DNA from: a virus
Length of the DNA stretch: 64,000 nt
IMG/VR virus record: IMGVR_UViG_3300034072_000369
Coordinates: 6,093 to 70,092 of that record
Strand: one strand, 5' to 3'
Of this stretch, positions 1 through 64,000 are shown in pieces; position 1 is the stretch's first letter, and the number at the start of each line of letters is the position of its first letter. The notes beneath the pieces were generated by a model. It was not told where the DNA came from, did no database searches, and was given only the letters and a program-made list of their open reading frames with translations. The position numbers and the translations under genes were made by a program.

Positions 1-2
1 GG

Positions 3-155
3 ATTATGATGCTAAAGCTAAATGATATGGTTCCTCCAGATTATGATGATGAAGAAGGTAAACAAGAGATAACTGCTGATGAAAGTTTAATTAGTAAACC
101 TGATAATTCAGACTTTGCTAGGAGAATTGCAGATGAAGAAAACACCAAGCTCTAA
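3..155 (+). CDS. 3' end of a gene truncated by the window edge, probably the portal protein
   Basis: Open frame from the edge (IMMLKLNDMVPPDYDDEEGKQEI...) to TAA at 153-155. The portal call rests only on position upstream of MuF-scaffold-capsid and the absence of a portal elsewhere in the window. Confidence 0.4.
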   Translation: MMMLKLNDMVPPDYDDEEGKQEITADESLISKPDNSDFARRIADEENTKL

Positions 156-159
156 CCTA

Positions 160-288
160 ATGAAAGAAGGTCTTTACAAGATGAAGGAATTACAAACTCC
201 TCGTAAAGACATGAATGAAAATAGAGACATATGGAAAAATAAAGATATGTCAAAAAGTGCTGAAATTGCATCTAAAATAAAGAGGTGA
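160..288 (+). CDS. Small hypothetical protein (42 aa)
   Basis: ATG at 160 to TGA at 286-288; fills the gap between flanking genes; below the ORF-track size cutoff. Confidence 0.4.
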
Positions 289-292
289 TACT

Positions 293-445
293 ATGCCACT
301 AAAGAAGGGTTATTCTCAGAAAACAATTTCTCAGAATATTAGTACGATGGTTAAAGAAGGCCGTCCGCAAAATCAAGCTATTGCTATTGCTTTAGAAAAA
401 GCTCGAGAAGCGGAGCAAAAGAAATCTAAATCGAAATCAAAATAG
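293..445 (+). CDS. Small basic phage protein (50 aa, [16 protein letters not shown]...QAIAIAL)
   Basis: ATG 293 after GAGGTG, TAG 443-445; resembles a recurrent small phage head-region protein type (recognised by eye). Confidence 0.65.
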
Positions 446-454
446 GTGAGATTT

Positions 455-3400
455 ATGTCCATCAACGCTAATACACAAATTTATGACAAAGCAATAGATA
501 GAGCTGCAATGATAAGGCTCTACGAGAGACGTGTCAATGGTAAGATTGAATTAGTTATTGATGGTCATACCGTCCGAGTAGATAAACTTATCAAAGATGC
601 AAATCTTTCAACTAAAGGCTTTAATAGATTACAGGAAGCCATTGATCAGGAACTTCAGCGAACATATAAAGAAGCATTCAATATCAGTAAAAGATCTTTA
701 TTAGATCTTGTTTCTGATCAAATCTCATTTACATACCAAAATGTAGAATCTGCATTAGGTAAGATTTGGCGTGCTGAAAGACCTCCTAAAAGAGTAGCTG
801 AAGAAATTGTACTTGAAAAACCATTACATTCTAATCAAACTTTAGCTGCTGGTTGGGCAGGTATAAGTTCTAATGAGAAGAGACGTATTGAAGCCTTAAT
901 TAGAAAAGGAATTGCAGAAAATAAAACTGTAGATGAAATTGCTTTAGATGTAAGACGAGGCAATATTCATAGTATTAGTCGTATGCAATCAAAGGCATTA
1001 GTAGTAACTGCAATAACTTCTGTAACAGCTCAAACGGATCATGCAGTATATAAAGCAAATGAAAAAGCTATCCAAGGTTGGCAATATGTTGCTGTGTTAG
1101 ACTCTAGGACAACTCCACTCTGTGCTCATAGAGATGGTAAAATATATCCAATAGATGACACACGACATTTGCCACCAGCTCATTTTCATTGTAGATCTAC
1201 TACAATTCCTGTATTCAAATCATGGGAAGATATGAGTAAATTAGAAGGTGTTGCACAAATACGGCGTAGGAATATCTCAAATCTTAGTGATAAGGATATT
1301 CAATTCTATGATGGTCAAACGCCTATGCGAGAGACCTATAATTCTTGGTTGTTAAGACAAGATAAAAGTGTACAATTACGTCATATTGGAGATTATCAAA
1401 AAGTTGAGTTATTTAGATCTGGCCAACTAGAATTAAGTAAGTTCACTAATGATGAAGGTAATTCTTTAGGTATAAAAGAACTTAGAGCAATGACAGATAG
1501 TGGATATACGCTACCAAATGACACAAGGAAATTTGCATTAGCTAAAGAAAAACTAGATGCAATGCAATTAGGCGCAAATACTCCTGATGACCTAATTAAT
1601 GACAAACAATTAAGACAAACCTTACTTGACTATTATCTATTACAGGCTGGAGATCTTAGTGGTAATTTGTCTCTAACTAACTATAGAGGCACTCTAATGG
1701 GTGTTAAGCGATCTGTAAAGAATCGCGTTTTATCTACTCCTCCTAGAGAAGATCAGCTAAAGTTTAATCCAATAACAGGTCGATATGAAGATGTTAGACT
1801 GTATCAACCAAATCCATCAGTATTAACCAATAACATAAGACTTATTGATGAGAGTACTAAGCTTTTAGATAGAGATAAAGAATTTATTAAAAACTTTGTA
1901 GATAATCTAGCTGAAAGAATGAGTGTTAATGAAAGAGCAGTAATTGCAGATAATTTAAGAATAATTTTTGGAAGATATCGAGACAATCCAGACGTATGGG
2001 TTAATCTGAAAGCAATTATTCAGAGTCAAATTAAGTTTGATGTAATGAATGTATCAGATGCTATTGAGACTCAGATTCGAAGAGACTCTGACATCTTAAA
2101 GAAAATCTTACAAGATAATTATATTGATCCAGTATTAGGTCCAGTACAATTACAAGATTTACATGATAAGTTTATAGATAATATCTTAAAACGAAATAGA
2201 TGGGAAGATAAAGTTGCACCTAAGATTGCTAATGAACTAAGGAATGTATTTGATTATAAAATACCTCTAGTTATTAAAAATAGAATTTCTGATAGAGATT
2301 TACAACAATTCTATCTAAGATTTGCGCATAGATTAAGTTTAGCGGATTCTCCAGACAGAGATCAATTCGCTATTGCATTAGGAAGAGATCTCTATAACTT
2401 AGCAAATTTAAATGGTTATAAGAGAAAATGGTATGATCTTGGATTATCTTTACTAGAATCTAAGAATGTAAAGAAATTCTTTGAAGTTGAAACATTTGGT
2501 GTTCAAAAGAGGCGAATGAAAAGTAAGTTAAGTTCAGCTTACTTTGGACCTTATTATGATACACTGTCTTATAATATTCGAGTTGTAGACCCAAGAATTC
2601 AAGAATATGCTCAACTTAATAGAAAAATAGATCTAGGACTAAGAATTAGTGTAACTGAAGATAAGAATAGACTTGTTTTCAGAGAAGGTTATAAAACCTA
2701 CTTTATTGATCGTGGAATTTTAGGATATGAAGATACTAGAATACCAATTACATCTACTAGTAGTTTTAGCGATTTTCCAGAAGAATTTGTCGACAAAGAA
2801 TTTATAGATGCTTTAAATTGGGCATCTAAGGCAAAATATAAAATAGATCAGGATTATTTCGACTTTGTACGAAAATTACTATACTTTGAAGACGACAGAG
2901 GTAATGCTAAGAAGTATAATGACTTGAACGAATATCGTAAATATATGGCATCTCGAGGAGATACATATGAGCGATTTAAGGCAATGGAATGGTTAAGAGC
3001 TTCTGGTAAGTCTTTTAGCAATCATCCATTCATTGATCATCGTGCTCGTATTTATGATCGTGGTCTAATTAGTCCTCAATCAGGTGAAGCTTTTAGACCA
3101 TTTTTGAACACAGAAGAAGTTAAGAAATTTAGTCCTGATGACTTTAGAAATTTACAAGATCAAATAGGAGCTTTTCTTGGTGGATTAAATGATTACTTTG
3201 AAGGCAGATTTAATTCTTTATCATTTACTGGCAGACAAAAAGTTGCCGAGAAATGGAGACCAGAATTAATAAGAGTAGGTAATCATATGCTAAGAGGTAA
3301 ACCTAATGATATTAGAGCTATATTAGAATCTGATTTTGTTTCTAGAGTAGATGGTGAAGAATTAAATAAATTCTTTAGATTTGCATTAGAAATTGCTAAA

Positions 3401-5083
3401 ATTGATAATTATCTAGAAGGTAATTATTCTGCTAAATCACTTGAAAAGCTTAATAATTATGATATTTCTCTTGCATTAGAGCAGGATGCTTCCTCATCTG
3501 GTGCTCAAATTATTGCATTAACTACTAGGAATAAACAACTTGCTGAATTAAGCAATGTCGTACCTACTAGTCAAAAGAAAAGATTATACGATGAAATTGC
3601 AGCTTTAACGTATAATGATCCTAGGTTTAGAAAGCTAAATGAAAGATTAGGTCTAAATGAGAAAGATTTAAGAAAAGCTTCTAAAGCTCAGAATATGGTT
3701 ACATTCTATGGTGCTGGAGAACGTACTAGTGGTCTGAATGTAGAAGGTAAATTATCTAAAGTTCTAGAAAAAGATGTAAACACATTAGTTGTAAAGGCAG
3801 CTGATAGAGATAAAGTCTTGAATGAAATAAGTGCTAGAATTGCACGATATGAGAAATTTGATCCTGAAACTGCTGAAGAACTAAGAGATTTACGTCAAAA
3901 TGTTAGAGATATATTTAACAAAGGATTAGACCCTGGTGATGAAATACTAGAGCAGCTGTATTTTCTTGATCCTAAAACTAGAGATCTTGTTGAAAAGTTG
4001 TCAACATCTTATGAAAAGATTGTGACACCAAATGACTTTAAAGCAATCGCTCAAATTATGAGTGAGTATCTTGCAGAACAAGTACCTATTCTAAAAGGAT
4101 TTACTAGATACTTTGGTAGATTAGCGGAAGACTATCTAGCTAATGCTAAACCATCTAATGCTGACTTCGATTGGAAAACAATTGCAAAAACTACATTAGT
4201 TGGAAGTAAAAAGAAAGGTTATGTACTCTCAGATAATGTAAGCCAGCTATTAGGTGTTAAAGCAGGTGAACCTCTGAGTGAGAAACTTTTAAAGAGATTT
4301 GGTTTCTGGAAACCTAATGGGACTCTAAGTCAAATTGTTTATGGGGTAGAAGCTCCAGATGTCAGGCGAACTGGTGCTAAATATCTTAAAGTAGACTTTT
4401 TACAGTTAAAGACACTAAATGAATTAGAAGTCTTTTATGCAAACAAATTACCAAAAAGCTGGACTAACGTACCTTGGGTAAATTTTGATGGAAAGATTAT
4501 TGAACAGAACTTTACGCAAACTATTGAAGAAAGATTGGTATATAAGGATAAATTTGGTAATTGGACTACAAATATTTTACAAGTGCCTCAAAAGACTGAA
4601 GCATCTTGGTGGGAACAGGTAATAAATAAATCAGGTAAAATTAATGATATTGCAGATCTTACAAGAGCTAGAACTGCCTTTGCAGTTAATGGTAATCATT
4701 CAAATGATGCTGTAATTGTAAAGAAGTTCCATTTATGGGGACGAAAGAATAAAGTTCCAACGTCTACTATACATGATGCTTTCTTTACTAATGCTGCTGA
4801 CATGTTAAAAGCTAGGCAGGCTCTAAGAGAGAGTTATGCTGAAGTTTTAAATAAGAATGTAATCAAAATGACACTAGATGAGATGCGTGCGAGAGGTCTA
4901 CCTAAAGAATTATATGATAAATATCTTGAAGAAGCTATTGAAACAGGCCTAATACCAATTCCTGGTAGGTCAAGAGTGGGTGGTAAAATACTCACAGAAA
5001 AAGATATTCTGAACAAGTCTGACATTCTTAGAGAAATCCCTAAAGGTTTTTCAAATGATTTCGGATGGTACGGAGTAGGTTAG
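455..5083 (+). CDS. Fusion of a MuF/SPP1-gp7-like minor head protein and a T7-type single-subunit RNA polymerase (putative virion RNAP)
   Basis: N-terminal MuF signature WQYVAVLDSRTTPLC...PPAHFHCRS (~1076-1200). C-terminal RNAP motifs: DHRARIY (~3035), motif A QDASSSGAQ (~3485), motif B RKASKAQNMVTFYG (~3671), motif C TIHDAF (~4769). One uninterrupted ORF; ATG 455 preferred over GTG 446 because of the AGGTG ribosome-binding site. Confidence 0.9.
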   Translation: MSINANTQIYDKAIDRAAMIRLYERRVNGKIELVIDGHTVRVDKLIKDANLSTKGFNRLQEAIDQELQRTYKEAFNISKRSLLDLVSDQISFTYQNVESALGKIWRAERPPKRVAEEIVLEKPLHSNQTLAAGWAGISSNEKRRIEALIRKGIAENKTVDEIALDVRRGNIHSISRMQSKALVVTAITSVTAQTDHAVYKANEKAIQGWQYVAVLDSRTTPLCAHRDGKIYPIDDTRHLPPAHFHCRSTTIPVFKSWEDMSKLEGVAQIRRRNISNLSDKDIQFYDGQTPMRETYNSWLLRQDKSVQLRHIGDYQKVELFRSGQLELSKFTNDEGNSLGIKELRAMTDSGYTLPNDTRKFALAKEKLDAMQLGANTPDDLINDKQLRQTLLDYYLLQAGDLSGNLSLTNYRGTLMGVKRSVKNRVLSTPPREDQLKFNPITGRYEDVRLYQPNPSVLTNNIRLIDESTKLLDRDKEFIKNFVDNLAERMSVNERAVIADNLRIIFGRYRDNPDVWVNLKAIIQSQIKFDVMNVSDAIETQIRRDSDILKKILQDNYIDPVLGPVQLQDLHDKFIDNILKRNRWEDKVAPKIANELRNVFDYKIPLVIKNRISDRDLQQFYLRFAHRLSLADSPDRDQFAIALGRDLYNLANLNGYKRKWYDLGLSLLESKNVKKFFEVETFGVQKRRMKSKLSSAYFGPYYDTLSYNIRVVDPRIQEYAQLNRKIDLGLRISVTEDKNRLVFREGYKTYFIDRGILGYEDTRIPITSTSSFSDFPEEFVDKEFIDALNWASKAKYKIDQDYFDFVRKLLYFEDDRGNAKKYNDLNEYRKYMASRGDTYERFKAMEWLRASGKSFSNHPFIDHRARIYDRGLISPQSGEAFRPFLNTEEVKKFSPDDFRNLQDQIGAFLGGLNDYFEGRFNSLSFTGRQKVAEKWRPELIRVGNHMLRGKPNDIRAILESDFVSRVDGEELNKFFRFALEIAKIDNYLEGNYSAKSLEKLNNYDISLALEQDASSSGAQIIALTTRNKQLAELSNVVPTSQKKRLYDEIAALTYNDPRFRKLNERLGLNEKDLRKASKAQNMVTFYGAGERTSGLNVEGKLSKVLEKDVNTLVVKAADRDKVLNEISARIARYEKFDPETAEELRDLRQNVRDIFNKGLDPGDEILEQLYFLDPKTRDLVEKLSTSYEKIVTPNDFKAIAQIMSEYLAEQVPILKGFTRYFGRLAEDYLANAKPSNADFDWKTIAKTTLVGSKKKGYVLSDNVSQLLGVKAGEPLSEKLLKRFGFWKPNGTLSQIVYGVEAPDVRRTGAKYLKVDFLQLKTLNELEVFYANKLPKSWTNVPWVNFDGKIIEQNFTQTIEERLVYKDKFGNWTTNILQVPQKTEASWWEQVINKSGKINDIADLTRARTAFAVNGNHSNDAVIVKKFHLWGRKNKVPTSTIHDAFFTNAADMLKARQALRESYAEVLNKNVIKMTLDEMRARGLPKELYDKYLEEAIETGLIPIPGRSRVGGKILTEKDILNKSDILREIPKGFSNDFGWYGVG

Positions 5084-5086
5084 TGA

Positions 5087-5104
5087 AACCCGTTAAATTA
5101 ACCC
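5087..5104 (+). promoter_or_regulatory. Class 1 conserved motif AACCCGTTAAATTAACCC (putative phage RNAP promoter), upstream of scaffold and capsid genes
   Basis: One of five near-identical 18-mers, all intergenic and in the same orientation. Confidence 0.75.
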
Positions 5105-5193
5105 AGGTGTCATTTAGTATAATGATACCTACTATTTTATAATAAAGATTGTATCTTTATTTTAATGAGTTGTACTCAAAAGGAAATTTTAAA

Positions 5194-5883
5194 ATGTCTG
5201 ATTCTAACACCAATAACGCTGATACTGATAATACTAATCAAGATTCTGATAAGAATCAAAATAATAGTAATCAAAATAATCAGCAGACTAATGAAGACCC
5301 TGTTGAAAAGTTAGTAAAAGAACGTGTCTCTGAAGCTGTTAAGGATATCAAAACTAAACTTGATAGTGCTTACGGTGCTCGTGATGAAGCGATGCGAAAG
5401 CTTGCAGATATCGAGCAAAAACAGAAAGAACGTGAACTTGAACAACTTAAGAAAGAGGGTAAAGAGAAGGAAGCTTTAGAACTTCAACTATCTGAAGAAC
5501 GTGCCAAAAGAGAGACTCTAGAACGGCGTACTATTGAACTTACGCGAGATCTAGAGTTACGTAATTCGCTCTCTGGCTATGATTTTAGGAATGATACTGC
5601 AATAGATATGGCGTATCGTGAAATTGTAGCACAACTTATTCAAAATGAACAAGGTGTTTGGGTACACAAATCAGGAATCTCTGTAAAAGACTTTGTCAAA
5701 CAATTTACAGAACAAGATTCTAATTCATTTTTGTTGAAACCAAAAGTATCTTCTGGTGCTGGAACTACGACAACTCAATCTAATAGTTCATCTGGTGATA
5801 ATAGCAAGAAATCGCTCTTTAGCATGTCGCAAGATGATGTCTTAAAATTAGCTAGGGAAGGCAAACTTCCTCCTAAGAGATAA
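5194..5883 (+). CDS. Capsid scaffolding protein
   Basis: N/D/Q-rich N-terminus, charged coiled coil, directly upstream of the major capsid gene; AAGGA RBS before ATG 5194. Confidence 0.75.
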   Translation: MSDSNTNNADTDNTNQDSDKNQNNSNQNNQQTNEDPVEKLVKERVSEAVKDIKTKLDSAYGARDEAMRKLADIEQKQKERELEQLKKEGKEKEALELQLSEERAKRETLERRTIELTRDLELRNSLSGYDFRNDTAIDMAYREIVAQLIQNEQGVWVHKSGISVKDFVKQFTEQDSNSFLLKPKVSSGAGTTTTQSNSSSGDNSKKSLFSMSQDDVLKLAREGKLPPKR

Positions 5884-5894
5884 AAGGAATTTAA

Positions 5895-7082
5895 ATGACT
5901 GTTAAAACTAACCTTGCAGGTGCCGACAACTTTGTTCTGCAAGAAGCTCTGAGTGCGTACTCGGATGAAGCATATACTAGTGAACGTAAACTTACTAGCA
6001 CTGGTATTGTTGGCGATAATCCTAATATTGATACTAACACTGAAACCTTTAGTGGTCAGGTTCGTTGGTTTAAGCCTTTGAATCCTACTGTTAACGTTGC
6101 ATCTCTTACCGACTCTACTGCCGGTACTGGTACTACGTATTCGTCTGATTATGTAAATTACATTAAGACAGTACGTACACATGGTGCTACTAAAGTTAAC
6201 ATGCAGCAAGTTGTAACTCAACAAGACGGTCTTGCTAAAATCGGTCGTGATTTTGGTGAAACTCGTGCTAAAGATGAGCATAATGCTCTCTTGGCTATTC
6301 TTAAGGGTGTTGCACTGTCCGAAGCACTCAATGGTGCTGCTGCTGCTAGTGGTGCAACAGGTCTTGGTGGACAAACTTTTGATAATGATCCTACCGATAA
6401 GAAATACGGTTTCTATGTAGACCTTGGTGCAGCTAAGGCTGTTGTAGATGCAACTACTTCTATTCAGGGTGCTGCTCGTGCTCAAGGTTTCTTAGATGCT
6501 ATGGGAATGGCATTTAAAGATTATGAGCCAGAGTATGCATATCTAATCACCAGTCCTCAAATGATGGCTTCGCTTCGTTCGGCAAATCTTGTTGATCAAA
6601 CGACTGTTGTAGATGGTAATGTTAATTTTAATACTATCTTCCAAGGTAAACTTCGTTTGATTCAAACTCGTGCCTCACAAGGCTTTACCTCTGCTGAGTT
6701 GACAAAAGTTAACACTGGTGCAGGTGTAGATATTGTTGGTACTAAAACCTCCTTTATCGTACTTCCTGGTGCATTAGCAATGCGTCCTCTAGCTGTGCCT
6801 GATCAAGTTGAAATTGAGCGTAATGCTGCAGCCTATAAGGGCGGTGGTACTACCTCTATTTGGTATCGTTGGGGCTATGTAATGCATCCTGCTGGTTACG
6901 ATTGGGCAGGTGGTAAAGAAGCATTCCCATCTGATGCTGAGTATCGTTATGCAATCGAAGGTGGTACACCTAAAGCCCTCGCTAGCGTTGCCTCTGGTAC
7001 GCTTGCAAGCACTACAGGAACATGGATTCGTAAGTCGTCTTCTGCATTGAGCTTGGGTATTCTGCCTATTTTCCATTCTTAA
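5895..7082 (+). CDS. Major capsid protein
   Basis: 395 aa, A/G/T-rich, strong RBS, follows the scaffold gene; C-terminal RWGYVMHPAGYDW motif typical of phage coat proteins. Confidence 0.85.
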   Translation: MTVKTNLAGADNFVLQEALSAYSDEAYTSERKLTSTGIVGDNPNIDTNTETFSGQVRWFKPLNPTVNVASLTDSTAGTGTTYSSDYVNYIKTVRTHGATKVNMQQVVTQQDGLAKIGRDFGETRAKDEHNALLAILKGVALSEALNGAAAASGATGLGGQTFDNDPTDKKYGFYVDLGAAKAVVDATTSIQGAARAQGFLDAMGMAFKDYEPEYAYLITSPQMMASLRSANLVDQTTVVDGNVNFNTIFQGKLRLIQTRASQGFTSAELTKVNTGAGVDIVGTKTSFIVLPGALAMRPLAVPDQVEIERNAAAYKGGGTTSIWYRWGYVMHPAGYDWAGGKEAFPSDAEYRYAIEGGTPKALASVASGTLASTTGTWIRKSSSALSLGILPIFHS

Positions 7083-7100
7083 TTATAGAGAGGAACACTT

Positions 7101-7577
7101 ATGGCACTCGTAAAAGGAACTAACTCTTATGCGACGGTAGCTGAGGCCAATACCTACTTTGAAGATCGTATCGATGTTGCAGCATGGACAAGTGCATCTG
7201 AAGCTCAAAAATCTCAGTCACTTGTCACAGCAACACTGATGCTAGACGATCTTGATTGGATAGGAGTTGCTGTAAGTGATTCTCAAACTCTTGCTTTCCC
7301 TCGTGTAGGTGTGTATTTTGATCCTCGATTAGGAATGGATGTTGAACTAGAAAACACTGTTCCTAGTCGAATCACAACTGCTACTTATGAACTAGCATAT
7401 CACTTGTTAAATAATGACGGACTACTCGATGACACTGGTAGTGTCAAAGATTTGAAAGTAGGAAATATTGATTTAAATTACGTCAAATTAGCTAATAGAA
7501 TTCCTAATATTGTTAAACGCTTAGTTAAGCCTTTACGTATTAATAGTGGTTCTAATCTATGGTGGAGGGCTAACTAG
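7101..7577 (+). CDS. Head-tail adaptor/connector protein
   Basis: NSYATVAEANTYF...QTLAFPR pattern of phage adaptors; position after the capsid gene. Confidence 0.75.
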   Translation: MALVKGTNSYATVAEANTYFEDRIDVAAWTSASEAQKSQSLVTATLMLDDLDWIGVAVSDSQTLAFPRVGVYFDPRLGMDVELENTVPSRITTATYELAYHLLNNDGLLDDTGSVKDLKVGNIDLNYVKLANRIPNIVKRLVKPLRINSGSNLWWRAN

Positions 7578-7930
7578 TGTCATATCAGAACTTGATTGAT
7601 ACTAACCTCAACCGAGCTTTTACTCTTTTAAAAGACTTAGCTGTTAATGCAACTTTAACATTAAAACCAAATCCATCTTTTAATTTTGGACTTGGAGATG
7701 CTGAATTTAGCTCTGCTGTTAATGTTACTACTAAAGTTATTGTTGTTGAAAAAGAGAAGAAAGCAAAAGATCGTAATACTGTTGAAACACAGATTATGTT
7801 AAAGACTAAAGAGGTTGGTGATTTAACTCGATATTCTACTATTCAACTAAATAGTCAAACCTGGAACATCGGTGATATTCCAAAAGACAATGGCTTTATT
7901 TCACTTGTGAACATTTATAGGGAGGTATGA
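7577..7930 (+). CDS. Putative head closure protein
   Basis: 117 aa; call from size and neck-module gene order. Confidence 0.5.
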   Translation: MSYQNLIDTNLNRAFTLLKDLAVNATLTLKPNPSFNFGLGDAEFSSAVNVTTKVIVVEKEKKAKDRNTVETQIMLKTKEVGDLTRYSTIQLNSQTWNIGDIPKDNGFISLVNIYREV

Positions 7931-8337
7931 TGGGTAAGTTTATTGACTTACAAACAGACATCTTCTCTATATTTGATAGTGTAGCATGGAAAGCTGAAAA
8001 TATAAAAACATTTCCGGTTAACTTCGTAAGTGTATCTACAGGAAATGAATTTATTAGAGTGTCTATTATTGCTAATGGGGCTGGCTTAAATATTAAATCA
8101 GTTTCCGGTGTATTTATAGTAGATATATTTACATCTGCAGGAAATGGTCCTAAACCCACATCTCTTATAGCAGATAAACTTGATCAATACCTTGTTGGTA
8201 AAAGTGTATCTACCCAGTCAGGTGCAGTTACACAATTCTTGAACAGTTCTCTAGATTATAGAGGTGTTGATAAGGATAATCCAGCATTGTTTAGATCAAC
8301 TTACACAATACCATTCAATTACTTTGGAGTGTTTTAA
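7927..8337 (+). CDS. Putative tail terminator/completion protein
   Basis: 136 aa, directly before the tail tube gene; gene-order based. Confidence 0.55.
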   Translation: MMGKFIDLQTDIFSIFDSVAWKAENIKTFPVNFVSVSTGNEFIRVSIIANGAGLNIKSVSGVFIVDIFTSAGNGPKPTSLIADKLDQYLVGKSVSTQSGAVTQFLNSSLDYRGVDKDNPALFRSTYTIPFNYFGVF

Positions 8338-8937
8338 ATGGCTCATATCACCTCGATTGGTGCAGGCCTTTACTCGGATCTGGCTGTAGCCGTTCCTGGT
8401 ACTGACCTCACTGCTAGTCAACTCGCTGCTCTAGATACGGCAGGTGAGTTTCAAGCTCTGTTTGCTACAGAGATTGATAGCGTAGGCGGAACTAAAGGTA
8501 CTAATACTTTTGTTCGTATTAAGAACGTTCGTGAATTCCCTGCAATGGGAACTCCTCCGAATATTGTTAATGTACCAACTTATGGTGCTAAGACTTCTCA
8601 ACAGATTCAAGGTCAATCTGATGCTCCTTCTTTAGAGATCACATTGAACTTTGTTCCTTCTGATTGGGCTGATGAAGTTACTAATATTCTTGGTAGCATG
8701 GTTGGTGATGGAAAGCAATATGTTTTCCGTTTTGCATTAATGAATGCACAACCAACTGGTACTGGTGCAACTAAGTATGCAGCTACTAGTGGTGGTATTG
8801 GTACTGTTCAAAACAGCCAATACTACTGGATTGGTAAAATTGAAGCATTGCTCGTTACGCCTCAGTTAACTGATGCTAACACTGCAACTGTAACTATTTC
8901 TATCCAGTCTGAGTTCTTTGGGGCTTATACTATCTAA
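8338..8937 (+). CDS. Major tail tube protein
   Basis: 199 aa; PNIVNVPTYG...QIQGQSDAPSLEITLNFVP resembles siphovirus tube proteins; upstream of chaperones and tape measure. Confidence 0.8.
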   Translation: MAHITSIGAGLYSDLAVAVPGTDLTASQLAALDTAGEFQALFATEIDSVGGTKGTNTFVRIKNVREFPAMGTPPNIVNVPTYGAKTSQQIQGQSDAPSLEITLNFVPSDWADEVTNILGSMVGDGKQYVFRFALMNAQPTGTGATKYAATSGGIGTVQNSQYYWIGKIEALLVTPQLTDANTATVTISIQSEFFGAYTI

Positions 8938-9020
8938 GTAACTATTTGAGGTGTATCATTAGTTAAGATACTTAAATATAAACTTAAAATATGACCTCAA
9001 TATTATTAATAAGAGATATT

Positions 9021-9257
9021 ATGACCCAAGATCAAAATAAACCATTTAGTATGGGCTATGTTTTACGCACTACAGCAAAACATATGCGTAAGAGTATAGA
9101 TATTAGCATCAGGAAAACCTTCGAAAGGATGCCTGAATTCGTAAATGATCAAGAGAAATCTAAAGAAGTGTTTCAAACTTTAGCATTTCTCCATACTATG
9201 AGGAAGCAATTAGATGACTTCCAATCTGCAAATTCCGAAAATTTCAAAGGCGAATAA
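9021..9257 (+). CDS. Hypothetical protein in the tail module
   Basis: ORF with ATG 9021, between tube and chaperone genes. Confidence 0.6.
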   Translation: MTQDQNKPFSMGYVLRTTAKHMRKSIDISIRKTFERMPEFVNDQEKSKEVFQTLAFLHTMRKQLDDFQSANSENFKGE

Positions 9258-9258
9258 A

Positions 9259-9564
9259 ATGTCTTCAAATATTAAAGGCTTAGTTGGCAAGAAAATGACT
9301 AAGACCGTAAAATTTATCGGTGAAGATGTAAAAATCACCAAGTTAAGTGTTGCTGAAGTTCTTGATATTCAAGATCGTGCAAAGGTCTCTAATGAAGATC
9401 AAGAAAGCGGTTTTGAATTACTTAAGAAAGTTATTAAAATGTCTGTAGAAGGTGCTGATGAACTTACAGATGAAGACTTCAACACATTCCCTATGGACGA
9501 ACTTTCAAAACTTTCTAATGAAATTATGAAGTTTTCTGGTATTGCAGGTGAACAGGGAAAGTAG
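9259..9564 (+). CDS. Tail assembly chaperone (lambda gpG-like)
   Basis: Position before the tape measure gene; ends ...CAG GGA AAG TAG, containing the slippery heptamer GGGAAAG. Confidence 0.8.
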   Translation: MSSNIKGLVGKKMTKTVKFIGEDVKITKLSVAEVLDIQDRAKVSNEDQESGFELLKKVIKMSVEGADELTDEDFNTFPMDELSKLSNEIMKFSGIAGEQGK

Positions 9565-9890
9565 TTATAGATGATGAACAGAAAGTTCTCTTTGAGATTG
9601 CATACAATCTAAGAACTCCTGTTTATAAACTCATAGAAGAAATGCCATATGATGAGTTTCTCTTATGGGTGTCTTATTTCGAAAATAGACCTATTGATTG
9701 GAGATCTGATCTTAGAGCAGCATATTTAATGAATGTTCTTGGTGAAAAGAAAAAGCCTCAAGAGATATTTCCTAGTCTAGCTGTTATATTCTCTAAACCT
9801 AAAGATAATCCTTTAAAAGGTTCTTATATGTTACAGAAATTACTATCTGCTAAAGGTGGTGATAAGTTAGATATATTAAAGGATATATAA
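9555..9890 (+). CDS. -1 frameshift extension of the tail chaperone (gpGT-like)
   Basis: G GGA AAG at 9555-9561; the -1 frame is open (KVVIDDEQKVLFEIAYNL...) and in frame with ORF 9642-9890. Confidence 0.8.
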   Translation, partial: GKVVIDDEQKVLFEIAYNLRTPVYKLIEEMPYDEFLLWVSYFENRPIDWRSDLRAAYLMNVLGEKKKPQEIFPSLAVIFSKPKDNPLKGSYMLQKLLSAKGGDKLDILKDI

Positions 9891-10216
9891 TGAAAGGTAA
9901 AATGGCTTTACTTGGTATTGAAGAAGAATTCAAAAAGCTCTTTCAAACCAGAGAAAAATTGACTCAAGAACAAGCAAGACTTGATGTATCAAAGATGGTG
10001 AATGACTTAAAACAAGCTACACCAATTGATACAGGATTAGCTCAACAATCATGGAAAACTACTGAATTGCCGAATACCTTTGTAGTAGAAAATACTACAG
10101 AATATATTCAGTACTTAAATGAAGGTTCATCTAAGCAAGCTCCTGCTAGATTCATAGAATCTATTGCATTAAAATATGGTGTTCCATTAGGAACTATTGT
10201 TGAAGTAAAAGAATAG
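9890..10216 (+). CDS. HK97 gp10-like tail/neck protein
   Basis: TPIDTG...SW and NTTEYIQYLNEGSSKQAPARF motifs typical of this family. Confidence 0.7.
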   Translation: MKGKMALLGIEEEFKKLFQTREKLTQEQARLDVSKMVNDLKQATPIDTGLAQQSWKTTELPNTFVVENTTEYIQYLNEGSSKQAPARFIESIALKYGVPLGTIVEVKE

Positions 10217-10224
10217 CAGTACAT

Positions 10225-10253
10225 ACCCAGGGTTAATATAATCCTGGGTTTTT
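10225..10253 (+). terminator. Intrinsic terminator/attenuator before the tape measure gene
   Basis: ACCCAGGGTTA-ATA-TAATCCTGGGT stem-loop followed by a T run. Confidence 0.65.
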
Positions 10254-10269
10254 AATTGAAAGGGTTTTC

Positions 10270-13200
10270 ATGGCTATAGTTTTGAAAACTATTTCAGATT
10301 CTTCACAGGCCCAAGCAGATCTAGCTAAGCTAAGAGATTCTGTAAATGGTATACAATCAAGTGTAGATAAAGTCTCTAATAGCTTCTCTAATTTTCTAAG
10401 GTTAGCTTCTGTAGGTATTGCTGGTTATGCAACTTTTCAAACATTTGCGAAATATTCAGATGAATTAACTAATCTAGAGACAAAACTTAGAGTAGCAACT
10501 CAAAGTCAACTAGAATTTACATTTGCATTAGATCAAGTTAGACGAATTGCAAACACAACACGTTCTGATCTTCAATCTGTTGCAAGTCTATATAGTAGAC
10601 TTTCTAGAGCAGGTAAAGATTTTGGTGCAGCACAAGGCGATATTGCTAAAGCTACTGAATTAATAAGCAAGGCAATGGCGGTATCGGGTTCTGGTGCACA
10701 AGAAGCAAATGCGGCTATTATTCAGTTAGGTCAAGCACTAGCATCTGGAAGACTAGCTGGAGATGAGTTACGTTCAATCTTAGAAAATGCACCACCATTA
10801 GCTGAAGCAATTGCTAAAGGCTTAGGTGTATCGATTGGTAAATTACGACAATTAGGTGAAGAAGGTAAATTATCTTCTGTTAATGTATTTAAAGCAATTC
10901 TAAAACAACAAGATGAAATTGAAAAGAATTTTGCAAAAGTTACTGTAACCTATGGCGCTGCTTTTCAAAATTTAGGTAACTCTCTTGTTATATTATTTGA
11001 TGAGGTAAAGAAAGCTGCATTAGGCTCTACTAGTGGATTTGCAGAATCTATCAATAATTTAGCAAATAGTATATTTAGCTTTGCAACAAATCTAGGCTTT
11101 ACTCTAGCTGTAGCTAAATTAAAATTAGTACTATTTGTAACTGATTCAGTTCTCTTATTTAATGATCTATGGGATTCATTAAAAGAAACTGGAGTTAGAA
11201 TTGAAGAAACTACTAGAACTTTATATGATAAATGGAGACCTACTTTAGTAAGGTTAACTGAAGATGTTGTTAGCTGGGCTAAGTATGTAGCTGTTGCTAG
11301 TACTGCAGCTGCTACTTCTTTATATGCAGCATTTCAAGCTACTAATATTGGCCAAATAATCATAAATAATACTAAGGCATTCATTAGTACTATTAGACAA
11401 TTCATTACTTCAGCATTTTCTACAATTTCTGCTAATATACCTAAAATAGATATAAGAAGTATATTTCCTGGTTTAGACTTAGCAATTCAATATGTAAGAG
11501 GTTGGGCAATTGCAGTAGAACGTTGGTTCTTTTGGCTTTATGATAAAGTTATTGGTAATTCATGGATTCCAGATTTAGTACAGAAAACTACTGAATGGGT
11601 TAGCAAACTAAATAAGAAACCTTTATCAATTATTGCCGAATTTGTTGAAAAAGCCAATTTAAGATTTGGTGGAATAAATATTACGGCACCATTTATTACT
11701 GGTGTTGCAGCCTTATATAAATTTAGAGGAATCCTCTTAAGTGTCTTAGGTGTATTTACTGCAATAGCAGCTGTAGTTGCTGGTTTTAAATTCTTTAAAG
11801 ATGGCACATTAGAGATAAGCCAGGAACCAGAAGTAAAGAAAACAAATAAACTTGAAGATCTTACTAGAAAATCTGTAGAAGGCTTACAAAAGGTTCGTAA
11901 ACAAATTGAAGAATCTTTTAATAATTCTTTATTAGGTCGAAGTCTTAAGCAATTATTCGGACTTAAAGATACAACACCTGGTCAAGTTTTTGGTGTTCAA
12001 ATTGATACAGAAGCTCAAGTAGGTCGTGGTCCATATCGAAGTTCAATGGATAGACCATTCGGTCATGACTTTATAAACATGTTGCCTCCAGGATGGCAAG
12101 TACCGTTGATTGCAGCATTTACTGGTGTATTTGCATTAGCAATTATTAAAGCATTTGACGGCGGTCCAGTAAGAAGTGTCCTATTAAGTGTAGTAACTAC
12201 TCTAGGTGCTATCTTTGCTTCTAGAGTTGTTGATGATAAGACGATTTCATCTTCATTTGGCAAGGCTGCATTTACTTTTATTAGTATTGTAGAAAAAGGT
12301 ATTACATCCCTATTTTCTGGTAGTGTGTTAAATGATCCTTTAGGTGTATTATCGACAGTTGCTAAAACAGCCTTACTGTTTCAAGCTGGTAGAGAAGCTA
12401 TTGCAAAAGCTGCATTAGGTATTGCCACAGCACCAACTAAAGCGGCACAAGCTGTTACATCTACTTTAGAACGTAATCTATTACGTAGAGATATTGATAA
12501 GACAAATAAAGAAATTGCAAAACTACCTAATAATCTAAAAGCAGCAGTTACTTCAAATAGAACAGCTTTTGATCAAACAGTTAATCAACTTGCTCAACTT
12601 AGAGATTCTAATGGTGCATTAATAGGTCAGCAAAGGGCGTTAGCTGCAATTAATGCTAGAAACGTATCTGCTTTTGGTACTCTAGAATCGAGAATTCGGA
12701 CTGGTGAAGGTATTCGTGGTCAAGATGCCTTAACTGCTTCTCAAGCTAATTTGAATAATGTAAGAGAAATCAGAAGAAATCTTGTAGCCAGTAGAGAAGA
12801 GTCATCTCGTCGTGAAAGACTTATTACTGAAAATTTACAGAAACAAGCTGATTCTTTAAGAGAAGGTATACGAAATGTCGGTGCAGGCGCAGGCGGAATT
12901 TTGGGCGGACTGGCGGGCCTCCAGATAGGCACAGAGATCGCCAGAGGCATGACCAGTAGCCCCGAATGGGTGCGGGTAGGCACTGCCCTTGGAATCTCGT
13001 TCGCGGGTCAAGCCGTGGGCGCTGGAATTGGTTCTATCATAGCTCAGACTTTTGTATCAGGTGTGTCCGGAGTTGGTAGCCTAATTGGGAGAGCAGTTTT
13101 GTTTGCTCTTACACCAATTGCTGCAATTATTGCAAGCCCATTTCTACTTGCTGCTGCAGGTATAGTAGCATTAATCACTGCTGCCTTAAATTGGGATTCA

Positions 13201-16041
13201 TTAAAGTCAATATTTAATAATTTTAGTGAATTTTGGAAAGCTAAGATATCCCCTATATTAGACGGTCTAGTTAGTAGACTTGAAGTACTATGGCAAGATA
13301 TTAAACGTGGCATAACAAATAGATTAGATCTTAATAGACCTGTTGCAGACTTACCTGTTGTTGGTGAAGTAACTAGAAAAGATGTTACAGACATAGCAGC
13401 AACTACGGGAATTATTGCAGCAATTGCAGCTAAATTAGGTGCATTTGATAAACTAGTAGGAAGTTTTAGAGCTGGATTAGCTTCTAATCTTGCCGGTATA
13501 TCGATGCAGGTGGATTTGTTTAGACAAACTGTTTTGTCTAATCTCGGAAATCTTAGAGCTTCTCTAGGACCTTTAGCAACATTAGGCGCTGTAATCATGG
13601 GCGCTATTACTGCAGTTTTATCAGTAGGTGCAGTAAAAGTTGCAATTGTAGCTGGAGTCTCATATCTTGTTTACAAATTAGTTACTGAACTTACAGGTTT
13701 TCTAGTTGATGAAACAAAAGCTCAAAAGCCATCACTTCCATCTAGTCCTGCTGTTTCTGCAATTCCAAGAGCAATGGGTGGTTGGATAAGTGGTCCAGGA
13801 ACATCTACATCAGATTCTATTCCTGCTCTATTATCTAATGGTGAATTTGTTGTAAATGCAAAAGATGCAAGAAAGAATTGGGATATATTAACAGCAATTA
13901 ATAGTGGCATGGGAGTACGTAGATATGCCGAAGGCACAGCTACTACAAGTACCGGTGCTACAGAAATTGCAGTTCAAATATTTGAACGTCTTAAGAGTCT
14001 ATTAGGTTTTAATAAACCAGCTGCACCTTCTACTACACTTCCTTCTGGACAAGAGTTAAAAGGAACTCTTCAAAGCTTATTAGAGAGTTCTAATAATCTT
14101 GATAAAGCTTTTGTAGAGACTAAAAAGTCTTTAGAGAATGCAGGATTTGAAAGTGTAGATCTAAAAGCAATTAAGAATCTTGCAGAAAGAGATCCTGCTC
14201 AATTTAGAAAATTTGCTAGTGCTATTGATGAAGCTAATAAAGCTATCTTAAATAGTACTGATAAACGACTCAGTCAATTCTTGCGTAATGAAAATTTACA
14301 GCGAGCTAATGATGTTTTCAGAAGTATTGCAGATAATTTAGCAAAAGCTGGAATTGCTCAAGTTCCTAGTAAATTTGTTGAGCAACCTGAAGAAAAGAAA
14401 CCAACTAAACTAACTTTTGGTGATGAATTAAAGCTAATTCAAGAGGCATTTCCAGAACTTACGATAACATTAGAAGAACTTTCTAATATGTCAGATACAG
14501 TTCGTGAGAGACTTCTTCGAGATGCTGCTAGTATTGCACAAAAAATAAATGCAATTAATTCATTAGAAATAGGAACGTTAGAAGGCGGACTTGCAAGTAA
14601 ATTGCCAGGTGGTGAAATAAATAAACGTCGTCAAGCTATTGAAACAGAACGTAAATCTAGTTTGACACAAGCTAGAGACGCTGTTAAAGCTTTCAGAGTT
14701 CCATTTAAAGACTTAAAAGTTGATTTTGATAAAATCGGAATAAATATTTCTGAAGAAGCTTTTAATTCACTAGATGAGATTACGCTAGGCCTTATTGAAG
14801 GTTTAAGATCTAAAGCAGTTGAACAATTTGACGTAATTAAGAAAGTTGATGTTACATCAGATGTTAGAAGACGAGCACAAGAATCTTTTGGTGAAATTAC
14901 TAAAGATATTAATAAGATTCTTCAAGAAGCACCAACAAGAGGTCTTAGAAATCTGGAAGGATTTAAGACTCGTATTGCTTCCCTTGGAATTCAAATTGAT
15001 GAAAATATCTTTAATGCATTAACAAATGCAGAAAGAGATAGAGTTGAGCAATCTGCAATTCAAGTAAATGCTCTTAGAACTCAAATAAAAGAGTTTGAAA
15101 AAGATCCATCTAAAGACCCATCTGGTGCTTTTAGAAATATATTGCAAAAGATTATTGATGATATATTAACAGATTCTACTAACTTTATTAATACTAAAGG
15201 TAAAGATTATAAGTCAAGAGCAACTCTAGCAGGAGAATCTCTAGCATCAAGTGTAAGTGAATCTCTTAGTAGTGGTCTTAGTAATGTTCTAAAAGGTAAA
15301 GCAACACCTAAAGAATTTTTAAGAGGAGTTCTAGATACATTTACTAGTGGTGTAATCGATACATTTGTAAAAGGCTTATTAGATCCATTTACTAATCAAG
15401 AAAAAGGCCCATTAAATACATTATTAAAAGGTCTAGGAACTGGCATATTTAAATCTGGTGAACAGACTGCTGAGAATGCAAGTCAATTAGTAAAAGAAAC
15501 TCCGACTGAATTCTCATTTGGCGGAATATTTGAAACATTTTCAAAGTCGTTTAAAGGCTTCTTTGACTCTTTTAAAGGCCTATTTACTAATCTAGATTTT
15601 GGAAGTCTATTCAGCGGAATAAGCAGTCTATTCAAAACTGGATTTAGTTCTGTTTTCAGTTTATTTGGATTTGCAGAAGGCGGCAAAGTAAGTGGTCCTG
15701 GAACAGGAACTTCTGATTCAGTTCCAGCAATGTTGTCTAATGGTGAATTTGTAGTAAACGCTCAAGCTACTAGAAAGAATCTAGCTCTGTTAACGGCAAT
15801 AAATGGAAATAGATTTAGAAAGTTCATGGAAGGTGGCTTAGTATCGACTGCAATGATAGCATCACCTGCAATGGCTAATATTGGACCTGCAACTATTGCT
15901 CAAAACAAAGGTCAACAAGTCTTTAATATTAATATCACTGGTGACATTAGTAGGCAAACAAAAGCTGAAATTTATCAAATGCTTCCATCAATTGCCGAAG
16001 GTGTTAATTCACACAACAGAGAAAGAGGTTATAAAGGGTAA
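10270..16041 (+). CDS. Tail tape measure protein
   Basis: 1923 aa, Ala/Leu-rich helical; N-terminal tape-measure motif QLGQALASGRLAGDELRSILEN; two GGxxSGPGTxTSDSxPAxLSNGEFVVNA motifs. Confidence 0.92.
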   Translation: MAIVLKTISDSSQAQADLAKLRDSVNGIQSSVDKVSNSFSNFLRLASVGIAGYATFQTFAKYSDELTNLETKLRVATQSQLEFTFALDQVRRIANTTRSDLQSVASLYSRLSRAGKDFGAAQGDIAKATELISKAMAVSGSGAQEANAAIIQLGQALASGRLAGDELRSILENAPPLAEAIAKGLGVSIGKLRQLGEEGKLSSVNVFKAILKQQDEIEKNFAKVTVTYGAAFQNLGNSLVILFDEVKKAALGSTSGFAESINNLANSIFSFATNLGFTLAVAKLKLVLFVTDSVLLFNDLWDSLKETGVRIEETTRTLYDKWRPTLVRLTEDVVSWAKYVAVASTAAATSLYAAFQATNIGQIIINNTKAFISTIRQFITSAFSTISANIPKIDIRSIFPGLDLAIQYVRGWAIAVERWFFWLYDKVIGNSWIPDLVQKTTEWVSKLNKKPLSIIAEFVEKANLRFGGINITAPFITGVAALYKFRGILLSVLGVFTAIAAVVAGFKFFKDGTLEISQEPEVKKTNKLEDLTRKSVEGLQKVRKQIEESFNNSLLGRSLKQLFGLKDTTPGQVFGVQIDTEAQVGRGPYRSSMDRPFGHDFINMLPPGWQVPLIAAFTGVFALAIIKAFDGGPVRSVLLSVVTTLGAIFASRVVDDKTISSSFGKAAFTFISIVEKGITSLFSGSVLNDPLGVLSTVAKTALLFQAGREAIAKAALGIATAPTKAAQAVTSTLERNLLRRDIDKTNKEIAKLPNNLKAAVTSNRTAFDQTVNQLAQLRDSNGALIGQQRALAAINARNVSAFGTLESRIRTGEGIRGQDALTASQANLNNVREIRRNLVASREESSRRERLITENLQKQADSLREGIRNVGAGAGGILGGLAGLQIGTEIARGMTSSPEWVRVGTALGISFAGQAVGAGIGSIIAQTFVSGVSGVGSLIGRAVLFALTPIAAIIASPFLLAAAGIVALITAALNWDSLKSIFNNFSEFWKAKISPILDGLVSRLEVLWQDIKRGITNRLDLNRPVADLPVVGEVTRKDVTDIAATTGIIAAIAAKLGAFDKLVGSFRAGLASNLAGISMQVDLFRQTVLSNLGNLRASLGPLATLGAVIMGAITAVLSVGAVKVAIVAGVSYLVYKLVTELTGFLVDETKAQKPSLPSSPAVSAIPRAMGGWISGPGTSTSDSIPALLSNGEFVVNAKDARKNWDILTAINSGMGVRRYAEGTATTSTGATEIAVQIFERLKSLLGFNKPAAPSTTLPSGQELKGTLQSLLESSNNLDKAFVETKKSLENAGFESVDLKAIKNLAERDPAQFRKFASAIDEANKAILNSTDKRLSQFLRNENLQRANDVFRSIADNLAKAGIAQVPSKFVEQPEEKKPTKLTFGDELKLIQEAFPELTITLEELSNMSDTVRERLLRDAASIAQKINAINSLEIGTLEGGLASKLPGGEINKRRQAIETERKSSLTQARDAVKAFRVPFKDLKVDFDKIGINISEEAFNSLDEITLGLIEGLRSKAVEQFDVIKKVDVTSDVRRRAQESFGEITKDINKILQEAPTRGLRNLEGFKTRIASLGIQIDENIFNALTNAERDRVEQSAIQVNALRTQIKEFEKDPSKDPSGAFRNILQKIIDDILTDSTNFINTKGKDYKSRATLAGESLASSVSESLSSGLSNVLKGKATPKEFLRGVLDTFTSGVIDTFVKGLLDPFTNQEKGPLNTLLKGLGTGIFKSGEQTAENASQLVKETPTEFSFGGIFETFSKSFKGFFDSFKGLFTNLDFGSLFSGISSLFKTGFSSVFSLFGFAEGGKVSGPGTGTSDSVPAMLSNGEFVVNAQATRKNLALLTAINGNRFRKFMEGGLVSTAMIASPAMANIGPATIAQNKGQQVFNINITGDISRQTKAEIYQMLPSIAEGVNSHNRERGYKG

Positions 16042-16043
16042 AT

Positions 16044-16637
16044 ATGTACGGTATCTATGAAAACAATCAGGTAATTGCTAAATTTGTAGCTCCAACTACA
16101 TTACGTAGCAATCAACCTATGACTGTTTCAGATACCCTTTCTCTAAAAAGACAAGTATCTAGGCGATCAGCTCAACGGTGGGAGATTACATCTAATCTCG
16201 AGCCACTGTCAGATGACGCTGAAGATTTATTTGTTAATTTAGTTACAAAGGGTTTTTCTGAAACAGTATCAATTACAGTACCACAAAATGTAGGTTCAGT
16301 TAGAAAGACAACATCAACAGCTAGTTCGCCAAAAGCTACAGGGTCAGCTAATGCAACTCAACTAACTGTAGTAGATAATGCAGGTATAATTGCCAAAGGC
16401 ACTTTAATTAAATTTGATAATCATTCTAAAATTTATATGTTAACATCTGACTTAAGTGCAAACGGCTCGCTAAATATCTATCCGGCTCTTAGAATTGCTG
16501 TTAATAATACTTCATTTAAATTCAAGAAAGATGTTATTATGAGTTGCCTTTATGATACAGATACAGTAATGGGTATGGTCTATTCTGATGGTATTTTAAT
16601 GGATATGGGTACTGTAACACTCATAGAGAAATTATGA
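16044..16637 (+). CDS. Putative distal tail protein
   Basis: 197 aa directly after the tape measure gene. Confidence 0.6.
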   Translation: MYGIYENNQVIAKFVAPTTLRSNQPMTVSDTLSLKRQVSRRSAQRWEITSNLEPLSDDAEDLFVNLVTKGFSETVSITVPQNVGSVRKTTSTASSPKATGSANATQLTVVDNAGIIAKGTLIKFDNHSKIYMLTSDLSANGSLNIYPALRIAVNNTSFKFKKDVIMSCLYDTDTVMGMVYSDGILMDMGTVTLIEKL

Positions 16638-17203
16638 TTGAGTTTAGTTCAACAATTATTTCGCTTCTACAAAATCCATCTGTAGATGCATTTTATATGG
16701 TGAGAATTTATGCGTACTATACTACTTCTCACTTTAATAATATTACTTTATCAAATGGCGAAACTTATGTAGCTGACGGTCGGATTGTTCAAGTTGATCC
16801 TCCAAAATTATCTGCTACAGTAGATCGTGAATTATATAAGGTAACTTTAGCAGATCCAGACTATACACTAGGTGCTGCAGCACAGTCTGGATTAGTAGGA
16901 AAAGAATTTGAAGTTCGTATCGGATTTATAAATCCAAGTACAAACGCACCTTATACACAACTTGCCAATACTATCTTAGCCTACAAGGGTTTAGTAGATA
17001 GTATTGCCTATAATATCGGTACAGGAAATGTGAATGAAGCGATTCTTAGTGTAACAGGTTCTAGCCCTATGTCTGATTTAGATTTAACAAGGTCTTTTTA
17101 TACAAGTAAGGAATATATCAGAACATTAAACACTAATGATACTTGTTTTGATCAGATCTATGAAGGATCTGGACCTGTACAACTTAAATGGGGTAGAGGA
17201 TAA
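16634..17203 (+). CDS. Putative tail tip/hub protein
   Basis: 189 aa ending ...DTCFDQI...LKWG, a pattern typical of siphovirus tail-tip proteins; gene order. Confidence 0.55.
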   Translation: MIEFSSTIISLLQNPSVDAFYMVRIYAYYTTSHFNNITLSNGETYVADGRIVQVDPPKLSATVDRELYKVTLADPDYTLGAAAQSGLVGKEFEVRIGFINPSTNAPYTQLANTILAYKGLVDSIAYNIGTGNVNEAILSVTGSSPMSDLDLTRSFYTSKEYIRTLNTNDTCFDQIYEGSGPVQLKWGRG

Positions 17204-20200
17204 TGGCAGTCGTTATTGGAACATTAACAGTTACTTGGGCAATGGTACAAACAGCTATTGTCATTGCGTCTATTAGTTATAACCTATATCAAGCAAAGAA
17301 AGCACGAAGAGCTGCTAGAGAAGCTGCAGAAGCTAGAAAAGGCTTTGAACTCGTCACTGAAGGTGAAGTGATCTCTCTACCAATTGTATATGGTAGAGGT
17401 ATGGTAGGTGGTGTTAGAGTATACCACAATGTAAGTAGTACTTTTAAATTTCCAAGTATAACTGTACCCGCTGATAAAACTTTTTCAACAGGTGCAAATG
17501 CAAGAGATGGAGATGTATATACTTACACCGATGAACAAGGCACTGTTACAACTTCTGCATATAACGGAATTAGTGAAAAGAAGCTAAATCAAAATATTGA
17601 TGGAAACAAGAATGAATTTTTATTCTTTCAGCAGGCATTTTGTCAAGGCCCTATCAATGCAGTATATGATGTAATTATTGAAGAGTCACAATTTATTGAT
17701 GACCCAGCACTAGGTGATTCTGCCACTAAGACTATCTACAAAGGTGGTTCATTTGTCGAAGATAGTGATCCTAAAGCTGCATTAAGATTTAGCTTCTTCT
17801 ATAATGGTGGCAATGATCAGATTATTGCGAATAATTTTCCTGAAAGACAGACTGCATTATTTACAAATATTGCGTATCTATCTGCAGTTATAAGGCTAGA
17901 TCGAGATGAGCCTCAATTTGATAGAATACCTAACATTCAAGCATTGATTGAAGGTCGTAAGGTTAAAGTAATTAACAGAACAGGTACTTCTGGAAATTAT
18001 ACATATAGTCTAGCTTCATCATTAACTTATTCTAATAATCCAGCGTATTGTTTACTAGATTATCTTCTAGATTCTACATCAGGAAAAGCTCTACTACTTT
18101 CTCAAATAGATCTAAAGAGTTTCTACGATGCAGCTCAAGTTTGTGATATAACAATTCAAAACAATGTAAATATTGGTGGTAAAATTTGGCAACCAACAGA
18201 TGGTTCTAGAAATGTATCAACTAGAAATTTACCTCTATATGAATGTAATATCGTAATAGATACTTCTAAACCAGTTAGAGAAAATGTAGAGGCAATATTA
18301 GCTACAATGGGTGATGCACGTTTGATTTGGTCACAAGGTAGTTATAAGCTTTCGTTACAATATCCTTTAACTAATTCTGCAATTAATCTAGCAACTACTC
18401 TAACAGATGATGATTTAGTTCATGATAAAGCTGTAGAAGTAGGTTGGCCTAGCTCTAGTCAACGACTCAATAGCTGCACAATTCGTTTTCATAATGAAGC
18501 TAATAACTTTAAAGAAGACTCTGTGTCATGGCCGCCTAAGACTAATCAACAATACACTAGAGGTATTGGTGCTAAACGCTACAATCCAGTTTCAGGCTGG
18601 GAAGCTAATAGTGATGGCCATAAGTTATTAAATAATTATGCTGTATGGGATGGCGGAACTACAAGTACCTCTATGATTTGGCGTATTATTCCTAAAATAT
18701 CTGGAATATATACTTTACAACTAGCTGCAGACAATAGTGCTACTCTGACATTGGCTGGAAGTTCGACTGGCGCAAGTGATCATAATGCTGTAGTTAATAG
18801 TACTAGAGCTTTAAATGCTAATCAAGAATATATACTTACAATTACTGGATCAGATGACAATAATGGTGGTAGAGGCGTTGCAGCTATTTTAACTGCGCCT
18901 GACGGTACTACTTTATGGACTACTCGAAGTGAGTCTTACTCATCATTTGTAAATGTTACTCAAACAAACACTATTTACAATGCAATGCTAGCAGAAGATA
19001 ATAGCATTACATTAGAAACAGATTTGTTTGCAGAAGGTATTACAGATTACTATCATGCCTTAGCTAAAGCTGAGGAAATGGTTAGAGTTAGTCGTAGTGC
19101 AATTGTCGTAAGATTCCAATATATACTGAAGGATAAATACTTAGAGCCTGGTGATATTATTAAATTAAATAGCACCACTTTAAATCTTGGCAATACTGCA
19201 GATTTGTTCTTAAGAGTTGATGAAGTAAGATTAATGGAAGGTTCTATTTGCGAGATAAGTGCTACACGATTTGATTATACACAATTAGCATGGTCTGTAA
19301 AACCTGCAGAATCTGTTGTATCTCCTAATCTTTATAACTTCTATCTGACTGCTCCCTCTTATGTAACATTTACGTCTGGCAACAATATTATTAATAACTC
19401 GCCAGGAACTCTTACATGGGGTCTTTCACCTGAGACATCTATTAGCGGATATATAATTTATTTTCATGAGTTTCAGAATTTGGATTCGGGCGGTAGACCT
19501 ATATTTGTTGAAATAGGCAGAGCTACAGCACCACCATTCTATGTACCAGACCTAGGATCTGTTATTGGTGTATTTGGTGTAAGAGCATTTACAAATACAA
19601 TAACATCTGAAATTGCAGTAACTAGTACAACACAAGTTACCAAGATTGATGCATTACTGAATCCACCAACAGCTACAAACTTAAGTGCGGCCTTGTTTGG
19701 TGATTTCGATCAAGCGATTAAATTAAATTGGACTATTCCTAGTATTAGATCTAATGGTATAAACTATGAAGATCATGAACTAACTAGAATTTATCGTGCA
19801 AAAGATGTTCAAAATCCCAGCTTTATTGAAATAGGGACTAGTGCTAATAATGAGTTTATTGACAATACAAATGAATTTGGTGACTTATTATACAAAGTTA
19901 GATTAGAAAGTACTAGAAAACTCTTAGGATCATTTTCTAATACAGCAGCTGTAAATCTTCCGGCAGATAACGCATTAGCGTCTGATCGAGCTACAATATT
20001 TGCGTATAAGAGAAGCTTAGATCCTCTGTCATCAAATGATAATCCTGGAAGTGCAACGTATTCTTTTGCAACCAATCAGATAACTAGTACTTTAGCGAAC
20101 AACTGGAGTAAGGTAATTCCATCTGGAGATGATACACTCTATGTCGTTGTCGCGATTGTATCTTCCCCCTCGTCTACAATTACCTTTCCAGCATCAGCTT

Positions 20201-23200
20201 GGTCTTCTCCTTCCATATTTGTAAAAACTGGTCAAGATGCAGTTAATATAGATTTGCTGTCTGAAGCAGATGTGACTAGAGCTGAACAGGACGGCACTAA
20301 TTACTCATTACCACCAAATAATGCTATTCGTTTATATAAAGGTGGAGAATTACTTACTTCGAATGTTGTCTATTCAGGTACAATTACTAAAAATGGTCTT
20401 ACGGCAACTGTTAACTCTAGCACAGGTCAAGTAACCTTTACAGGCGGTTCATGGACAACTAATACAGAATCTTTCATATTTCAGGCTGTTTATGGTGGAA
20501 ATACATATTCTGTATTGTATACATACGCTAAAAGTAAAGATGGCGATGATGCTATCATCCCTGACTTAAAGTCTGAATCTGAGATTGCCTTTGCAAATGT
20601 AAACGGAATTGTATCAACATTGCCAGTAGGAAATGAGTTTAGACTATACAAAGGTGGTACAATTCTTAATTCTGGGCTTAATTTCTTTATTGGAAGTTCA
20701 GGTACTCAATCTCAAACTAAAAATGGCCTTACATTAACAATAAATGCAACTACTGGTGCATTTAGCCTAACACAGAGTAGTTGGTCTTCGGATTTTGAAC
20801 AATTCACACTAAGTTGTATTTATGACTCTATAACATATAGTAAGATTTATAGCTTAACAAAGCAAAGAGTAGGTGCAACTGGAGCTGCAGCTGCCTTATT
20901 TACAATTGATAATGCTGCTGCTATCTTCAAAAAAGATAAAAATGATTTAATTACACCTGAAACAATAACTCTAGTAACTACTGCAATAAATGTATCTGCC
21001 ATTGATGGCTATAAATGGTATAAAAATGATACTGAAATATCTGGTGCAACAAGTTCTACATATTCAGTACCTAAAGCCGACTTTAATGCAACCACATCGA
21101 ATACTTATAAATGTATATTAACAGGTACAATAAATGGTATTACAAATAGCACACTTCAAGACTTTATTGTAATACCTCGACTTGATGATGGTGCTGAAAC
21201 GCCTACGGTAGTTATTTCTAATAATGCTGTTCAATTTCAAGGTCCAACTACAGGTTATGATGGGATTACATTTACTAGTGCTCATCAAGTAGTCGTTAAT
21301 GCTTATATAGGTACTACTCAATTATCTTATGGTACTTCTGGCGCATATACTTTTAGCGTAACTAAAGCAAATACTGGAATCACTGTAGCTACAGGAACAG
21401 GCTCTGGTGTGGATTACGTAATACCGCAACCTAGTGGCGTTTCCTCAGATACCGCTTATGTAGATCTTACCATTATAATAAGAGGATTAGGAGGAACGGT
21501 AGCTGCTACCTTAACAAGACGTATTTTATATGTAATTAGTCGAGCAGGCTATGATACAATATTTTTAGACTTAACCAACGATATTCACACTATACCTGCA
21601 GACGAACTAGGTGTTGCCCTTAGCTACAATGGTGCAACAACTACTATGAGTGTAATTAGGGCAGGTCTAGATGAGAGTAATCTATGGACAATAGATAGCT
21701 CAGCAAGCACTGGGATTACTTACGATAAATCTAATAGCAATAGAACTGCGACTGTTACAGCTGTTACAAATGGCTTTGAGAATGGAGTTATTACATTTAC
21801 AGCAACAAGAACAGGCTTTACAACTCGAAGCGTAGACTTTACCGTTACTAAGCTTAAAGGTGGCAAGGATACTATTGTAATTGATCTGTCGAATGATTCT
21901 CACATATTTCCGTCATCAAGTGCAGGAGTAGTCTCGACTTATCTAGGTGGATCTACAAATCTTACATTATACAAAGGTGGTATTAATGACACTGCTAATT
22001 GGACTATTGTCACAGCTGTAAGTAATCCTAATATTCTGATTAATGGCGCTAATAGTGCATCTGTCGAAATAATATCTTTTCCTGATAATCTAGATTCAGG
22101 TTATATAGACTTTACAGCAAGTAGATCAGGATTCTCTACACAATCTGCAAGATTTTCCTTTATTAAAGGCAAGCAAGGTTTTAAAGGAGAACCTGCAGTT
22201 ACTTTAGCATTAAGTAATGAAGTTCATAGTATTCCTGCTAATGCAGGTGGAATTCCACTTTCATATAGCGGAGCCTCTTCAACTGCAACTATACTGTTTG
22301 CTGGAGTTGATGATTCTTCTAATTGGACTTTTGATTCTACGGCTTCTGCAGGAATTACTTATTCTAAATCTAATAGTAATAGAACAGCTACTATATTAGT
22401 AATTGAAAATACATTTACTGCCGGTTATATAGATTTTACAGCAACTCGTGCGGGATATACTACTCAAACTTCTAGATTTATTGTTAATAAACTTAATGCA
22501 GGTAAAGATACCGTCATTGTAAATTTAACTAACGATTCACATCCACTTCCTGCTGATCTAAGTGGAGTAGTAACTAGTTACACAGGAGCATCCTCTACAG
22601 TATCAATCTTTGTAGGAGATGTAGATGATACTGCTAATTGGACTATATCTATTACAAGCAGCACAGGTGTTACTGCTAGTTTATCTGGTGCTACTGCTAC
22701 TGTCTCTGCAATTGCAGATAATGTCGATTCTGGATATGTTGATTTTACTGTAAGTAAGATTAATTATCCAACAAGAGTATTAAGATTTAGTCTTGCAAAG
22801 GCAAGACAAGGAGCAGTCGGCACTGCAGCTATATTTTTAGATCTTAGCAATGACAGTCATGAGATTCCTGCAAATGCAAATGGAGACGCACTATCTTACG
22901 TAGGAGCGGCTAGCACTGCAACAATTTTGAGTGGTGGTGTTGATGACTCTGCTAATTGGTCATTTGATGCAGTAGCTTCAGCTGGTATTACCATAGAAAA
23001 GTCTAATAACAATCGAACTGCAACTGTTACTGCGGTTACTAATGCATTTCTTTCTGGTACTGTAACATTTACTGCAACTAGAAGTGGATATTCTAACAGG
23101 ATCAGTATATTTAGTTTATCTAAACTATTGCAAGGAGAAACTGGTGATTCTGCTGTCTCAATACAGCTATCTAATGACAATCATCCTTTACCGGCATTAA

Positions 23201-24561
23201 ATACGGGTATTGTCTCTAGCTATGTAGGTGCATCTTGTACGGCAACAATCGATATTTCAGGAATAGATGATTCTGCTACATGGACTTTCACAAATGGAGC
23301 TAGTGATCCTAATATTACATACACATCTAGTAATGCTAATAGGACTGTAACAGTAACAGCATTTCCTAGTAATATAGATGCTGGTTATATTGACTTTACT
23401 GCATCGAAAACTGGATATACATCTAAAATTGCAAGATTTAGTTTAGTAAAAGTTAAAGATGGTGCAAATGGTACTAACGGGACAAATGGTACTAATGGAG
23501 TTCCTGGCTATAATAACGCAATTGTGTATGCCTATAAAAGAAGTAGTAGTGCTCCTACCGATAACCCAGGCGCAATTACATATACTTTTGCATCCGCTTC
23601 AATTACAGTTCCAGATACTCTAGCAAATAGTTGGAGTAAAACAGTACCAACAGGAACAGATCCACTATATGTAGTAGTTGCAAGTGCATCCGATACTGGC
23701 GCTACAGATAATATTGCTGCTAATGAATGGAGTTCTCCTGTATTACTTGTACAGAATGGTTCTAACGGCACTAATGGCTCTAATGGTACTAATGGTACTA
23801 ACGGCACTAATGGCTCTAATGGTACTAATGGTACTAACGGCATAGATGGCTATAATGTCGCTACAGTATTTTTATATCAAAGAAATAATGACTCTGGGAG
23901 TGCTCCTTCAGTTAGAACAGGTGATACTACAACATACACATTTAGTAATGGTAGCGTTTCAAATCAACCTACAAACTGGTCTGGTACAATCCCAGCAGCA
24001 TCTAATGGAACAGTAATTTGGGTAATTCAGGCTACAGCAAGTGCTAGAGCAACAACAGATTCAATTGCAGATAATGAATGGAGTTCACCTCGTGTATTAA
24101 CTCTTAAGGGTGATAACGGTACTAATGGTACTAATGGAACCAATGGTTCGCCAGGTGCAACTGCTGTAACTGCGTATAAGCTTGTTTATAGTGCAACAGG
24201 ACTGCCATCATCACCTGCAGTAGGTTCCGGTGCACCAACTAGTGGCACAGCAACGCAAGATACTAGCAATAGTGATGTAAATTGGTATACTCAACCACCT
24301 ACGAGTATAGCAGCTAATTATTGGCTATTCCAAAAATCAGGTACTTTATTAGTATCTACGTATACTTGGATATCGCCATCATTTTTAGCAACATTTAAAG
24401 TAGGTCAACTTTCTGCACTATCAGCAGATATTGGGACAATTACAGCTGGACAACTTACTTCTGGAACTGCAAGTGATGGTGTAATTGTTACACCAAAGGG
24501 GATGAAAGTTGTTGTAGGCGGTGTTGTAAGAGTTCGAATTGGCGATTTAAGCGCATGGTGA
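17203..24561 (+). CDS. Central tail tip / host-specificity protein (gpJ-like) with tandem beta-rich repeats
   Basis: LPIVYGRG and YSNNPAYCLLDYL motifs of tail-tip proteins; 2452 aa; six ~105-aa repeats; GTN tripeptide runs; ends VRVRIGDL. Confidence 0.85.
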   Translation: MAVVIGTLTVTWAMVQTAIVIASISYNLYQAKKARRAAREAAEARKGFELVTEGEVISLPIVYGRGMVGGVRVYHNVSSTFKFPSITVPADKTFSTGANARDGDVYTYTDEQGTVTTSAYNGISEKKLNQNIDGNKNEFLFFQQAFCQGPINAVYDVIIEESQFIDDPALGDSATKTIYKGGSFVEDSDPKAALRFSFFYNGGNDQIIANNFPERQTALFTNIAYLSAVIRLDRDEPQFDRIPNIQALIEGRKVKVINRTGTSGNYTYSLASSLTYSNNPAYCLLDYLLDSTSGKALLLSQIDLKSFYDAAQVCDITIQNNVNIGGKIWQPTDGSRNVSTRNLPLYECNIVIDTSKPVRENVEAILATMGDARLIWSQGSYKLSLQYPLTNSAINLATTLTDDDLVHDKAVEVGWPSSSQRLNSCTIRFHNEANNFKEDSVSWPPKTNQQYTRGIGAKRYNPVSGWEANSDGHKLLNNYAVWDGGTTSTSMIWRIIPKISGIYTLQLAADNSATLTLAGSSTGASDHNAVVNSTRALNANQEYILTITGSDDNNGGRGVAAILTAPDGTTLWTTRSESYSSFVNVTQTNTIYNAMLAEDNSITLETDLFAEGITDYYHALAKAEEMVRVSRSAIVVRFQYILKDKYLEPGDIIKLNSTTLNLGNTADLFLRVDEVRLMEGSICEISATRFDYTQLAWSVKPAESVVSPNLYNFYLTAPSYVTFTSGNNIINNSPGTLTWGLSPETSISGYIIYFHEFQNLDSGGRPIFVEIGRATAPPFYVPDLGSVIGVFGVRAFTNTITSEIAVTSTTQVTKIDALLNPPTATNLSAALFGDFDQAIKLNWTIPSIRSNGINYEDHELTRIYRAKDVQNPSFIEIGTSANNEFIDNTNEFGDLLYKVRLESTRKLLGSFSNTAAVNLPADNALASDRATIFAYKRSLDPLSSNDNPGSATYSFATNQITSTLANNWSKVIPSGDDTLYVVVAIVSSPSSTITFPASAWSSPSIFVKTGQDAVNIDLLSEADVTRAEQDGTNYSLPPNNAIRLYKGGELLTSNVVYSGTITKNGLTATVNSSTGQVTFTGGSWTTNTESFIFQAVYGGNTYSVLYTYAKSKDGDDAIIPDLKSESEIAFANVNGIVSTLPVGNEFRLYKGGTILNSGLNFFIGSSGTQSQTKNGLTLTINATTGAFSLTQSSWSSDFEQFTLSCIYDSITYSKIYSLTKQRVGATGAAAALFTIDNAAAIFKKDKNDLITPETITLVTTAINVSAIDGYKWYKNDTEISGATSSTYSVPKADFNATTSNTYKCILTGTINGITNSTLQDFIVIPRLDDGAETPTVVISNNAVQFQGPTTGYDGITFTSAHQVVVNAYIGTTQLSYGTSGAYTFSVTKANTGITVATGTGSGVDYVIPQPSGVSSDTAYVDLTIIIRGLGGTVAATLTRRILYVISRAGYDTIFLDLTNDIHTIPADELGVALSYNGATTTMSVIRAGLDESNLWTIDSSASTGITYDKSNSNRTATVTAVTNGFENGVITFTATRTGFTTRSVDFTVTKLKGGKDTIVIDLSNDSHIFPSSSAGVVSTYLGGSTNLTLYKGGINDTANWTIVTAVSNPNILINGANSASVEIISFPDNLDSGYIDFTASRSGFSTQSARFSFIKGKQGFKGEPAVTLALSNEVHSIPANAGGIPLSYSGASSTATILFAGVDDSSNWTFDSTASAGITYSKSNSNRTATILVIENTFTAGYIDFTATRAGYTTQTSRFIVNKLNAGKDTVIVNLTNDSHPLPADLSGVVTSYTGASSTVSIFVGDVDDTANWTISITSSTGVTASLSGATATVSAIADNVDSGYVDFTVSKINYPTRVLRFSLAKARQGAVGTAAIFLDLSNDSHEIPANANGDALSYVGAASTATILSGGVDDSANWSFDAVASAGITIEKSNNNRTATVTAVTNAFLSGTVTFTATRSGYSNRISIFSLSKLLQGETGDSAVSIQLSNDNHPLPALNTGIVSSYVGASCTATIDISGIDDSATWTFTNGASDPNITYTSSNANRTVTVTAFPSNIDAGYIDFTASKTGYTSKIARFSLVKVKDGANGTNGTNGTNGVPGYNNAIVYAYKRSSSAPTDNPGAITYTFASASITVPDTLANSWSKTVPTGTDPLYVVVASASDTGATDNIAANEWSSPVLLVQNGSNGTNGSNGTNGTNGTNGSNGTNGTNGIDGYNVATVFLYQRNNDSGSAPSVRTGDTTTYTFSNGSVSNQPTNWSGTIPAASNGTVIWVIQATASARATTDSIADNEWSSPRVLTLKGDNGTNGTNGTNGSPGATAVTAYKLVYSATGLPSSPAVGSGAPTSGTATQDTSNSDVNWYTQPPTSIAANYWLFQKSGTLLVSTYTWISPSFLATFKVGQLSALSADIGTITAGQLTSGTASDGVIVTPKGMKVVVGGVVRVRIGDLSAW
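21550..23460 (+). repeat. Six tandem ~315-325 bp coding repeats in the tail tip gene
   Basis: Each unit starts LxLxN(D/E)xHxxPx and contains SYxGxxxT and DxxxxWT/S; starts near 21550, 21865, 22190, 22505, 22825, 23150. Confidence 0.85.
23755..23850 (+). repeat. 9-bp tandem repeat encoding Gly-Thr/Ser-Asn (collagen-like); shorter runs at ~23461-23499 and ~24110-24150
   Basis: GGTACTAAT/GGCACTAAT/GGCTCTAAT units visible directly. Confidence 0.9.
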
Positions 24562-24565
24562 TATT

Positions 24566-26824
24566 ATGTCATTTGGAATACAAATTCGTCGAACAGAAAC
24601 AGAAGATCTACTGACGTTAGAAACTGTAAGTGGAAGAGTATTCTTGGGTGTATATACTGCAGAAGCGGCAGTAACTCAAGTATACTACTTCCCATTAGTT
24701 GAAAGCCATACCTCACTATTTTATTATACTTTGAGTGCTGGGGCACATAGCATTAGCTTAACTACAGAATCTGTTAGTGGTGTAGTTCAAGCAAAGTTAA
24801 CATTAACAAGATTATATACTAGTACTGCAAATAGAATTAATAATCCACCTACAAGCCTAGCAGTATTTGCAACACAGACTAGAGAGGTTGACTATGGAAT
24901 CTCATTGGTAAATAATAGTGGTCTAAGAACTGCATCAACAAATTACCCTGTCCCAGTGTTCTTACAAAAGATAACATTTGATTCTACGCGAGAAGCTACA
25001 TATCCAGGAGTATACAGACATTATAAATCTGTTGGAGGTGTAGGTAGAAAGCGTCTAGTATTCTATACTATACCTAGTAATCCAGATCCTGTATATTATT
25101 TTGGAAATTCATTTTTAGAATCATATGACACCTTTGTAGAGTTTAGTGTAAGATTAGGCGGTTCTCCTGCTTATGCATATCCTGAAGCTTATGTCTTTTC
25201 TTTAGAACCTCAAATAAGTCTCGATAGTTATGGCGCTAGAGTATTTAATGGATCTGGAAATGTTACATTTGACTCTGGCTTGCAGCATCTTGATATAATT
25301 GGATTTGGTTATATGTATTTTAGTGAAAGCTATGATACAACAATTGGAACCGATGAGACACTTAATACTCCTCAAAATATACTATCGACTACTGCAATCT
25401 TATTACCTGAATATCAAGAAGATACTGCTATACCTACAGGTGGTGGTGCTTTAAGCTCCACATATACAATTAAGAAAGGAATGACTCGTAGAACTTCTTC
25501 TACTACTGTTGTAACTCAATTAGAAACCGTAGTATCATATACTGAAGATGCAGCTTGGAACTATTTTCAAACATATGGAGCAATTACTAATAGATTAATG
25601 AGTATTGATGCTAATAGATATGCCGCACAAGCAGCTTCTCCATTAAATGTACAAATAGCAGATGGTATTTTTGAGCTATTAACTTGTAGCTATGATGCAG
25701 CTACTCAAAGTTCTTGTGCAACAACGCAAGATTTAGCTGCAAGTGTTTTTGGTGGTAATGGTAATACAATATCCTATGCATGGTATTTAGATACTACTGC
25801 AATATCTAACGGATTTAATATTTTATTTGGTCAAAATACTGTTAGAGTCACTATCGGAAACACAAGTGGTGCTGGAACTAAAACTGGTACAGCAACAGTA
25901 TACGTTAGTCAATCTGGATCTGCAACAGTATATGCTAATTACTCTTTAAATCATACTCATACTGCAACAGCTTCGAATTTAACTGGTGATATTACTCCTG
26001 ATAGTGGTACAGTTACATCCTGTAGCTATAATACAGGATCCGCAAGTAATTGTACTAATACTGCAACATACAGCGTAACTACTTCAGGTGGAAGTGGAAA
26101 TACTAAGTCTTACTCATGGTCACTAGTTAGTAATACGGGAGGTTTAAGCATCTCAGGCAGCACTACGGGCACAAGTGCTACAGTCACCAAGACTGCTGGT
26201 TCAGGTACATACTCAGCAACACTAAGATGCACAGTTACTCAAGCAGGTGCTCCTAATTCACCTTTTATTATAGACGAGCCTATCACATTTACTCATGTAG
26301 CACAAACACCAGGCTATGTCATGAGTCCTATTCCTGGATTAACTCAAGGTGACTTAAATGCAACTCCTTCTACCTTTACTGATGTAGACTATGAAGAATA
26401 TACGTCTGCATATGCCTATGTACAATTAGTATTCTTATCTAACGGCCAATTATATATAACGTCACCAGATTATCCAAATCAGATAGCAGCATTAACTTCC
26501 TGGTGGTGGTCTGGATCTATAGTTCTAGTTCCGCCTCAATCAGGTTGGGAAGTAGGTGTACCTGGAATAGGAAATAGCTACTGGGTTCGCTTTACTAGAA
26601 CTGCTTATACAGGCTCTTCTTTTAATAGCACTACAACTACAGGATGGTTAAGTCTCAGTACAACTAGAAGTATTATCGTTCAAGCAGCTACAAGTTTTCC
26701 TGGATATCAAAGCACTACTGCTACATATAAGATTGAGATTGCGGAAGATTCCTCGGGTTCTTCTATTGTATCTACAACTAATGGCCCTGAATTACAAGCT
26801 ATTGCACAGAGTGTTGCAACATGA
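24566..26824 (+). CDS. Minor tail / receptor-binding protein
   Basis: 752 aa, S/T/G-rich, repeated (F/Y)GI/YGA modules typical of genes following gpJ-like proteins. Confidence 0.65.
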   Translation: MSFGIQIRRTETEDLLTLETVSGRVFLGVYTAEAAVTQVYYFPLVESHTSLFYYTLSAGAHSISLTTESVSGVVQAKLTLTRLYTSTANRINNPPTSLAVFATQTREVDYGISLVNNSGLRTASTNYPVPVFLQKITFDSTREATYPGVYRHYKSVGGVGRKRLVFYTIPSNPDPVYYFGNSFLESYDTFVEFSVRLGGSPAYAYPEAYVFSLEPQISLDSYGARVFNGSGNVTFDSGLQHLDIIGFGYMYFSESYDTTIGTDETLNTPQNILSTTAILLPEYQEDTAIPTGGGALSSTYTIKKGMTRRTSSTTVVTQLETVVSYTEDAAWNYFQTYGAITNRLMSIDANRYAAQAASPLNVQIADGIFELLTCSYDAATQSSCATTQDLAASVFGGNGNTISYAWYLDTTAISNGFNILFGQNTVRVTIGNTSGAGTKTGTATVYVSQSGSATVYANYSLNHTHTATASNLTGDITPDSGTVTSCSYNTGSASNCTNTATYSVTTSGGSGNTKSYSWSLVSNTGGLSISGSTTGTSATVTKTAGSGTYSATLRCTVTQAGAPNSPFIIDEPITFTHVAQTPGYVMSPIPGLTQGDLNATPSTFTDVDYEEYTSAYAYVQLVFLSNGQLYITSPDYPNQIAALTSWWWSGSIVLVPPQSGWEVGVPGIGNSYWVRFTRTAYTGSSFNSTTTTGWLSLSTTRSIIVQAATSFPGYQSTTATYKIEIAEDSSGSSIVSTTNGPELQAIAQSVAT

Positions 26825-27276
26825 TAATATCTGAAGTAAAGACAATGAATGAAATAAAATACTGTGTAGATATGTATTATGCACAAAATGATTTTTCATT
26901 CCTAAATGTAGATAAACAACTAGCTGTTAAAAATCTAGAAACATGCGTAAGACGTAAAAAGTTTGTAAGAGTAGTTTATAAGGATAATATTATTGTGTCT
27001 TGGATTTATGCTAATCAACTTACAAGCCAACATATGAGTGAAAGTATTTTATTACAAAATTATTATTGCAGTGTTTTAAAAGGTCCAAGTGCAGTAAGAT
27101 CAATTAAATTACTACACAATGAAATGATCTCTTATGCTAAAGAAAATAAATATCAAATTTGCATGTCGAATGGCAGTCATCTAGATGAGAATAATACTTT
27201 TGCTAAAATATTAGAGAGACTTGGTTGGATTAGACGAGGTTATGTTGCAATATACAAAATTGATTCTAATCCTTAA
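26821..27276 (+). CDS. GNAT-like protein
   Basis: 151 aa with a C-terminal KILERLGW pattern; weak fold-level resemblance only. Confidence 0.4.
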   Translation: MIISEVKTMNEIKYCVDMYYAQNDFSFLNVDKQLAVKNLETCVRRKKFVRVVYKDNIIVSWIYANQLTSQHMSESILLQNYYCSVLKGPSAVRSIKLLHNEMISYAKENKYQICMSNGSHLDENNTFAKILERLGWIRRGYVAIYKIDSNP

Positions 27277-27320
27277 AGAATTAGTGAATCGGAATAGGTA
27301 GTGGGTGCGTGAGTAAAATT

Positions 27321-27432
27321 GCCCCAAGAAGCTACCAGATTGCCCCATAGGGACGTCGGAGAGACTCGCTGGTACCTCACTATCAGTCGGTGTCACCAGC
27401 GTCTCTATGGGCCGTTTTTCTTCATTTATTTT
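27321..27432 (+). other. GC-rich intergenic element A (inverted relative of 48013-48123)
   Basis: Local GC island; internal stem CCCATAGGGACG (27344-27355) / CGTCTCTATGGG (27400-27411); both ends match the reverse complement of element B. Confidence 0.55.
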
Positions 27433-27476
27433 TAAAACAAATTTCATAAACACATATGCTCAGAATTATTAATACG

Positions 27477-27494
27477 AACCCGTTAGATTAACCC
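27477..27494 (+). promoter_or_regulatory. Class 1 motif AACCCGTTAGATTAACCC upstream of the lysis genes
   Basis: 17/18 match to the consensus, intergenic. Confidence 0.75.
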
Positions 27495-27565
27495 TGAGAC
27501 GTACCCCTATATTATCATTTAATTGTTAATAGTAGTTTTGTATATCTCATTAATTAAGGAATAAT

Positions 27566-28093
27566 ATGCTACCTGCAATATTACAGCCTCTAATTGCCGG
27601 AGGCTTTAATTTAATCAGTAATGCAGTATTAGCTAAAGGTAAAGAGTGGGTTGAAGAGAAAACTGGTGTAAAGCTAGATAATGCTCAACTATCTCAAGCT
27701 GATATGCTTAAATTGCAACAATTTGAGTTAGAGCATGAAGAAGAACTTTTACGTTTAAAAGTAGAAGATAATAAAGTTAGTGCCGAACTTGAGAAGGCAT
27801 ACTTAAAGGATCGACAAGATGCTCGAGATCTTCAGAAGAATGCTTTATATTCTGAAGATAAATTTGTCAGACGATTCATATACTACTATGCAATCTTCTG
27901 GTCAATAAGCGCTGCTGCATATATCGCATTTATCACTTTCGGTTCAATACCTGCTGATAATATTAGATTTGCAGATACTATTTTAGGGTTCTTATTAGGA
28001 ACAATTGTATCTACTATAATTGGCTTCTTCTATGGGTCTTCTAAAGGCAGTCATGATAAAACTGAGGCTCTTACAAAGGAGTTAATCAAATGA
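27566..28093 (+). CDS. Putative holin
   Basis: Two C-terminal hydrophobic segments ending GFFYGSSKGS; overlaps the endolysin start. Confidence 0.7.
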   Translation: MLPAILQPLIAGGFNLISNAVLAKGKEWVEEKTGVKLDNAQLSQADMLKLQQFELEHEEELLRLKVEDNKVSAELEKAYLKDRQDARDLQKNALYSEDKFVRRFIYYYAIFWSISAAAYIAFITFGSIPADNIRFADTILGFLLGTIVSTIIGFFYGSSKGSHDKTEALTKELIK

Positions 28094-28416
28094 CTTTAGG
28101 ACAGCATCAAGAAGCATTTTCTAAAGATCTTGTCAAGCTATTAACCAAAGCATTTGAACTAGGTTATGATGCAAGATTAGGTGAACTGCAAAGAACTGTA
28201 GAACAGCAAGAGCTTTACGTTAAAACAAATAGATCCAAGACAATGAATAGCATGCATTTGAAGAAATGTGCTATTGACATTTATTTTATGAAGAACGGTC
28301 AAGTTGTTTTCCCTGAAGAACTAGGGAAATATTGGGAGAGTTTAAATACTTTGAATCAAGCAGGAATGTTCTGGAAAAGATTTAAAGATGCTCCCCACTA
28401 CGAAAGGCATGTCTAA
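28090..28416 (+). CDS. Endolysin, peptidase M15 family
   Basis: RTVEQQ, SMHLKKCAID (SxHxxxxAxD) and DAPHYE (DxPH) zinc-peptidase motifs. Confidence 0.85.
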   Translation: MTLGQHQEAFSKDLVKLLTKAFELGYDARLGELQRTVEQQELYVKTNRSKTMNSMHLKKCAIDIYFMKNGQVVFPEELGKYWESLNTLNQAGMFWKRFKDAPHYERHV

Positions 28417-28419
28417 AAT

Positions 28420-28448
28420 AGCCCCACAGAAATGTGGGGTTTTTATTT
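28420..28448 (+). terminator. Intrinsic terminator ending the lysis transcript
   Basis: GCCCCACA-GAAA-TGTGGGGT followed by TTTTATTT. Confidence 0.85.
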
Positions 28449-28476
28449 GCGGAAAATATGGTATCTTATATGATAA
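28449..28476 (+). promoter_or_regulatory. Class 2 motif GCG-N9-GTATCTTATATGATA (putative early promoter)
   Basis: GCGGAAAATATGGTATCTTATATGATAA; 27/28 identical to 29449-29476; also readable as sigma70-like TTGCGG-16-TATGAT. Confidence 0.7.
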
Positions 28477-28517
28477 GCGCATCGCTTGTCTAAACAGACT
28501 TTTGAAAGGAATTAGCT

Positions 28518-28649
28518 ATGTATACGATAACCGTTGTTTATCGCAATCGTGTCGATTCTTGGACAACTGAGGAACCAAATGTTGAAATTAAAACTCTCTT
28601 ATTAATTGCAAGAGAAATTGTTAAATTAGTAGTAACTAGAAATCAGTGA
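28518..28649 (+). CDS. Small early protein (43 aa)
   Basis: AAAGGA RBS, ATG 28518, TGA 28647-28649; first gene after the class 2 motif. Confidence 0.6.
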   Translation: MYTITVVYRNRVDSWTTEEPNVEIKTLLLIAREIVKLVVTRNQ

Positions 28650-28655
28650 GGCTAT

Positions 28656-28772
28656 ATGAAAAAGATTTTAGATAATCCAGATCTTATGGATATTATTGTA
28701 ATGTGCACTATGCTGTATATGCTTGTTATGATTTTAACATTTTTAATTGTAGCAGGTAACCTAGAGTATTGA
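28656..28772 (+). CDS. Small membrane protein (38 aa)
   Basis: GAGG RBS, one hydrophobic segment. Confidence 0.5.
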   Translation: MKKILDNPDLMDIIVMCTMLYMLVMILTFLIVAGNLEY

Positions 28773-28785
28773 AAGGAGGTGACAA

Positions 28786-29238
28786 ATGAAAATATTGATA
28801 GGTATTATCATATTCTTCATTTGTGTAAATCCCAATGCAGCTAGTCACCACTATCAATCAAAAGTAAAAACTTTGCCAGATAAAGAACTTCTTTGTTTGG
28901 CAAAGAACGCCTATTATGAGGCAAGAGGTGAAGGCGAACTGGGCTTATTACTAGTAACACAAGTAGTATATAATAGAGTTACTGGTAATAACTTTTGTGA
29001 TGTAATATATAGGCATAAGCAATTTTCTTGGACATTAAGAAAACAAAAGCCTATATCAAAAGAAGAATTAATGAAATTAAAATGGATGATGTTAGCATTT
29101 CATAATGATTATTATAAAATCCCAGATCATCTTAAAGAGGCAACTCATTTTCATGCTGTATATGTTAAACCTTATTGGTCTAGAAATTTAAAATATCTAG
29201 GTCAGTGGAAAAATCATCGATTCTACAAGGAGATCTAA
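28786..29238 (+). CDS. SleB/Hydrolase_2-family cell wall hydrolase with signal sequence
   Basis: CLAKNAYYEARGE, VVYNRV, QFSWT, ATHFHA, HRFY motifs; hydrophobic N-terminus. Confidence 0.88.
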   Translation: MKILIGIIIFFICVNPNAASHHYQSKVKTLPDKELLCLAKNAYYEARGEGELGLLLVTQVVYNRVTGNNFCDVIYRHKQFSWTLRKQKPISKEELMKLKWMMLAFHNDYYKIPDHLKEATHFHAVYVKPYWSRNLKYLGQWKNHRFYKEI

Positions 29239-29459
29239 TGAAAACTTTAGCTATATTATGTCTTTTGTTAACAGGTTGTGCCTCAGCAATACCACACGAT
29301 TCTTATATACAAAGTAGTTCTATAATATATAAGACTAATCAGTATGGTGAAACTCAACCCCATAACGGTATTTACAGAATTATTGGTAATCAAATTTATC
29401 AAGCAGATTCTGTAGGAAATATTATGTATCACAAGAATAGTCTAAAACGCGGAAAATAG
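29238..29459 (+). CDS. Small lipoprotein
   Basis: MKTLAILCLLLTGCAS lipobox; AAGGAG RBS. Confidence 0.65.
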   Translation: MKTLAILCLLLTGCASAIPHDSYIQSSSIIYKTNQYGETQPHNGIYRIIGNQIYQADSVGNIMYHKNSLKRGK

Positions 29460-29476
29460 GGTATCTTATATGATAA
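29449..29476 (+). promoter_or_regulatory. Class 2 motif, second copy
   Basis: GCGGAAAATAGGGTATCTTATATGATAA, 20 bp upstream of ORF 29497. Confidence 0.7.
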
Positions 29477-29496
29477 CACTATCAGAAAGGACTTAA

Positions 29497-29685
29497 ATGA
29501 AAATCTTTAAAGTTACACATTATAATAATGAATCAGGACAATATTTTGACGAATATTTTTCTGATGTTCATATGGCGGCAAGAAGGTTTGAAACATTAGA
29601 GACCGCCGCTGAAAAATCAAAAGTTGGCGAAGGTGTTGAAGATGTTAATTTTTGTATGGTCTTAGTTATTACTCCAAGGAGCTGA
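29497..29685 (+). CDS. Hypothetical protein
   Basis: AAAGGA RBS; 62 aa. Confidence 0.65.
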   Translation: MKIFKVTHYNNESGQYFDEYFSDVHMAARRFETLETAAEKSKVGEGVEDVNFCMVLVITPRS

Positions 29686-29686
29686 A

Positions 29687-30031
29687 ATGAAGAAGTTGAT
29701 TGTGTCTGTTTTTATTTTTTATGGATCTATTGCAAGTGCTGCACAAGGTGTAGATCAAAGCATCAAGATTCTTGATGTGAATGAATCTACTCAAGGTGCA
29801 TCTAAAATGCTTACATGTATTGCTGCAAGTGAAACTGCTATAGATGCATTTGAACTTAAACAAAATAGAAAGAAACTTGTATATCATAAAACAGATGATA
29901 TACTTGCTGCTGTACTTGTGAAGAAAGCAATGGATGCTGGCTACAAATCAAAATCAGTTGCAGATGCAGCTAAGGCTGGTTTTGAGAGCTGTATCAAATC
30001 TAAAATCTGGAATGAAAATTCTCAACTTTGA
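29687..30031 (+). CDS. Hypothetical exported protein
   Basis: Signal-peptide-like N-terminus (MKKLIVSVFIFYGSIASAAQ); AAGGAG RBS. Confidence 0.65.
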   Translation: MKKLIVSVFIFYGSIASAAQGVDQSIKILDVNESTQGASKMLTCIAASETAIDAFELKQNRKKLVYHKTDDILAAVLVKKAMDAGYKSKSVADAAKAGFESCIKSKIWNENSQL

Positions 30032-30042
30032 AAGGTCTAACC

Positions 30043-30441
30043 ATGAAGCCTATTGAACTCATTAAGAAAAGTGTCTTTAATTTTGCCATTGGTATTGCAA
30101 GTTTATCACTTATAGTCTCACTATTGTTTAATGCAATGCTGTTAGTAAAAGTTGATGAAGACCAACAGAAGATTGGAATTTTAGTTAGTCAAGCACAAGC
30201 AGACAAAGCTCAAATTCAAAATCTAACTGTAGTTCTTCACAATGCTAATGAAAGAGTACAAAAAGCTGAAAGTAATCTAAAGCAAGTTCAGTTTAAGTTG
30301 GATTCTGCATTAGTACCTCAGAGCAATGTACAAGAAGCCTTTAAAGAGAATGTTGCAAAACCTGTAACAGAAACTTCAAAAGGTTTGTGGCACCTAGCTG
30401 TAGATAATTCCAAGAGAGCTTGGAATTATGTCTTTCACTAA
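30043..30441 (+). CDS. Membrane-anchored coiled-coil protein
   Basis: N-terminal TM segment followed by a Q-rich coiled coil. Confidence 0.6.
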   Translation: MKPIELIKKSVFNFAIGIASLSLIVSLLFNAMLLVKVDEDQQKIGILVSQAQADKAQIQNLTVVLHNANERVQKAESNLKQVQFKLDSALVPQSNVQEAFKENVAKPVTETSKGLWHLAVDNSKRAWNYVFH

Positions 30442-30703
30442 GAAAAAGAAGACATTAGGGACAGTGTTGTGGGAATTCTTTAGGGGAGATAATAGAAATC
30501 CCACAACTACTGATATTGTAAAATGTTTAGCACAAGGGTCTATTGCAAGAGCGAAGGTAAAAGCTCTATATAAAGAGCAATTAAGAATTGAGAATGAACG
30601 AGAAAAAATTACTAAGTTACAAGAAGTATTAAGAACATCGAGAAAAGGAAGTATTGAATACGAGAGAGCATTACGTAAAATCTTTAAGATTTTACAATTA
30701 TAA
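30428..30703 (+). CDS. Hypothetical basic protein
   Basis: 91 aa ORF overlapping the upstream gene and ending at a terminator. Confidence 0.55.
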   Translation: MSFTKKKKTLGTVLWEFFRGDNRNPTTTDIVKCLAQGSIARAKVKALYKEQLRIENEREKITKLQEVLRTSRKGSIEYERALRKIFKILQL

Positions 30704-30754
30704 CACTACCCTTCGGGGTAGTGTTTCTTTGTTTTGCTTTATTTTTTTTTTTTT
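30702..30754 (+). terminator. Intrinsic terminator with UUCG tetraloop and downstream CTTTA-T13
   Basis: AACACTACCC-TTCG-GGGTAGTGTT, T-rich tail, CTTTA(T)13 at 30737-30754. Confidence 0.85.
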
Positions 30755-30932
30755 CTACGCTCCGTTTGGACATTCATTAATTAACTAAACGGAGCCAGGG
30801 CATGTATGATATATTAGCCATCTTAATAAATTTCTTTCGATTAGGTCTAATAGTCATATTTAATTGTCTTGCTATTTATTTGCTTATTAGCATTTTCCCA
30901 TATCTCATAAAGCTAATTTTCTGGGAATTTTC

Positions 30933-33218
30933 ATGAAACAAAAGATAGTTGATAGTTTAAACAGTAGATTAAAATCAGAGATATCATCTCATAATCCAAT
31001 TAAATATTTGTTTAATTATAAAGTTGAAGAATATATTGACAATATTATTTCTGTCGTTTATTTATATACAAGACCTAAAAAAGGTGTTAATAAGAATTCA
31101 ATATACTTAACTGAAATTATTGCCGCAATAGGCCATAATATCCGTGGAAAATATCGACTAAAAAGAGATTCTGCATTAGCAGCTAAAACAGGTGCATTTA
31201 TATTGTATACTTTTGAAGAGATTGGTTATATTCAAGTTTTATTAGGTCAGGGTTCTAAGGGGCATAATAGCTATATAGTACAGGTTTTGAATGATGAAGC
31301 TATCTGTAATTTGTGGAACAATTTAGATCCTAGTCAAATTGAGAAGCTCCCATCTGAGACTCCGTATGAACCTTGGAAAACAACTCGACATCCTACTGGC
31401 TTCTGGTTAATCAAAACTGGCAATAAAGATGTCTTAGATAAAGTCTCACCAACAACACATCCAATTATATTTGAATGTGTAAATAAAGCACAAGCTACTG
31501 GTTGGCGAATTAATGAAGAAATCTTTTCAATCCAATCCTGGGCTTTACGAAATAAAACTCAAGCGTTCTCAGATATATGGGATGCTCAGAGTATAGAGTC
31601 AAGATCTACTAAATTAAGAGAAGCAAAAGCTATAGGTGATATTGCTAAAAGATTCTTAAACAAAACTTTTTATCATTTATATTATTATGACTTTCGTGGC
31701 CGTAAATATGTTGCAACGGCATATCTACATGAGCAAGGTAGTGACTTAGCTAGAGGTCTTTTACTAAGAGCTGATCAAAAGAAAATAGGTAAAGAAGGTT
31801 TCTTTTGGTTAATGGTTAGCATCGCTTCATCTTGGGCAGGTGATGCTGGAAGAGAAGATGGAGCAAAGACTGACAAAATACCATTGAAAGACAGATACTT
31901 ATGGTCTATAGATAATGAAGAGATTCTAATGTCTTATGCTGAGAAACCTAAATTAAATCAAGGATGGATGAAAGCTGATAAACCTTGGCAATTTCTAGCA
32001 TGCTGTATCGAGCTTAGAAAGTTTAGACATTGGCAATTATCCTTCTTCGATGACTATGTTGATATTGCCCTAATAGATCAAGAGCTTGATAGATTAACTG
32101 TAGATCCGTATGACTATGAATCAAGTTTAGAATGCTATGTAGACGGCTCAAATAACGGCAGTCAGCACTTATCCGCATTAACTAAAGATGAGGTCATCGC
32201 ACCTCATGTGAATTTAGTACCTTCAGATTTGCCTGGAGATCTATATAAGTATGTAGGTGATCATGTTTGGTCACATCTTGAGCAAGAGCTAGCATTGATG
32301 AAACAAGATGAGATAGAAGATTGTGAAGCCTTTATTGATAATCTAATTGAAATTAAGAAACAAATAAATGCTGCAGAACCTAACAGTAATGCACGTAAGG
32401 AACTTATAGAAAAGATAAAACAATTTAAGCAAGATAATGAGTATCTGTTGACAATATCTGCACCTGTGTTCTGGTATCGAATAAAAGACACTAAACATAA
32501 ACGTAAGATTGTCAAGAGAAATACAATGACTATTCCATACGGAGGCACTGCATATGGCTTAGGTCAACAAATTATTGATGATGCTAAGAAACATAATATT
32601 GATTTATTACTTTATATGGAACATAAATGGGGTGCTTACTTAGGTAGAGAAGTTTTTAGTGACTGTAAAGTATCATTAGAAAGACCAATGCAACTATTAC
32701 GAGTATTCGAAGATGCTGGTAAAAAGGCAGAGAAAAATAATAGATTCCTAAGTTGGACTGTACCTGTAACTAAATTTCCTGTAGTTCAAAATTATACAGA
32801 AGGAAATGTTAAAAAGATATGGGTACAATATGGTCCACCAAAAGGTCAACGTAATAGTACTGGTTACTATGAGAATACTCTACAACTTGCAGTTTGCTTT
32901 GTTGAAGATGTGAAGCCATCTAAAGGAAAACAATCGCAAGGTGCAAGTCCTAATATTATTCATAGTCTAGATGCAGCACATCTTGCAATGACTGTAAGTA
33001 AAGCAGATTTTCCAGTAACTACAATACATGACTCATTCGGATGTCTCTTAGCAGATATGCCTAAATTATTTACATTATTAAGACAGACTTTTGTAGAATT
33101 GTATGAGAATGATCCTTTAACAGCAATAATAAGTGAGATTGGAGGTAATTTAGATGACGTACGTTTAGGTAGTTTAGATTTAAGTTTAATACTAGATAGT
33201 GAATATTGTTTTTCATGA
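30933..33218 (+). CDS. T7-type single-subunit DNA-directed RNA polymerase (stand-alone)
   Basis: DFRGRKY, motif A VDGSNNGSQHL, motif B RKIVKRNTMTIPYG, PNIIHSLDAAHL, motif C TIHDSFG. Confidence 0.95.
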   Translation: MKQKIVDSLNSRLKSEISSHNPIKYLFNYKVEEYIDNIISVVYLYTRPKKGVNKNSIYLTEIIAAIGHNIRGKYRLKRDSALAAKTGAFILYTFEEIGYIQVLLGQGSKGHNSYIVQVLNDEAICNLWNNLDPSQIEKLPSETPYEPWKTTRHPTGFWLIKTGNKDVLDKVSPTTHPIIFECVNKAQATGWRINEEIFSIQSWALRNKTQAFSDIWDAQSIESRSTKLREAKAIGDIAKRFLNKTFYHLYYYDFRGRKYVATAYLHEQGSDLARGLLLRADQKKIGKEGFFWLMVSIASSWAGDAGREDGAKTDKIPLKDRYLWSIDNEEILMSYAEKPKLNQGWMKADKPWQFLACCIELRKFRHWQLSFFDDYVDIALIDQELDRLTVDPYDYESSLECYVDGSNNGSQHLSALTKDEVIAPHVNLVPSDLPGDLYKYVGDHVWSHLEQELALMKQDEIEDCEAFIDNLIEIKKQINAAEPNSNARKELIEKIKQFKQDNEYLLTISAPVFWYRIKDTKHKRKIVKRNTMTIPYGGTAYGLGQQIIDDAKKHNIDLLLYMEHKWGAYLGREVFSDCKVSLERPMQLLRVFEDAGKKAEKNNRFLSWTVPVTKFPVVQNYTEGNVKKIWVQYGPPKGQRNSTGYYENTLQLAVCFVEDVKPSKGKQSQGASPNIIHSLDAAHLAMTVSKADFPVTTIHDSFGCLLADMPKLFTLLRQTFVELYENDPLTAIISEIGGNLDDVRLGSLDLSLILDSEYCFS

Positions 33219-33630
33219 GGAATTTATGAAAGATCTTGGTAATAATCTAAGCGAAATGAGGCTAAATAATTCACCAACAAGTGTAATTAATTTAGTTGAG
33301 AAATTTATAGTTGAAACACAAATTGATGATGAGTTATTTGGCGAAGACTTTGATTCAGACTTAGGTGGTCGTTTCTACCTAGTAGAATCTGAAGATGATC
33401 TTAGTGAGATTTGTCTTGCATCCTATGATGAGACTATGCTCAAATATCACACTTTAGCAGATCATGCTGGAGCATTTGATATGTGCGAATATACAGAATG
33501 TGGTGAATTTGTTCAAGTGTTGTTGTGTACTAATAATGCAGGCGGTAATGTTTACTTAATTCCAAAGACAATTGCAGAACAATCTGCTAATGTTATTAAA
33601 TCTATTGAGTTAACAAATGCTAGTAACTAA
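33199..33630 (+). CDS. Acidic hypothetical protein
   Basis: ORF track; start may be ATG 33226. Confidence 0.6.
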   Translation: MNIVFHEEFMKDLGNNLSEMRLNNSPTSVINLVEKFIVETQIDDELFGEDFDSDLGGRFYLVESEDDLSEICLASYDETMLKYHTLADHAGAFDMCEYTECGEFVQVLLCTNNAGGNVYLIPKTIAEQSANVIKSIELTNASN

Positions 33631-33820
33631 AACTTCTATAATTACAGGTATTGAAAGAACTGTAGATATTGATATAACTTTAGATCAACTTAAACGATGG
33701 GAGAGAGGCGAAGATATTATTCAAAATATAATGCCAAATTTAACAGCAAATGAACGTGAATTTATTATGACAGGTATGACACCAGATGAATGGGATGAGG
33801 TGATTGGCGATGAAGACTAA
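33617..33820 (+). CDS. Small phage protein
   Basis: 67 aa; IQNIMPNLTANEREFIMTGMTPDEWD resembles a recurrent phage hypothetical family. Confidence 0.65.
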   Translation: MLVTKTSIITGIERTVDIDITLDQLKRWERGEDIIQNIMPNLTANEREFIMTGMTPDEWDEVIGDED

Positions 33821-34013
33821 ATATATTGTAGTTCAAATTAATGACTATACTGGATTTGCTTTAGAATTCTCAAATGAAACTTTAGCTTTACTTGAAAATA
33901 TAATTCCTGTACGTGTTAAGAGTGGATACGGAGATCCTATTCGCTTCTCTATAGAGAATAAGAAAGAATATCCCTTATACTTAATCAAAGCTATTGAACA
34001 AACTGAAGAGTAA
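33804..34013 (+). CDS. Hypothetical protein
   Basis: ORF coupled to the upstream gene. Confidence 0.5.
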   Translation: MAMKTKYIVVQINDYTGFALEFSNETLALLENIIPVRVKSGYGDPIRFSIENKKEYPLYLIKAIEQTEE

Positions 34014-34038
34014 AAAATAAATACTTAATTGATTTAAG

Positions 34039-34056
34039 AACCCGTTAAATTAACCC
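34039..34056 (+). promoter_or_regulatory. Class 1 motif upstream of the SSB/replication operon
   Basis: Exact AACCCGTTAAATTAACCC. Confidence 0.75.
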
Positions 34057-34088
34057 TAATCTAGAGACTTAACTTTTGAAGGAAAAAT

Positions 34089-34589
34089 ATGCCTATCATT
34101 AAAGACTGTGAATTGTGGTTTTGCAAATTGAACCCTAAGCGTCCTAATAATCGTTTTAACAAAGAAAACCCCACTTGGGAATGTCAGATTCGTACAAAAG
34201 ATAAATCAGTTAAAAAGATTTGGGAAGAATTCTCTTTACCTGTAAAAGCCGTAGTGCCTGATGATGGTGAGCCTTACTTTCGAGTAAATCTTCGAAAGAA
34301 AAGTATTAAAGAGGATAAAGAGCCTGCGTCCCCAATTAGAGTTATCAATGGCAAACTGGAAGACATTGATCCTGACACTATTGGAAATGGTTCTGTTGGC
34401 AATATTCGTGTGTTTCAGTATGAATATCCAAATAAGAAAGGTGGCAAAGGTATTGCTTCAGTTCTTATGGGAATTCAAGTTACTAAGCACATTGTATATA
34501 AGCCTAAGCCTAGGAATGATGAATTTGATGAAACTGATACTGAAACTATTGATGCCGATGAGCATGACGATCATCAAGATGACTTTTAA
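34089..34589 (+). CDS. Single-stranded DNA-binding protein (T7 gp2.5-like)
   Basis: IGNGSVGNI and LMGIQV motifs, acidic tail ending in Phe, first gene of the replication module. Confidence 0.8.
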   Translation: MPIIKDCELWFCKLNPKRPNNRFNKENPTWECQIRTKDKSVKKIWEEFSLPVKAVVPDDGEPYFRVNLRKKSIKEDKEPASPIRVINGKLEDIDPDTIGNGSVGNIRVFQYEYPNKKGGKGIASVLMGIQVTKHIVYKPKPRNDEFDETDTETIDADEHDDHQDDF

Positions 34590-34600
34590 AAGTTAATCTG

Positions 34601-34629
34601 AAGGGCTACTCTAAATGGGTAGCCCTTTA
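34601..34629 (+). terminator. Stem-loop after the SSB gene (terminator or processing site)
   Basis: AAGGGCTACTC-TAAAT-GGGTAGCCCTT; short T tail. Confidence 0.55.
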
Positions 34630-34646
34630 ATTTCAAAGGAGAGATT

Positions 34647-35231
34647 ATGCAATTTACATATACAGTATTTACAAAACAATCTTTGGACTCTGAATCGCCG
34701 CGTACGGATATTCGTGGACATGTCTCTACTAACTTTGATGAATTTTGTGAAGATGATGTTACAAATCGATCATATATTGAAGTTTATAACAACTCTACAC
34801 AGACAATTGAAAGATTTTTAAAAAACACAGATGATTATGAAGTCTGGCGATTAAAACTTGAAAGAGAATACGCCTGGAAACCGAGATCTTTCCTTAAAAC
34901 TTCAAATCAACAATCCTCAGATAAATATAATTCAGCTGTAAATCCTGCACACTATAAAGGCTATTTAGATGATTATGAATGGCTAGATGTTCAAGCAAGA
35001 ATTCCAAGATTTAAAGACAAGTCTAATTTTAAAGCTGCAATAGAACTTCAAATTAGAAAGTATCTAGATCGCAACGGAAGAAAAGATGATGAATTGCAGG
35101 AGATGCAAAAGGGTCTTTTCTATCACATATATTTAGTGTTATACTCTAAGGCAGATAAGCCAATTAAAGTATCTGATGTCCACAAAATTATGGATTTAAT
35201 TCATGAGACTAGTATTCGATATCGAGACTGA
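34647..35231 (+). CDS. Protein with C-terminal DUF3310-like domain
   Basis: AVNPAHY...KYLDRNGRKD...EMQKG pattern. Confidence 0.6.
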   Translation: MQFTYTVFTKQSLDSESPRTDIRGHVSTNFDEFCEDDVTNRSYIEVYNNSTQTIERFLKNTDDYEVWRLKLEREYAWKPRSFLKTSNQQSSDKYNSAVNPAHYKGYLDDYEWLDVQARIPRFKDKSNFKAAIELQIRKYLDRNGRKDDELQEMQKGLFYHIYLVLYSKADKPIKVSDVHKIMDLIHETSIRYRD

Positions 35232-37068
35232 TAATTTACTTCAAGACTGTACTAGACTATGGGTATTAACTGCATATGACCTAGATACAGATAAACTATA
35301 TACATTTCTAGAAGGCGATTTAGGATGGATTGATTTATTTAATAAAGCTGATAAAGTCATAGGACACAATATATTAGGTTTTGATATATTCGCTCTTAAG
35401 AAACTTTTTAATTATGAGTTTAAACCTACTTGTGATTTACAAGATACTCTCATATTTTCTCAAATATTAGACTATAAAAGATTTGGACAAGATGGGCACA
35501 GTCTTAAGCGTTGGGGATTGTTTTTAAATTATCCTAAATATGACTTTAATGATTGGAGTAAACTATCTAATGAGATGATTGCATATTGTCAACAAGATAC
35601 TAGACTTACAGTAGAAGTCTATAAATATCTCATTGATGAATATAAAGAAGTATCTAAGAAAGCGCCTAATTTAAAGCACTATATAAGAGCTGAACATGCA
35701 GCTACACTATGGTCTACAGAGGCTAGTTTAAACGGTTGGCCTTTTGATCTAAAAGCTGCTAAAGAACTTGCTATAGTGCTTGAGGCCGAAATGCAAAAAG
35801 CATATCTAGCGCTTAATTCAAAACTAGGTTTAAAGTGCGTTCCTGTTGATAAAAAGAAAGGGATAGTAGAGTATAAAGAACCTAAATGGACAAAAGATGG
35901 ATGCTACAATAAAGCAACTGCTGAATGGTTTGACGTAGATCCGTGGTCTGGCTATGAAGGTGAAGAAAGACCTATTGCAGGTCCGTATTCTAGAATCCTA
36001 TTTGAAAATCTTAGTCTAGATTCTGTAGCTGACGTTAAATTATTTCTGTTTAGAAATGGATGGATTCCAACTGAGTTCAACTATAAAACAGATGAACTAA
36101 CTGGAAAGAAAGTTCGTACATCTCCTAAGATTACCGAAGATAGCCTAGAATTCTTAGGCGGTGATGGCAAATTGTATATAAACTTTCTTACCGTAAAATC
36201 TAGATATGGTATCTTAAACACATGGATAGAAAATACTGATAAGAATGGAATGCTTCATGGTGATTGTATGATAATCGGTACTCCAAGTATGCGTAGCAGA
36301 CACAATATTATTGTTAATGTTCCTGCTGCTGATACACCATGGGGTAAGGAAATGAGATCACTATTTTCCTGTCTACCTGGATGGAAGCTCATCGGTTGTG
36401 ATTCCGCAAGCAATCAAGCTAGAGGACTTGCACATTACTTAGGTGATGCTAAATTCATTGACACATTGATTAATGGCGATATTCATCAGTACAATGCAGA
36501 GATCCTTACTAAAGTGCTAAAGTCTATGGGAGTACAGCATGAAGTAAAGAGATCTGTAGCCAAAAGGATTTTATATGCATTCTTATTCGGTGCTTCTGGT
36601 AGTAAGCTTTGGAGTTACATCTTCGGTAATCTTGATGACAAGAATGGCAAAGAACTACGAAAAGGGTTTCTAAAAGCTGTTCCTGGATTTAAGACACTCT
36701 TAGATAAATTAGAAAGTATTTATGGAGAGACATCTAAGTATGGAGATGGTTACATATATTCTATCGCGGGTAATAGGATTTACGTTGATTCTTTTCATAA
36801 GCTTCTTGTGTATCTTCTACAGTCTGCTGAAAAAGTTACTTGTACTGCTGCGCTGATGCTAACTGCAAAAAGATTAACAGAAGCTAAAATACCATATAAG
36901 CCATGTATATTTTATCATGATGAAATTGATTTTATGGTTCCAGAAGAGTTTGCTGAAAAAGCAGCTGAAATTGGTAAACAAGCATTTGCAGATGGTCCAA
37001 AAATCTTTGGAATTAATATTATGGATGGCGGTGCAAAGATAGGTAATAACTGGTACGATGTACATTAA
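35203..37068 (+). CDS. Family A DNA polymerase with 3'-5' exonuclease (T7 gp5-like)
   Basis: FDIET, GHNILGFD and YCQQD exonuclease motifs; motif A GCDSASNQAR, motif B RSVAKRILYAFLFG, motif C YHDEI. Confidence 0.95.
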   Translation: MRLVFDIETDNLLQDCTRLWVLTAYDLDTDKLYTFLEGDLGWIDLFNKADKVIGHNILGFDIFALKKLFNYEFKPTCDLQDTLIFSQILDYKRFGQDGHSLKRWGLFLNYPKYDFNDWSKLSNEMIAYCQQDTRLTVEVYKYLIDEYKEVSKKAPNLKHYIRAEHAATLWSTEASLNGWPFDLKAAKELAIVLEAEMQKAYLALNSKLGLKCVPVDKKKGIVEYKEPKWTKDGCYNKATAEWFDVDPWSGYEGEERPIAGPYSRILFENLSLDSVADVKLFLFRNGWIPTEFNYKTDELTGKKVRTSPKITEDSLEFLGGDGKLYINFLTVKSRYGILNTWIENTDKNGMLHGDCMIIGTPSMRSRHNIIVNVPAADTPWGKEMRSLFSCLPGWKLIGCDSASNQARGLAHYLGDAKFIDTLINGDIHQYNAEILTKVLKSMGVQHEVKRSVAKRILYAFLFGASGSKLWSYIFGNLDDKNGKELRKGFLKAVPGFKTLLDKLESIYGETSKYGDGYIYSIAGNRIYVDSFHKLLVYLLQSAEKVTCTAALMLTAKRLTEAKIPYKPCIFYHDEIDFMVPEEFAEKAAEIGKQAFADGPKIFGINIMDGGAKIGNNWYDVH

Positions 37069-37142
37069 ATGTTCATCATTTGTCATAGATAAGAACCCTG
37101 CCTACTAATAGGCAATGGAGTTCATCACTATTTGGAGAGAAA

Positions 37143-37361
37143 ATGTACGGAATTCAAGTTGTATTTAATGAGCGTGGTTATTGGTCAAAGCCTTATACAT
37201 ATATGAGTCATCAAGAAATCCCTAAAAATAGTATAGTTGTAGTACCTACGAATAATTTCTTTAGTATTGCTAAAGTCATTGAAAGTATTGAAAATTATGA
37301 CTTTAAACCAAATATCAAATATAAAAAGATTACATCAGTTCTAGATATTAAGGCTGAATAA
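37143..37361 (+). CDS. Hypothetical protein
   Basis: GGAG RBS; 72 aa. Confidence 0.65.
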   Translation: MYGIQVVFNERGYWSKPYTYMSHQEIPKNSIVVVPTNNFFSIAKVIESIENYDFKPNIKYKKITSVLDIKAE

Positions 37362-37667
37362 ATGTTAAATTCTAAAGAATATCTTTTAATCTGCTTTATT
37401 GAAGAACTTGGTGAAATTCAAAAAGAAGCTTCTAAATGTCTTAGATTCGGATTAAATCATAAAGAGTTTGAAGAAAGTAAAAGCAATCTTGAACGTCTTT
37501 GTGATGAATGGTCAGAATTGAATGCTATATTAAAGTTGATGAAAGAATATAATATAAATATTCAAACTGATCCTAAAACAGAAGAAAATAAGTTAAAGAG
37601 ATTTGAATACTATTGGAACTTCTCTAAACATAGAGGCATTGTAGATGAATATCTTTATTCTAGATAA
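37362..37667 (+). CDS. MazG-like nucleotide pyrophosphohydrolase
   Basis: EELGEI...KCLRFG...EWSE acidic helical motif. Confidence 0.55.
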   Translation: MLNSKEYLLICFIEELGEIQKEASKCLRFGLNHKEFEESKSNLERLCDEWSELNAILKLMKEYNINIQTDPKTEENKLKRFEYYWNFSKHRGIVDEYLYSR

Positions 37668-38091
37668 TGATCCTAAAATTGCTGCAGAATATTTAATGGA
37701 TAAACACGTAGTTAAGATGGCCTTAGAAACTGCTCAAATACTATCTACTATCAATGATGGACCTTATAAGCCTACTCATCAAAAACACCCTTGTGTATTA
37801 TGGGCTAAAGAAGGTATTGATAATTATAAATGGCTAGTAGAGCATGGGTTAGCTATATGTAAGGAATATGAATATCGTTACAATAAAATACATAAATGTT
37901 TTGATGTAATCGATCTTCTTCAGCAACCATTTTCTGAAATAGAAATTCCAATCGGAAGGACACCATTTAAATTATGTATGCCAGATGAATATAAAACAGA
38001 TGATCCTGTACAGTCTTATAGAAACTACTACAAATCAAAAGAATCTTTTGCAAGTTGGAAGATTCGAGAACAACCTTTCTGGTGGAAATAA
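37645..38091 (+). CDS. Pyrimidine-dimer DNA glycosylase-like protein
   Basis: MNIFILD...DKHVVKMALETAQILS...YKPTHQKHPC...W signature. Confidence 0.8.
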   Translation: MNIFILDNDPKIAAEYLMDKHVVKMALETAQILSTINDGPYKPTHQKHPCVLWAKEGIDNYKWLVEHGLAICKEYEYRYNKIHKCFDVIDLLQQPFSEIEIPIGRTPFKLCMPDEYKTDDPVQSYRNYYKSKESFASWKIREQPFWWK

Positions 38092-38912
38092 TGACAATTG
38101 CTATAATAGACGGAGATGTACTATGCTATGCAGCATGTAAACCAAGATGGCAAAAGAAAGCTAATCTTGAAGATGGCTTCTCAGTAATTAGCCTAGACGA
38201 TGAAGGTAAGAGAATACCTCTAGAATTTACTAAAGAAGAAGACAGATACTATCTTGAAGAGTCCTGGGATAACTTTAAGAAAGATCTTCAAAGTCTATTA
38301 GATACAATCTATTGCACAGATTACATAATGGCTGTTGCAAATTTTAATAGTTCTAACTTTCGTCGCCAACTATATCCTGAATATAAATTAAATAGACATG
38401 CAGATCCAAATAAGCAAAATATATTTGTACCTGTACTAAGACGACTTGCTGTTGCAGAAGACTTAGCAATTCCTGCTGATGGCAGAGAAGCTGACGATTT
38501 AATTCGTATCTGGGCTGAACAAGCTAGAGCTGCTAATATTGACTATATCATATGTTCTATCGATAAAGATCTAAAGTGTATTCCAGGACGACATTGGTTA
38601 ATGCATAAGAAACAACTTATTGAAATATCTGAAGAAGATGCCTTACGACACTATTACCAACAATTGTTGAAAGGTGATCCTACAGATAATATACCTGGAG
38701 TGCCACGAGTTGGCGAGGTTAAAGCTGCTAAGATCTTGGAACCTTTTTCATTAGAGTCAGAATTTCAAGAAGCTGTTGTATCTGAATACATAGCTGCATA
38801 TGGCGATGAATGGAAAGAATATTTATTGTCTAATGGTAAAATGATACATTTGCAAAAGCATGATAATGATTATTTTACCCTTGAAACATGGCCTATTGTA
38901 AAAGAGTTATAA
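38091..38912 (+). CDS. 5'-3' exonuclease (T7 gp6 / FEN-like)
   Basis: IIDGDVL, YKLNR, EADD, SIDKDL, GDPTDNIPG motifs. Confidence 0.9.
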   Translation: MTIAIIDGDVLCYAACKPRWQKKANLEDGFSVISLDDEGKRIPLEFTKEEDRYYLEESWDNFKKDLQSLLDTIYCTDYIMAVANFNSSNFRRQLYPEYKLNRHADPNKQNIFVPVLRRLAVAEDLAIPADGREADDLIRIWAEQARAANIDYIICSIDKDLKCIPGRHWLMHKKQLIEISEEDALRHYYQQLLKGDPTDNIPGVPRVGEVKAAKILEPFSLESEFQEAVVSEYIAAYGDEWKEYLLSNGKMIHLQKHDNDYFTLETWPIVKEL

Positions 38913-38941
38913 AGGAGATAACTTTGTAATATAGGATAAAA

Positions 38942-39427
38942 ATGAGATTTGAAGGAACGCTACCAAAGTCAAATGTTATTACATTTAGAAAGAGATTTGA
39001 CAACGGTCATTGGCTTTTTGAAGAGCAAATGGGTAAGGGCGTAGGTTTTATTTACGTTATCAGAGACAATGTTTTAAATAGATATTATCTTGGAAAGAAA
39101 CTCTTCTATGGTACAGGTGCATTAAATAAGGGTAAAGAATCTAATTGGAAGAAATATTCATCTTCTTCTAAGGTTCTCGCTGAAATGTTTAAACAAAGAC
39201 CTAAAGAAGAGTTTGATTTTATTTGTCTAGAGCAATATATGACAAAAGGAACTCTATCATACGCAGAAAGTTGGTCTCTGTGTTTGGTAGAGGCTCCTAC
39301 TACAACTAACTGGTATAACACACTTATTGAAAAAGTTTCTTGGAAAGTTAAAGAACCTATCTCACAAAGACATAAAAAGAGATTGAAACTAATCTGTGAT
39401 AATTATAGTTTTAAAGAGGAAATATAA
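38942..39427 (+). CDS. GIY-YIG-like endonuclease
   Basis: GFIYVI...YYLGKK, WKKYSSSS, late WYN. Confidence 0.7.
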   Translation: MRFEGTLPKSNVITFRKRFDNGHWLFEEQMGKGVGFIYVIRDNVLNRYYLGKKLFYGTGALNKGKESNWKKYSSSSKVLAEMFKQRPKEEFDFICLEQYMTKGTLSYAESWSLCLVEAPTTTNWYNTLIEKVSWKVKEPISQRHKKRLKLICDNYSFKEEI

Positions 39428-39618
39428 TGCAATTTATCGTTAGCACTCTGGCTATATTAATTTTGATCATAGCCGGAATAGGCTGTTATCATGCTGTTGA
39501 GAATTATCCTGAAATGAATTCTTCTGATTATACATTAGTACTATTTACTCTAGTAATGATTACATCAATAATCAAACACTTTATGGACTTCAATGGGAAA
39601 AATAATTCGAAAGAATAA
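39427..39618 (+). CDS. Small membrane protein
   Basis: Two hydrophobic segments; GAGGA RBS. Confidence 0.55.
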   Translation: MQFIVSTLAILILIIAGIGCYHAVENYPEMNSSDYTLVLFTLVMITSIIKHFMDFNGKNNSKE

Positions 39619-41227
39619 GCCCTGTTTAAATACAGAATGTGGCTCAAGCGATGCAAGACAGATATATGAGGATGGAACATCATTTTGTTTCTCTTGCCAA
39701 TCTTTCTTTCCTAAAATAGCATCAGAGGAGTTCGAAATAGAAACACCTAAATATTCTTCAGAAAGTAAAAAACTTACAATAGATGAAATTAAAGAACTAC
39801 CTACTAGAGGATTTAGAGAACGTAATATTACGAAAACAGTAGCAGAATTTTTCGATGTAAAAGTCTCATACGGAGAAAATGGCGAAGTAGATGCACACTA
39901 TTATCCATATGATGACAATAAAGCCTACAAAGTAAGAAGACTGCCTAAGACATTTTATTGGGTTCATAAATCAGAAGGATTATTTGGTAAGTCCAAATTT
40001 AATTCATCAGGTAAGAGATTAATAATCACTGAAGGTGAGATTGATGCACTAAGTGTTGCACAAGCTTCTTATGAGAAGTATAAGAAGATTTATCCTGTAG
40101 TCGCACTATCATCTGCATCTATGACTAAATCTCTATTGGAGAATCGAGAGTGGATCAGATCTTTCAATGAAGTTGTTCTATGTTTAGATAATGATGAAGC
40201 AGGTCTCAAGGCAACAAATGAGGCAATTAAACTAATTGGCATTGACAAAGTAAAAGTTGCTAAATTGCCATTTAAAGATCCAAATGAAGTGTTATGTAAG
40301 ACTGGCGGACAAGCTTTACTTCAAATTATCTTTGATGCAGCCCCATATATTCCTAGTGGTATTGTAAACAAGGAACAGCTATGGGAAGCACTTCAGAATT
40401 ATAATAATGCATTGTCAGTTCCATATCCACCATGTTTAGAAGGTGTTAATACTAAACTTAAAGGTATGAGAGAAGGTGAAATAACATTATTTATATCTGG
40501 CACAGGTAGTGGCAAAAGTACTGTATTACGAGAGATTATGTTACATATTCTTAGTAGTACACCAGATAAAATAGGAATCATAAGTCTAGAAGAATCACCT
40601 GCTGAAACTGCAAGAAAATTAGCTGGTATGATATTAAACAAGAATCCTGCAAAAGAAGAAATACCTTTAGATGAATTAAAAGTAGGCTTTGATCAAGTGT
40701 TTGGAGACGACCGTGTTGTACTATTAGATCACCAAGGTTCTATCAATGATAGTAGTATTGTCGATCAACTTGAATATATGTGTCTAACTGGTTGTAAATA
40801 TCTATTCATTGATCATATAACAATTTTAGTATCTGAAGGTGTTGAAAATTTAACTGGAAATGAAGCTCAAGATAAGGTGATGAATGATCTATTAAGACTA
40901 GTTAAAAGACATCCTGTATGGTTAGGCTTAGTTTCTCATCTTCGTAAAGCGCCTAATAATAAAGGTTCTTTTGAAGAAGGCAGACTACCATCTATTGATG
41001 ATATTAGAGGATCTGGTTCAATTAAACAAATATCATTTGATATTATATCTTTTGCAAGAAATCTTACAGCAGATAATGAAAGAGAAAGAAATACGATCAA
41101 GATGCGTATTCTAAAGTCGCGTTACACAGGCTTAACTGGTAGCGTAAAAGGGGCTCACTATATTTATGATACTGGACGTCTTGTATCCTCTGAATTAGAT
41201 ATAGTTGAAGATTTCATCTCACAATAA
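39593..41227 (+). CDS. DNA primase-helicase (T7 gp4-like)
   Basis: Zn finger (PC...CGSSD...FCFSC), TOPRIM EGEIDAL and LDNDEAG, Walker A SGTGSGKST, IDHI, RGSGSIKQ. Confidence 0.95.
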   Translation: MGKIIRKNKPCLNTECGSSDARQIYEDGTSFCFSCQSFFPKIASEEFEIETPKYSSESKKLTIDEIKELPTRGFRERNITKTVAEFFDVKVSYGENGEVDAHYYPYDDNKAYKVRRLPKTFYWVHKSEGLFGKSKFNSSGKRLIITEGEIDALSVAQASYEKYKKIYPVVALSSASMTKSLLENREWIRSFNEVVLCLDNDEAGLKATNEAIKLIGIDKVKVAKLPFKDPNEVLCKTGGQALLQIIFDAAPYIPSGIVNKEQLWEALQNYNNALSVPYPPCLEGVNTKLKGMREGEITLFISGTGSGKSTVLREIMLHILSSTPDKIGIISLEESPAETARKLAGMILNKNPAKEEIPLDELKVGFDQVFGDDRVVLLDHQGSINDSSIVDQLEYMCLTGCKYLFIDHITILVSEGVENLTGNEAQDKVMNDLLRLVKRHPVWLGLVSHLRKAPNNKGSFEEGRLPSIDDIRGSGSIKQISFDIISFARNLTADNERERNTIKMRILKSRYTGLTGSVKGAHYIYDTGRLVSSELDIVEDFISQ

Positions 41228-41236
41228 GGAATTTTA

Positions 41237-42283
41237 ATGACAGATCTAACAACACCATGGGCTAATTTAAAAATTGAAACTCCATGGTCAACTGTAGGAT
41301 ACCTTACCTACAAGCGAACTTATGCCCGACCACTAGAAGGTCAAGGAAGAACTGAAGAGTTCGAAGAAACAATTGAGCGTATTTTAAACGCCTGTGCAAC
41401 TCAACTTAATGTAGGTTTTACTGCAGAAGAGGAATCTAGATTAAGAGAATATTTTCTTAAATTAAAATGTTCTGTTGCAGGAAGATTCTTATGGCAATTA
41501 GGTACTGATACTGTAAATCGTATTGGCTTAGCTTCGTTGCAAAACTGTGCATTTACTGTAGTTGATCAGCCTATTAGACCATTTTGTTGGGCTATGGATA
41601 TGTTAGCCTTAGGCTCAGGTGTAGGCTATAATATTCAAAATAAATATATTAATAAACTTCCTGCTATCAAAGAATGGTTTAAAGCTCCAACTAGAGTTGA
41701 CAATGGTGGAGCAGATTTTATCATTCCAGATTCAAGGGAAGGTTGGGTTCGATTCCTAGGTAAAACGCTTAAGGCTGCATTTCTTTCAGAAACTCCCGAG
41801 AAGGGAACCTTCACATATTCAACACAGGTTATTCGAGGAAAAGGCACGCCAATTAAAGGATTCGGAGGCGTAGCTAGTGGTCCTGAAGATCTATGTTGGG
41901 GTATTGGTAAGATTTCAGAAATTCTTGAAAAGAGATGTGGTAAGAAAATCCGATCTATTGATGCACTAGATATTATGAATATTATTGGCCATATTATTGT
42001 GGCGGGTAATGTTCGTAGGTCTGCACAGATTGCAATTGGAGATCCGGATGATGTTGAATATTTGCTTGCAAAGAGATGGGATATGGGCAATATTCCGTCT
42101 TGGAGAGCAATGAGCAACAATAGCGTTGCTGTCTCTGATATTAAAGACTTACATGAGTACTTCTGGGATGGCTATGAAGGTAAAGGAGAGCCTTATGGTT
42201 TGATTAATCTAGAGCTTTCTAGAAAAATTGGCAGACTAGGCGAAACTCAATACCCTGATCCAGAAATTCAGGGCTATAATCCT
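41237..42283 (+). CDS. nrdJ: Class II (B12-dependent) ribonucleotide reductase, exon 1
   Basis: YKRTYAR, LQNCAF, GSGVGY, GNVRRSAQI; ends GYNP just before the catalytic Cys; no NrdB partner in the window. Confidence 0.9.
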
Positions 42284-43104
42284 TAATTGCATAGGGACTT
42301 AAAGGAGTAATTCTTTAAGCAAACTTACTTAAAAACGGTGAAACTCTTTATTTAAAGACAATACCGTGCCAATCCGATATGGAGGGTGTAACGACTATGA
42401 GAAAAGATCTGATTAAAAGACTCTATTCTTACTCAATGTTTGATGGACATTTAGCATTTTTTGGTGGTTCAGTGAATGCTGCACTTGTCATTAATATGTT
42501 AGAAGAAAATCAAGACTATATTGAGAATGTAATTAAGTCTGTGGAAGAAATCCCGCTATCTTATAAAGTATCAAAACCTGAAATTTATAGAAAAGATGGT
42601 TTTGAAAGAAAACAGCAACTCAGATTACAAACAAGCAATCATCCAGTTTTTACAAAAATTCATGAAAGAATTTATGTGAATTCTCACAAGACATTCGATC
42701 CACATATGGCTACAATGTTTGATGAAGAAATGCTGGCAATTGCTTTTATGGCTGATGGAAGTTGCTATTTAGATAAGAGATGGGAAAATGCAAAACCTAA
42801 TTTTAGATTGCATTTAAATAACTGGACATACGGAGACTTAATGCTGTTCAAAGAGTGTTGTAAAACATCTTTTGGATTAGAAGTTAACACCCGTAAAAAA
42901 GGTAATAGATATGATCTTGCTATTCCAACAAGCTATTCTGAATTTTTTGTTGAAATTGTAAGTTCATATATTCTTCCATCTTTTCAGTACAAACTCGGAC
43001 GGTAAGCTCCACTTTAATGTGGATGATGATATAGTCTGAACTGTATAGTGATATACAGAGAATAGCAGAAATGTTTATTCCTCAATAAAATGAGTAACAA
43101 AATG
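42284..43104 (+). mobile_element. Group I self-splicing intron (821 nt) in the RNR gene
   Basis: P1 UCCU/UA pairs with UAGGGA, giving a U-G pair at the splice site; P10 GCAUA pairs with exon 2 UGUGC; P7 GACUA (42393-42397) / UAGUC (43032-43036); terminal G at 43104; splicing restores NP-CAE in frame. Confidence 0.92.
42397..43005 (+). CDS. Intron-encoded LAGLIDADG homing endonuclease (two-motif type)
   Basis: LYSYSMFDGHL and LAIAFMADGSC motifs; GGAGG RBS upstream of ATG 42397. Confidence 0.85.
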   Translation: MRKDLIKRLYSYSMFDGHLAFFGGSVNAALVINMLEENQDYIENVIKSVEEIPLSYKVSKPEIYRKDGFERKQQLRLQTSNHPVFTKIHERIYVNSHKTFDPHMATMFDEEMLAIAFMADGSCYLDKRWENAKPNFRLHLNNWTYGDLMLFKECCKTSFGLEVNTRKKGNRYDLAIPTSYSEFFVEIVSSYILPSFQYKLGR

Positions 43105-43989
43105 TGTGCTGAACAAAGCCTAGCCCCGTACGAGACATGTTGTCTAGCTGAAGTGTTTTTACCTAATGTAGAATCTAAAGAAGAGTTTCTAGATATATTA
43201 GAGCTACTTTATCGTATTAATAAACATTCTTTAACATTGCCTTCTCATCATCCAGAAACAGAGAAAATTGTTCACAAGAACATGCGAATGGGTATTGGTC
43301 TTACCGGTATATTACAAGCTAGCGCCGAACAAAATTCTTGGATGTCTGAAGGTTACGAATATCTCAGAGAGTTTGATGAAAGATATTCTGAAATAAACGA
43401 CTTTAATGTATCTATTAAACTAACTACAGTAAAACCTTCGGGAACTCTATCACTATTGCCTGGCGTAACACCTGGAATTCATCCTGCATATGCTAGATTT
43501 ATGTATAGGCGAATCCGTATTGCGGCTAGTCATCCGTTAGTAGAAACCTGTCGTAACAATGGTTATCCAATAGAGTATGTGAAGAACTTTGACGGATCTG
43601 AAGATTATAATACAGTTGTAGTAACATTTCCATTCTCTTATCCAAAAGGAACTAGACTTGCAAAAGATATGACGGCATTAGATCAACTTAATGAAATTAA
43701 ACGACTTCAAAGAGATTGGTCGGATAATAGTGTATCCTGTACAATTTACTATCGTAAGGAAGAAATTCCTATAATCAGAAAATATTTAGAAGATAATTAT
43801 ACAGATAATCATAAGAGTTTATCATTTTTACTTCATTCTGATCATGGTTTTCTTCAAGCGCCATATGAGGAAATTTCTGAAGATGAATATAAACGACTTG
43901 TTTCAAAAACTAAAGTCATCAACTCAATCACAACAGCAGACTTCGACAGCAACGATGAATGTGTCTCAGGGGCGTGTCCAATCAAATAA
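43105..43989 (+). CDS. nrdJ: Class II ribonucleotide reductase, exon 2
   Basis: Begins CAEQSL...ETCCLAE; RMGIG, TTVKPSGT, C-terminal CVSGACPIK; spliced product 643 aa. Confidence 0.9.
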   Translation, partial: CAEQSLAPYETCCLAEVFLPNVESKEEFLDILELLYRINKHSLTLPSHHPETEKIVHKNMRMGIGLTGILQASAEQNSWMSEGYEYLREFDERYSEINDFNVSIKLTTVKPSGTLSLLPGVTPGIHPAYARFMYRRIRIAASHPLVETCRNNGYPIEYVKNFDGSEDYNTVVVTFPFSYPKGTRLAKDMTALDQLNEIKRLQRDWSDNSVSCTIYYRKEEIPIIRKYLEDNYTDNHKSLSFLLHSDHGFLQAPYEEISEDEYKRLVSKTKVINSITTADFDSNDECVSGACPIK

Positions 43990-44252
43990 TATAAAGGCAG
44001 AACTTGTATTAAAAAATGGGGTATTTGTAACTGTTTATCATCTGAAAATGAAACACGTATTGATAGCAGCAGATGAAAACCCTATAATGCATGGGATGAA
44101 ATTAATCTGTTGTTTAACTAAGTTTGATGATAAGATTCCTGAAGTCTCAGAAGTTATGAATTTGAGTCCAGCGGACTATAATTATATTATGTTTCATATT
44201 CTTAAATGAAATTAGGGTAGCTAAAATGCTACCCTTAAAAATTGGAGTTATT

Positions 44253-44510
44253 ATGAGCCTAGCAGATCATGAGTTTAAAATAGAGTTATCTAAGTTATTA
44301 AATAGATTTTCAATTGATAATGACCTTAATATACCTGATTTTATATTAGCAGAAAGTCTAGTAGAAACCTTAATCAATATGAAGAAAGTCCAACATAGTC
44401 TTGATAATTATTTCAATAGCTTTGAACAAGATCTTGATGGTGATCATGCAAGTGCATTAGCATCAGCAGGCTTTGGAACAGATGAAGATTATGCCGGTTC
44501 GGATTTTTAA
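44253..44510 (+). CDS. Hypothetical protein
   Basis: GGAG RBS before ATG 44253; contains NIPDFILA. Confidence 0.6.
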   Translation: MSLADHEFKIELSKLLNRFSIDNDLNIPDFILAESLVETLINMKKVQHSLDNYFNSFEQDLDGDHASALASAGFGTDEDYAGSDF

Positions 44511-44695
44511 CTATCTTATAAGGAATACAATGGAACAGCTCCCACCACTTTATAGAATAACATTTACAACTAATAGAAACGAACTACAAACAACTCAAAG
44601 ACGAGGTTATGAACTTACAATGTTAATTAATAAATTTCTTATTGAAAATATCGGGAAAATCGGCTGCATACTATCAATTGAAAGGATTGCTAGGG

Positions 44696-45607
44696 ATGTT
44701 TAAACCAATGTTAGCTCCAGGCGAAGATCCTATGTCTTATCCGGACTATTTTGAAAAGCTGAAGTATCCTTTATTTTGTTCGCCAAAGTATGATGGAATT
44801 AGATGTATTACAAAGTATGGCAAAACACTTTCCAGATCAGGCAAGATACTACCATCGAAACAAGTTCAGAGGGACTATAGCAAATTAAATAATTTAGATG
44901 GTGAACTAATTGAAGGCCTTTCAACAGATGTAGACGTATATAATCGAACTCAAAGTTATGTCATGTCAGAAAATAAATCTGGCAATATATCATATCATAT
45001 ATTCGATATTGTATCAGATGAAGATCTTAATAAGCCTTTTTATGAAAGACTTCAAATTGCTTCTAAAAGAGTTCTAGAGTTAGGTAGAGCTGATGTAAAG
45101 CTGATACCGCATCTCTATGTAGAAAATTATGACGATCTTATGGCGTATGAAAAGTTGTGTCTAGACGATGGCTATGAAGGCATTATGATGCGGCATCCAG
45201 AAGGTCATTATAAGCAGGGTAGAGGTACATTTAAAGAAGGTTTAATCTATAAGCTTAAGCGATTCAATGACGGAGAAGGCATATTAGTAGACATCCTTCC
45301 GATGATGGAAAACCATAATACATTAGAAAAAGATGAGCTAGGTTATGCTAAAAGATCTAGCAGCAAAGATGGTCTAGTAGCAAGTGATATTGCAGGCAAA
45401 TTAGTAGTACTGGTTGAATTCCAAGATGAAGATCTGTATCTTGATGTAGCTCCAGGTTCATTTACTCACGAAGATAGGAGAAAGTTACTAAAGAATAGAG
45501 AAGAATATCTTGGTAAGATATTGAAGTTCAGGTTCTTTAAACATGGTGCGAAAGACAAACCTAGGTTCCCAAGAGCACTTGGATTTAGAAATAAAATAGA
45601 TTTATAG
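44696..45607 (+). CDS. ATP-dependent DNA ligase
   Basis: KPMLA, KYDGIR, LDGEL, IFD, EGIMMR, KLK, PRFP motifs. Confidence 0.93.
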   Translation: MFKPMLAPGEDPMSYPDYFEKLKYPLFCSPKYDGIRCITKYGKTLSRSGKILPSKQVQRDYSKLNNLDGELIEGLSTDVDVYNRTQSYVMSENKSGNISYHIFDIVSDEDLNKPFYERLQIASKRVLELGRADVKLIPHLYVENYDDLMAYEKLCLDDGYEGIMMRHPEGHYKQGRGTFKEGLIYKLKRFNDGEGILVDILPMMENHNTLEKDELGYAKRSSSKDGLVASDIAGKLVVLVEFQDEDLYLDVAPGSFTHEDRRKLLKNREEYLGKILKFRFFKHGAKDKPRFPRALGFRNKIDL

Positions 45608-45615
45608 GAGTTATT

Positions 45616-45789
45616 ATGATCAATATGATTGAAGAATTTCAAGTTTCTTTGCAAGATGCTGATTTAGATATGGAAGAGTTTATTGAAACTTATGAAACAG
45701 ATATCTTTGAGTTATTTGAAACAGGTTCTGTTGAAGTAAAAGTAGGATCAGATACATACTTAATTGCAGTAGTTATTGAAAGGGTTTAA
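45616..45789 (+). CDS. Small acidic protein (57 aa)
   Basis: AGGAG RBS, ATG 45616, TAA 45787-45789. Confidence 0.6.
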   Translation: MINMIEEFQVSLQDADLDMEEFIETYETDIFELFETGSVEVKVGSDTYLIAVVIERV

Positions 45790-45791
45790 CA

Positions 45792-46757
45792 ATGTCTGGT
45801 TTTAAGCGTACAACTATCCAGAGACTTTTGAATAATAAAATGGAAGCCTTAATTGAAAGTATAACAGATTCTAAAGTTAAAGAAGCTGTTGCAAAAGACT
45901 CAATAGTATCAGGTGGTGCTATAGCATCTATGCTATTAGGTGAGCAAATCAATGATTATGATATTTATTTCAGAACATATGATACTACTTTATTAGTTAC
46001 TAATTATTATGTAGATCTATTCAATGCATTAAATGGAAAGCTTAAAACCGCAGTAAAAGATTGTAATCCTGAAGTGAAAGAATCTAGTATAGTCAATATA
46101 AAGGGAGAAACAGAGCAAAGAATAACTATTTATATTAAAAGTGCAGGAGTTGCGTCTGAATCTCAAGAAGAATATAATTATTTCGAAAGTCTTACAGAAG
46201 ATGATACTGAAAAGTTTACAGAATCCTTACATCAGAAACCAATTGAAACTGCAGAGTTAATTGTAGAAGAAATTAAAGATAAAACTAATAAATATAAGCC
46301 AGTATTCTTGTCTGATAATGCTATAACATTAACAAATAAAGTACAATTAGTAATAAGATTTTATGGAGATCCTAAGGATATTCTACGAAATTATGACTTC
46401 GCGCATGCAATGAATTATTATGACTATGGTCATAAGGATTTAGTGCTACATCAAGACGCCTTAGAGTGTCTATTATCAAAAACGTTAATATATAAAGGCA
46501 GTCTTTATCCAATAGCATCAATATTTAGAACTAGAAAGTTTATTCAAAGAGGTTGGAGAATTAGTGCAGGTCAAATGTTAAAGATGATCTGGCAACTGAA
46601 TGATGTAAATTTAAAGGATTCAGCAATTCTTCGTGAACAATTGTTAGGCGTCGATCAGGCATATATGGTACAACTTATTAGAGCTTTAGAAAATGAGAAA
46701 GGAAAAATTGATGCAACTTATATTGCTAAACTAATCGATGAAATCTTTGAAACATAA
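45792..46757 (+). CDS. Nucleotidyltransferase-fold (Pol beta superfamily) protein
   Basis: SGGAIASMLL...NDYDIYF (GG...DxD), later YDFAH and RKFIQRGW. Confidence 0.65.
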   Translation: MSGFKRTTIQRLLNNKMEALIESITDSKVKEAVAKDSIVSGGAIASMLLGEQINDYDIYFRTYDTTLLVTNYYVDLFNALNGKLKTAVKDCNPEVKESSIVNIKGETEQRITIYIKSAGVASESQEEYNYFESLTEDDTEKFTESLHQKPIETAELIVEEIKDKTNKYKPVFLSDNAITLTNKVQLVIRFYGDPKDILRNYDFAHAMNYYDYGHKDLVLHQDALECLLSKTLIYKGSLYPIASIFRTRKFIQRGWRISAGQMLKMIWQLNDVNLKDSAILREQLLGVDQAYMVQLIRALENEKGKIDATYIAKLIDEIFET

Positions 46758-46962
46758 AATGAAAATATTTCAACCTGGACAGATCTGGAGAGACAGAAGT
46801 GGCAATAGATTGGGAATTCTATATGTTATAGATAATATAGATTTTCCAATCATTGCGATTTCAGATAAGAAAATTCTATATAGGTTTAAGAAAGAAGGCC
46901 ATTATATTGATTCTAAAATTAGGCATGATAGGGACTTAATAGATGAAGTCACTGACAAATAA
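46738..46962 (+). CDS. Hypothetical protein
   Basis: ORF track; coupled to neighbours. Confidence 0.55.
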   Translation: MKSLKHKMKIFQPGQIWRDRSGNRLGILYVIDNIDFPIIAISDKKILYRFKKEGHYIDSKIRHDRDLIDEVTDK

Positions 46963-47161
46963 GGCGTTTCTAGACAATCTAGTATCTGAAAGTGAATTTG
47001 GAATTATAGCAGAAGCATTTATTATAGAAGCAATTTCAGAATATTCTAAAACTATCGTTGAGAAAGGAGTACCTAATGAAGACAGAAACCTAATATCAGG
47101 AGTGCTATGGTATAATGTAGCAAAAGAAATTGAAGATAAGCTTAAATTAAAGTTTAATTAG
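46943..47161 (+). CDS. Hypothetical protein
   Basis: ORF track; coupled to the upstream gene. Confidence 0.55.
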   Translation: MKSLTNKAFLDNLVSESEFGIIAEAFIIEAISEYSKTIVEKGVPNEDRNLISGVLWYNVAKEIEDKLKLKFN

Positions 47162-47173
47162 AAAGGTCTTTAG

Positions 47174-48013
47174 ATGAAACCTATTGTAATATATCATAAG
47201 AACTGTGCGGACGGTGTAGCTGCTGCCTGGTGCTTCTGGAATAAATTTAAAGATTCTATGGAGTACTATGAGGGTGTATATGGTAACACAACACCGGATA
47301 TTACAGATCGTGATGTATATCTTGTAGATTTTTCATATAAAAGAGATGTTGTAGAAACTATATGTAAGTTTGCAAATAATGTTATACTTATTGATCATCA
47401 TATAAGTGCTCTAGAAGATTTATGGGATCTTCCTGCAAAGTATGATAATTTTAGCTTAGCAAACTCTACTAAGAAGCACAGTGGAGCGAGATTAGCTTGG
47501 GACTATGTTAAATCAATAACTAAACATGATGAGGTAAGACCGAGATTATTAAATCATGTAGAAGATAGGGATCTATGGAAATTTGAATTACAGTACACTA
47601 GAGAGATTATGATGGCCGTATTTTCATATCCTCTTACGATAGAAATGTTTGATGAATTACAAAAGTATGATATTCAAGATCTAATTGCAGAAGGAAGAAC
47701 ACTTCTTAGAAAGCAAAAACAAGATATAGATCTCTTGATTAAAACAACAGAAAGAAGTATGGAAATTGGCGATGTACTTGTCAAAGCATATAATGTTAAT
47801 TATTTCTTTGCGAGTGATCTGGGTGATATTCAAAGTGTAGACCAGCCATTTATTGCCACATACTATGATACAAAGAATAGTAGAGTGTTTTCTTTGAGAT
47901 CAAAAGATACAGGCTTTGACGTATCTAAAATTGCTGCAATATATGGAGGCGGTGGACATAGAAATGCTGCTGGATTTAAAGTAGACAGATCTCATCCACT
48001 TGCATGTTGTTGA
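47174..48013 (+). CDS. DHH/DHHA1 phosphoesterase (nanoRNase-like)
   Basis: YHKNCADG, VDFS, IDHH, DRDLW, SLRS, GGGGHRNAAGF. Confidence 0.9.
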   Translation: MKPIVIYHKNCADGVAAAWCFWNKFKDSMEYYEGVYGNTTPDITDRDVYLVDFSYKRDVVETICKFANNVILIDHHISALEDLWDLPAKYDNFSLANSTKKHSGARLAWDYVKSITKHDEVRPRLLNHVEDRDLWKFELQYTREIMMAVFSYPLTIEMFDELQKYDIQDLIAEGRTLLRKQKQDIDLLIKTTERSMEIGDVLVKAYNVNYFFASDLGDIQSVDQPFIATYYDTKNSRVFSLRSKDTGFDVSKIAAIYGGGGHRNAAGFKVDRSHPLACC

Positions 48014-48123
48014 AAATAAGTGAAGAAAAGCGGCCGTAGGTGCAGTTCGGCGGCCTGGTATCACCTTCCTCCTAACTTGGGCCAAAAATGGCAAGAAGGG
48101 CTGTTTCTGGCCCTCGTTGGGGC
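48013..48123 (-). other. GC-rich intergenic element B (inverted relative of 27321-27432)
   Basis: Reverse complement starts GCCCCAA...CCAGA and ends GGCCGCTTTTCTTCACTTATTTT, matching element A at both ends. Confidence 0.55.
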
Positions 48124-48167
48124 ATTCATAAACTAAAGGAGAGTCGTGAAGACGATAAATTCAAGTT

Positions 48168-48185
48168 AACCCGTTAAGTTAACCC
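48168..48185 (+). promoter_or_regulatory. Class 1 motif AACCCGTTAAGTTAACCC
   Basis: 17/18 match to the consensus, intergenic. Confidence 0.75.
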
Positions 48186-48227
48186 TATTTTATAAAGAAA
48201 ATAGATGTTTAGAAACGCGAACTACTT

Positions 48228-48254
48228 GCGTTAAAAGTAGTATCTTATATGATA
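48228..48254 (+). promoter_or_regulatory. Class 2 motif, third copy
   Basis: GCG-TTAAAAGTA-GTATCTTATATGATA; same spacing as the other two copies; also TTGCGT-16-TATGAT. Confidence 0.7.
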
Positions 48255-48288
48255 GCGACATGCTATCTAATCTTAAGGAAATTTAAAA

Positions 48289-48843
48289 ATGGAATTAAAA
48301 CAAGTATTTACTACCCCTGATGGTAAGATGTTCGATACGCGCCAGGAAGCAATGAATTATCTGCGCCGTCCTAAGATTGCTGAAGCTCTTAATAAGATTA
48401 CGTCGAATAACAAAGAGCTGACTACGTGGCTTATTGAGCATCAAGAAACTGTTGAAATGGCTTTTGAGACCGGAACTATTCGCCGTGTCACTAAAGCTGA
48501 ACACAACAAGCTTTCTAAAGCAATTGAGGCTCTAAAAGAAATTCAAGGTAATCCAAAGATTGCTTTCTTGCAAGAACATGCAGGAGCTATTCTCGAATCA
48601 TTCCGTTGGCCTTCAGTCAAGCGTATGGATGATGCTGAGAAAGCGTTAGCTGCTAGGAATTCCTTAGTTGCTGCATCAGAGGGTAATGAAGACCTTGCTA
48701 AGTGGATTATTGATAACAAAGATGCTGTTCTAGCTGCATATGATGCTGGCGTAGAAAAGCGTCAGGTTAATCCAAAAGCTCAAGAAGCACTTGCTGCTTA
48801 TCGTGCTAAGAAAGCTGCTGAGAAAGCTCAACAAGCAGCTTAA
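48289..48843 (+). CDS. Hypothetical helical protein with an internal repeat, probably highly expressed
   Basis: TAAGGA RBS, GCT/CGT-biased codons like the capsid gene, duplicated N(K/E)(E/D)LxxW(L/I)I...A(F/Y)xxG segment. Confidence 0.8.
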   Translation: MELKQVFTTPDGKMFDTRQEAMNYLRRPKIAEALNKITSNNKELTTWLIEHQETVEMAFETGTIRRVTKAEHNKLSKAIEALKEIQGNPKIAFLQEHAGAILESFRWPSVKRMDDAEKALAARNSLVAASEGNEDLAKWIIDNKDAVLAAYDAGVEKRQVNPKAQEALAAYRAKKAAEKAQQAA

Positions 48844-48856
48844 AGATACCCTGGGC

Positions 48857-48947
48857 GACCTGAGTATGTCTAAAAACTACTCACTCCAGTAGACCTGAGT
48901 ATGTCTAAAAACTGCTCTCTTATAGCCTGAGTATTGCTCAACTGCTC
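48857..48947 (+). repeat. Three tandem pseudoknot-like repeats (candidate structured RNA)
   Basis: GACCTGAGTATGTCTAAAAACTACTC, TAGACCTGAGTATGTCTAAAAACTGCTC and AGCCTGAGTATTGCTCAACTGCTC, separated by 6-7 nt. Confidence 0.75.
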
Positions 48948-49003
48948 AATTTAAAAAATCTTCTATATAGTTTCTCTCCTTTCTCGATATAGAAGATTTT
49001 TAT

Positions 49004-49049
49004 TCCCTCCTTTTAAGGAGGGATTTTTTTAGTTCTTTATTTTTTTTTT
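49004..49049 (+). terminator. Intrinsic terminator with downstream CTTTA-T10
   Basis: TCCCTCCTT-TT-AAGGAGGGA followed by T7, then CTTTA(T)10 at 49035-49049. Confidence 0.85.
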
Positions 49050-49065
49050 ACTTAAGGCTATTAAT

Positions 49066-49428
49066 ATGACTTTTATAATAAATGAGTTTTATGATAGTGT
49101 AGTTGCTGATAAAGATAAACCTATTTATTTAGTTGTTGAAGATATGTATAAAAATTTATCAGAATATAATAAAGAGCTGCTAAGACAAATAGTTCTTACT
49201 AAAGATCCTATAAACTTTTTTAAAAAATTAGTTGCAAAGGAGCTAGATAGTCTTAATTACGATGAGCTTAAAGATCTAAATGATTTGCTACAAAATACTA
49301 CAAATGGTAATAAATCAAGTTTTGTTAATATATCCTTTTGGGCAGGTCTGCTAGAACGTCCAAATATAAGTTACGAAGATTATTTAAATATAGCAATCAA
49401 TATGATTGCCGCTAAAATTTCAAATTGA
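49066..49428 (+). CDS. Hypothetical protein
   Basis: ORF track, 120 aa. Confidence 0.6.
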   Translation: MTFIINEFYDSVVADKDKPIYLVVEDMYKNLSEYNKELLRQIVLTKDPINFFKKLVAKELDSLNYDELKDLNDLLQNTTNGNKSSFVNISFWAGLLERPNISYEDYLNIAINMIAAKISN

Positions 49429-49843
49429 GGAATATATGGATAAGCATATAATTGCAGAAATATGTGCTAAGATATTAGACGTGCTTAATATTCAATATGT
49501 AATTCTAAGTTCTGAAAAGCATTTCTCTAATATAAATGCACCAAAGACTATTAAAGCTAAACGTAGAACTAAATTAAGAAAACCAGGAAAAGATTATAAT
49601 AGAAGTGGTAATTCTAATAGAAAAACAATTGATAAGGATCGCTGGAAAGATATAAGGCCAGAGCTGGAGAAAAAGATCAGAGAAATGTCTGTAGGTCAAT
49701 CGATCGCATTCCCTGATTCATCTGGCAATGAAGGTTATAGATCTTTAATTTGTAATATATCGAGAAAGATCCTTGGTAGAGGTGGTATATTCTACTCTAC
49801 AACTCGAGTTAACAATGAAATAATATTGTATAGATTAAAATGA
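49406..49843 (+). CDS. Basic hypothetical protein
   Basis: K/R-rich; probable start ATG 49436 after GAGGA. Confidence 0.6.
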   Translation: MPLKFQIEEYMDKHIIAEICAKILDVLNIQYVILSSEKHFSNINAPKTIKAKRRTKLRKPGKDYNRSGNSNRKTIDKDRWKDIRPELEKKIREMSVGQSIAFPDSSGNEGYRSLICNISRKILGRGGIFYSTTRVNNEIILYRLK

Positions 49844-50553
49844 ATATAAAACTATTTGTAGCAACCCCTATGTATGGCGGTCAATGTTACGGTGCTTTTA
49901 TGCTAAGTATTATGGCATTGAAAGAAATTGCAATCCATAATAATTGGGATTTTCATTTTACATTTATTGGCAATGAATCTTTAATAACTAGAGCTAGAAA
50001 TAAGCTAGTAGAGCAGTTTTTAGCAACTGATTTTACACATCTATTGTTTATTGATGCAGATATGGAATTTAATGCTCATTTAGTTTCAAATCTGGTAAGA
50101 TACGATGTAGATGTAGTTTGTGGAATGTGTCCTAAGAAATTTATTAATTGGGATTCAGTAAAAGATATTATCTTAGCTAATCCATATATAAAACCAGGAT
50201 TAGTGCCTAGTCTAGTATCTGAATCTTGTGTAAATTATCTGTCAGAAGAACCTGATACAAGTATACCAGGATTAGTTTCAGTAAAACACGCTGGTACAGG
50301 TTGTATGCTGATTACGAGAACTGCATTAAATCATTTAAGTCATTTTGTTCCTAAATTCACTGATTATGGTAGTGATGGACTAAGTGAACCAAAGATTAAA
50401 TGTGCATTCTTTGATACGGCAATTGAAGAAGGATCAGGAGCTTATTTGTCAGAAGATTATTACTTTTGTAATGAATGGAGAAAAATTGGAGGTAAGGTTT
50501 ATCTTGCCTATAATGTTAAATTAAAACACATAGGGTCATATACTTTTTCTTAA
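49840..50553 (+). CDS. Glycosyltransferase-like (GT-A fold) protein
   Basis: ATPMYGG, SLITRARN, LLFIDAD (DxD), GTGCMLI, LSEDYYFC. Confidence 0.8.
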   Translation: MNIKLFVATPMYGGQCYGAFMLSIMALKEIAIHNNWDFHFTFIGNESLITRARNKLVEQFLATDFTHLLFIDADMEFNAHLVSNLVRYDVDVVCGMCPKKFINWDSVKDIILANPYIKPGLVPSLVSESCVNYLSEEPDTSIPGLVSVKHAGTGCMLITRTALNHLSHFVPKFTDYGSDGLSEPKIKCAFFDTAIEEGSGAYLSEDYYFCNEWRKIGGKVYLAYNVKLKHIGSYTFS

Positions 50554-50558
50554 TATAG

Positions 50559-50642
50559 AGCCAAGTGGTGAAATCGGTAGACACAACAGACTTAAAATCT
50601 GTCGCTTATAGCGTGCCAGTTCGAATCTGGTCTTGGCTACCA
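50559..50642 (+). tRNA. trnL: tRNA-Leu (anticodon UAA) with encoded CCA
   Basis: Acceptor stem AGCCAAG/CTTGGCT, anticodon arm ACAGA-CTTAAAA-TCTGT, long variable arm, T arm GCCAG-TTCGAAT-CTGGT, 3' ACCA. Confidence 0.95.
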
Positions 50643-50653
50643 ATGAGAGTATC

Positions 50654-53268
50654 ATGCAAACTTCGGGAGATTATAAACTACACGTTAAATTACACATTGA
50701 AGCCTGCAAATATGCATCAAAGAAGTGTCAATCGTTTGATATGGAAAAATTCATATTTCACTATGACAACTTTATGTCAACTGAGATTTTAGGAATTCTC
50801 AATGAGCTTAAGAACGACTTGGAAAAAGCTGAAGATTAAAGAAAGAGTTATATTTATTCCATATCATGCTCATAAAGATCGATCACATCCGGATTGTGAA
50901 CGAGGTTTTGTTTCAGAATTGGGTTCTACTTTTGTTTTTGTTAAATTTGATGGAAAAGTTGCAAGGTTCGGTTGGGATAAAGCAGTAGCCGAAGCTTGTG
51001 ATCCTAAAGATTTAGTTAGAGAATAAACAGGAGATTATTATGAAACGTTCAGTGTTCTCTTTGATACAATCGCTTATTTCTCAAGCTTCATCGAGACGGA
51101 TGGAGTTTCATAATAAAAATTATTGTTGTAATAGCCAATGTAATCAGGGTAGAGATTGCCCTATAAGGAAATCATATGGATCAAACAGCACGAATTCAGA
51201 CCTTATTAAACAAAATAAAGATTACTATAAGCGATATTGAAATGATTTTACTTGATACTAATAGAGCTAAGAAATCTCTAGTACCATTAGAGAAACAAAA
51301 GATATGGTCAGAGCCAGAACCTTGGCAAACACAACTCAAGAAAGATCAGGCATGAAATTTATTAAAGATCAATTAAGATTAATTGATTTAAATCCTGCCG
51401 AATATAAAACAATAGAAGATGCATTTGAAGCTATAGTATCACATTACATTAGCGAGAGTAATAAAGGCGCCTATGAGCGCCTTTTAAAATCTAAATATAT
51501 AAGTGATGAAACTATATCTGATCTTGCATTTTCATATAAACAACAACCTTTTGTATTTGCCAGGCGTGTTGAATCAATAGTAATATCAAATATGTTTTCT
51601 AAATTAAAGGAAATTAAACATGAAAACTTTAGAAGAGTTACTAAAGGAAATTGAATATAAAGGCTATTTAAAGGTTTGGCCTGTAACTGATTTAGAGGAT
51701 AATTGGCGAAAACTTTATAATATTACATTTGTATTCAATAATGTAAATAATGATAAGTTTACAATTGAATTAAAGAATCAGAGCAGCATTAAAGAGTCGC
51801 TTAAGAGCATTCTAAATAGTGTTAGTAAGTTCGAAAATGAATTACGAACAGCGTAGAGAATTAAAACGTGTCTTTAATAAAATTAGAATTTGTATGAATA
51901 GACTGCTCGAGATGGCCGAAGAAGAAGAAATTAAGGCACATAATGTACCTGAAGCACTAATAGATCGTATTCACATGTTTATGGAGAAGGCTGAAACTCT
52001 TAGAGCTAGCTATCGTGAACTTGACGAACTTCTAGAAAGAATAGAAAATGAAATCTAGCTTCATAAACTGGCTTAAAGCACATTACTGCGACCTATTTCA
52101 TGGCGGTGGTAAGATCAAACGAGACCCTAATGATGCTATTAACTGGCAATGTAACAAGTGTGGTCGATGGTCTACACCGTTGTCTAATTTTCAAAAAAGT
52201 ATTGATAAAGGATACAACAAATGATTCCATGGAAAACTGTATTTAATAGATTTGGATTTTCGTTGTCATATTTAAGAGAACCCGATTTTACCTTTGGATT
52301 TAGTTTTGGTTTTAGCGTAGGTAATTTCTATTGGACAATTGGCTTAAATCCCGAACAGAGGAATAGAGATGTCTGACTTTAAAAGATATTTAGAAGTTGC
52401 TTCAATATTAAAAGAAAACTTTTCAGGAGGTCACTCTAGAGAAGCCGCTGATATAATAGAAGAACTATGTAGTAGAATAGATCAAGCAGAATGGTCTGGA
52501 TGGAAGCGTAGAGAAATTTATTTTGATAATGGAGTACCTTGTGGTCACAGAGAGATTGTTTGGAATCTATTAAGTGAAAAGAAATTATGGGAAATTTATG
52601 ACGGTCTTTCACATGCCCCATCTACACATACATCATATTATATCATATTAGCTAGAGCAATAGAAAAAGCCTGTAAAGAGGCTAACCAATGAATAAAGAT
52701 GCTAGACTTGAATTACTTAGTGATAAAGTTAGGAAAGGAATCCCAATAGACCTTTCTGAAGCTATAGAAGTAATTGATTATCAAACTAAATTAAGATTAT
52801 ATAAAGAAGAAAATTCCATCTTAGCAAAGCTTAAAAGGTTTATAGGACGTTATAAATGAATATTACAGCATGGATTAACAATGAAGTAAACAATGGTAGG
52901 GAGGCTACTATAAGCCTTGCTGTCTTAGAAAATTTATTCCAAGCTCCAGCTGAAATATCTAAATTAGATTTGATTTCATATTGGGCAAAAAATATAAATA
53001 TTCAACTTGATTGTAAGTCTACAATACATCTAGCTAGTGATATTATAACATTCTATCCAAGGACTAAACTATGAATTTATCAATTCGAAAACTACTGAAT
53101 GAACCGTTAATGTGGCTTTCATTATATCTTTTCATGTCTATTAACACCTTTGGTCATGCATGGGTCTATATTGGCAAGATTGCAGTCAATGAAACTAGCA
53201 CTATGATTGCTTCTATAGCAGCTGCAATTTTCTGGCCATTATATTGGTCTATTAGACTATGGAGTTGA
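50654..53268 (+). other. Cluster of about a dozen short, tightly coupled hypothetical genes
   Basis: Consecutive + strand ORFs (e.g. 50802-51026, 51040-51240, 51304-51654, 51620-51856, 51819-52058, 52369-52692, 52856-53074, 53071-53268) with no recognisable motifs. Confidence 0.6.
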
Positions 53269-53271
53269 AGA

Positions 53272-53562
53272 ATGAACGAACGAATTCAAGAATTTGCAAA
53301 TAAATTAGCCCCTATTGCAACAATCGGTAATTGGGGTAGAGTTGAATGGAAAGATAATATTTATCCACAACTTGGTGATAAATTGTATGCAGCAATTGAC
53401 TTACAAGAGTTTGCTAAGTTTATTATACTAGAGTGTATAGACAAAATTGAGACTTATCGTATTCCTGTAGGCAATAGTCCATCTGGTGAACTTGCATGTA
53501 AATGGACTTATGATGCACTAAAAGATATTAGAGATGATATTAAAGAGACTTTCGGAGTTTAA
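53272..53562 (+). CDS. MNERI-family paralogue 1
   Basis: MNERI...EFAKFIILEC...IKETFGV. Confidence 0.75.
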   Translation: MNERIQEFANKLAPIATIGNWGRVEWKDNIYPQLGDKLYAAIDLQEFAKFIILECIDKIETYRIPVGNSPSGELACKWTYDALKDIRDDIKETFGV

Positions 53563-53564
53563 GA

Positions 53565-53819
53565 ATGAACGAACGCATCCGAGAACTTATATTAGAAGCT
53601 GGTTTTCCAAAGTTTGACAAGATGTACGTTGTGTCTGATGGAAAAGAACTGGAAAAGTTCGCCGAGTTGATTGTTCGGGAATTTGTTTCGACTCTAGTTG
53701 ATAATACCCCTGAACGATATACGAATGACTCGGCAGAAGAAGATTGGGATAAGGGATATGACCGAGCAATGCGGGATTGTATTCATCATATTCAAGAACA
53801 CTTCGGAATCAAAGAATGA
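53565..53819 (+). CDS. MNERI-family paralogue 2
   Basis: MNERI...KFAELIVREF...IQEHFGI. Confidence 0.75.
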   Translation: MNERIRELILEAGFPKFDKMYVVSDGKELEKFAELIVREFVSTLVDNTPERYTNDSAEEDWDKGYDRAMRDCIHHIQEHFGIKE

Positions 53820-54073
53820 ACGAACGAATTGAAGCATATCTAAAACAACACTATTGCCGAGACTACTTCAACTCTTATGGTGAGACGGTTGAGGATGACT
53901 ACTACTTTATGTATCGTGAAGAAGTAGAGGGATTGATCGAGTTGATTGTGCGAGAAATGTGTCAAGTCATTAACGCTGATTGTGAATTACAATATAGTGA
54001 AGGTATAACTACCAATCTTGGTGGCTTGAATCAAGCAAGAGAATTGATTAAAAAACATTTCGGAGTTGAATGA
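53816..54073 (+). CDS. MNERI-family paralogue 3
   Basis: MNERI...LIELIVREM...IKKHFGVE; start ATG 53816. Confidence 0.75.
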   Translation: MNERIEAYLKQHYCRDYFNSYGETVEDDYYFMYREEVEGLIELIVREMCQVINADCELQYSEGITTNLGGLNQARELIKKHFGVE

Positions 54074-54327
54074 TGAGTAAAGATAGCAGAGAAGCTATGC
54101 AACAGGCGCTTGTAAATGGAAGCGTTTGCATAGGGGTAAAAAACGGAATGGGCGTTTATGTTTCCGCTGCATTGCTCGGTGAATTTGGTTTGCAAGAGTG
54201 CAAAGAGCGTTTGGGATTAATTAAACAATGGCCAGTTAGAACAAACTTAAACGGAAACATTGTCATGGTTGAAGGGGAAACTCATGAGGAAGCAATTAAC
54301 CGCTACCTGAACAGGATTGAGAAATGA
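54070..54327 (+). CDS. Hypothetical protein
   Basis: Shares the SREAMQxAL N-terminus with the next ORF. Confidence 0.55.
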   Translation: MMSKDSREAMQQALVNGSVCIGVKNGMGVYVSAALLGEFGLQECKERLGLIKQWPVRTNLNGNIVMVEGETHEEAINRYLNRIEK

Positions 54328-54533
54328 GCAGAGAAGCTATGCAGATGGCGCTTGAGGCGTTGGATAGTGATCAAGTCAGTCATGCGGGTTTTAAAGGAGA
54401 ATACATGACTGATAAGGAATTAATGCAAAAGGCCTTAGAAAAGCTAGAATTCTTTGCTTATATGAGAAGAGTATCAAAAGATACTCAAGAATTAATTAAT
54501 ATCTTACGTAAAAGATTATCTGAAATGAATTAA
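54324..54533 (+). CDS. Hypothetical protein, possibly two fused remnants
   Basis: SREAMQMALEAL, then an internal AAGGAG RBS and MTDKELMQKALEKL. Confidence 0.5.
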   Translation: MSREAMQMALEALDSDQVSHAGFKGEYMTDKELMQKALEKLEFFAYMRRVSKDTQELINILRKRLSEMN

Positions 54534-54548
54534 ATAAAGGAGAAACAC

Positions 54549-54782
54549 TTGAATAAACAGATAAATCATAAATACCTAGATGATTTTATTTCAGAAAATG
54601 AACATTTAGATCCTCATACATTAGTACATAAATATACAGAATCTCTTATAAAATTAACAGAAGAAGATCGAGAAAAAATTATAAACTTAGCAGCATTAAG
54701 GTATGAAACACAAAACAAATATTGGAATTACGTATTAATTGATACTGTAATTAACTATATTACTAATCGCACTATTAAATAG
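54549..54782 (+). CDS. Hypothetical protein
   Basis: AAGGAG RBS, TTG start. Confidence 0.55.
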   Translation: MNKQINHKYLDDFISENEHLDPHTLVHKYTESLIKLTEEDREKIINLAALRYETQNKYWNYVLIDTVINYITNRTIK

Positions 54783-54791
54783 GGAATATGT

Positions 54792-55271
54792 ATGAAAACA
54801 TCAGAAACTAAGCGAAAGAAAGTAACACCTGCTACAATTAAAAGATGGTATAAATTAAAGAATAATGATTCAATAGATGCATTAATTAAAGAACTTAATG
54901 AATATGATCATACATACGATAGTATTGTACATGCAATAGCAGCAGTATGTTATAGGGCTGGTCATGCTATGAATAATAGTAATTCTGGCGGTATCTCAGG
55001 TTTTCAAGGTGGTGCAGTAATGTGGGAATTCATACGTAAATGGGGTCATTACGAAGGGCCTATGAAACTATTAGACTATCGTAATATGCTCTATCCTCAG
55101 TATGAAGATCATTTTGACAAAACAATCAATAAGGAGACATTTAATTGGTTAAAAGATCATGCTGAAAAGAGATTAGCAGATAATGCTAAAGTATCAAATG
55201 ACATTCTTAGACATTGGAAGGGGATATTAAATGGTAAAGTACCTTTTGGATACGAAATCAGAGAAGATTGA
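54792..55271 (+). CDS. Hypothetical phage protein
   Basis: 159 aa; GGISGFQGG and MLYPQY segments. Confidence 0.7.
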   Translation: MKTSETKRKKVTPATIKRWYKLKNNDSIDALIKELNEYDHTYDSIVHAIAAVCYRAGHAMNNSNSGGISGFQGGAVMWEFIRKWGHYEGPMKLLDYRNMLYPQYEDHFDKTINKETFNWLKDHAEKRLADNAKVSNDILRHWKGILNGKVPFGYEIRED

Positions 55272-55567
55272 TACAGATTATCAGAAATTTCTAAAAGATA
55301 ATTCTGATATATTAATGATAGATGCTTATGCAAAATTATTTGTTATCTATCCTGAAGACTCAGTCGATCAATTAGATAAACGCTTTAAATTAGCATTAGA
55401 TCGGTATATAAAGGAGAGTAAATGAGTAAGTCACAAAACAAAGGTAAAATGAAAGAATGGCGTAGACCTGAATACGACAAAGATGGGAATCTAATTAAAC
55501 AGAGACCCCATGTAAGACGTAAAGAAAAGGAAACAGCTCTTAACCTTAGAGGTCTTAAACTTTAAAT

Positions 55568-56119
55568 ATGATAACCATATCAGCATCGCATCTATTAAGG
55601 CAGACTGCAACTCAGCTTAACTACATGCTTAGAAAGACTTTAATTAAAGACTTACATGATAGAAATAAAATATTAGAGGGTAAGCATGCTGGAGCTGGTC
55701 AACGTCATGACGTACTTGAAACAGGAACTATAGGTCAATTCATTAGACCATCGAAAGGAGTAACAATAAATTTTGCACTAGATGAAATTGTAGGTAAAAA
55801 ATTCTTACACATAAATGAATACAGAAAGAATAAAGATCTACAGTGGAATCTAATTGAAACAGCTTTTTATAAGGCTCTTCATATATACGCTAATGAAGAT
55901 ATTAGTCATGTAAATACTAGATTTAATCTTGTATATCAGTCTAATATAATTAGAGTAGAAAGTGATGATTTATATATTGCTAGATTCTTCTTAACAAAAC
56001 TAAAATCAGCTGGAGATCAATCAGTTGCAAATCGTTTTGATAAAACTTTTAAGAAAGCGCAATATTGGAACCACTTAGAGCCGTATATTAAGTACCGAAA
56101 TGTTAAACGTCTGATTTAA
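55568..56119 (+). CDS. Hypothetical protein
   Basis: 183 aa ORF ending at a terminator. Confidence 0.65.
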   Translation: MITISASHLLRQTATQLNYMLRKTLIKDLHDRNKILEGKHAGAGQRHDVLETGTIGQFIRPSKGVTINFALDEIVGKKFLHINEYRKNKDLQWNLIETAFYKALHIYANEDISHVNTRFNLVYQSNIIRVESDDLYIARFFLTKLKSAGDQSVANRFDKTFKKAQYWNHLEPYIKYRNVKRLI

Positions 56120-56126
56120 CATCAAC

Positions 56127-56186
56127 ACCTCCAGAGAGATCCTTTATAGGGTCTTTCTGGAGGTTCCTCTTTATTTTTTTTTTTTT
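56127..56186 (+). terminator. Long stem-loop followed by CTTTA-T13
   Basis: ACCTCCAGAGAGATCCT / AGGGTCTTTCTGGAGGT stem; CTTTA(T)13 at 56169-56186. Confidence 0.75.
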
Positions 56187-56618
56187 ATGAAAAACATAGA
56201 ATGGTGTTCAAGAAGCTTAATCGTAAGTTCATATTATTATGCTCTCTGTACAAATGAGAAGCAATTTTATAAGGAATTAAAGAAGTTTAAAATTACACCA
56301 CAGGAAATCGGTTATTGGGTAAAACAAGATTCTAGTGCCACTACTCATTTCATTAGGAGTAAAGAAGGTAAGAGAGCTGGAATTGTTTGTATAGACCCTA
56401 AAGAAGCATCTAATTATGAAAGTATACAAATAGCAGCCTTATTAGTTCATGAAGCAGTTCACATATGGCAAGAGTTTCATAAGAGCATAGGTGAGCTACA
56501 ACCATCATCTGAATTTGAAGCATATTCGATACAAATGCTTTCACAAGAGTTAATGTATTCATATTATAATCAAGTTATTAAACCACAAAATAAGAAGAAA
56601 TCTAAGAAAAAGTCTTAG
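56187..56618 (+). CDS. HExxH-containing protein (zincin-like)
   Basis: LLVHEAVH followed by EFEAY. Confidence 0.6.
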   Translation: MKNIEWCSRSLIVSSYYYALCTNEKQFYKELKKFKITPQEIGYWVKQDSSATTHFIRSKEGKRAGIVCIDPKEASNYESIQIAALLVHEAVHIWQEFHKSIGELQPSSEFEAYSIQMLSQELMYSYYNQVIKPQNKKKSKKKS

Positions 56619-56622
56619 AACG

Positions 56623-56640
56623 AACCCGTTAAATTAACCC
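56623..56640 (+). promoter_or_regulatory. Class 1 motif upstream of the cyclase/terminase operon
   Basis: Exact AACCCGTTAAATTAACCC. Confidence 0.75.
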
Positions 56641-57035
56641 TAGGACGTTCTCCCTGAGAGACACTTATAAGGACGTCTTAGATTAGTAGTAGATTTATTT
56701 AATAAAATATTATAATGATATTATTTAAAGATGTTATTATAGGAAGTTATTAAAGGATATATTATGATTAATAAATCTATTAAACTAAACTACTAAACTA
56801 AGATAGTCTTTAAGTATGATGATACTAAAACTTAAATATAATGATTTTAGATTAATATAGTATTTAAATGTAATGATATTAATTAAGATATTCATTAAAG
56901 TATGTATCTTAAAGAATGTTAAAATAGTATAGCAAATAAGACGTCTTTTAGAGGCTAAGAGGAAAATGTAACTTCATGATTTAGAATTCTTGGTGTAATT
57001 TTATTGTAGTACTTAGTTTCTATACAGGAGTTGTT

Positions 57036-57212
57036 ATGGAAGCTGTTACTGAAGCGATAAGTAAATTGTGGTATCTCGGTGCAGCTATTGTAGCTATTGC
57101 AGCCTATGCAGTCACTATTAAAGTCAGATTAGACTATCTAGAGAAAAATTACGATAAGCAAATTACAGCTTTATGGGATCAAATTAATAGACTTGTTAAA
57201 GAGTCAAAATAA
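57036..57212 (+). CDS. Small single-TM, coiled-coil protein (58 aa) coupled to the cyclase gene
   Basis: AGGAG RBS; MEAVTEAISKLWYLGAAIVAIAAYAVTIKVRLDYLEK...; stop overlaps the cyclase start (TAATG). Confidence 0.7.
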   Translation: MEAVTEAISKLWYLGAAIVAIAAYAVTIKVRLDYLEKNYDKQITALWDQINRLVKESK

Positions 57213-58432
57213 TGGACACTAAACTTGCAACTATTGTATGTAGCGATGTCATTGGTTATAGCAGTAAAATGCAATCTGATGAAATTGGTACATTAAAACA
57301 GCTAGATGAGTGCCGATTAATAATCGATAAACTAATTGATGTAAGTAAAGGTAGACTCTTTAATACAGGTGGTGATAGTGTACTCATTGAATTTGCTAGT
57401 GCAGTTGATGCAGTCAGATTCAGTGTAGAAATGCAATTAAGACTGCTAAATCTCAATACTCTTAGATGGCGTATAGGAATTCATGTTGGTGAAGTTTGGA
57501 TTTACGGTACTAATCTTATGGGTGAAGCTGTTAATCTAGCAGCAAGAACTGAAAGTTTAGCAGATTACGGTGGTGTTACAATGACTGAATCTGTCTATAA
57601 ATTAGTATCTGGCAAACTTAAAGAATATAAATTCATAAGTAGAGGTATTCAGGAATTTAAGAATGTAGCCCCTATGGAAATCTTTAGTGTAGATTTGCCT
57701 AATGCTGAACCTAACCCACATCTGAATAAGTCTGCTAAACCTCAAAAGACAAATAATAAATCTCATAAAGAATTAATATCAGCTGTAATTAATGATCAAG
57801 CAGCTCGTAATAAGACAATATCTGATGCTGTTAATCTAAAACTAAAGAAGCAATATGGACCTGCTACTCGTGTATTAATGTGGCGTATAAGTAAGAAAGA
57901 TTATTCGGCATTTAATGAACTCGTTAATTTAATGGAAAAGAATCTTGTACCTCAAGAACTAAATCCCTATTGTAATGCAATTATACAAGAATTTTCTAGC
58001 GGTCTTAATAGCGATTTAATTCTAAAACTTGTTGATGTTTTAGAAGATGATAGCCTGATTGTTAATCTCTTAGAAAAAGCCTCTAAAGTAAATAAAGTTG
58101 CACAATATAAATTAGCAATGCTGATATTTAATGATCCAACAAGTAGTGAGGATCAGTTAAATGCTGTAATATCAGATTTAAAAGATTGTGCAATGCATCG
58201 TGATCTAGAAGCTATGCTTGTATTAGGTAAGTATTATTTAAAGATGAATGACAAAAAGAATTCATTTAGATGGTTATATGCAGCTAGGGCTGAACACAAT
58301 AATGAGGCTCAAAGTCTGCTAGAAGACTTGAACAAAACTATCACTAGAAATGAATTTAACTCATTTAAAACAGATGCAGATGCACTTGTTGATGAGATTA
58401 AGTTTCTTGATAAGAATAGAATGAAACAATAA
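57212..58432 (+). CDS. Class III nucleotide (adenylate/guanylate-type) cyclase with C-terminal SEL1/TPR-like helical repeats
   Basis: SDVIGYS, GGDS, RIGIHVGEV, GEAVNLAARTE; C-terminal AQYKLA, AMLVLGKYY and WLYAA repeats. Confidence 0.88.
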   Translation: MDTKLATIVCSDVIGYSSKMQSDEIGTLKQLDECRLIIDKLIDVSKGRLFNTGGDSVLIEFASAVDAVRFSVEMQLRLLNLNTLRWRIGIHVGEVWIYGTNLMGEAVNLAARTESLADYGGVTMTESVYKLVSGKLKEYKFISRGIQEFKNVAPMEIFSVDLPNAEPNPHLNKSAKPQKTNNKSHKELISAVINDQAARNKTISDAVNLKLKKQYGPATRVLMWRISKKDYSAFNELVNLMEKNLVPQELNPYCNAIIQEFSSGLNSDLILKLVDVLEDDSLIVNLLEKASKVNKVAQYKLAMLIFNDPTSSEDQLNAVISDLKDCAMHRDLEAMLVLGKYYLKMNDKKNSFRWLYAARAEHNNEAQSLLEDLNKTITRNEFNSFKTDADALVDEIKFLDKNRMKQ

Positions 58433-58453
58433 ATTAACTAATAGAGAACACCA

Positions 58454-58897
58454 ATGAGTGAACAACGAAATATGCCTGTACCTGTACAGCCGCCTAATAA
58501 GCGATTAGCTGTGCCTTCTTATTATGTTGGTAGCAAAAGATCTGCTGCAAGACTACGTCAACTTAGGTTTGACCCAATACAAGAACTTGTAGAGAATTAT
58601 AGAAAGATTCAATTAGAAGTTGAGCGTCAAGAGAAAATTCGAGATGGTCAAATCATTGAATTAAGTGCCAGTGGAAAGCCTAGGTCATATCGCTCTGAAG
58701 TTCATCATGCTTTATTTGATAAGCTAAATATGATTGGTGAAAAACTTTTGAGATATGGATATGGCAGAGTTCCTGAAGTTAGCGAACTCAATGATGCTAA
58801 ACCAACACCACTTGTTATTAATTTAACTAAGAAAGGTGAAACCTATGTCGTCAATGAACAAGACGAGATAGATGATAATGATCATGATGAGGACTAA
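58454..58897 (+). CDS. Putative terminase small subunit
   Basis: 147 aa directly upstream of the large subunit; gene-order based. Confidence 0.55.
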   Translation: MSEQRNMPVPVQPPNKRLAVPSYYVGSKRSAARLRQLRFDPIQELVENYRKIQLEVERQEKIRDGQIIELSASGKPRSYRSEVHHALFDKLNMIGEKLLRYGYGRVPEVSELNDAKPTPLVINLTKKGETYVVNEQDEIDDNDHDED

Positions 58898-58899
58898 AT

Positions 58900-60246
58900 A
58901 TGTCTATTAACCTCCATGAAGGTCAATCAGAAGTATTTGAGGATTTGTTTGTACATCAAGCAGCTAGATTTGCTGTCGTTTGTTGTAGCCGTGGTTGGGG
59001 TAAGTCTTTTATGGCAGGAGCAACCGCTTGCACAGCTATATTTGAATTATTAGAGTTAGCACCAACAGTGCCAAATAAAGTAGTGTATATAATTGCACCC
59101 ACTTATGATCAAGTTACTGACATTTACTATCCTTTAATTAATTATGACTTAGGTATGGATAGGTACGCAATTAAATCTTCAAGAGATCTTGGTAGATTTA
59201 TATTTCCTTACAATGTAGAACTTAGGTTATTATCTTATGAAGCCGTTGAAAGAATGCGTGGTAAAGGTGCCTATTTTGTTGTGTGGGATGAAGTATCCTC
59301 ATGCAAAAGAGGTATTAGTCCAAAGGAAGCTTGGGAAGGAGTCATCCAACCTACCATCATTACTCGTTGGTCCAAGAAAAGAGCAGCAACCTTTAAAGCT
59401 AGATCTCCAGGACGTGGCTTGATTATTAGTACACCAAAAGGTTTTAATTACTTTCACGAAATGCATACTTATGAGAGTAGCGATCGTGATTGGAAGTCTT
59501 ATCATTTTGACTATAAAACATCTCCATTTCTTGATGTTGATGAGATTGAAAGGATTAAAAGAAACATTGATCCTATTGAATTTGCATCTGAGTATTTAGC
59601 ATTATTTAAAGAATCAGGTAATTCTGTATTTTATTGCTTTGATAGGAAGAAGAATATATCTTCAGATCTACCATACTTTACACCACCATCAGATGGTGAT
59701 AAAGGTGAGGATGTTCATATCAATATTGACTTTAACGTCGGTCTTCAATGTAGCTCTGCTATGGCAATTAGAGGTAAGCAAGTTCATATATTAGATGAAT
59801 TTAAAGGCCATCCTGATACTGAAACACTAGCTATTGCACTTAAAACTAAGTATCAAGGACATAGGATTTTTGCTTATCCTGATCCATCAGGTAGAGCACG
59901 TAAATCTTCTGCTCCTGTTGGTCGTACTGATTTCTCTATATTAGAGTCTCATGGCATTCGCTGTCTGGCTCATCCCAAAGCTCCTCCGATTATCGATTCA
60001 GTTGCTGCAGTTAATAAGAAGCTGCAAAATGCTGCAGGTGATATTGATATGTACATTCATCCTCGTTGTACTGGTGTAATTACATCACTAGAGCGAACCA
60101 GATGGGTTGATAATAATTCAGATACGGCAACTATAGATAAATCTGAAGGCATTGAGCATTATTCTGATGGTATTAGGTATGGAATAGAATATCTATTCCC
60201 TGTGCAATCAGGCACAAAACGTGTCCAACGAGGTTTTAATTTCTAG
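58900..60246 (+). CDS. terL: Terminase large subunit
   Basis: LHEGQ, Walker A SRGWGKS, Walker B VVWDE, ISTPKG, nuclease IDFNV, YPDPSG, HYSDGIRY. Confidence 0.95.
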   Translation: MSINLHEGQSEVFEDLFVHQAARFAVVCCSRGWGKSFMAGATACTAIFELLELAPTVPNKVVYIIAPTYDQVTDIYYPLINYDLGMDRYAIKSSRDLGRFIFPYNVELRLLSYEAVERMRGKGAYFVVWDEVSSCKRGISPKEAWEGVIQPTIITRWSKKRAATFKARSPGRGLIISTPKGFNYFHEMHTYESSDRDWKSYHFDYKTSPFLDVDEIERIKRNIDPIEFASEYLALFKESGNSVFYCFDRKKNISSDLPYFTPPSDGDKGEDVHINIDFNVGLQCSSAMAIRGKQVHILDEFKGHPDTETLAIALKTKYQGHRIFAYPDPSGRARKSSAPVGRTDFSILESHGIRCLAHPKAPPIIDSVAAVNKKLQNAAGDIDMYIHPRCTGVITSLERTRWVDNNSDTATIDKSEGIEHYSDGIRYGIEYLFPVQSGTKRVQRGFNF

Positions 60247-60259
60247 AAAGTGAGTCATA

Positions 60260-60886
60260 ATGGCAAGATCTAAACTTACCGATACAACGGAAGATCTTAA
60301 CAACGACTCTGGCAGTGTACTTTGGTCTATCGTAAAGGGAGAACAATTAGAGTTTCCAATTATTTTGAACTTTATTGAGAATGCTCCTATTGTAGTAAAT
60401 GGCTCACTTGCTCATCCAGCTTCGGTTTATACTTATGAAACCGTAGTTGTTGAAGCTGCAAATATTGCGTTTCAAGAGGAAAAGCCAATTATAATACAAC
60501 CAAACGGTCAAAGCACATTACTTAATATTAGAATCCCTACTTATAGAGGTAATTGGGATCCTGCTCAAGCCTACAATAAGGAAGAAGTAGTTGCTTATGC
60601 AACAAAATACTATAAACTTTTAGTAGGAGCAGCCAGAGTTAATTCTACTGTACCTTCATCAGATTCTTTATGGGAAGAAACAGTACTTAATAAAGTATAT
60701 TTACAATTTCCAGCATCACTTGGGTCGGGATGGGCTGTATCAGCTGCAGTTAGTTATCCAGTATATGGATTCTTTGAGATGCGTGTAACAGAGCCTCAAG
60801 ATGCTATTTTTAGGCGTACATGGAAACCTATTAGGGGTATGGTTGAACTCTTATTTAGCCCGACAGATTACGTTCCTGATGCATAA
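60260..60886 (+). CDS. Putative virion structural protein
   Basis: 208 aa; YRGNWDPAQAY module seen in virion appendage proteins. Confidence 0.55.
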   Translation: MARSKLTDTTEDLNNDSGSVLWSIVKGEQLEFPIILNFIENAPIVVNGSLAHPASVYTYETVVVEAANIAFQEEKPIIIQPNGQSTLLNIRIPTYRGNWDPAQAYNKEEVVAYATKYYKLLVGAARVNSTVPSSDSLWEETVLNKVYLQFPASLGSGWAVSAAVSYPVYGFFEMRVTEPQDAIFRRTWKPIRGMVELLFSPTDYVPDA

Positions 60887-60899
60887 TTAGGAGGTAATC

Positions 60900-62465
60900 A
60901 TGGCCACTGATAAGACAATTACTATAACTGCATCGGTTCCTATTGCACCTATATTAACAACAAAAGTAGTTACTGCTACAGTAAACACACCTACCACTAC
61001 AGTAGCTTTAAATGAAGTAGATAAACTTGGTGTAGTAATTGAAAAGGTAGGAAACTTATATGTAAACCTAACAGGCTACGGTGAAGAAGCAATACCATCT
61101 CCAACTCTTGTTAAGTATAATCAAGACCTTTTCAATGCAATTGAAACTTTTAGAAAAAACTTATTAAAGCCATTTACAGAATCTAAAAGTATATCTGACT
61201 TATCCTATTGGCTATTTTCTAAAAATCAATTAGAAAACATCACTACTATAGAAGTATTTACAACAGTAACAGATTTTAACAGACCTTTACTAGAAGTTGT
61301 TTCTACATCCGAAAGGCGTCAATTTGAATTTTATAAGCCTTTCTTTGAAAATGCAAGTATTTTAGAACACATTAGTATTAGTCCACAAAAACTATTTTTA
61401 GACTCATCAACAGTTGCAGACCTAATATCTAAAGTAATCTCTCCAGTAAAAACAGAGACTTTACTAGCAATTGAGGACTTTCAGAAACATGTATTTAAAG
61501 TGTTTCTCAGTAACTCATTGATTAGCGACCTAACAACACTACACCCGAATAAAGGTATAGTGGATATTGTTAATTTAGGTTCATTTATCGAAGTATTATC
61601 ATTTGAGGTATCAGCAGTATTATTAGATACTATATTTACAACAGATGATGTACTGGGTAACGCAAATATTGATGATGATCAGTATGCTTTTGTCCAGAAG
61701 AGACTTATAGAGAATACTACACTCATAGAGACAATAACTACCTTAGTATCATTTTTACGTAGTTTTGATGAAAATATAGCTTTAAGTGACCTCTTTAATT
61801 TAAATTTCTTCAAGAACGAATATGAAACATCTAATATATCTGAAACAATTAATAAGAGCTATTCTAAGCTGATCTTAGACAGTTCTTATTCAGAGGAAAT
61901 GTATGGTATTCCTGATTATGTAGCTTCTACATATGCAATAGATACTGTAAGTACCTCTGTCAATAAAGGTGCTGTTGAAAATCTGGTAACATCTGACTTA
62001 TTCTTTACAGTAGTTGATTTTAACCGATTCGTAGATCAAGTTAATAGTCTTGCAGATGAAATTGTTTTCAATTCTGCTAAAGTGCTAACTGATAATCCTG
62101 TAACAAATGAAACAATTTCCTTTGCAGCTATCCGAATATTAGCCGATGGCTTCATCGCTAATGATTCACTATCTAATTCTTCTACTAAAGTTGTAGAAGA
62201 TATTGTTAATAATATAACTGATGTTAATTATTTTAGTATTTTACCGTCTTATGTAGAACTTTTAGCTTTAAGTGAAACATTATCATTTTCGCAATTTGTA
62301 GTTTATTCCGATTTAAGCTCTCTAAGTGATACTATTTCAAGAAGTTCAACTAAAAATACAAATGAAGTAATCTTAACATCAGAATATAAATTGGCCCATG
62401 TCCAAGACTATTTCGCAAGCAACTATGTAGCAATTGGCTATGTAGGTTCTTACTACACTATTTGA
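60900..62465 (+). CDS. Putative virion structural protein with degenerate short repeats
   Basis: 521 aa, repeating K...(D/E)...(D/E) units rich in S/T/F. Confidence 0.5.
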   Translation: MATDKTITITASVPIAPILTTKVVTATVNTPTTTVALNEVDKLGVVIEKVGNLYVNLTGYGEEAIPSPTLVKYNQDLFNAIETFRKNLLKPFTESKSISDLSYWLFSKNQLENITTIEVFTTVTDFNRPLLEVVSTSERRQFEFYKPFFENASILEHISISPQKLFLDSSTVADLISKVISPVKTETLLAIEDFQKHVFKVFLSNSLISDLTTLHPNKGIVDIVNLGSFIEVLSFEVSAVLLDTIFTTDDVLGNANIDDDQYAFVQKRLIENTTLIETITTLVSFLRSFDENIALSDLFNLNFFKNEYETSNISETINKSYSKLILDSSYSEEMYGIPDYVASTYAIDTVSTSVNKGAVENLVTSDLFFTVVDFNRFVDQVNSLADEIVFNSAKVLTDNPVTNETISFAAIRILADGFIANDSLSNSSTKVVEDIVNNITDVNYFSILPSYVELLALSETLSFSQFVVYSDLSSLSDTISRSSTKNTNEVILTSEYKLAHVQDYFASNYVAIGYVGSYYTI

Positions 62466-62475
62466 GGTTAAAGAA

Positions 62476-62928
62476 ATGTTGAAAGATAAAATTAAGGCTA
62501 CTGGTTTAGTTAAGTTTGTTCTTACTGACGCTAATGGAAATGTCAAAGAGCAACATGATCATAACCTAGTAGTTGATGTTGGTTTAGCATATATTGCTAG
62601 CCGAATGAAAGATACCACTGCAACCGCTATGTCACATATGGCAGTAGGCACTGGAACTGCAGCAGCTGCAGATGCTCAAACAGCACTCGGAACCGAATCA
62701 GCTCGTGTTGCACTAGATTCTACAACTATTGTCACTACAACAGTTGCTAATGATTCGATTCAATATGTCGCTACATTTAGTCCTGGCGTAGCTACCGCTG
62801 CTATCACTGAAGCAGGTATTTTCAATGCCTCATCTAGTGGAACTATGTTATGTCGTACAAAGTTTGATGTTATTAACAAAGGTGCGTTAGATACTCTCAC
62901 GATCACCTGGAAGATTACTGTAGCCTAA
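62476..62928 (+). CDS. Putative virion structural protein (fibre-collar-like)
   Basis: NLVVDVG, SHMAVGTG, ITEAGIFNA, LTITWKIT pattern. Confidence 0.65.
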   Translation: MLKDKIKATGLVKFVLTDANGNVKEQHDHNLVVDVGLAYIASRMKDTTATAMSHMAVGTGTAAAADAQTALGTESARVALDSTTIVTTTVANDSIQYVATFSPGVATAAITEAGIFNASSSGTMLCRTKFDVINKGALDTLTITWKITVA

Positions 62929-62947
62929 TTTAACTGAGAGGACTATT

Positions 62948-64000
62948 ATGGTTGCTATTGTTACTCGTGAGGTAGGGGCTACAGCCAAAGGTAGTCCTCT
63001 CACTAACGCTGAGGTTGATAATAATTTTATCAATCTAGAAGAAGGAAAGATTGAACGATTTGTAGCTTGTAAGAATGAAACCGGTTCGACTGCTGCTATC
63101 GGTACTGTAGTATATATTACTGGATCTACTGGTACTAATCCTATATTTGCGCTTGCAGCTGCTTCTTCCGAAGCTACTTCATCTAAAACATTTGGTATTG
63201 TATGGCCAGCTGCTATTAATAATAACGCAGTAGGTAATGTAATAACTCAAGGTATTATCACAGGCCTTAACACATCTGCATATTCAGCAGGTGCAGCCTT
63301 ATGGTTAAGTACTACAGCTGGCAGCTTAACTGCAACAAAGCCTACTCAACCTAATCACAGTGTATTTATAGGCTATGTTGTTAGATCTCATGCGACTGAA
63401 GGCTCGATACAAGTTAAAATCCTAAACGGATATGAGTTAGATGAACTTCATGATGTTTTGATTACATCTCCAGCATATCGTCAGTTTTTATATCGAAATG
63501 CATCTAATACATTATGGATTAATGGCTTTATTCAAGATGTAATTGGAGCTAAGATTGGATCAGCTCCAGATGAAATTCCATTAAATCAATACTTAGGTGA
63601 TTTAGCTTATCAAAGTTCTAAGAGTGTCTCTATAGATTTGCTTAACGCAACTACTATTTCCAGCACTAATGGAGCGACTATTCAAGGTCTAACAATAGGC
63701 CGTGGCGCAGGTGCTGTGGATACCAACACTGCGGTGGGTGCGAGTGCGTTGGCGGCTACAACTACGGGAGATAACCTTGTTGGCGTTGGTTATGGCGCTT
63801 TGCAAACAAACACGACTGGTCCGCGAAATGTGGCTGTTGGACGCAATGCTCTCTACGCAAACACTACGAACGGCGACAATACCGCATTGGGTCATGCGTC
63901 TCTTGGGTCTAGCACTGGAAGCAACAACACTGCTGTTGGGTCTCAGGCGCTCACTTCCAACACCACCGCCTCCAACAACACTGCCGTTGGTTATCAGGCG
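62948..64000 (+). CDS. Fibre protein, truncated by the window end
   Basis: GAGGA RBS, MVAIVTR...KGSPLTNAEVDNNFINL start; distal NTAVG-type repeats (after ~63720) in the same frame. Confidence 0.75.
   Translation, partial: MVAIVTREVGATAKGSPLTNAEVDNNFINLEEGKIERFVACKNETGSTAAIGTVVYITGSTGTNPIFALAAASSEATSSKTFGIVWPAAINNNAVGNVITQGIITGLNTSAYSAGAALWLSTTAGSLTATKPTQPNHSVFIGYVVRSHATEGSIQVKILNGYELDELHDVLITSPAYRQFLYRNASNTLWINGFIQDVIGAKIGSAPDEIPLNQYLGDLAYQSSKSVSIDLLNATTISSTNGATIQGLTIGRGAGAVDTNTAVGASALAATTTGDNLVGVGYGALQTNTTGPRNVAVGRNALYANTTNGDNTALGHASLGSSTGSNNTAVGSQALTSNTTASNNTAVGYQA

Follow-up and report, generated by a model that had tools for sequence, protein, structure and literature searches.

The gene just upstream of the scaffold and capsid genes of this phage carries a head-protein domain at its 5′ end and an apparent RNA polymerase (RNAP) at its 3′ end, and this raises the question of whether the polymerase travels in the virion and starts transcription in the infected cell. 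We analysed this gene, named here MuF-RNAP, within a window of 64,000 nucleotides from an IMG/VR virus record (IMGVR_UViG_3300034072_000369, positions 6,093 to 70,092); all coordinates are those of the window (Table 1).

Domains of the MuF-RNAP protein

The open frame around the gene spans 446 to 5083 on the + strand, and the start is likely the ATG at 455, with GGTGAG just 5′ of it. The length of 1542 aa agrees with database copy P0002. The single ORF of about 1540 aa in the preliminary description is real. The gene order is portal, two small ORFs, MuF-RNAP, scaffold and major head protein, and the identical slot (portal, MuF-RNAP, scaffold, capsid) was found in phage DSS3_VP1. The portal gene begins upstream of the window, at L002 4664, and the scaffold gene probably begins at ATG 5194, which shares its reading frame with a listed TTG at 5149.

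The N-terminal MuF motif described earlier was recovered by both Pfam (PF04233, Phage_Mu_F, aa 145-251, 50.6 bits against a curated cut-off of 29.6) and PHROGs (phrog_241, head morphogenesis, aa 1-346, E 2.5e-62), and the columns of its LD..T..C...PP.H..CRS signature are invariant in homolog alignment A3. RNA_pol (PF00940) also scored above its cut-off (48.5 bits against 22, best stretch aa 1389-1480), so the profile check proposed for the two families was positive for both. PHROGs matched phrog_414 (RNA polymerase) at aa 859-1094 with E 2.2e-21. A profile of 30 MuF-RNAP sequences matched T7 RNAP in PDB at E 1.9e-23, and hhalign paired aa 857-1526 with T7 RNAP residues 417-877 at a probability of 98.9%; the hhalign alignment with the phage's own free RNAP begins at aa 783. 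By these profile comparisons the C-terminus is a divergent T7-type single-subunit RNAP, with large insertions relative to T7 RNAP around aa 1105-1210 and 1233-1335. With a single query sequence the resemblance to RNAPs is weak: phmmer of MuF-RNAP alone matched no polymerase in PDB, and this counts against the reading preferred below. When aa 343-1542 were compared by phmmer with 1.84 billion representatives, only 166 matches resulted, and in those of at least 1300 aa the aligned part was roughly subject residues 340-1550.

The N-terminal promoter-binding domain RPOL_N gave no Pfam match at E≤1, the hhalign alignment begins at T7 residue 417, and RPOL_N appeared only as an Atlas lead (score 0.84). 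The middle region (aa ~351-782) has neither a Pfam match nor a family assignment; its conserved blocks and the Atlas lead suggest that it could be an RNAP N-terminal domain that has diverged.

The catalytic motifs of single-subunit RNAPs had been called intact, and we could read all of them from the translation, with NGNHSNDA also among them. Among 148 full-length homologs, the motif A aspartate D1011 and R865 of the DxRxR-type motif are kept in all 148, K1077 of motif B in 147 and Y1085 in 146; the motif C aspartate D1441 is kept in 142, the remaining six being gaps. We take the T7 equivalents of D1011, K1077, Y1085 and D1441 in these alignments to be D537, K631, Y639 and D812, in T7 numbering. 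The catalytic residues are under strong constraint across the 148 homologs.

Table 1. Features of the MuF-RNAP locus and of the candidate promoter motifs in the window
Feature	Positions	Strand	Remarks
Portal gene, 3′ end	1..155	+	phrog_145 E 3.5e-58; PF13264 in homologs
MuF-RNAP gene	455..5083	+	1542 aa plus stop
MuF / SPP1 gp7-type head morphogenesis domain	455..1504	+	aa 1-~350; PF04233, phrog_241
Middle region	1505..2800	+	aa ~351-782; conserved blocks in A1/A3 consensus
T7-type RNAP core	2801..5080	+	aa ~783-1542; thumb/palm/fingers and C-terminal foot
IDHRARIY	3032..3055	+	aa 860-867; aligned to T7 DWRGRVY
Motif A LEQDASSSGAQ	3476..3508	+	catalytic D1011
Motif B RKASKAQNMVTFYG	3671..3712	+	K1077, Y1085, G1086
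Motif C TIHDAF	4766..4783	+	catalytic D1441
Motif 1 copy AACCCGTTAAATTAACCC	5087..5104	+	4 nt past MuF-RNAP stop codon, before scaffold/capsid
Scaffold gene	5194..5883	+	phrog_206
Major head protein	5895..7082	+	phrog_247
Motif 1 copy	27477..27494	+	
Motif 2 copy GCGGAAAATnnnGTATCTTATATGAtA	28449..28476	+	right after terminator-like hairpin 28420-28441
Motif 2 copy	29449..29476	+	upstream of four small ORFs and free RNAP gene
Free-standing T7-like RNAP	30933..33218	+	761 aa; phrog_414 E 1.1e-111; PF00940 216 bits
Motif 1 copy	34039..34056	+	precedes replication module
Motif 1 copy	48168..48185	+	
Motif 2 copy	48228..48255	+	upstream half deviates
Motif 1 copy	56623..56640	+	precedes terminase / tail / portal / MuF-RNAP block

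Distribution of the fusion

The homolog search returned 382 proteins at E≤1e-3 (8000 scored). PF04233 and PF00940 occurred together in 116 of 120 among the matches listed, many of them on 60-90 kb contigs, and at least 129 IMG/VR loci of the fusion were confirmed; the database search for the same architecture that had been suggested thus yielded hundreds of metagenomic relatives. Phage_Mu_F was N-terminal in all six of the most distant full-length relatives tested (20-34% identity). The fusion is also present in EBPR siphovirus 1 and in the cultured roseophages DSS3_VP1 and PM1, which have dU-DNA; the DSS3_VP1 protein, 1463 aa and named "head morphogenesis", keeps Phage_Mu_F. Databases label these relatives as head protein only.

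In a second study, the contigs that tile the MuF-RNAP gene differ from it by substitutions only, with no indels in the ORF, and they span the MuF/RNAP boundary; third codon positions hold 26 of the 36 in-gene differences among those listed (our own count). One contig of 28,982 nt covers window positions 1-6000 with no differences and may come from the source sample. These comparisons mark the fusion as old and conserved. The MuF-RNAP gene of EBPR siphovirus 1 is split inside motif B by a group-I-intron-like element that carries an HNH/NUMOD1 gene, and the reading frame continues in the downstream exon; this is what one typically sees when an element homes into a functionally critical site.

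A second polymerase, promoter-like motifs and the possible transcription scheme

Besides the intron-like element, two further observations are new here, namely a second RNAP and two classes of promoter-like motif. The second, free-standing RNAP was found together with MuF-RNAP in all seven genomes checked (the window phage, DSS3_VP1 and 5/5 further records), and the two polymerases share 26-32% identity only around motifs A and C. Since the free RNAP cannot be the first to transcribe its own gene, an upstream promoter read by a polymerase present at entry would be needed.

Motif 1 (CCCGTTAAATTAACCC) occurs in five copies, all intergenic and on the + strand, against 0.01 expected. Four related records held 5, 3, 2 and 0 copies, on one strand per record, and none for the reversed-pattern control. 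In 13 of 22 loci of close relatives the core GTTAAATTAA follows the stop codon at a distance of up to about 60 nt. Motif 2 (GCGGAAAATnnnGTATCTTATATGA) was found on the coding strand only, in three copies in each of three genomes. A related 25-nt element of DSS3_VP1 has equal spacing and 17 of 25 identical positions (our own count); it too has the tail genes on one side and the free RNAP gene on the other. Both motifs are strictly conserved, strand-specific and intergenic, and they look like phage promoters.

A conserved fusion, constrained catalysis, a free RNAP and two motif classes form the layout expected of an N4-like cascade, and we consider it likely, from the whole of this analysis, that a virion-packaged and ejected MuF-RNAP starts such a cascade. 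In this scheme MuF-RNAP would be made late, within the long structural operon; its MuF/gp7-type domain would bring it to the procapsid portal, and a few copies would be packaged with the DNA. At infection it would exit via the tail together with the DNA, and its C-terminal polymerase would transcribe the early genes from its own promoters, for which motif 2 is the candidate, this assignment being made by logic. The early block would supply the free T7-like RNAP, which would then transcribe the replication and structural genes, with motif 1 as its candidate promoter. Packaging, ejection, polymerase activity, motif assignment and independence of host RNAP are what we infer here. MuF as a packaging and ejection tag with a polymerase as cargo, as first proposed in the preliminary description, is supported, in agreement with every computational test run, and suggests that phages of this widespread group bring along a polymerase with which infection begins. 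Further points count against the scheme: a protein of 175 kDa would need to traverse a siphovirus tail, presumably in an unfolded state, a terminator-like hairpin (30702-30725) separates the free RNAP gene from the motif 2 copy nearest to it, and RPOL_N was not recognisable by sequence.

We might speculate further, at somewhat less than even chances, that a cosmopolitan siphovirus lineage of ~60-80 kb, to which the dU-DNA Naomviridae belong, needs no host RNAP at any stage of its transcription. A MuF-tagged, portal-tethered T7-type polymerase would thread the long non-contractile tail, fire from its own 25-nt promoters and make the second RNAP that takes over.

Genome entry pulled by transcription is known for T7 and proposed for N4, and in T7 the host enzyme transcribes the early genes, with the phage RNAP gene among them. 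It is conceivable, if unlikely, that MuF-RNAP is packaged and ejected for a mainly mechanical role (transcription pulling the genome in) or for priming, while host RNAP reads motif 2 for the early genes. The fusion and the catalytic conservation fit this equally well, and motif 2 contains a -10-like hexamer (TATGAT in the window, a perfect TATAAT in DSS3_VP1), so that a host sigma-70-type enzyme may read it. However, the conserved stretch of motif 2 spans 25 nt, its spacing is fixed and it has no -35-like element; it was not among the sites listed by a sigma-70 scan of the + strand, and it is common to phages whose MuF-RNAPs are only 30% identical. Such a pattern is better explained by a reader encoded in the phage than by the host enzyme.

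We give an equally small chance to a MuF-RNAP that is not ejected and either works in the producing cell, in late or packaging-coupled transcription, or serves as a structural internal head protein, the MuF fusion only co-regulating or localising it. Its place in the late structural operon and the head-protein labels of the databases are in keeping with such a role, but 142-148 of the 148 homologs retain the catalytic Asp pair, the motif B Lys and Tyr and the DxRxR Arg, which speaks against a relic with a structural role only. Every genome checked also has a dedicated free RNAP, and motif 1 sites already stand before the late genes, which makes a third, late function less economical than an early one. 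That two neighbouring genes were joined into one long ORF by an error of assembly or annotation, as the three-gene annotation of the EBPR siphovirus 1 region and split matches in some relatives might suggest, is hardly credible, because the ORF is uninterrupted on hundreds of independent contigs, the other-study contigs bridge the boundary, the 28,982-nt contig matches window 1-6000 without differences and the EBPR siphovirus 1 split is an intron-like insertion with exons in frame; the relatives and the other-study contigs refute the assembly chimera feared earlier.

Comparison with known systems and meaning

Accounts of N4 describe a single-subunit RNAP of the T7 superfamily (gp50), which is encoded among the late or virion genes and delivered with the DNA for the early genes, and a second T7-like RNAP that transcribes the next gene class (PMC5512222, PMC13434306, PMC11445570). 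The phage studied here likewise has a single-subunit T7-superfamily RNAP among its virion genes and a second T7-like RNAP, as in N4 (Schitoviridae). However, the N4 virion RNAP has, according to PMC5512222, ~3500 aa with its own N-terminal injection and C-terminal encapsidation regions and without MuF. The N4-type architecture is absent from MuF-RNAP, which has 1542 aa, an N-terminal MuF and nothing beyond the polymerase, and N4 is a podovirus whereas this phage is a siphovirus. Structures of the N4 virion RNAP are in PDB, yet its chain was not among the PDB matches at E≤0.01, a set of 18 sequences that did include T7 and mitochondrial RNAPs; MuF-RNAP would thus be an independent solution outside the N4 family.

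Two published accounts describe MuF as part of the head and as joined to enzymatic effectors which, in their view, are packaged and injected (PMC5512222, PMC9503650); the packaging step proposed above is drawn from this view and from SPP1 gp7. SPP1 gp7, phage Mu F and the MuF-effector fusions share with MuF-RNAP the N-terminal domain, the slot after the portal and the logic of a C-terminal cargo, but here the cargo is a ~1200-aa polymerase module instead of a small toxin or modifying enzyme. The MuF effector types compared were polymorphic toxins, ART, PBECR, 2H, RelA-SpoT and Nudix. MuF polymorphic toxins have a C-terminal toxin and a downstream immunity gene and belong to temperate phages, whereas here the next gene is the scaffold, nothing in the genome, which is of the lytic type, points to an immunity gene, and no integrase was seen among the annotated ORFs, which are part of all ORFs. 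The word "polymerase" occurs nowhere in the main text of Jamet 2017, RNA polymerase is not mentioned in the main text of the DSS3_VP1 paper, and the literature searched contained no description of the fusion.

With T7 RNAP and T7-like free RNAPs (PF00940), the palm and fingers motifs and the C-terminal foot align, and the candidate promoters are likewise short, strictly conserved and strand-specific; MuF-RNAP differs in being very divergent and fused behind a head protein, with an N-terminal domain not recognisable by sequence. Packaged polymerases also start infection in crAss-like phi14:2 (gp66) and in phiKZ, AR9 and PBS2 (multisubunit virion RNAPs). This is a functional analogy, as these are two-barrel folds unrelated to MuF-RNAP and packaged in other ways.

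To our knowledge, virion-delivered RNAPs come from few phage groups only (N4-like, crAss-like and phiKZ/AR9-like), and each earlier case changed the view of early infection and of escape from host control. If virion-delivered, MuF-RNAP would be a further, independently evolved case from the T7-like branch, the first that we know of in siphoviruses, and the first MuF cargo tag carrying a polymerase instead of a toxin or modifying enzyme. In that case MuF would serve as a delivery tag of general use, one that can take a polymerase module of ~1200 aa as its cargo. The family is large and now mis-annotated as "head morphogenesis protein", and since two of its members are phages in culture that infect Ruegeria pomeroyi DSS-3, the idea is directly testable. 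AR9 and PBS2 have dU-DNA, as DSS3_VP1 does, and MuF-RNAP may explain in parallel how transcription starts in the dU-DNA roseophages. The two candidate promoter motifs and the two orthogonal small polymerases could also be of practical use.

Gene, head domain and polymerase domain of MuF-RNAP

The phage genome is a single contig of 70,092 bp, of which the window covers 64 kb, and the + strand carries nearly all ORFs. The gene of the fusion protein MuF-RNAP is preceded by a portal gene (phrog_145, E 3.5e-58) and two small ORFs, and followed by genes for scaffold, major head protein, adaptor, major tail protein, a tape-measure-sized ORF (1923 aa) and distal tail protein. By these neighbours, the region is a siphovirus head module with the MuF-RNAP gene in the SPP1 gp7 slot. 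The place just upstream of scaffold and capsid assigned in a preliminary description was confirmed, and the ORF, put there at about 1540 aa, most likely encodes 1542 aa, as does the database copy P0002 (see table). A portal homolog with 71% identity (P0335) carries the NCBI label 'Flavobacterium sp.', which hints weakly at the host group of this phage.

Positions of the two polymerase genes, the motif 1 copies and the tRNA gene in the window
Feature	Position	Strand	Remarks
MuF-RNAP ORF	446..5083	+	1542 aa from likely start ATG 455, preceded by a GGTGAG ribosome-binding site
Motif 1 copy	5087	+	4 nt past the MuF-RNAP stop, before scaffold/capsid
Motif 1 copy	27477	+	after tail genes
Free T7-like RNAP	30933-33218		761 aa; phrog_414, E 1.1e-111; PF00940, 216 bits
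Motif 1 copy	34039	+	before replication module
Motif 1 copy	48168	+	intergenic
tRNA-Leu (anticodon UAA)	50559-50642		within small-ORF region
Motif 1 copy	56623	+	before terminase/tail/portal/MuF-RNAP block

Through Pfam search, Phage_Mu_F was found at aa 145-251 (50.6 bits, cut-off 29.6), together with RNA_pol PF00940 (48.5 bits, cut-off 22). The PHROGs profiles assigned aa 1-346 to head morphogenesis phrog_241 (E 2.5e-62) and aa 859-1094 to RNA polymerase phrog_414 (E 2.2e-21). Both searches found a MuF domain at the N-terminus, where a MuF motif had been noticed earlier. By profile similarity MuF-RNAP belongs to two families, MuF and T7-type RNAP.

Searching PDB with the whole protein by single-sequence phmmer matched no polymerase, so a profile was needed to reveal the RNAP similarity; the archaeal regulator that this search did match was at chance level and was rejected. 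With the profile of a 30-sequence family alignment (A1), 18 PDB sequences were found at E<=0.01 and all 18 were single-subunit RNAPs, with E-values of 1.9e-23 for T7 RNAP and about 1e-17 for mitochondrial RNAPs; both 6dt7 chains matched weakly. Using hhalign, aa 857-1526 aligned to residues 417-877 of T7 RNAP (NC_001604) with a probability of 98.9%, extending through the C-terminal foot. The RNAP catalytic motifs with both Asp intact, claimed in the preliminary description, are all present in the translation: IDHRARIY, LEQDASSSGAQ (D1011), RKASKAQNMVTFYG (K1077, Y1085), NGNHSNDA and TIHDAF (D1441). All 148 homologs fetched with a length of 1300 aa or more were aligned by MAFFT; the motif A Asp and the second Arg of DxRxR were kept in 148/148, the motif B Lys in 147, the motif B Tyr in 146, and the motif C Asp in 142, the remaining six being gaps.

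Similarity to the phage's own free RNAP could be traced back to aa 783. The region of about aa 351-782 is conserved across the family, with no match to any family; an Atlas search with aa 350-860 gave a top score of 0.84 for an RNAP N-terminal domain, which is a lead only. The domain boundaries given here are predictions from sequence.

Distribution of the fusion and insertions in its relatives

With MuF-RNAP as query, a word-index search gave 382 protein matches at E<=1e-3 out of 8000 scored. Both Pfam domains occurred in 116 of 120 among the matches listed, many of them on 60-90 kb contigs, and the source names were only 'SPP1 gp7 family putative phage head morphogenesis protein' or 'hypothetical protein'. 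With aa 343-1542 as phmmer query, 1.84 billion representatives yielded only 166 matches; in those of at least 1300 aa the aligned part lay at about residues 340-1550, indicating that these subjects also bear a long N-terminal extension. Phage_Mu_F was located at the N-terminus in all six distant full-length relatives, and also in the homologs P0155, P0010, P0071 and P0093.

The phage collection held four records covering at least 80% of MuF-RNAP; identity was 59% for EBPR siphovirus 1 and 30-31% for the cultured roseophages DSS3_VP1 (two records) and DSS3_PM1. The 'head morphogenesis' protein of DSS3_VP1 (1463 aa) contained both domains above cut-off. Together with at least 129 confirmed loci in IMG/VR, these phages answer the earlier proposal to look for the same architecture in phage databases. 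A 28,982 nt contig of a public run, possibly from the source sample, matched window positions 1-6000 without any difference. A separate study provided contigs from a strain with 90-99% similarity, which tile the entire gene and span the MuF/polymerase boundary, with zero indels within the ORF and with 26 of the 36 in-gene differences listed at third codon positions (manual count). The worry of the preliminary description about an assembly chimera was not borne out, as contigs of another study bridge the boundary and relatives carry both domains; an artefact is extremely improbable, and on these comparisons the fusion is considered real and old.

The fusion of EBPR siphovirus 1 is annotated as gp47 'head protein' (matching aa 19-1082), gp48 'HNH endonuclease' and gp49 'hypothetical' (matching aa 1112-1542). 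The frame is interrupted directly after ...KAQNMV and continues in frame at TFYGAGERT, within motif B; gp48 contains HNH and NUMOD1 domains. The DNA between the two exons scored 40.5 bits (E 1.4e-8) with the group I intron model, below the Rfam gathering score of 50, and we regard it as a candidate group-I-intron-like homing element sited in motif B. In two related genome records (G001 and G002), one or both RNAP genes were likewise matched in separate pieces.

Some homologs contain an extra 57-211 aa. Inteins were rejected for these, with no Pfam intein match and no Cys/Ser...HN boundaries; they are variable insertions at two hot spots, one close to aa 990, immediately ahead of motif A, and the other close to aa 1105. 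The homologs with polymerase insertions were P0010, P0036, P0006, P0093, P0108 and P0071, and the insert sequences differed between them.

In the window, the ribonucleotide reductase gene lies in two pieces (41237-42286 and 43090-43989), separated by a LAGLIDADG homing endonuclease ORF (42379-43005); an intron may be present here, or the gene may be split. Between the 5'-3' exonuclease and the primase/helicase lies a GIY-YIG SegE-like endonuclease ORF that stands free (38942-39427). Considering these two endonuclease ORFs and the split RNAP genes of relatives, the phage lineage looks rich in homing elements.

Two RNA polymerases, promoter-like motifs and a proposed transcription model

The free RNAP showed 26-32% identity with MuF-RNAP, only around motifs A and C, indicating that it is not a recent duplicate. 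DSS3_VP1 has its pair of RNAPs in the same order as this phage: portal, MuF-RNAP, head and tail genes, small ORFs, a 732-aa RNAP and DNA polymerase I. Five further records (two close, three distant) each gave one strong PF00940 match, in an ORF of 720-770 aa or split pieces of such a gene, and one weak match, within a 1470-1700-aa ORF or its split pieces.

Two classes of promoter-like motifs were identified. All five copies of motif 1, AACCCGTTAAATTAACCC, are intergenic and on the + strand, with 0.01 expected. Its core GTTAAATTAA occurred within about 60 nt past the stop in 13 of 22 loci of close relatives, and the exact longer pattern in 8 loci. Copy numbers in four related records were 5, 3, 2 and 0, each record using a single strand, and the reversed control gave 0. 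Two GC-rich, apparently structured intergenic segments (27300-27420 and 48030-48140), each just 5' of a motif 1 copy, stand out in a genome otherwise of 34% GC; both were below the Rfam gathering score.

In the leader that links motif 1 to the start of scaffold (5105-5178) there are three hairpins (fold z = -2.75), the last two of which (5141-5161 and 5166-5178) have TTGTA-type loops; many relatives have similar YGT-loop hairpins at the same place. They might stabilise the RNA or act as a translational operator. YGT-loop hairpins as N4-like hairpin promoters were rejected: there were seven on the + strand and three on the - strand (shuffle mean 2.74), no genome-wide motif appeared, and only the two ahead of scaffold are conspicuous.

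Motif 2, GCGGAAAATnnnGTATCTTATATGA(t/a)A, has copies at 28449, 29449 and 48228, and three in each of two related genomes, throughout on the coding strand. T7-class promoters have a layout that can be compared with it: if the G of TGA is taken as +1, motif 2 would resemble them, with AT-rich sequence around -17, a specificity block and, as melting region, a TATA-like stretch. DSS3_VP1 also has two motif classes, one of 12 copies (ATAGGgTgCGTTAAAGAGGGGG) before structural and replication genes, and one of three copies (...GAGAAAACTAAGGCATCTATAATGA), two of which are found in the stretch from the tape-measure gene to the small-ORF block that the free RNAP gene closes. Of 25 positions, the three-copy element shares 17 with motif 2, and the spacing is equal (manual count). 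A composite pattern for motif 2 and this element, built after both were known, gave two matches in the window against 0.02 expected, and also matched DSS3_VP1, G001, G002 and two distant loci. One terminator-like hairpin ends 8 nt 5' of the motif 2 copy at 28449. Another (30702-30725) lies between motif 2 and the free RNAP gene and counts against the model proposed below.

The first transcript of the free RNAP gene cannot come from the free RNAP itself, so the reader of the promoter upstream of this gene must be present at entry, being either the host enzyme or ejected MuF-RNAP. Host RNAP may possibly read motif 2, because it holds a -10-like hexamer. A sigma-70 scan of 27000-35000 gave 50 sites against 35.9 +/- 5.4 in shuffles, with no convincing site before the free RNAP gene, and on the + strand motif 2 sites were not among the sites found. 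We favour a phage enzyme as reader because motif 2 is long, strictly conserved and retained across clades, and propose from this preference a four-step cascade. MuF-RNAP would be made late and packaged via its MuF domain; it would be ejected together with the DNA; it would then read motif 2 to express early genes including the free RNAP gene; and the free RNAP would read motif 1 to express replication and structural genes, including MuF-RNAP itself. The motif 1 copy after the MuF-RNAP stop could lift scaffold and capsid expression above that of low-copy MuF-RNAP.

Packaging and ejection are inferred from published accounts of MuF/gp7 proteins and MuF-effector fusions (PMC5512222, PMC9503650); presence in the virion and activity are predictions. 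That MuF-RNAP serves mainly to pull DNA in or to prime seems unlikely, and we give an equally small chance to its acting only within the producing cell. The ejected-polymerase cascade is directly testable in a cultured phage-host pair.

Comparison with N4 and other genome features

Functionally, this phage is closest to the virion RNAP and RNAPII scheme of N4, whereas MuF-RNAP differs from the N4 virion RNAP family in size, flanking regions and sequence. Full-text literature searches gave no description of the fusion. The term 'RNA polymerase' does not occur in the main text of the DSS3_VP1 paper, nor 'polymerase' in that of Jamet 2017; the supplementary tables of Jamet 2017 (C-terminal extensions of MuF proteins) and Rihtman 2021 (gene annotations, any proteomics) could bear on novelty. 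Genes that would point to dU-DNA as in DSS3_VP1 (cytidine-deaminase-type Dcd, HD phosphatase) were absent among the 10 + 20 window ORFs searched.

The tRNA was the only Rfam match in the window at the gathering threshold. Three tandem copies of CCTGAGTAT(G/T)nCT, 32-35 nt apart (48859-48938), are followed by two terminator-like hairpins and a T-run, just before the small-ORF cluster at 49066-56119. The last ORF of the window (62948-64000) runs off the contig end, and it matches the same tail-spike profile, phrog_4636, as the ORF at the contig start (positions 1-1308 of the whole record, L002), at profile positions 298-387 and 528-600, respectively. With the start ORF thus matching the later part, the contig looks like a circular assembly opened within a gene. 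Beyond the window, L002 1309-1860 (552 nt) has no called + strand ORF, a 105-aa ORF called on the - strand, and visibly higher GC than the remaining genome. A tail ORF of 2452 aa (17203-24561) contains internal repeats of about 320 and about 640 nt, and runs of 9-nt AATGGTACT (Asn-Gly-Thr) units at 23449-24180.

Follow-up and report, generated by a model that had tools for sequence, protein, structure and literature searches.

Two T7-type RNA polymerase genes in the window

The window, by which we mean the whole 64,000-nucleotide stretch of viral DNA that was analysed, carries two genes for single-subunit RNA polymerases (RNAPs) of the T7 type, one fused to a MuF-type head protein and the other standing alone. 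The features around them are as follows.

1..155 (genome 4664-6247), + strand: 3' end of the portal gene (phrog_145, 3.5e-58)
293..445: 50-aa ORF, which together with a gap of 137 bp lies between the portal and MuF-RNAP genes on the gene map
446..5083, + strand: MuF-RNAP fusion, 1545 aa (PF04233 and PF00940), made up of a MuF module (about aa 1-350), a helical linker (about 350-567) and a divergent T7-type RNAP (about 568-1545)
29497..30703, + strand: four small ORFs (62, 114, 137 and 91 aa), candidate early genes without a Pfam match
30933..33218, + strand: stand-alone T7-type single-subunit RNAP, ATG start, 761 aa, 10 Cys

The stand-alone ORF is, judging from its sequence, a regular and intact member of the T7-type RNAP family. 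It matched PF00940 (RNA_pol) at E 1.1e-63 (216 bits; cut-off 22), PDB chains of T7 RNAP with an E value of 1.6e-43 and phrog_414 with 1.1e-111. A sequence-only reading of this DNA had described a stand-alone enzyme of 761 aa with motif spellings unlike those of the fused one, and the ORF matched that description exactly; its motifs are DGSNNG at 404, HSLDA at 677 and HDSF at 699. When the protein was aligned with T7 RNAP in MAFFT, 8 of the 8 checked catalytic or nucleotide-binding residues were retained: T7 D537, R627, K631 and Y639 correspond to D404, R524, K528 and Y536, and T7 G640, H784, H811 and D812 to G537, H677, H699 and D700. In the same alignment, D421 and R425 of the T7 DxxGR motif correspond to D253 and R257, and a specificity-loop region is present, with T7 N748 and R756 replaced by S and T. 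The N-terminal part is about 120 aa shorter than that of T7 and was aligned with long gaps. With the catalytic residues of T7 kept, the stand-alone enzyme looks active.

The gene was expected between small early genes and the replication operon, and the gene map agrees. Upstream of it lie the four small ORFs and a further one of 44 aa; on its 3' side three small ORFs are followed by an SSB-like gene (34089) and a family A DNA polymerase gene (35203), with genes for a 5'-3' exonuclease, a primase-helicase, a ribonucleotide reductase and a ligase further downstream. As read from the translations, the N-terminus of ORF 29687-30031 resembles a signal peptide, ORF 30028-30441 has a hydrophobic stretch, and the product of the cell-wall hydrolase gene at 28786-29238 has a signal-peptide-like N-terminus; a lipoprotein-like ORF occupies 29205-29459. 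The Rfam scan of the window returned a single tRNA and nothing else.

The MuF-fused polymerase

The fused ORF matched PF04233 (Phage_Mu_F) over aa 148-254 (50.6 bits, E 3.8e-13; cut-off 29.6), PF00940 (48.5 bits, E 7.5e-13; cut-off 22) and the head morphogenesis family phrog_241 (E 7.7e-63), and no Pfam match was obtained for the linker, aa 340-900. Its polymerase motifs are DASSSG at 1014, HSNDA at 1418 and HDAF at 1443. The polymerase part was only weakly matched by phmmer, the sole match among PDB sequences being N4 RNAPII (E 0.067), so that profile and fold methods were needed. With hhalign, a profile of the MuF-RNAP family was aligned with T7 residues 398-877 over 430 columns (probability 99.1%, E 6.7e-19), and T7 residues 1-397 had no sequence-level match to this profile. 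A fold model of aa 851-1545 (pLDDT 80.8) resembled T7 RNAP (1h38_A; Z 27.6, rmsd 3.6 over 426 residues) and yeast mitochondrial RNAP (Z 28.0). From a second model, of aa 340-900 (pLDDT 86.1), the predicted structure of residues 568-900 resembled the N-terminal parts of single-subunit RNAPs with middling scores (Z 8-9.5), and single-subunit RNAPs accounted for all 50 matches listed; the values were Z 9.5 with an rmsd of 6.2 over 231 residues for N4 RNAPII subunit 1, and Z 8.1-9.3 for T7 residues of about 30-457.

A search of 1.84 billion representatives gave 146 matches to the MuF-RNAP family, and an N-terminal MuF was found in 21 of the 21 long matches scanned (1264-2073 aa); by these comparisons the fused form is a stable family. 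Across 34 MuF-RNAPs, whose identity falls to 21%, the residues R868, D1014, K1077, K1080, Y1088, G1089, D1421 and D1444 (domain numbering plus 850) are invariant and align with T7 motifs A, B and C, and a C-terminal WYGVG is conserved across the family alignment. One might suppose that the polymerase part is an inactive relic or a structural component of the head, leaving the phage with one working RNAP; the very low identity to known RNAPs would suit such a relic, as would the labels of the depositors, who annotated the fusion as a head protein or hypothetical protein. We regard this as very improbable, since the catalytic residues do not vary over sequences so divergent, the fold model is confident, the C-terminal WYGVG is kept, and the family has been maintained across deep clades. 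On the strength of its invariant catalytic residues and its T7-like fold model, the fused enzyme looks active.

Virion signatures of the fusion

The MuF-RNAP gene is placed after the portal gene and before the scaffold and capsid genes. MuF is the family of SPP1 gp7, a protein located at the portal, so an RNAP fused to a portal-adjacent head protein is plausibly virion-borne. The cysteine content was also striking: the fusion has only 2 Cys, both in the MuF module, and none in its last 1296 residues, and the polymerase part is free of Cys in 33 of the 34 family members. The scaffold, capsid and 1923-aa tape-measure proteins have 0 Cys each, and the counts for the DNA polymerase, primase-helicase, terminase and stand-alone RNAP are 10, 9, 8 and 10, respectively. 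From the fusion itself, its gene position and its Cys-free composition, the fused enzyme is probably a virion protein.

The virus had been taken for a long-tailed phage, and its tail genes bear this out: a tape-measure protein (PF20155, 1.5e-60), a major tail protein, a distal tail protein and a tail chaperone are encoded, and no sheath match was noticed.

Kinship and co-inheritance of the two polymerases

When compared with each other by BLASTP, the two RNAPs were 26% identical over 107 aa (E 4e-5), which upholds the description of the second enzyme as divergent. In a phylogenetic tree, an analysis that the sequence-only reading had proposed, they fell into separate deep clades. The stand-alone RNAP forms a clade with the RNAPs of DSS3_VP1 and Kolga, the sister of which consists of T7/Xp10-type enzymes, and the union of this clade with the T7/Xop411 group received an SH-aLRT value of 99; each of the two RNAPs groups with its own counterpart from DSS3_VP1. 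The low identity and the separate deep clades led to rejection of a recent duplication of the free enzyme as the source of the fused one.

Both RNAPs were found in 17 of the 17 near-complete relatives searched (17 of the 21 relatives' contigs longer than 60 kb), and the MuF-RNAP gene of the relatives is a repeated target of mobile inserts. Within 50,697 phage records, the fused polymerase module was matched in only 4, and megablast with 12 kb around the stand-alone RNAP gene gave no match. The roseophages DSS3_VP1 and DSS3_PM1 carry both enzymes as well, the fusion being annotated there only as 'head morphogenesis'. As far as gene content tells, the pair of RNAPs is co-inherited, and the two-RNAP arrangement is common to a large uncultured clade and to cultured Naomviridae, rather than peculiar to the window.

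Two classes of promoter-like motifs

Two motif classes were found in front of gene blocks, class A (about 18 nt; CCCGTTAAATTAACCC) and class B (about 28 nt; GCGgAAAA-N4-GTATCTTATATGA). They are listed here with the terminator-like hairpins.

5087..5104, + strand: class A, AACCCGTTAAATTAACCC, 3 nt past the MuF-RNAP stop codon, upstream of scaffold, capsid and tail genes
27477..27494, + strand: class A (1 mismatch), upstream of genes 27566-28416
28420..28441, + strand: terminator-like hairpin, ending the class A unit begun at 27477
28449..28476, + strand: class B, GCGGAAAATATGGTATCTTATATGATAA, directly after the terminator, upstream of hydrolase and lipoprotein genes
29449..29476, + strand: class B, ahead of the small genes (29497-30703) found before the RNAP gene
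30702..30755, + strand: terminator-like hairpin of 10 pairs, then a T-rich stretch and 13 consecutive T; distance to the start codon of the RNAP gene about 180 nt
34039..34056, + strand: class A, upstream of SSB and the replication block (34089-48013)
48168..48185, + strand: class A (1 mismatch), with a class B motif 42 nt downstream
48228..48255, + strand: class B (variant upstream half), upstream of gene 48289-48843
49004..49050, + strand: terminator-like hairpin and T-run, after the unit begun at 48168/48228
56127..56186, + strand: terminator-like hairpin of 17 pairs and T-run, closing the small-gene block 49066-56119
56623..56640, + strand: class A, upstream of an AT-rich 417-bp region and a block of cyclase-like, terminase and structural genes

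Five copies of class A were observed against 0.08 expected, and three of class B against 0.00. In the window's genome and in five relatives' genomes, one of which was covered for 60 of 69.7 kb, both classes occur exclusively on the gene strand, and the motif logos (90 and 100 unique instances) are sharp-edged. These are two conserved, strand-specific and promoter-like motif classes, far above chance by the counts given. Class A precedes the head/tail, replication and packaging blocks; its centre is variable and it has no conserved start region. The copy at 5087 is kept in position in 12 of 12 intact relatives (L084-L095), and the relatives have a syntenic class A copy about 0.3-2.7 kb downstream of the RNAP gene. 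Class B clusters upstream of the stand-alone RNAP gene, 1.5 kb away in the window; among 100 relatives' loci scanned, 46 had it on the gene strand, mostly 0.8-4 kb upstream of the RNAP gene, and in the window and the relatives it is the motif nearest upstream of that gene. In the window, class B contains a partial palindrome (TATC...GATA), which many of the relatives have lost, as in ...TATATGAAAG. The pair of A and B motifs recurs in G001, at 63341/63410, and elements resembling both classes occur in DSS3_VP1. In the genome of Pelagibacter phage Kolga (30% GC) nothing above noise was seen, and no repeat clearly resembled class A or class B.

Other repeats were considered too. CCTGAGTATGTCTAAAAACT, present twice in exact form (48859 and 48894) and a third time in degenerate form, was rejected as a third promoter class, being weak and irregular in the relatives. 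Repeats like TATAATGAT (five in 56619-57035 and one at 5118) could be an origin, a pac region or promoters.

A proposed relay between the two polymerases

The phage thus has two RNAP genes, one of them tied to a virion protein. Since one of its two RNAPs is fused to a capsid protein, the phage probably injects that one and then switches to the other. The best reading, to which we give a somewhat better than even chance, is that two single-subunit RNAPs act in succession, the virion enzyme first and the free enzyme after it. The MuF-RNAP fusion would be built into the capsid beside the portal and would leave with the DNA; once injected, it would transcribe the first genes from one promoter class, most likely class B, and after its synthesis the 761-aa RNAP would take over at the other class, most probably class A. 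Packaging and ejection of the fusion, the pairing of enzymes with motifs, the order of events and the independence from host RNAP are what we infer, and the distribution of the motifs fits such an early-to-middle/late relay.

The pairing could also be the other way round, with the virion enzyme reading class A and the stand-alone enzyme class B. Should the G of ATG be the transcription start, the layout of class B is by our own reading T7-like, with an A-rich stretch from about -15 to -19, a conserved block from -12 to -5 and ATAT ahead of the start; this makes it more T7-like than class A, which lacks a conserved start region, so the assignment of motif to enzyme could be reversed. The class A site at 27477, which also lies upstream of the RNAP region, would suit this exchange as well. 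Few injected copies would, however, have to make nearly all of the mRNA, given the class A copies before the head/tail, replication and packaging blocks, while the abundant new enzyme would serve merely 2-4 short units, and it is class B that is closest upstream of the RNAP gene. We therefore consider the exchanged pairing a distinctly unlikely one.

Terminators, host-type promoters and the possible order of transcription

A strong terminator-like hairpin with a T-run stands between the class B units and the stand-alone RNAP gene, and a comparable hairpin with a T-run was seen upstream of that gene in most of the 18 relatives viewed; expression of the RNAP from class B would thus need read-through or an unrecognised promoter. 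Likewise the block 49066-56119 (about 30 small genes in about 7 kb) lies behind a terminator with neither motif in front of it, and a third promoter type, possibly that of the host, may serve it.

The absence of class A and class B motifs directly before the RNAP gene and before this block agrees with a scheme like that of T7 or Xp10, in which host RNAP would transcribe first, including the mRNA of the stand-alone RNAP, and the free enzyme would then read one or both classes; the MuF-fused enzyme would be an accessory at entry, pulling DNA or making primers, and would drive no stage of expression. There are precedents for both parts: T7 RNAP takes part in internalising the DNA and in priming replication, and in the siphovirus Xp10 transcription begins with host RNAP and passes to the phage's own T7-type RNAP. 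Kolga, in which a related stand-alone RNAP occurs with a 633-aa MuF-type protein and the fused polymerase module was not found, points the same way.

The scans for host-type promoters are weak tests, as the promoters of the actual host could be missed. Sigma-70-like sites numbered 52 in 47500-58000 against 49.8 in shuffles, and in 27000-35000 they were mildly raised on both strands (50 against 35.9). The scan for Bacteroidota-type promoters gave three full sites, all intragenic. Neither type was found in the intergenic regions scanned. A lone hint at the host is one homologue named Flavobacterium sp.

The lack of such intergenic promoters argues against a start by host RNAP, and two equally conserved motif classes are hard to reconcile with a single phage enzyme. 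In addition, the fused enzyme appears in the models to keep a complete RNAP, including counterparts of the N-terminal domain, and its gene is a recurrent target of mobile inserts, as conserved and important genes tend to be. The T7- or Xp10-like scheme is thus unlikely in our judgement, although it remains the strongest rival of the relay from virion RNAP to free RNAP.

The sequence-only reading had proposed a two-polymerase cascade in which the second enzyme also transcribes the lysis operons. The cascade gains from two intact RNAPs that are co-inherited, one of them fused to a head protein, and from the two motif classes; its lysis part does not fare as well. The hydrolase and lipoprotein genes (28786-29459) sit behind class B and not behind the 'late' class A, which is no simple fit to transcription of lysis operons by the second RNAP, and should their products act in lysis, class B would not be an exclusively early class.

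Comparison with known phages

According to the N4 annotation and PDB titles, coliphage N4 (Schitoviridae) passes from its virion RNAP gp50 to RNAPII (gp15 and gp16) and then to host RNAP. The phage studied here resembles N4 in that an injected RNAP of the single-subunit type would be succeeded by a second phage RNAP, and in that the virion enzyme forms one portion of a far larger polypeptide. The fused enzyme is nevertheless not a member of the N4 virion-RNAP family, which was ruled out by an hhalign probability of 0.8% between the MuF-RNAP family profile and gp50; its predicted fold is nearer to T7 and mitochondrial RNAPs (Z 27-28) than to the N4 mini-vRNAP (Z 15.8), which stands alone on a very long branch of the tree. 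The fusion has 1545 aa and carries MuF, against 3500 aa in N4; N4 is short-tailed, whereas this virus has a long-tailed gene set; the second enzyme here is a one-chain, full-length T7-type RNAP and not a heterodimer; and the motifs here are not conserved hairpins. Because class A also precedes structural genes, host RNAP may not be needed late, unlike in N4. The earlier comparison with N4 is apt for the logic of the system alone; the fused enzyme is T7- or mitochondrial-like.

T7-like phages and Xp10 have one phage RNAP, and host RNAP starts their transcription. The stand-alone enzyme belongs to the same T7-type family as those of T7-like phages (Autographiviridae) and Xp10/Xop411; the search with the fused polymerase module gave no match among these phages.

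Among long-tailed phages, Thermus phage P23-45 is a precedent for a cascade of two RNAPs. Its virion RNAP is, in the passages of PMC10770324 (2024), fused to a structural protein, the tape measure, and transcribes pre-early genes, among them the one for a second RNAP that uses promoters of a different class. As described in those passages, both of its RNAPs are two-barrel enzymes homologous to cellular ones and arose by duplication, whereas those found here are T7-type and belong to separate deep clades; the carrier there is the tape measure and here the head protein MuF. A MuF module at the N-terminus and an enzyme at the C-terminus, thought to be delivered with the DNA, are also known from MuF-fused effectors and toxins (Iyer et al., 2017, PMC5512222). 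The cargoes named in the MuF passages of that paper are RNases, 2H phosphoesterases, RelA/SpoT domains, PRTases and zeta-toxin-like kinases, and RNA polymerase is absent from them.

DSS3_VP1 and DSS3_PM1 are described in the passages of Rihtman et al. (2021; PMC8323127) as roseophages of the Naomviridae, siphoviruses with dU-DNA. They share the gene order of portal, MuF-RNAP, capsid/tail genes, small genes, RNAP and replication genes. Identity to the proteins of the window is 34% for the stand-alone RNAP and 27-37% for the fusion; the kinship is distant, without a match at the DNA level. No homologue of the Naomviridae enzymes for dU-DNA (dCMP-deaminase family, HD hydrolase) was found among the ORFs of the window, and dU-DNA in this phage was rejected on present evidence, no Dcd or Dtm homologue having been found.

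Significance of the two-polymerase arrangement

A literature search returned no description of a MuF-fused RNAP or of two-RNAP Naomviridae, though supplements or ICTV proposals may list RNAP genes, and neither is mentioned in the passages of PMC12697855, PMC11934525, PMC12390700 and the preprint 10.1101/2025.10.29.685362. In the main text of PMC8323127 the terms 'RNA polymerase', 'RNAP', 'MuF' and 'virion' are absent, and its supplements may list RNAP genes. Taken as a whole, the following proposal falls a little short of an even chance in our estimate: complete T7-type RNAPs anchored to MuF and delivered from the capsid would be an undescribed class, and together with the free RNAP they would spare an entire, widespread clade of aquatic siphoviruses, the dU-DNA Naomviridae included, any need of host RNAP from the first minute, with class B as the promoter of the injected enzyme and class A as that of the free one. 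It would be the third independent invention of such a relay, after N4 and the two-barrel enzymes.

Relays with an injected polymerase are known in few systems, namely N4, the phiKZ/AR9 jumbo phages, crAss-like phages and P23-45, and from each of them something new was learned about how RNAPs work and how DNA enters the cell. Phages PBS2 and AR9, whose DNA contains dU, likewise encode RNAPs of their own, and in the Naomviridae the possession of own polymerases may be tied to dU-substituted DNA. Two orthogonal single-chain RNAPs with short and sharply delimited candidate promoters (about 18 and 28 nt) would be of interest to builders of expression systems, and the same gene pair is present, unannotated, in cultured roseophages that grow on the genetic model host Ruegeria pomeroyi DSS-3.

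Gene order and general features of the genome

The source virus record is 70,092 bp long and rated 100% complete, and the window, which corresponds to its bases 6093-70092, has a G+C content of 34.4%. Of 58 ORFs that reach 100 aa or more, the plus strand holds 53, and each of the remaining five, on the minus strand, is nested in a longer plus-strand ORF. The genes follow one another in this order.

Order of genes (window positions unless marked genome)
1. Terminase and tail-fibre-like genes
2. Portal (genome 4664-6247)
3. 446-5083, fusion of head protein MuF with a divergent T7-type RNA polymerase (RNAP), 1545 aa; then scaffold and capsid
4. Adaptor, major tail protein, chaperone, 1923-aa tape measure, large tail proteins
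5. Peptidase-like gene, cell-wall hydrolase, lipoprotein-like gene
6. Four small genes, then 30933-33218, the stand-alone (free) RNAP
7. SSB-like gene, DNA polymerase A, exonuclease, primase-helicase, class II ribonucleotide reductase, ligase, DHH phosphoesterase
8. About 30 small genes, including one tRNA-Leu

This layout is that of a virulent siphovirus, and a megablast of 12 kb around the free RNAP gene gave no DNA-level match among 50,697 phage records. The class II (B12-type) ribonucleotide reductase (41237-43989) is split into ORFs 41237-42286 and 43090-43989, and the LAGLIDADG endonuclease ORF between them (42379-43005) suggests an intron or intein with its homing enzyme. The replication block also holds a free-standing GIY-YIG (SegE-like) endonuclease gene (38942-39427) and a pyrimidine-dimer glycosylase gene (37645-38091); the tRNA-Leu, with anticodon TAA, lies at 50559-50642 in the small-gene block. 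Just 5′ of the terminase genes, a 406-aa protein (57212-58432) carries an adenylate/guanylate cyclase catalytic domain (PF00211, 2.4e-9) and gave no PHROG match. Collagen-like 9-nt (Gly-X-Y type) repeats and repeated modules of roughly 320 nt were seen at 23449-24180 in the 2452-aa tail protein. An RNAP homologue, P0179 (71% identical), carries the NCBI name 'Flavobacterium sp.', and this name together with the low G+C is a weak hint of a Bacteroidota host.

The stand-alone RNA polymerase

The sequence-only reading had proposed a second, divergent T7-type RNAP of 761 aa at 30933-33218, and this was confirmed by matches to PF00940 (1.1e-63), T7 RNAP chains (1.6e-43) and phrog_414 (1.1e-111); the motif spellings that it gave were also right for both enzymes, as were the positions. 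Alignment with T7 RNAP revealed that D537, R627, K631, Y639, G640, H784, H811, D812 and the D421/R425 motif are kept, that the N-terminal part is about 120 aa shorter, and that the C-terminus reads ...YCFS as against ...FAFA in T7 RNAP. At least 79 related loci were found in IMG/VR, and 633 proteins among the candidates scored E <= 1e-10. The match spanned 2.7-3.3 kb, not about 2.25 kb, in 13 relatives (loci L011, L020, L028, L037, L039, L046, L052, L056-L058, L061, L064 and L071); insertions of some 0.45-1 kb probably enlarge this gene in part of the phages.

The polymerase fused to MuF

The first 350 residues of the fusion matched head-morphogenesis families (phrog_241, 7.7e-63), the MuF domain itself occupying aa 148-254; PF00940 matched weakly in two stretches. 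When the C-terminal half was searched by sequence against the PDB, the sole match was N4 RNAPII (E 0.067). When all 1.84 billion cluster representatives were scanned with HMMER, a small fused-polymerase family emerged, with 146 proteins at E <= 0.001, of which 65 reached E <= 1e-30, and with many fragments among its members; an N-terminal MuF was present in all 21 long members scanned (1264-2073 aa), and PF00940 at E <= 0.001 in 17 of them. Ten columns were invariant in an alignment of 34 members falling to 21% identity, among them D1014 (motif A), K1080, Y1088 and G1089 (motif B), D1421 and D1444 (motif C), and likewise R868 of a DxxGR-like motif. Such constancy of the catalytic columns makes an inactive fusion extremely improbable, and both RNAPs are predicted, with high confidence, to be active.

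Profile-profile comparison placed the invariant columns on T7 residues (99.1%, E 6.7e-19, T7 398-877). The family profile scored 96.7% over 179 columns against the free RNAP of the window and 90.5% against N4 RNAPII gp16; membership of the N4 virion-RNAP family failed this sequence test, with a probability of 0.8% against gp50. An AlphaFold model of aa 851-1545 (pLDDT 80.8, pTM 0.77) gave the following structural matches, with which Foldseek agreed.

Structural matches of the model of fusion aa 851-1545
Yeast mitochondrial RNAP: Z 28.0, rmsd 2.5, 402 residues aligned
T7 RNAP: Z 27.6, rmsd 3.6, 426 residues aligned
N4 RNAPII: Z 17.1, rmsd 3.8, 324 residues aligned
N4 mini-vRNAP: Z 15.8, rmsd 3.9, 441 residues aligned

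In a second model, of aa 340-900 (pLDDT 86.1), residues 568-900 aligned to N4 RNAPII subunit 1 and to T7 residues about 30-457 at middling Z of 8-9.5, and all 50 structural matches listed for these residues were single-subunit RNAPs. They are read as a probable, not proven, counterpart of the RNAP N-terminal domain. Taken together, the domain matches, the profile comparison and both models indicate MuF at about aa 1-350, a helical linker at about aa 350-567 and a probably complete RNAP at about aa 568-1545.

Probable virion location of the fused enzyme

As proteins of the head, MuF and gp7 associate with the portal, and fusions to MuF are believed to deliver cargo (Iyer et al., 2017, PMC5512222). 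The fusion gene lies between the portal and the scaffold/capsid genes. The fusion has two cysteines, at positions 226 and 249 within the MuF motif, none being found in the next 1296 residues, and the polymerase part was free of cysteine in 33 of 34 family members. Cysteine was also absent from the scaffold and capsid proteins, the 1923-aa tape measure and the product of ORF 60900-62465. Ten cysteines each were counted in the free RNAP and the DNA polymerase, nine in the primase-helicase and eight in the terminase. The rule of cysteine-free virion proteins is not absolute, since two large tail proteins contain 9 and 5. Cargo delivery by MuF fusions, gene position and cysteine-poor make-up support virion status indirectly, and the fused enzyme is likely to be packaged and ejected.

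Occurrence in relatives and phylogeny

The nearest cultured phages are the roseophages DSS3_VP1 and DSS3_PM1 (Naomviridae), whose RNAP (732 aa in DSS3_VP1) is 34% identical to the free RNAP and whose 1463-aa 'head morphogenesis' protein consists of MuF and PF00940 and is 27-37% identical to the fusion. All 17 relatives' contigs searched, of 21 longer than 60 kb, encode the fusion, 12 as one frame and five (G003, G011, G014, G015 and G016) in two or three pieces, with breaks near residues 991-995 or 1083-1090 (motif B); the gene in the window is uninterrupted. Among 50,697 phage records, tblastn matched the polymerase module only in the DSS3 phages and in EBPR siphovirus 1, a partial record with 66% identity. 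There the fusion gene (L127:25771-31144) is split, with an HNH endonuclease gene in the gap, and is annotated 'head protein' and 'hypothetical'.

The cores of 36 polymerases were placed in a quick maximum-likelihood tree, in which the two RNAP domains fell into separate clades. The free RNAPs of this clade of phages clustered with DSS3_VP1 and Kolga (SH-aLRT 95), that group being sister (99) to the enzymes of T7, Xop411 and others of the Autographiviridae type, and 12 of the 14 MuF-RNAPs formed a clade of their own (95), P0099 and P0110 not being placed. Each enzyme of the window clustered with its own DSS3_VP1 counterpart; these pairings and the separate clades rule out a recent duplication. 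From the tree and the co-inheritance in relatives, we infer that the pair is old.

Promoter-like motifs

Two strand-specific classes of promoter-like motif were identified.

Motif copies in the window
5087, 27477, 34039, 48168, 56623, plus strand: class A, AACCCGTTAAATTAACCC, all intergenic; 5 copies against 0.08 expected
28449, 29449, 48228: class B, GCGGAAAATAnGGTATCTTATATGATAA; 3 copies against 0.00 expected

Five relatives' genomes, one scanned over 60 of 69.7 kb, carried 3-5 copies of class A and 2-4 of class B, on the gene strand without exception; a few one-mismatch class B matches inside genes are probably due to chance. Class A was present in 72 of 104 loci scanned, just 3′ of the fusion-gene stop codon in 12 of 12 intact loci and also downstream of the RNAP gene, and class B in 46 of 100, usually 0.8-4 kb 5′ of the RNAP gene. 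The logos had sharp edges: A.CCCGTTAAATTAACCCt for class A (90 unique instances) and aaa.tgCGgaaaaa..gGTATCTTATATGaaa for class B (100 unique instances). In DSS3_VP1, ATAGGnTnCGTTAAAGAnG, which has CGTTAAA in common with class A, occurs at least 10 times, and a 32-nt element similar to class B, with GGCATCTATAATGA at its end, occurs twice.

Class B, by our own reading, does not fit a sigma-70 -10 box: whichever register is chosen, its invariant TCTTATATG is without either the A of position 2 or the T of position 6, and the flanks of TCTTATATG are conserved too. Sigma-70-like sites were mildly enriched on both strands at 27000-35000 (50 against 35.9 ± 5.4) and not enriched at 47500-58000 (52 against 49.8 ± 6.4 expected), and the three Bacteroidota-type full promoter sites were all within genes, none intergenic; these promoter scans are weak tests. 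That the host RNAP starts transcription and the fused enzyme acts as an accessory is possible but unlikely.

Several intergenic features were also observed. The 417-bp AT-rich gene-free region at 56619-57035, directly after a class A motif, contains five TTTAAn-TATAATGAT-like repeats (a sixth follows the class A motif, at 5118); it may serve as an origin or packaging site, or may hold a cluster of promoters. At 48844-49065, two exact and one degenerate tandem copies of CCTGAGTATGTCTAAAAACT, weakly conserved in relatives, precede two hairpins and a T-run. G+C-rich stretches at 27277-27440 and 48014-48160, each just 5′ of class A, look structured by eye and gave no Rfam match.

Transcription units and the order of the two enzymes

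Strong terminator-like hairpins on the plus strand (28420, 30702, 49004 and 56127) and the motifs delimit these units.

Proposed transcription units
A(27477): two genes, terminator
B(28449): hydrolase and lipoprotein genes
B(29449): four small genes, terminator and T13, 44-aa ORF, RNAP, three small genes
A(34039): replication genes, up to 48013
A(48168) and B(48228): one gene, three tandem repeats, two hairpins and T-run
About 30 small genes, terminator, one gene
A(56623): 417-bp AT-rich region, cyclase-like gene, terminase, tail fibres, portal, fusion gene
A(5087): head and tail genes

The same CTTTATTTTTTTTTT element was seen 3′ of three strong hairpins (30737, 49035 and 56169), and relatives have a T-run of 10-34 T 5′ of the RNAP gene, often some bases past the hairpin; hairpin and CTTTATTTTTTTTTT or T-run may be more than a plain terminator.

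In the relay favoured here, the virion enzyme would open transcription, most likely from class B, and the free enzyme would take over, with class A as its most likely motif; we rate this relay as slightly more probable than not. The terminator 5′ of the RNAP gene, also seen in most of 18 relatives compared, calls for leakiness or an unrecognised promoter, and neither motif was found for the block of about 30 small genes. Because of these two misfits and the T7-like layout of class B, the assignment of enzymes to motifs is tentative; a relay with the classes exchanged, which that layout favours, appears improbable.

Neither an RNAP fused to MuF nor a pair of RNAPs in Naomviridae was found described in the full-text searches and main-text passages that our literature search covered, and 'RNA polymerase' is absent from the main text of Rihtman et al. 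(2021, PMC8323127); the fusion seems new to print. The earlier proposal of an N4-like logic built from different parts holds for the resemblance and for the parts. A virion RNAP followed by a second phage RNAP is known in N4, and similar logic is described for the long-tailed P23-45 (Chaban et al., 2024, PMC10770324). Unlike N4 and P23-45, the present phage would carry its putative injected enzyme on MuF, this enzyme is T7- or mitochondrial-like, and its second enzyme is a full-length T7-type RNAP.
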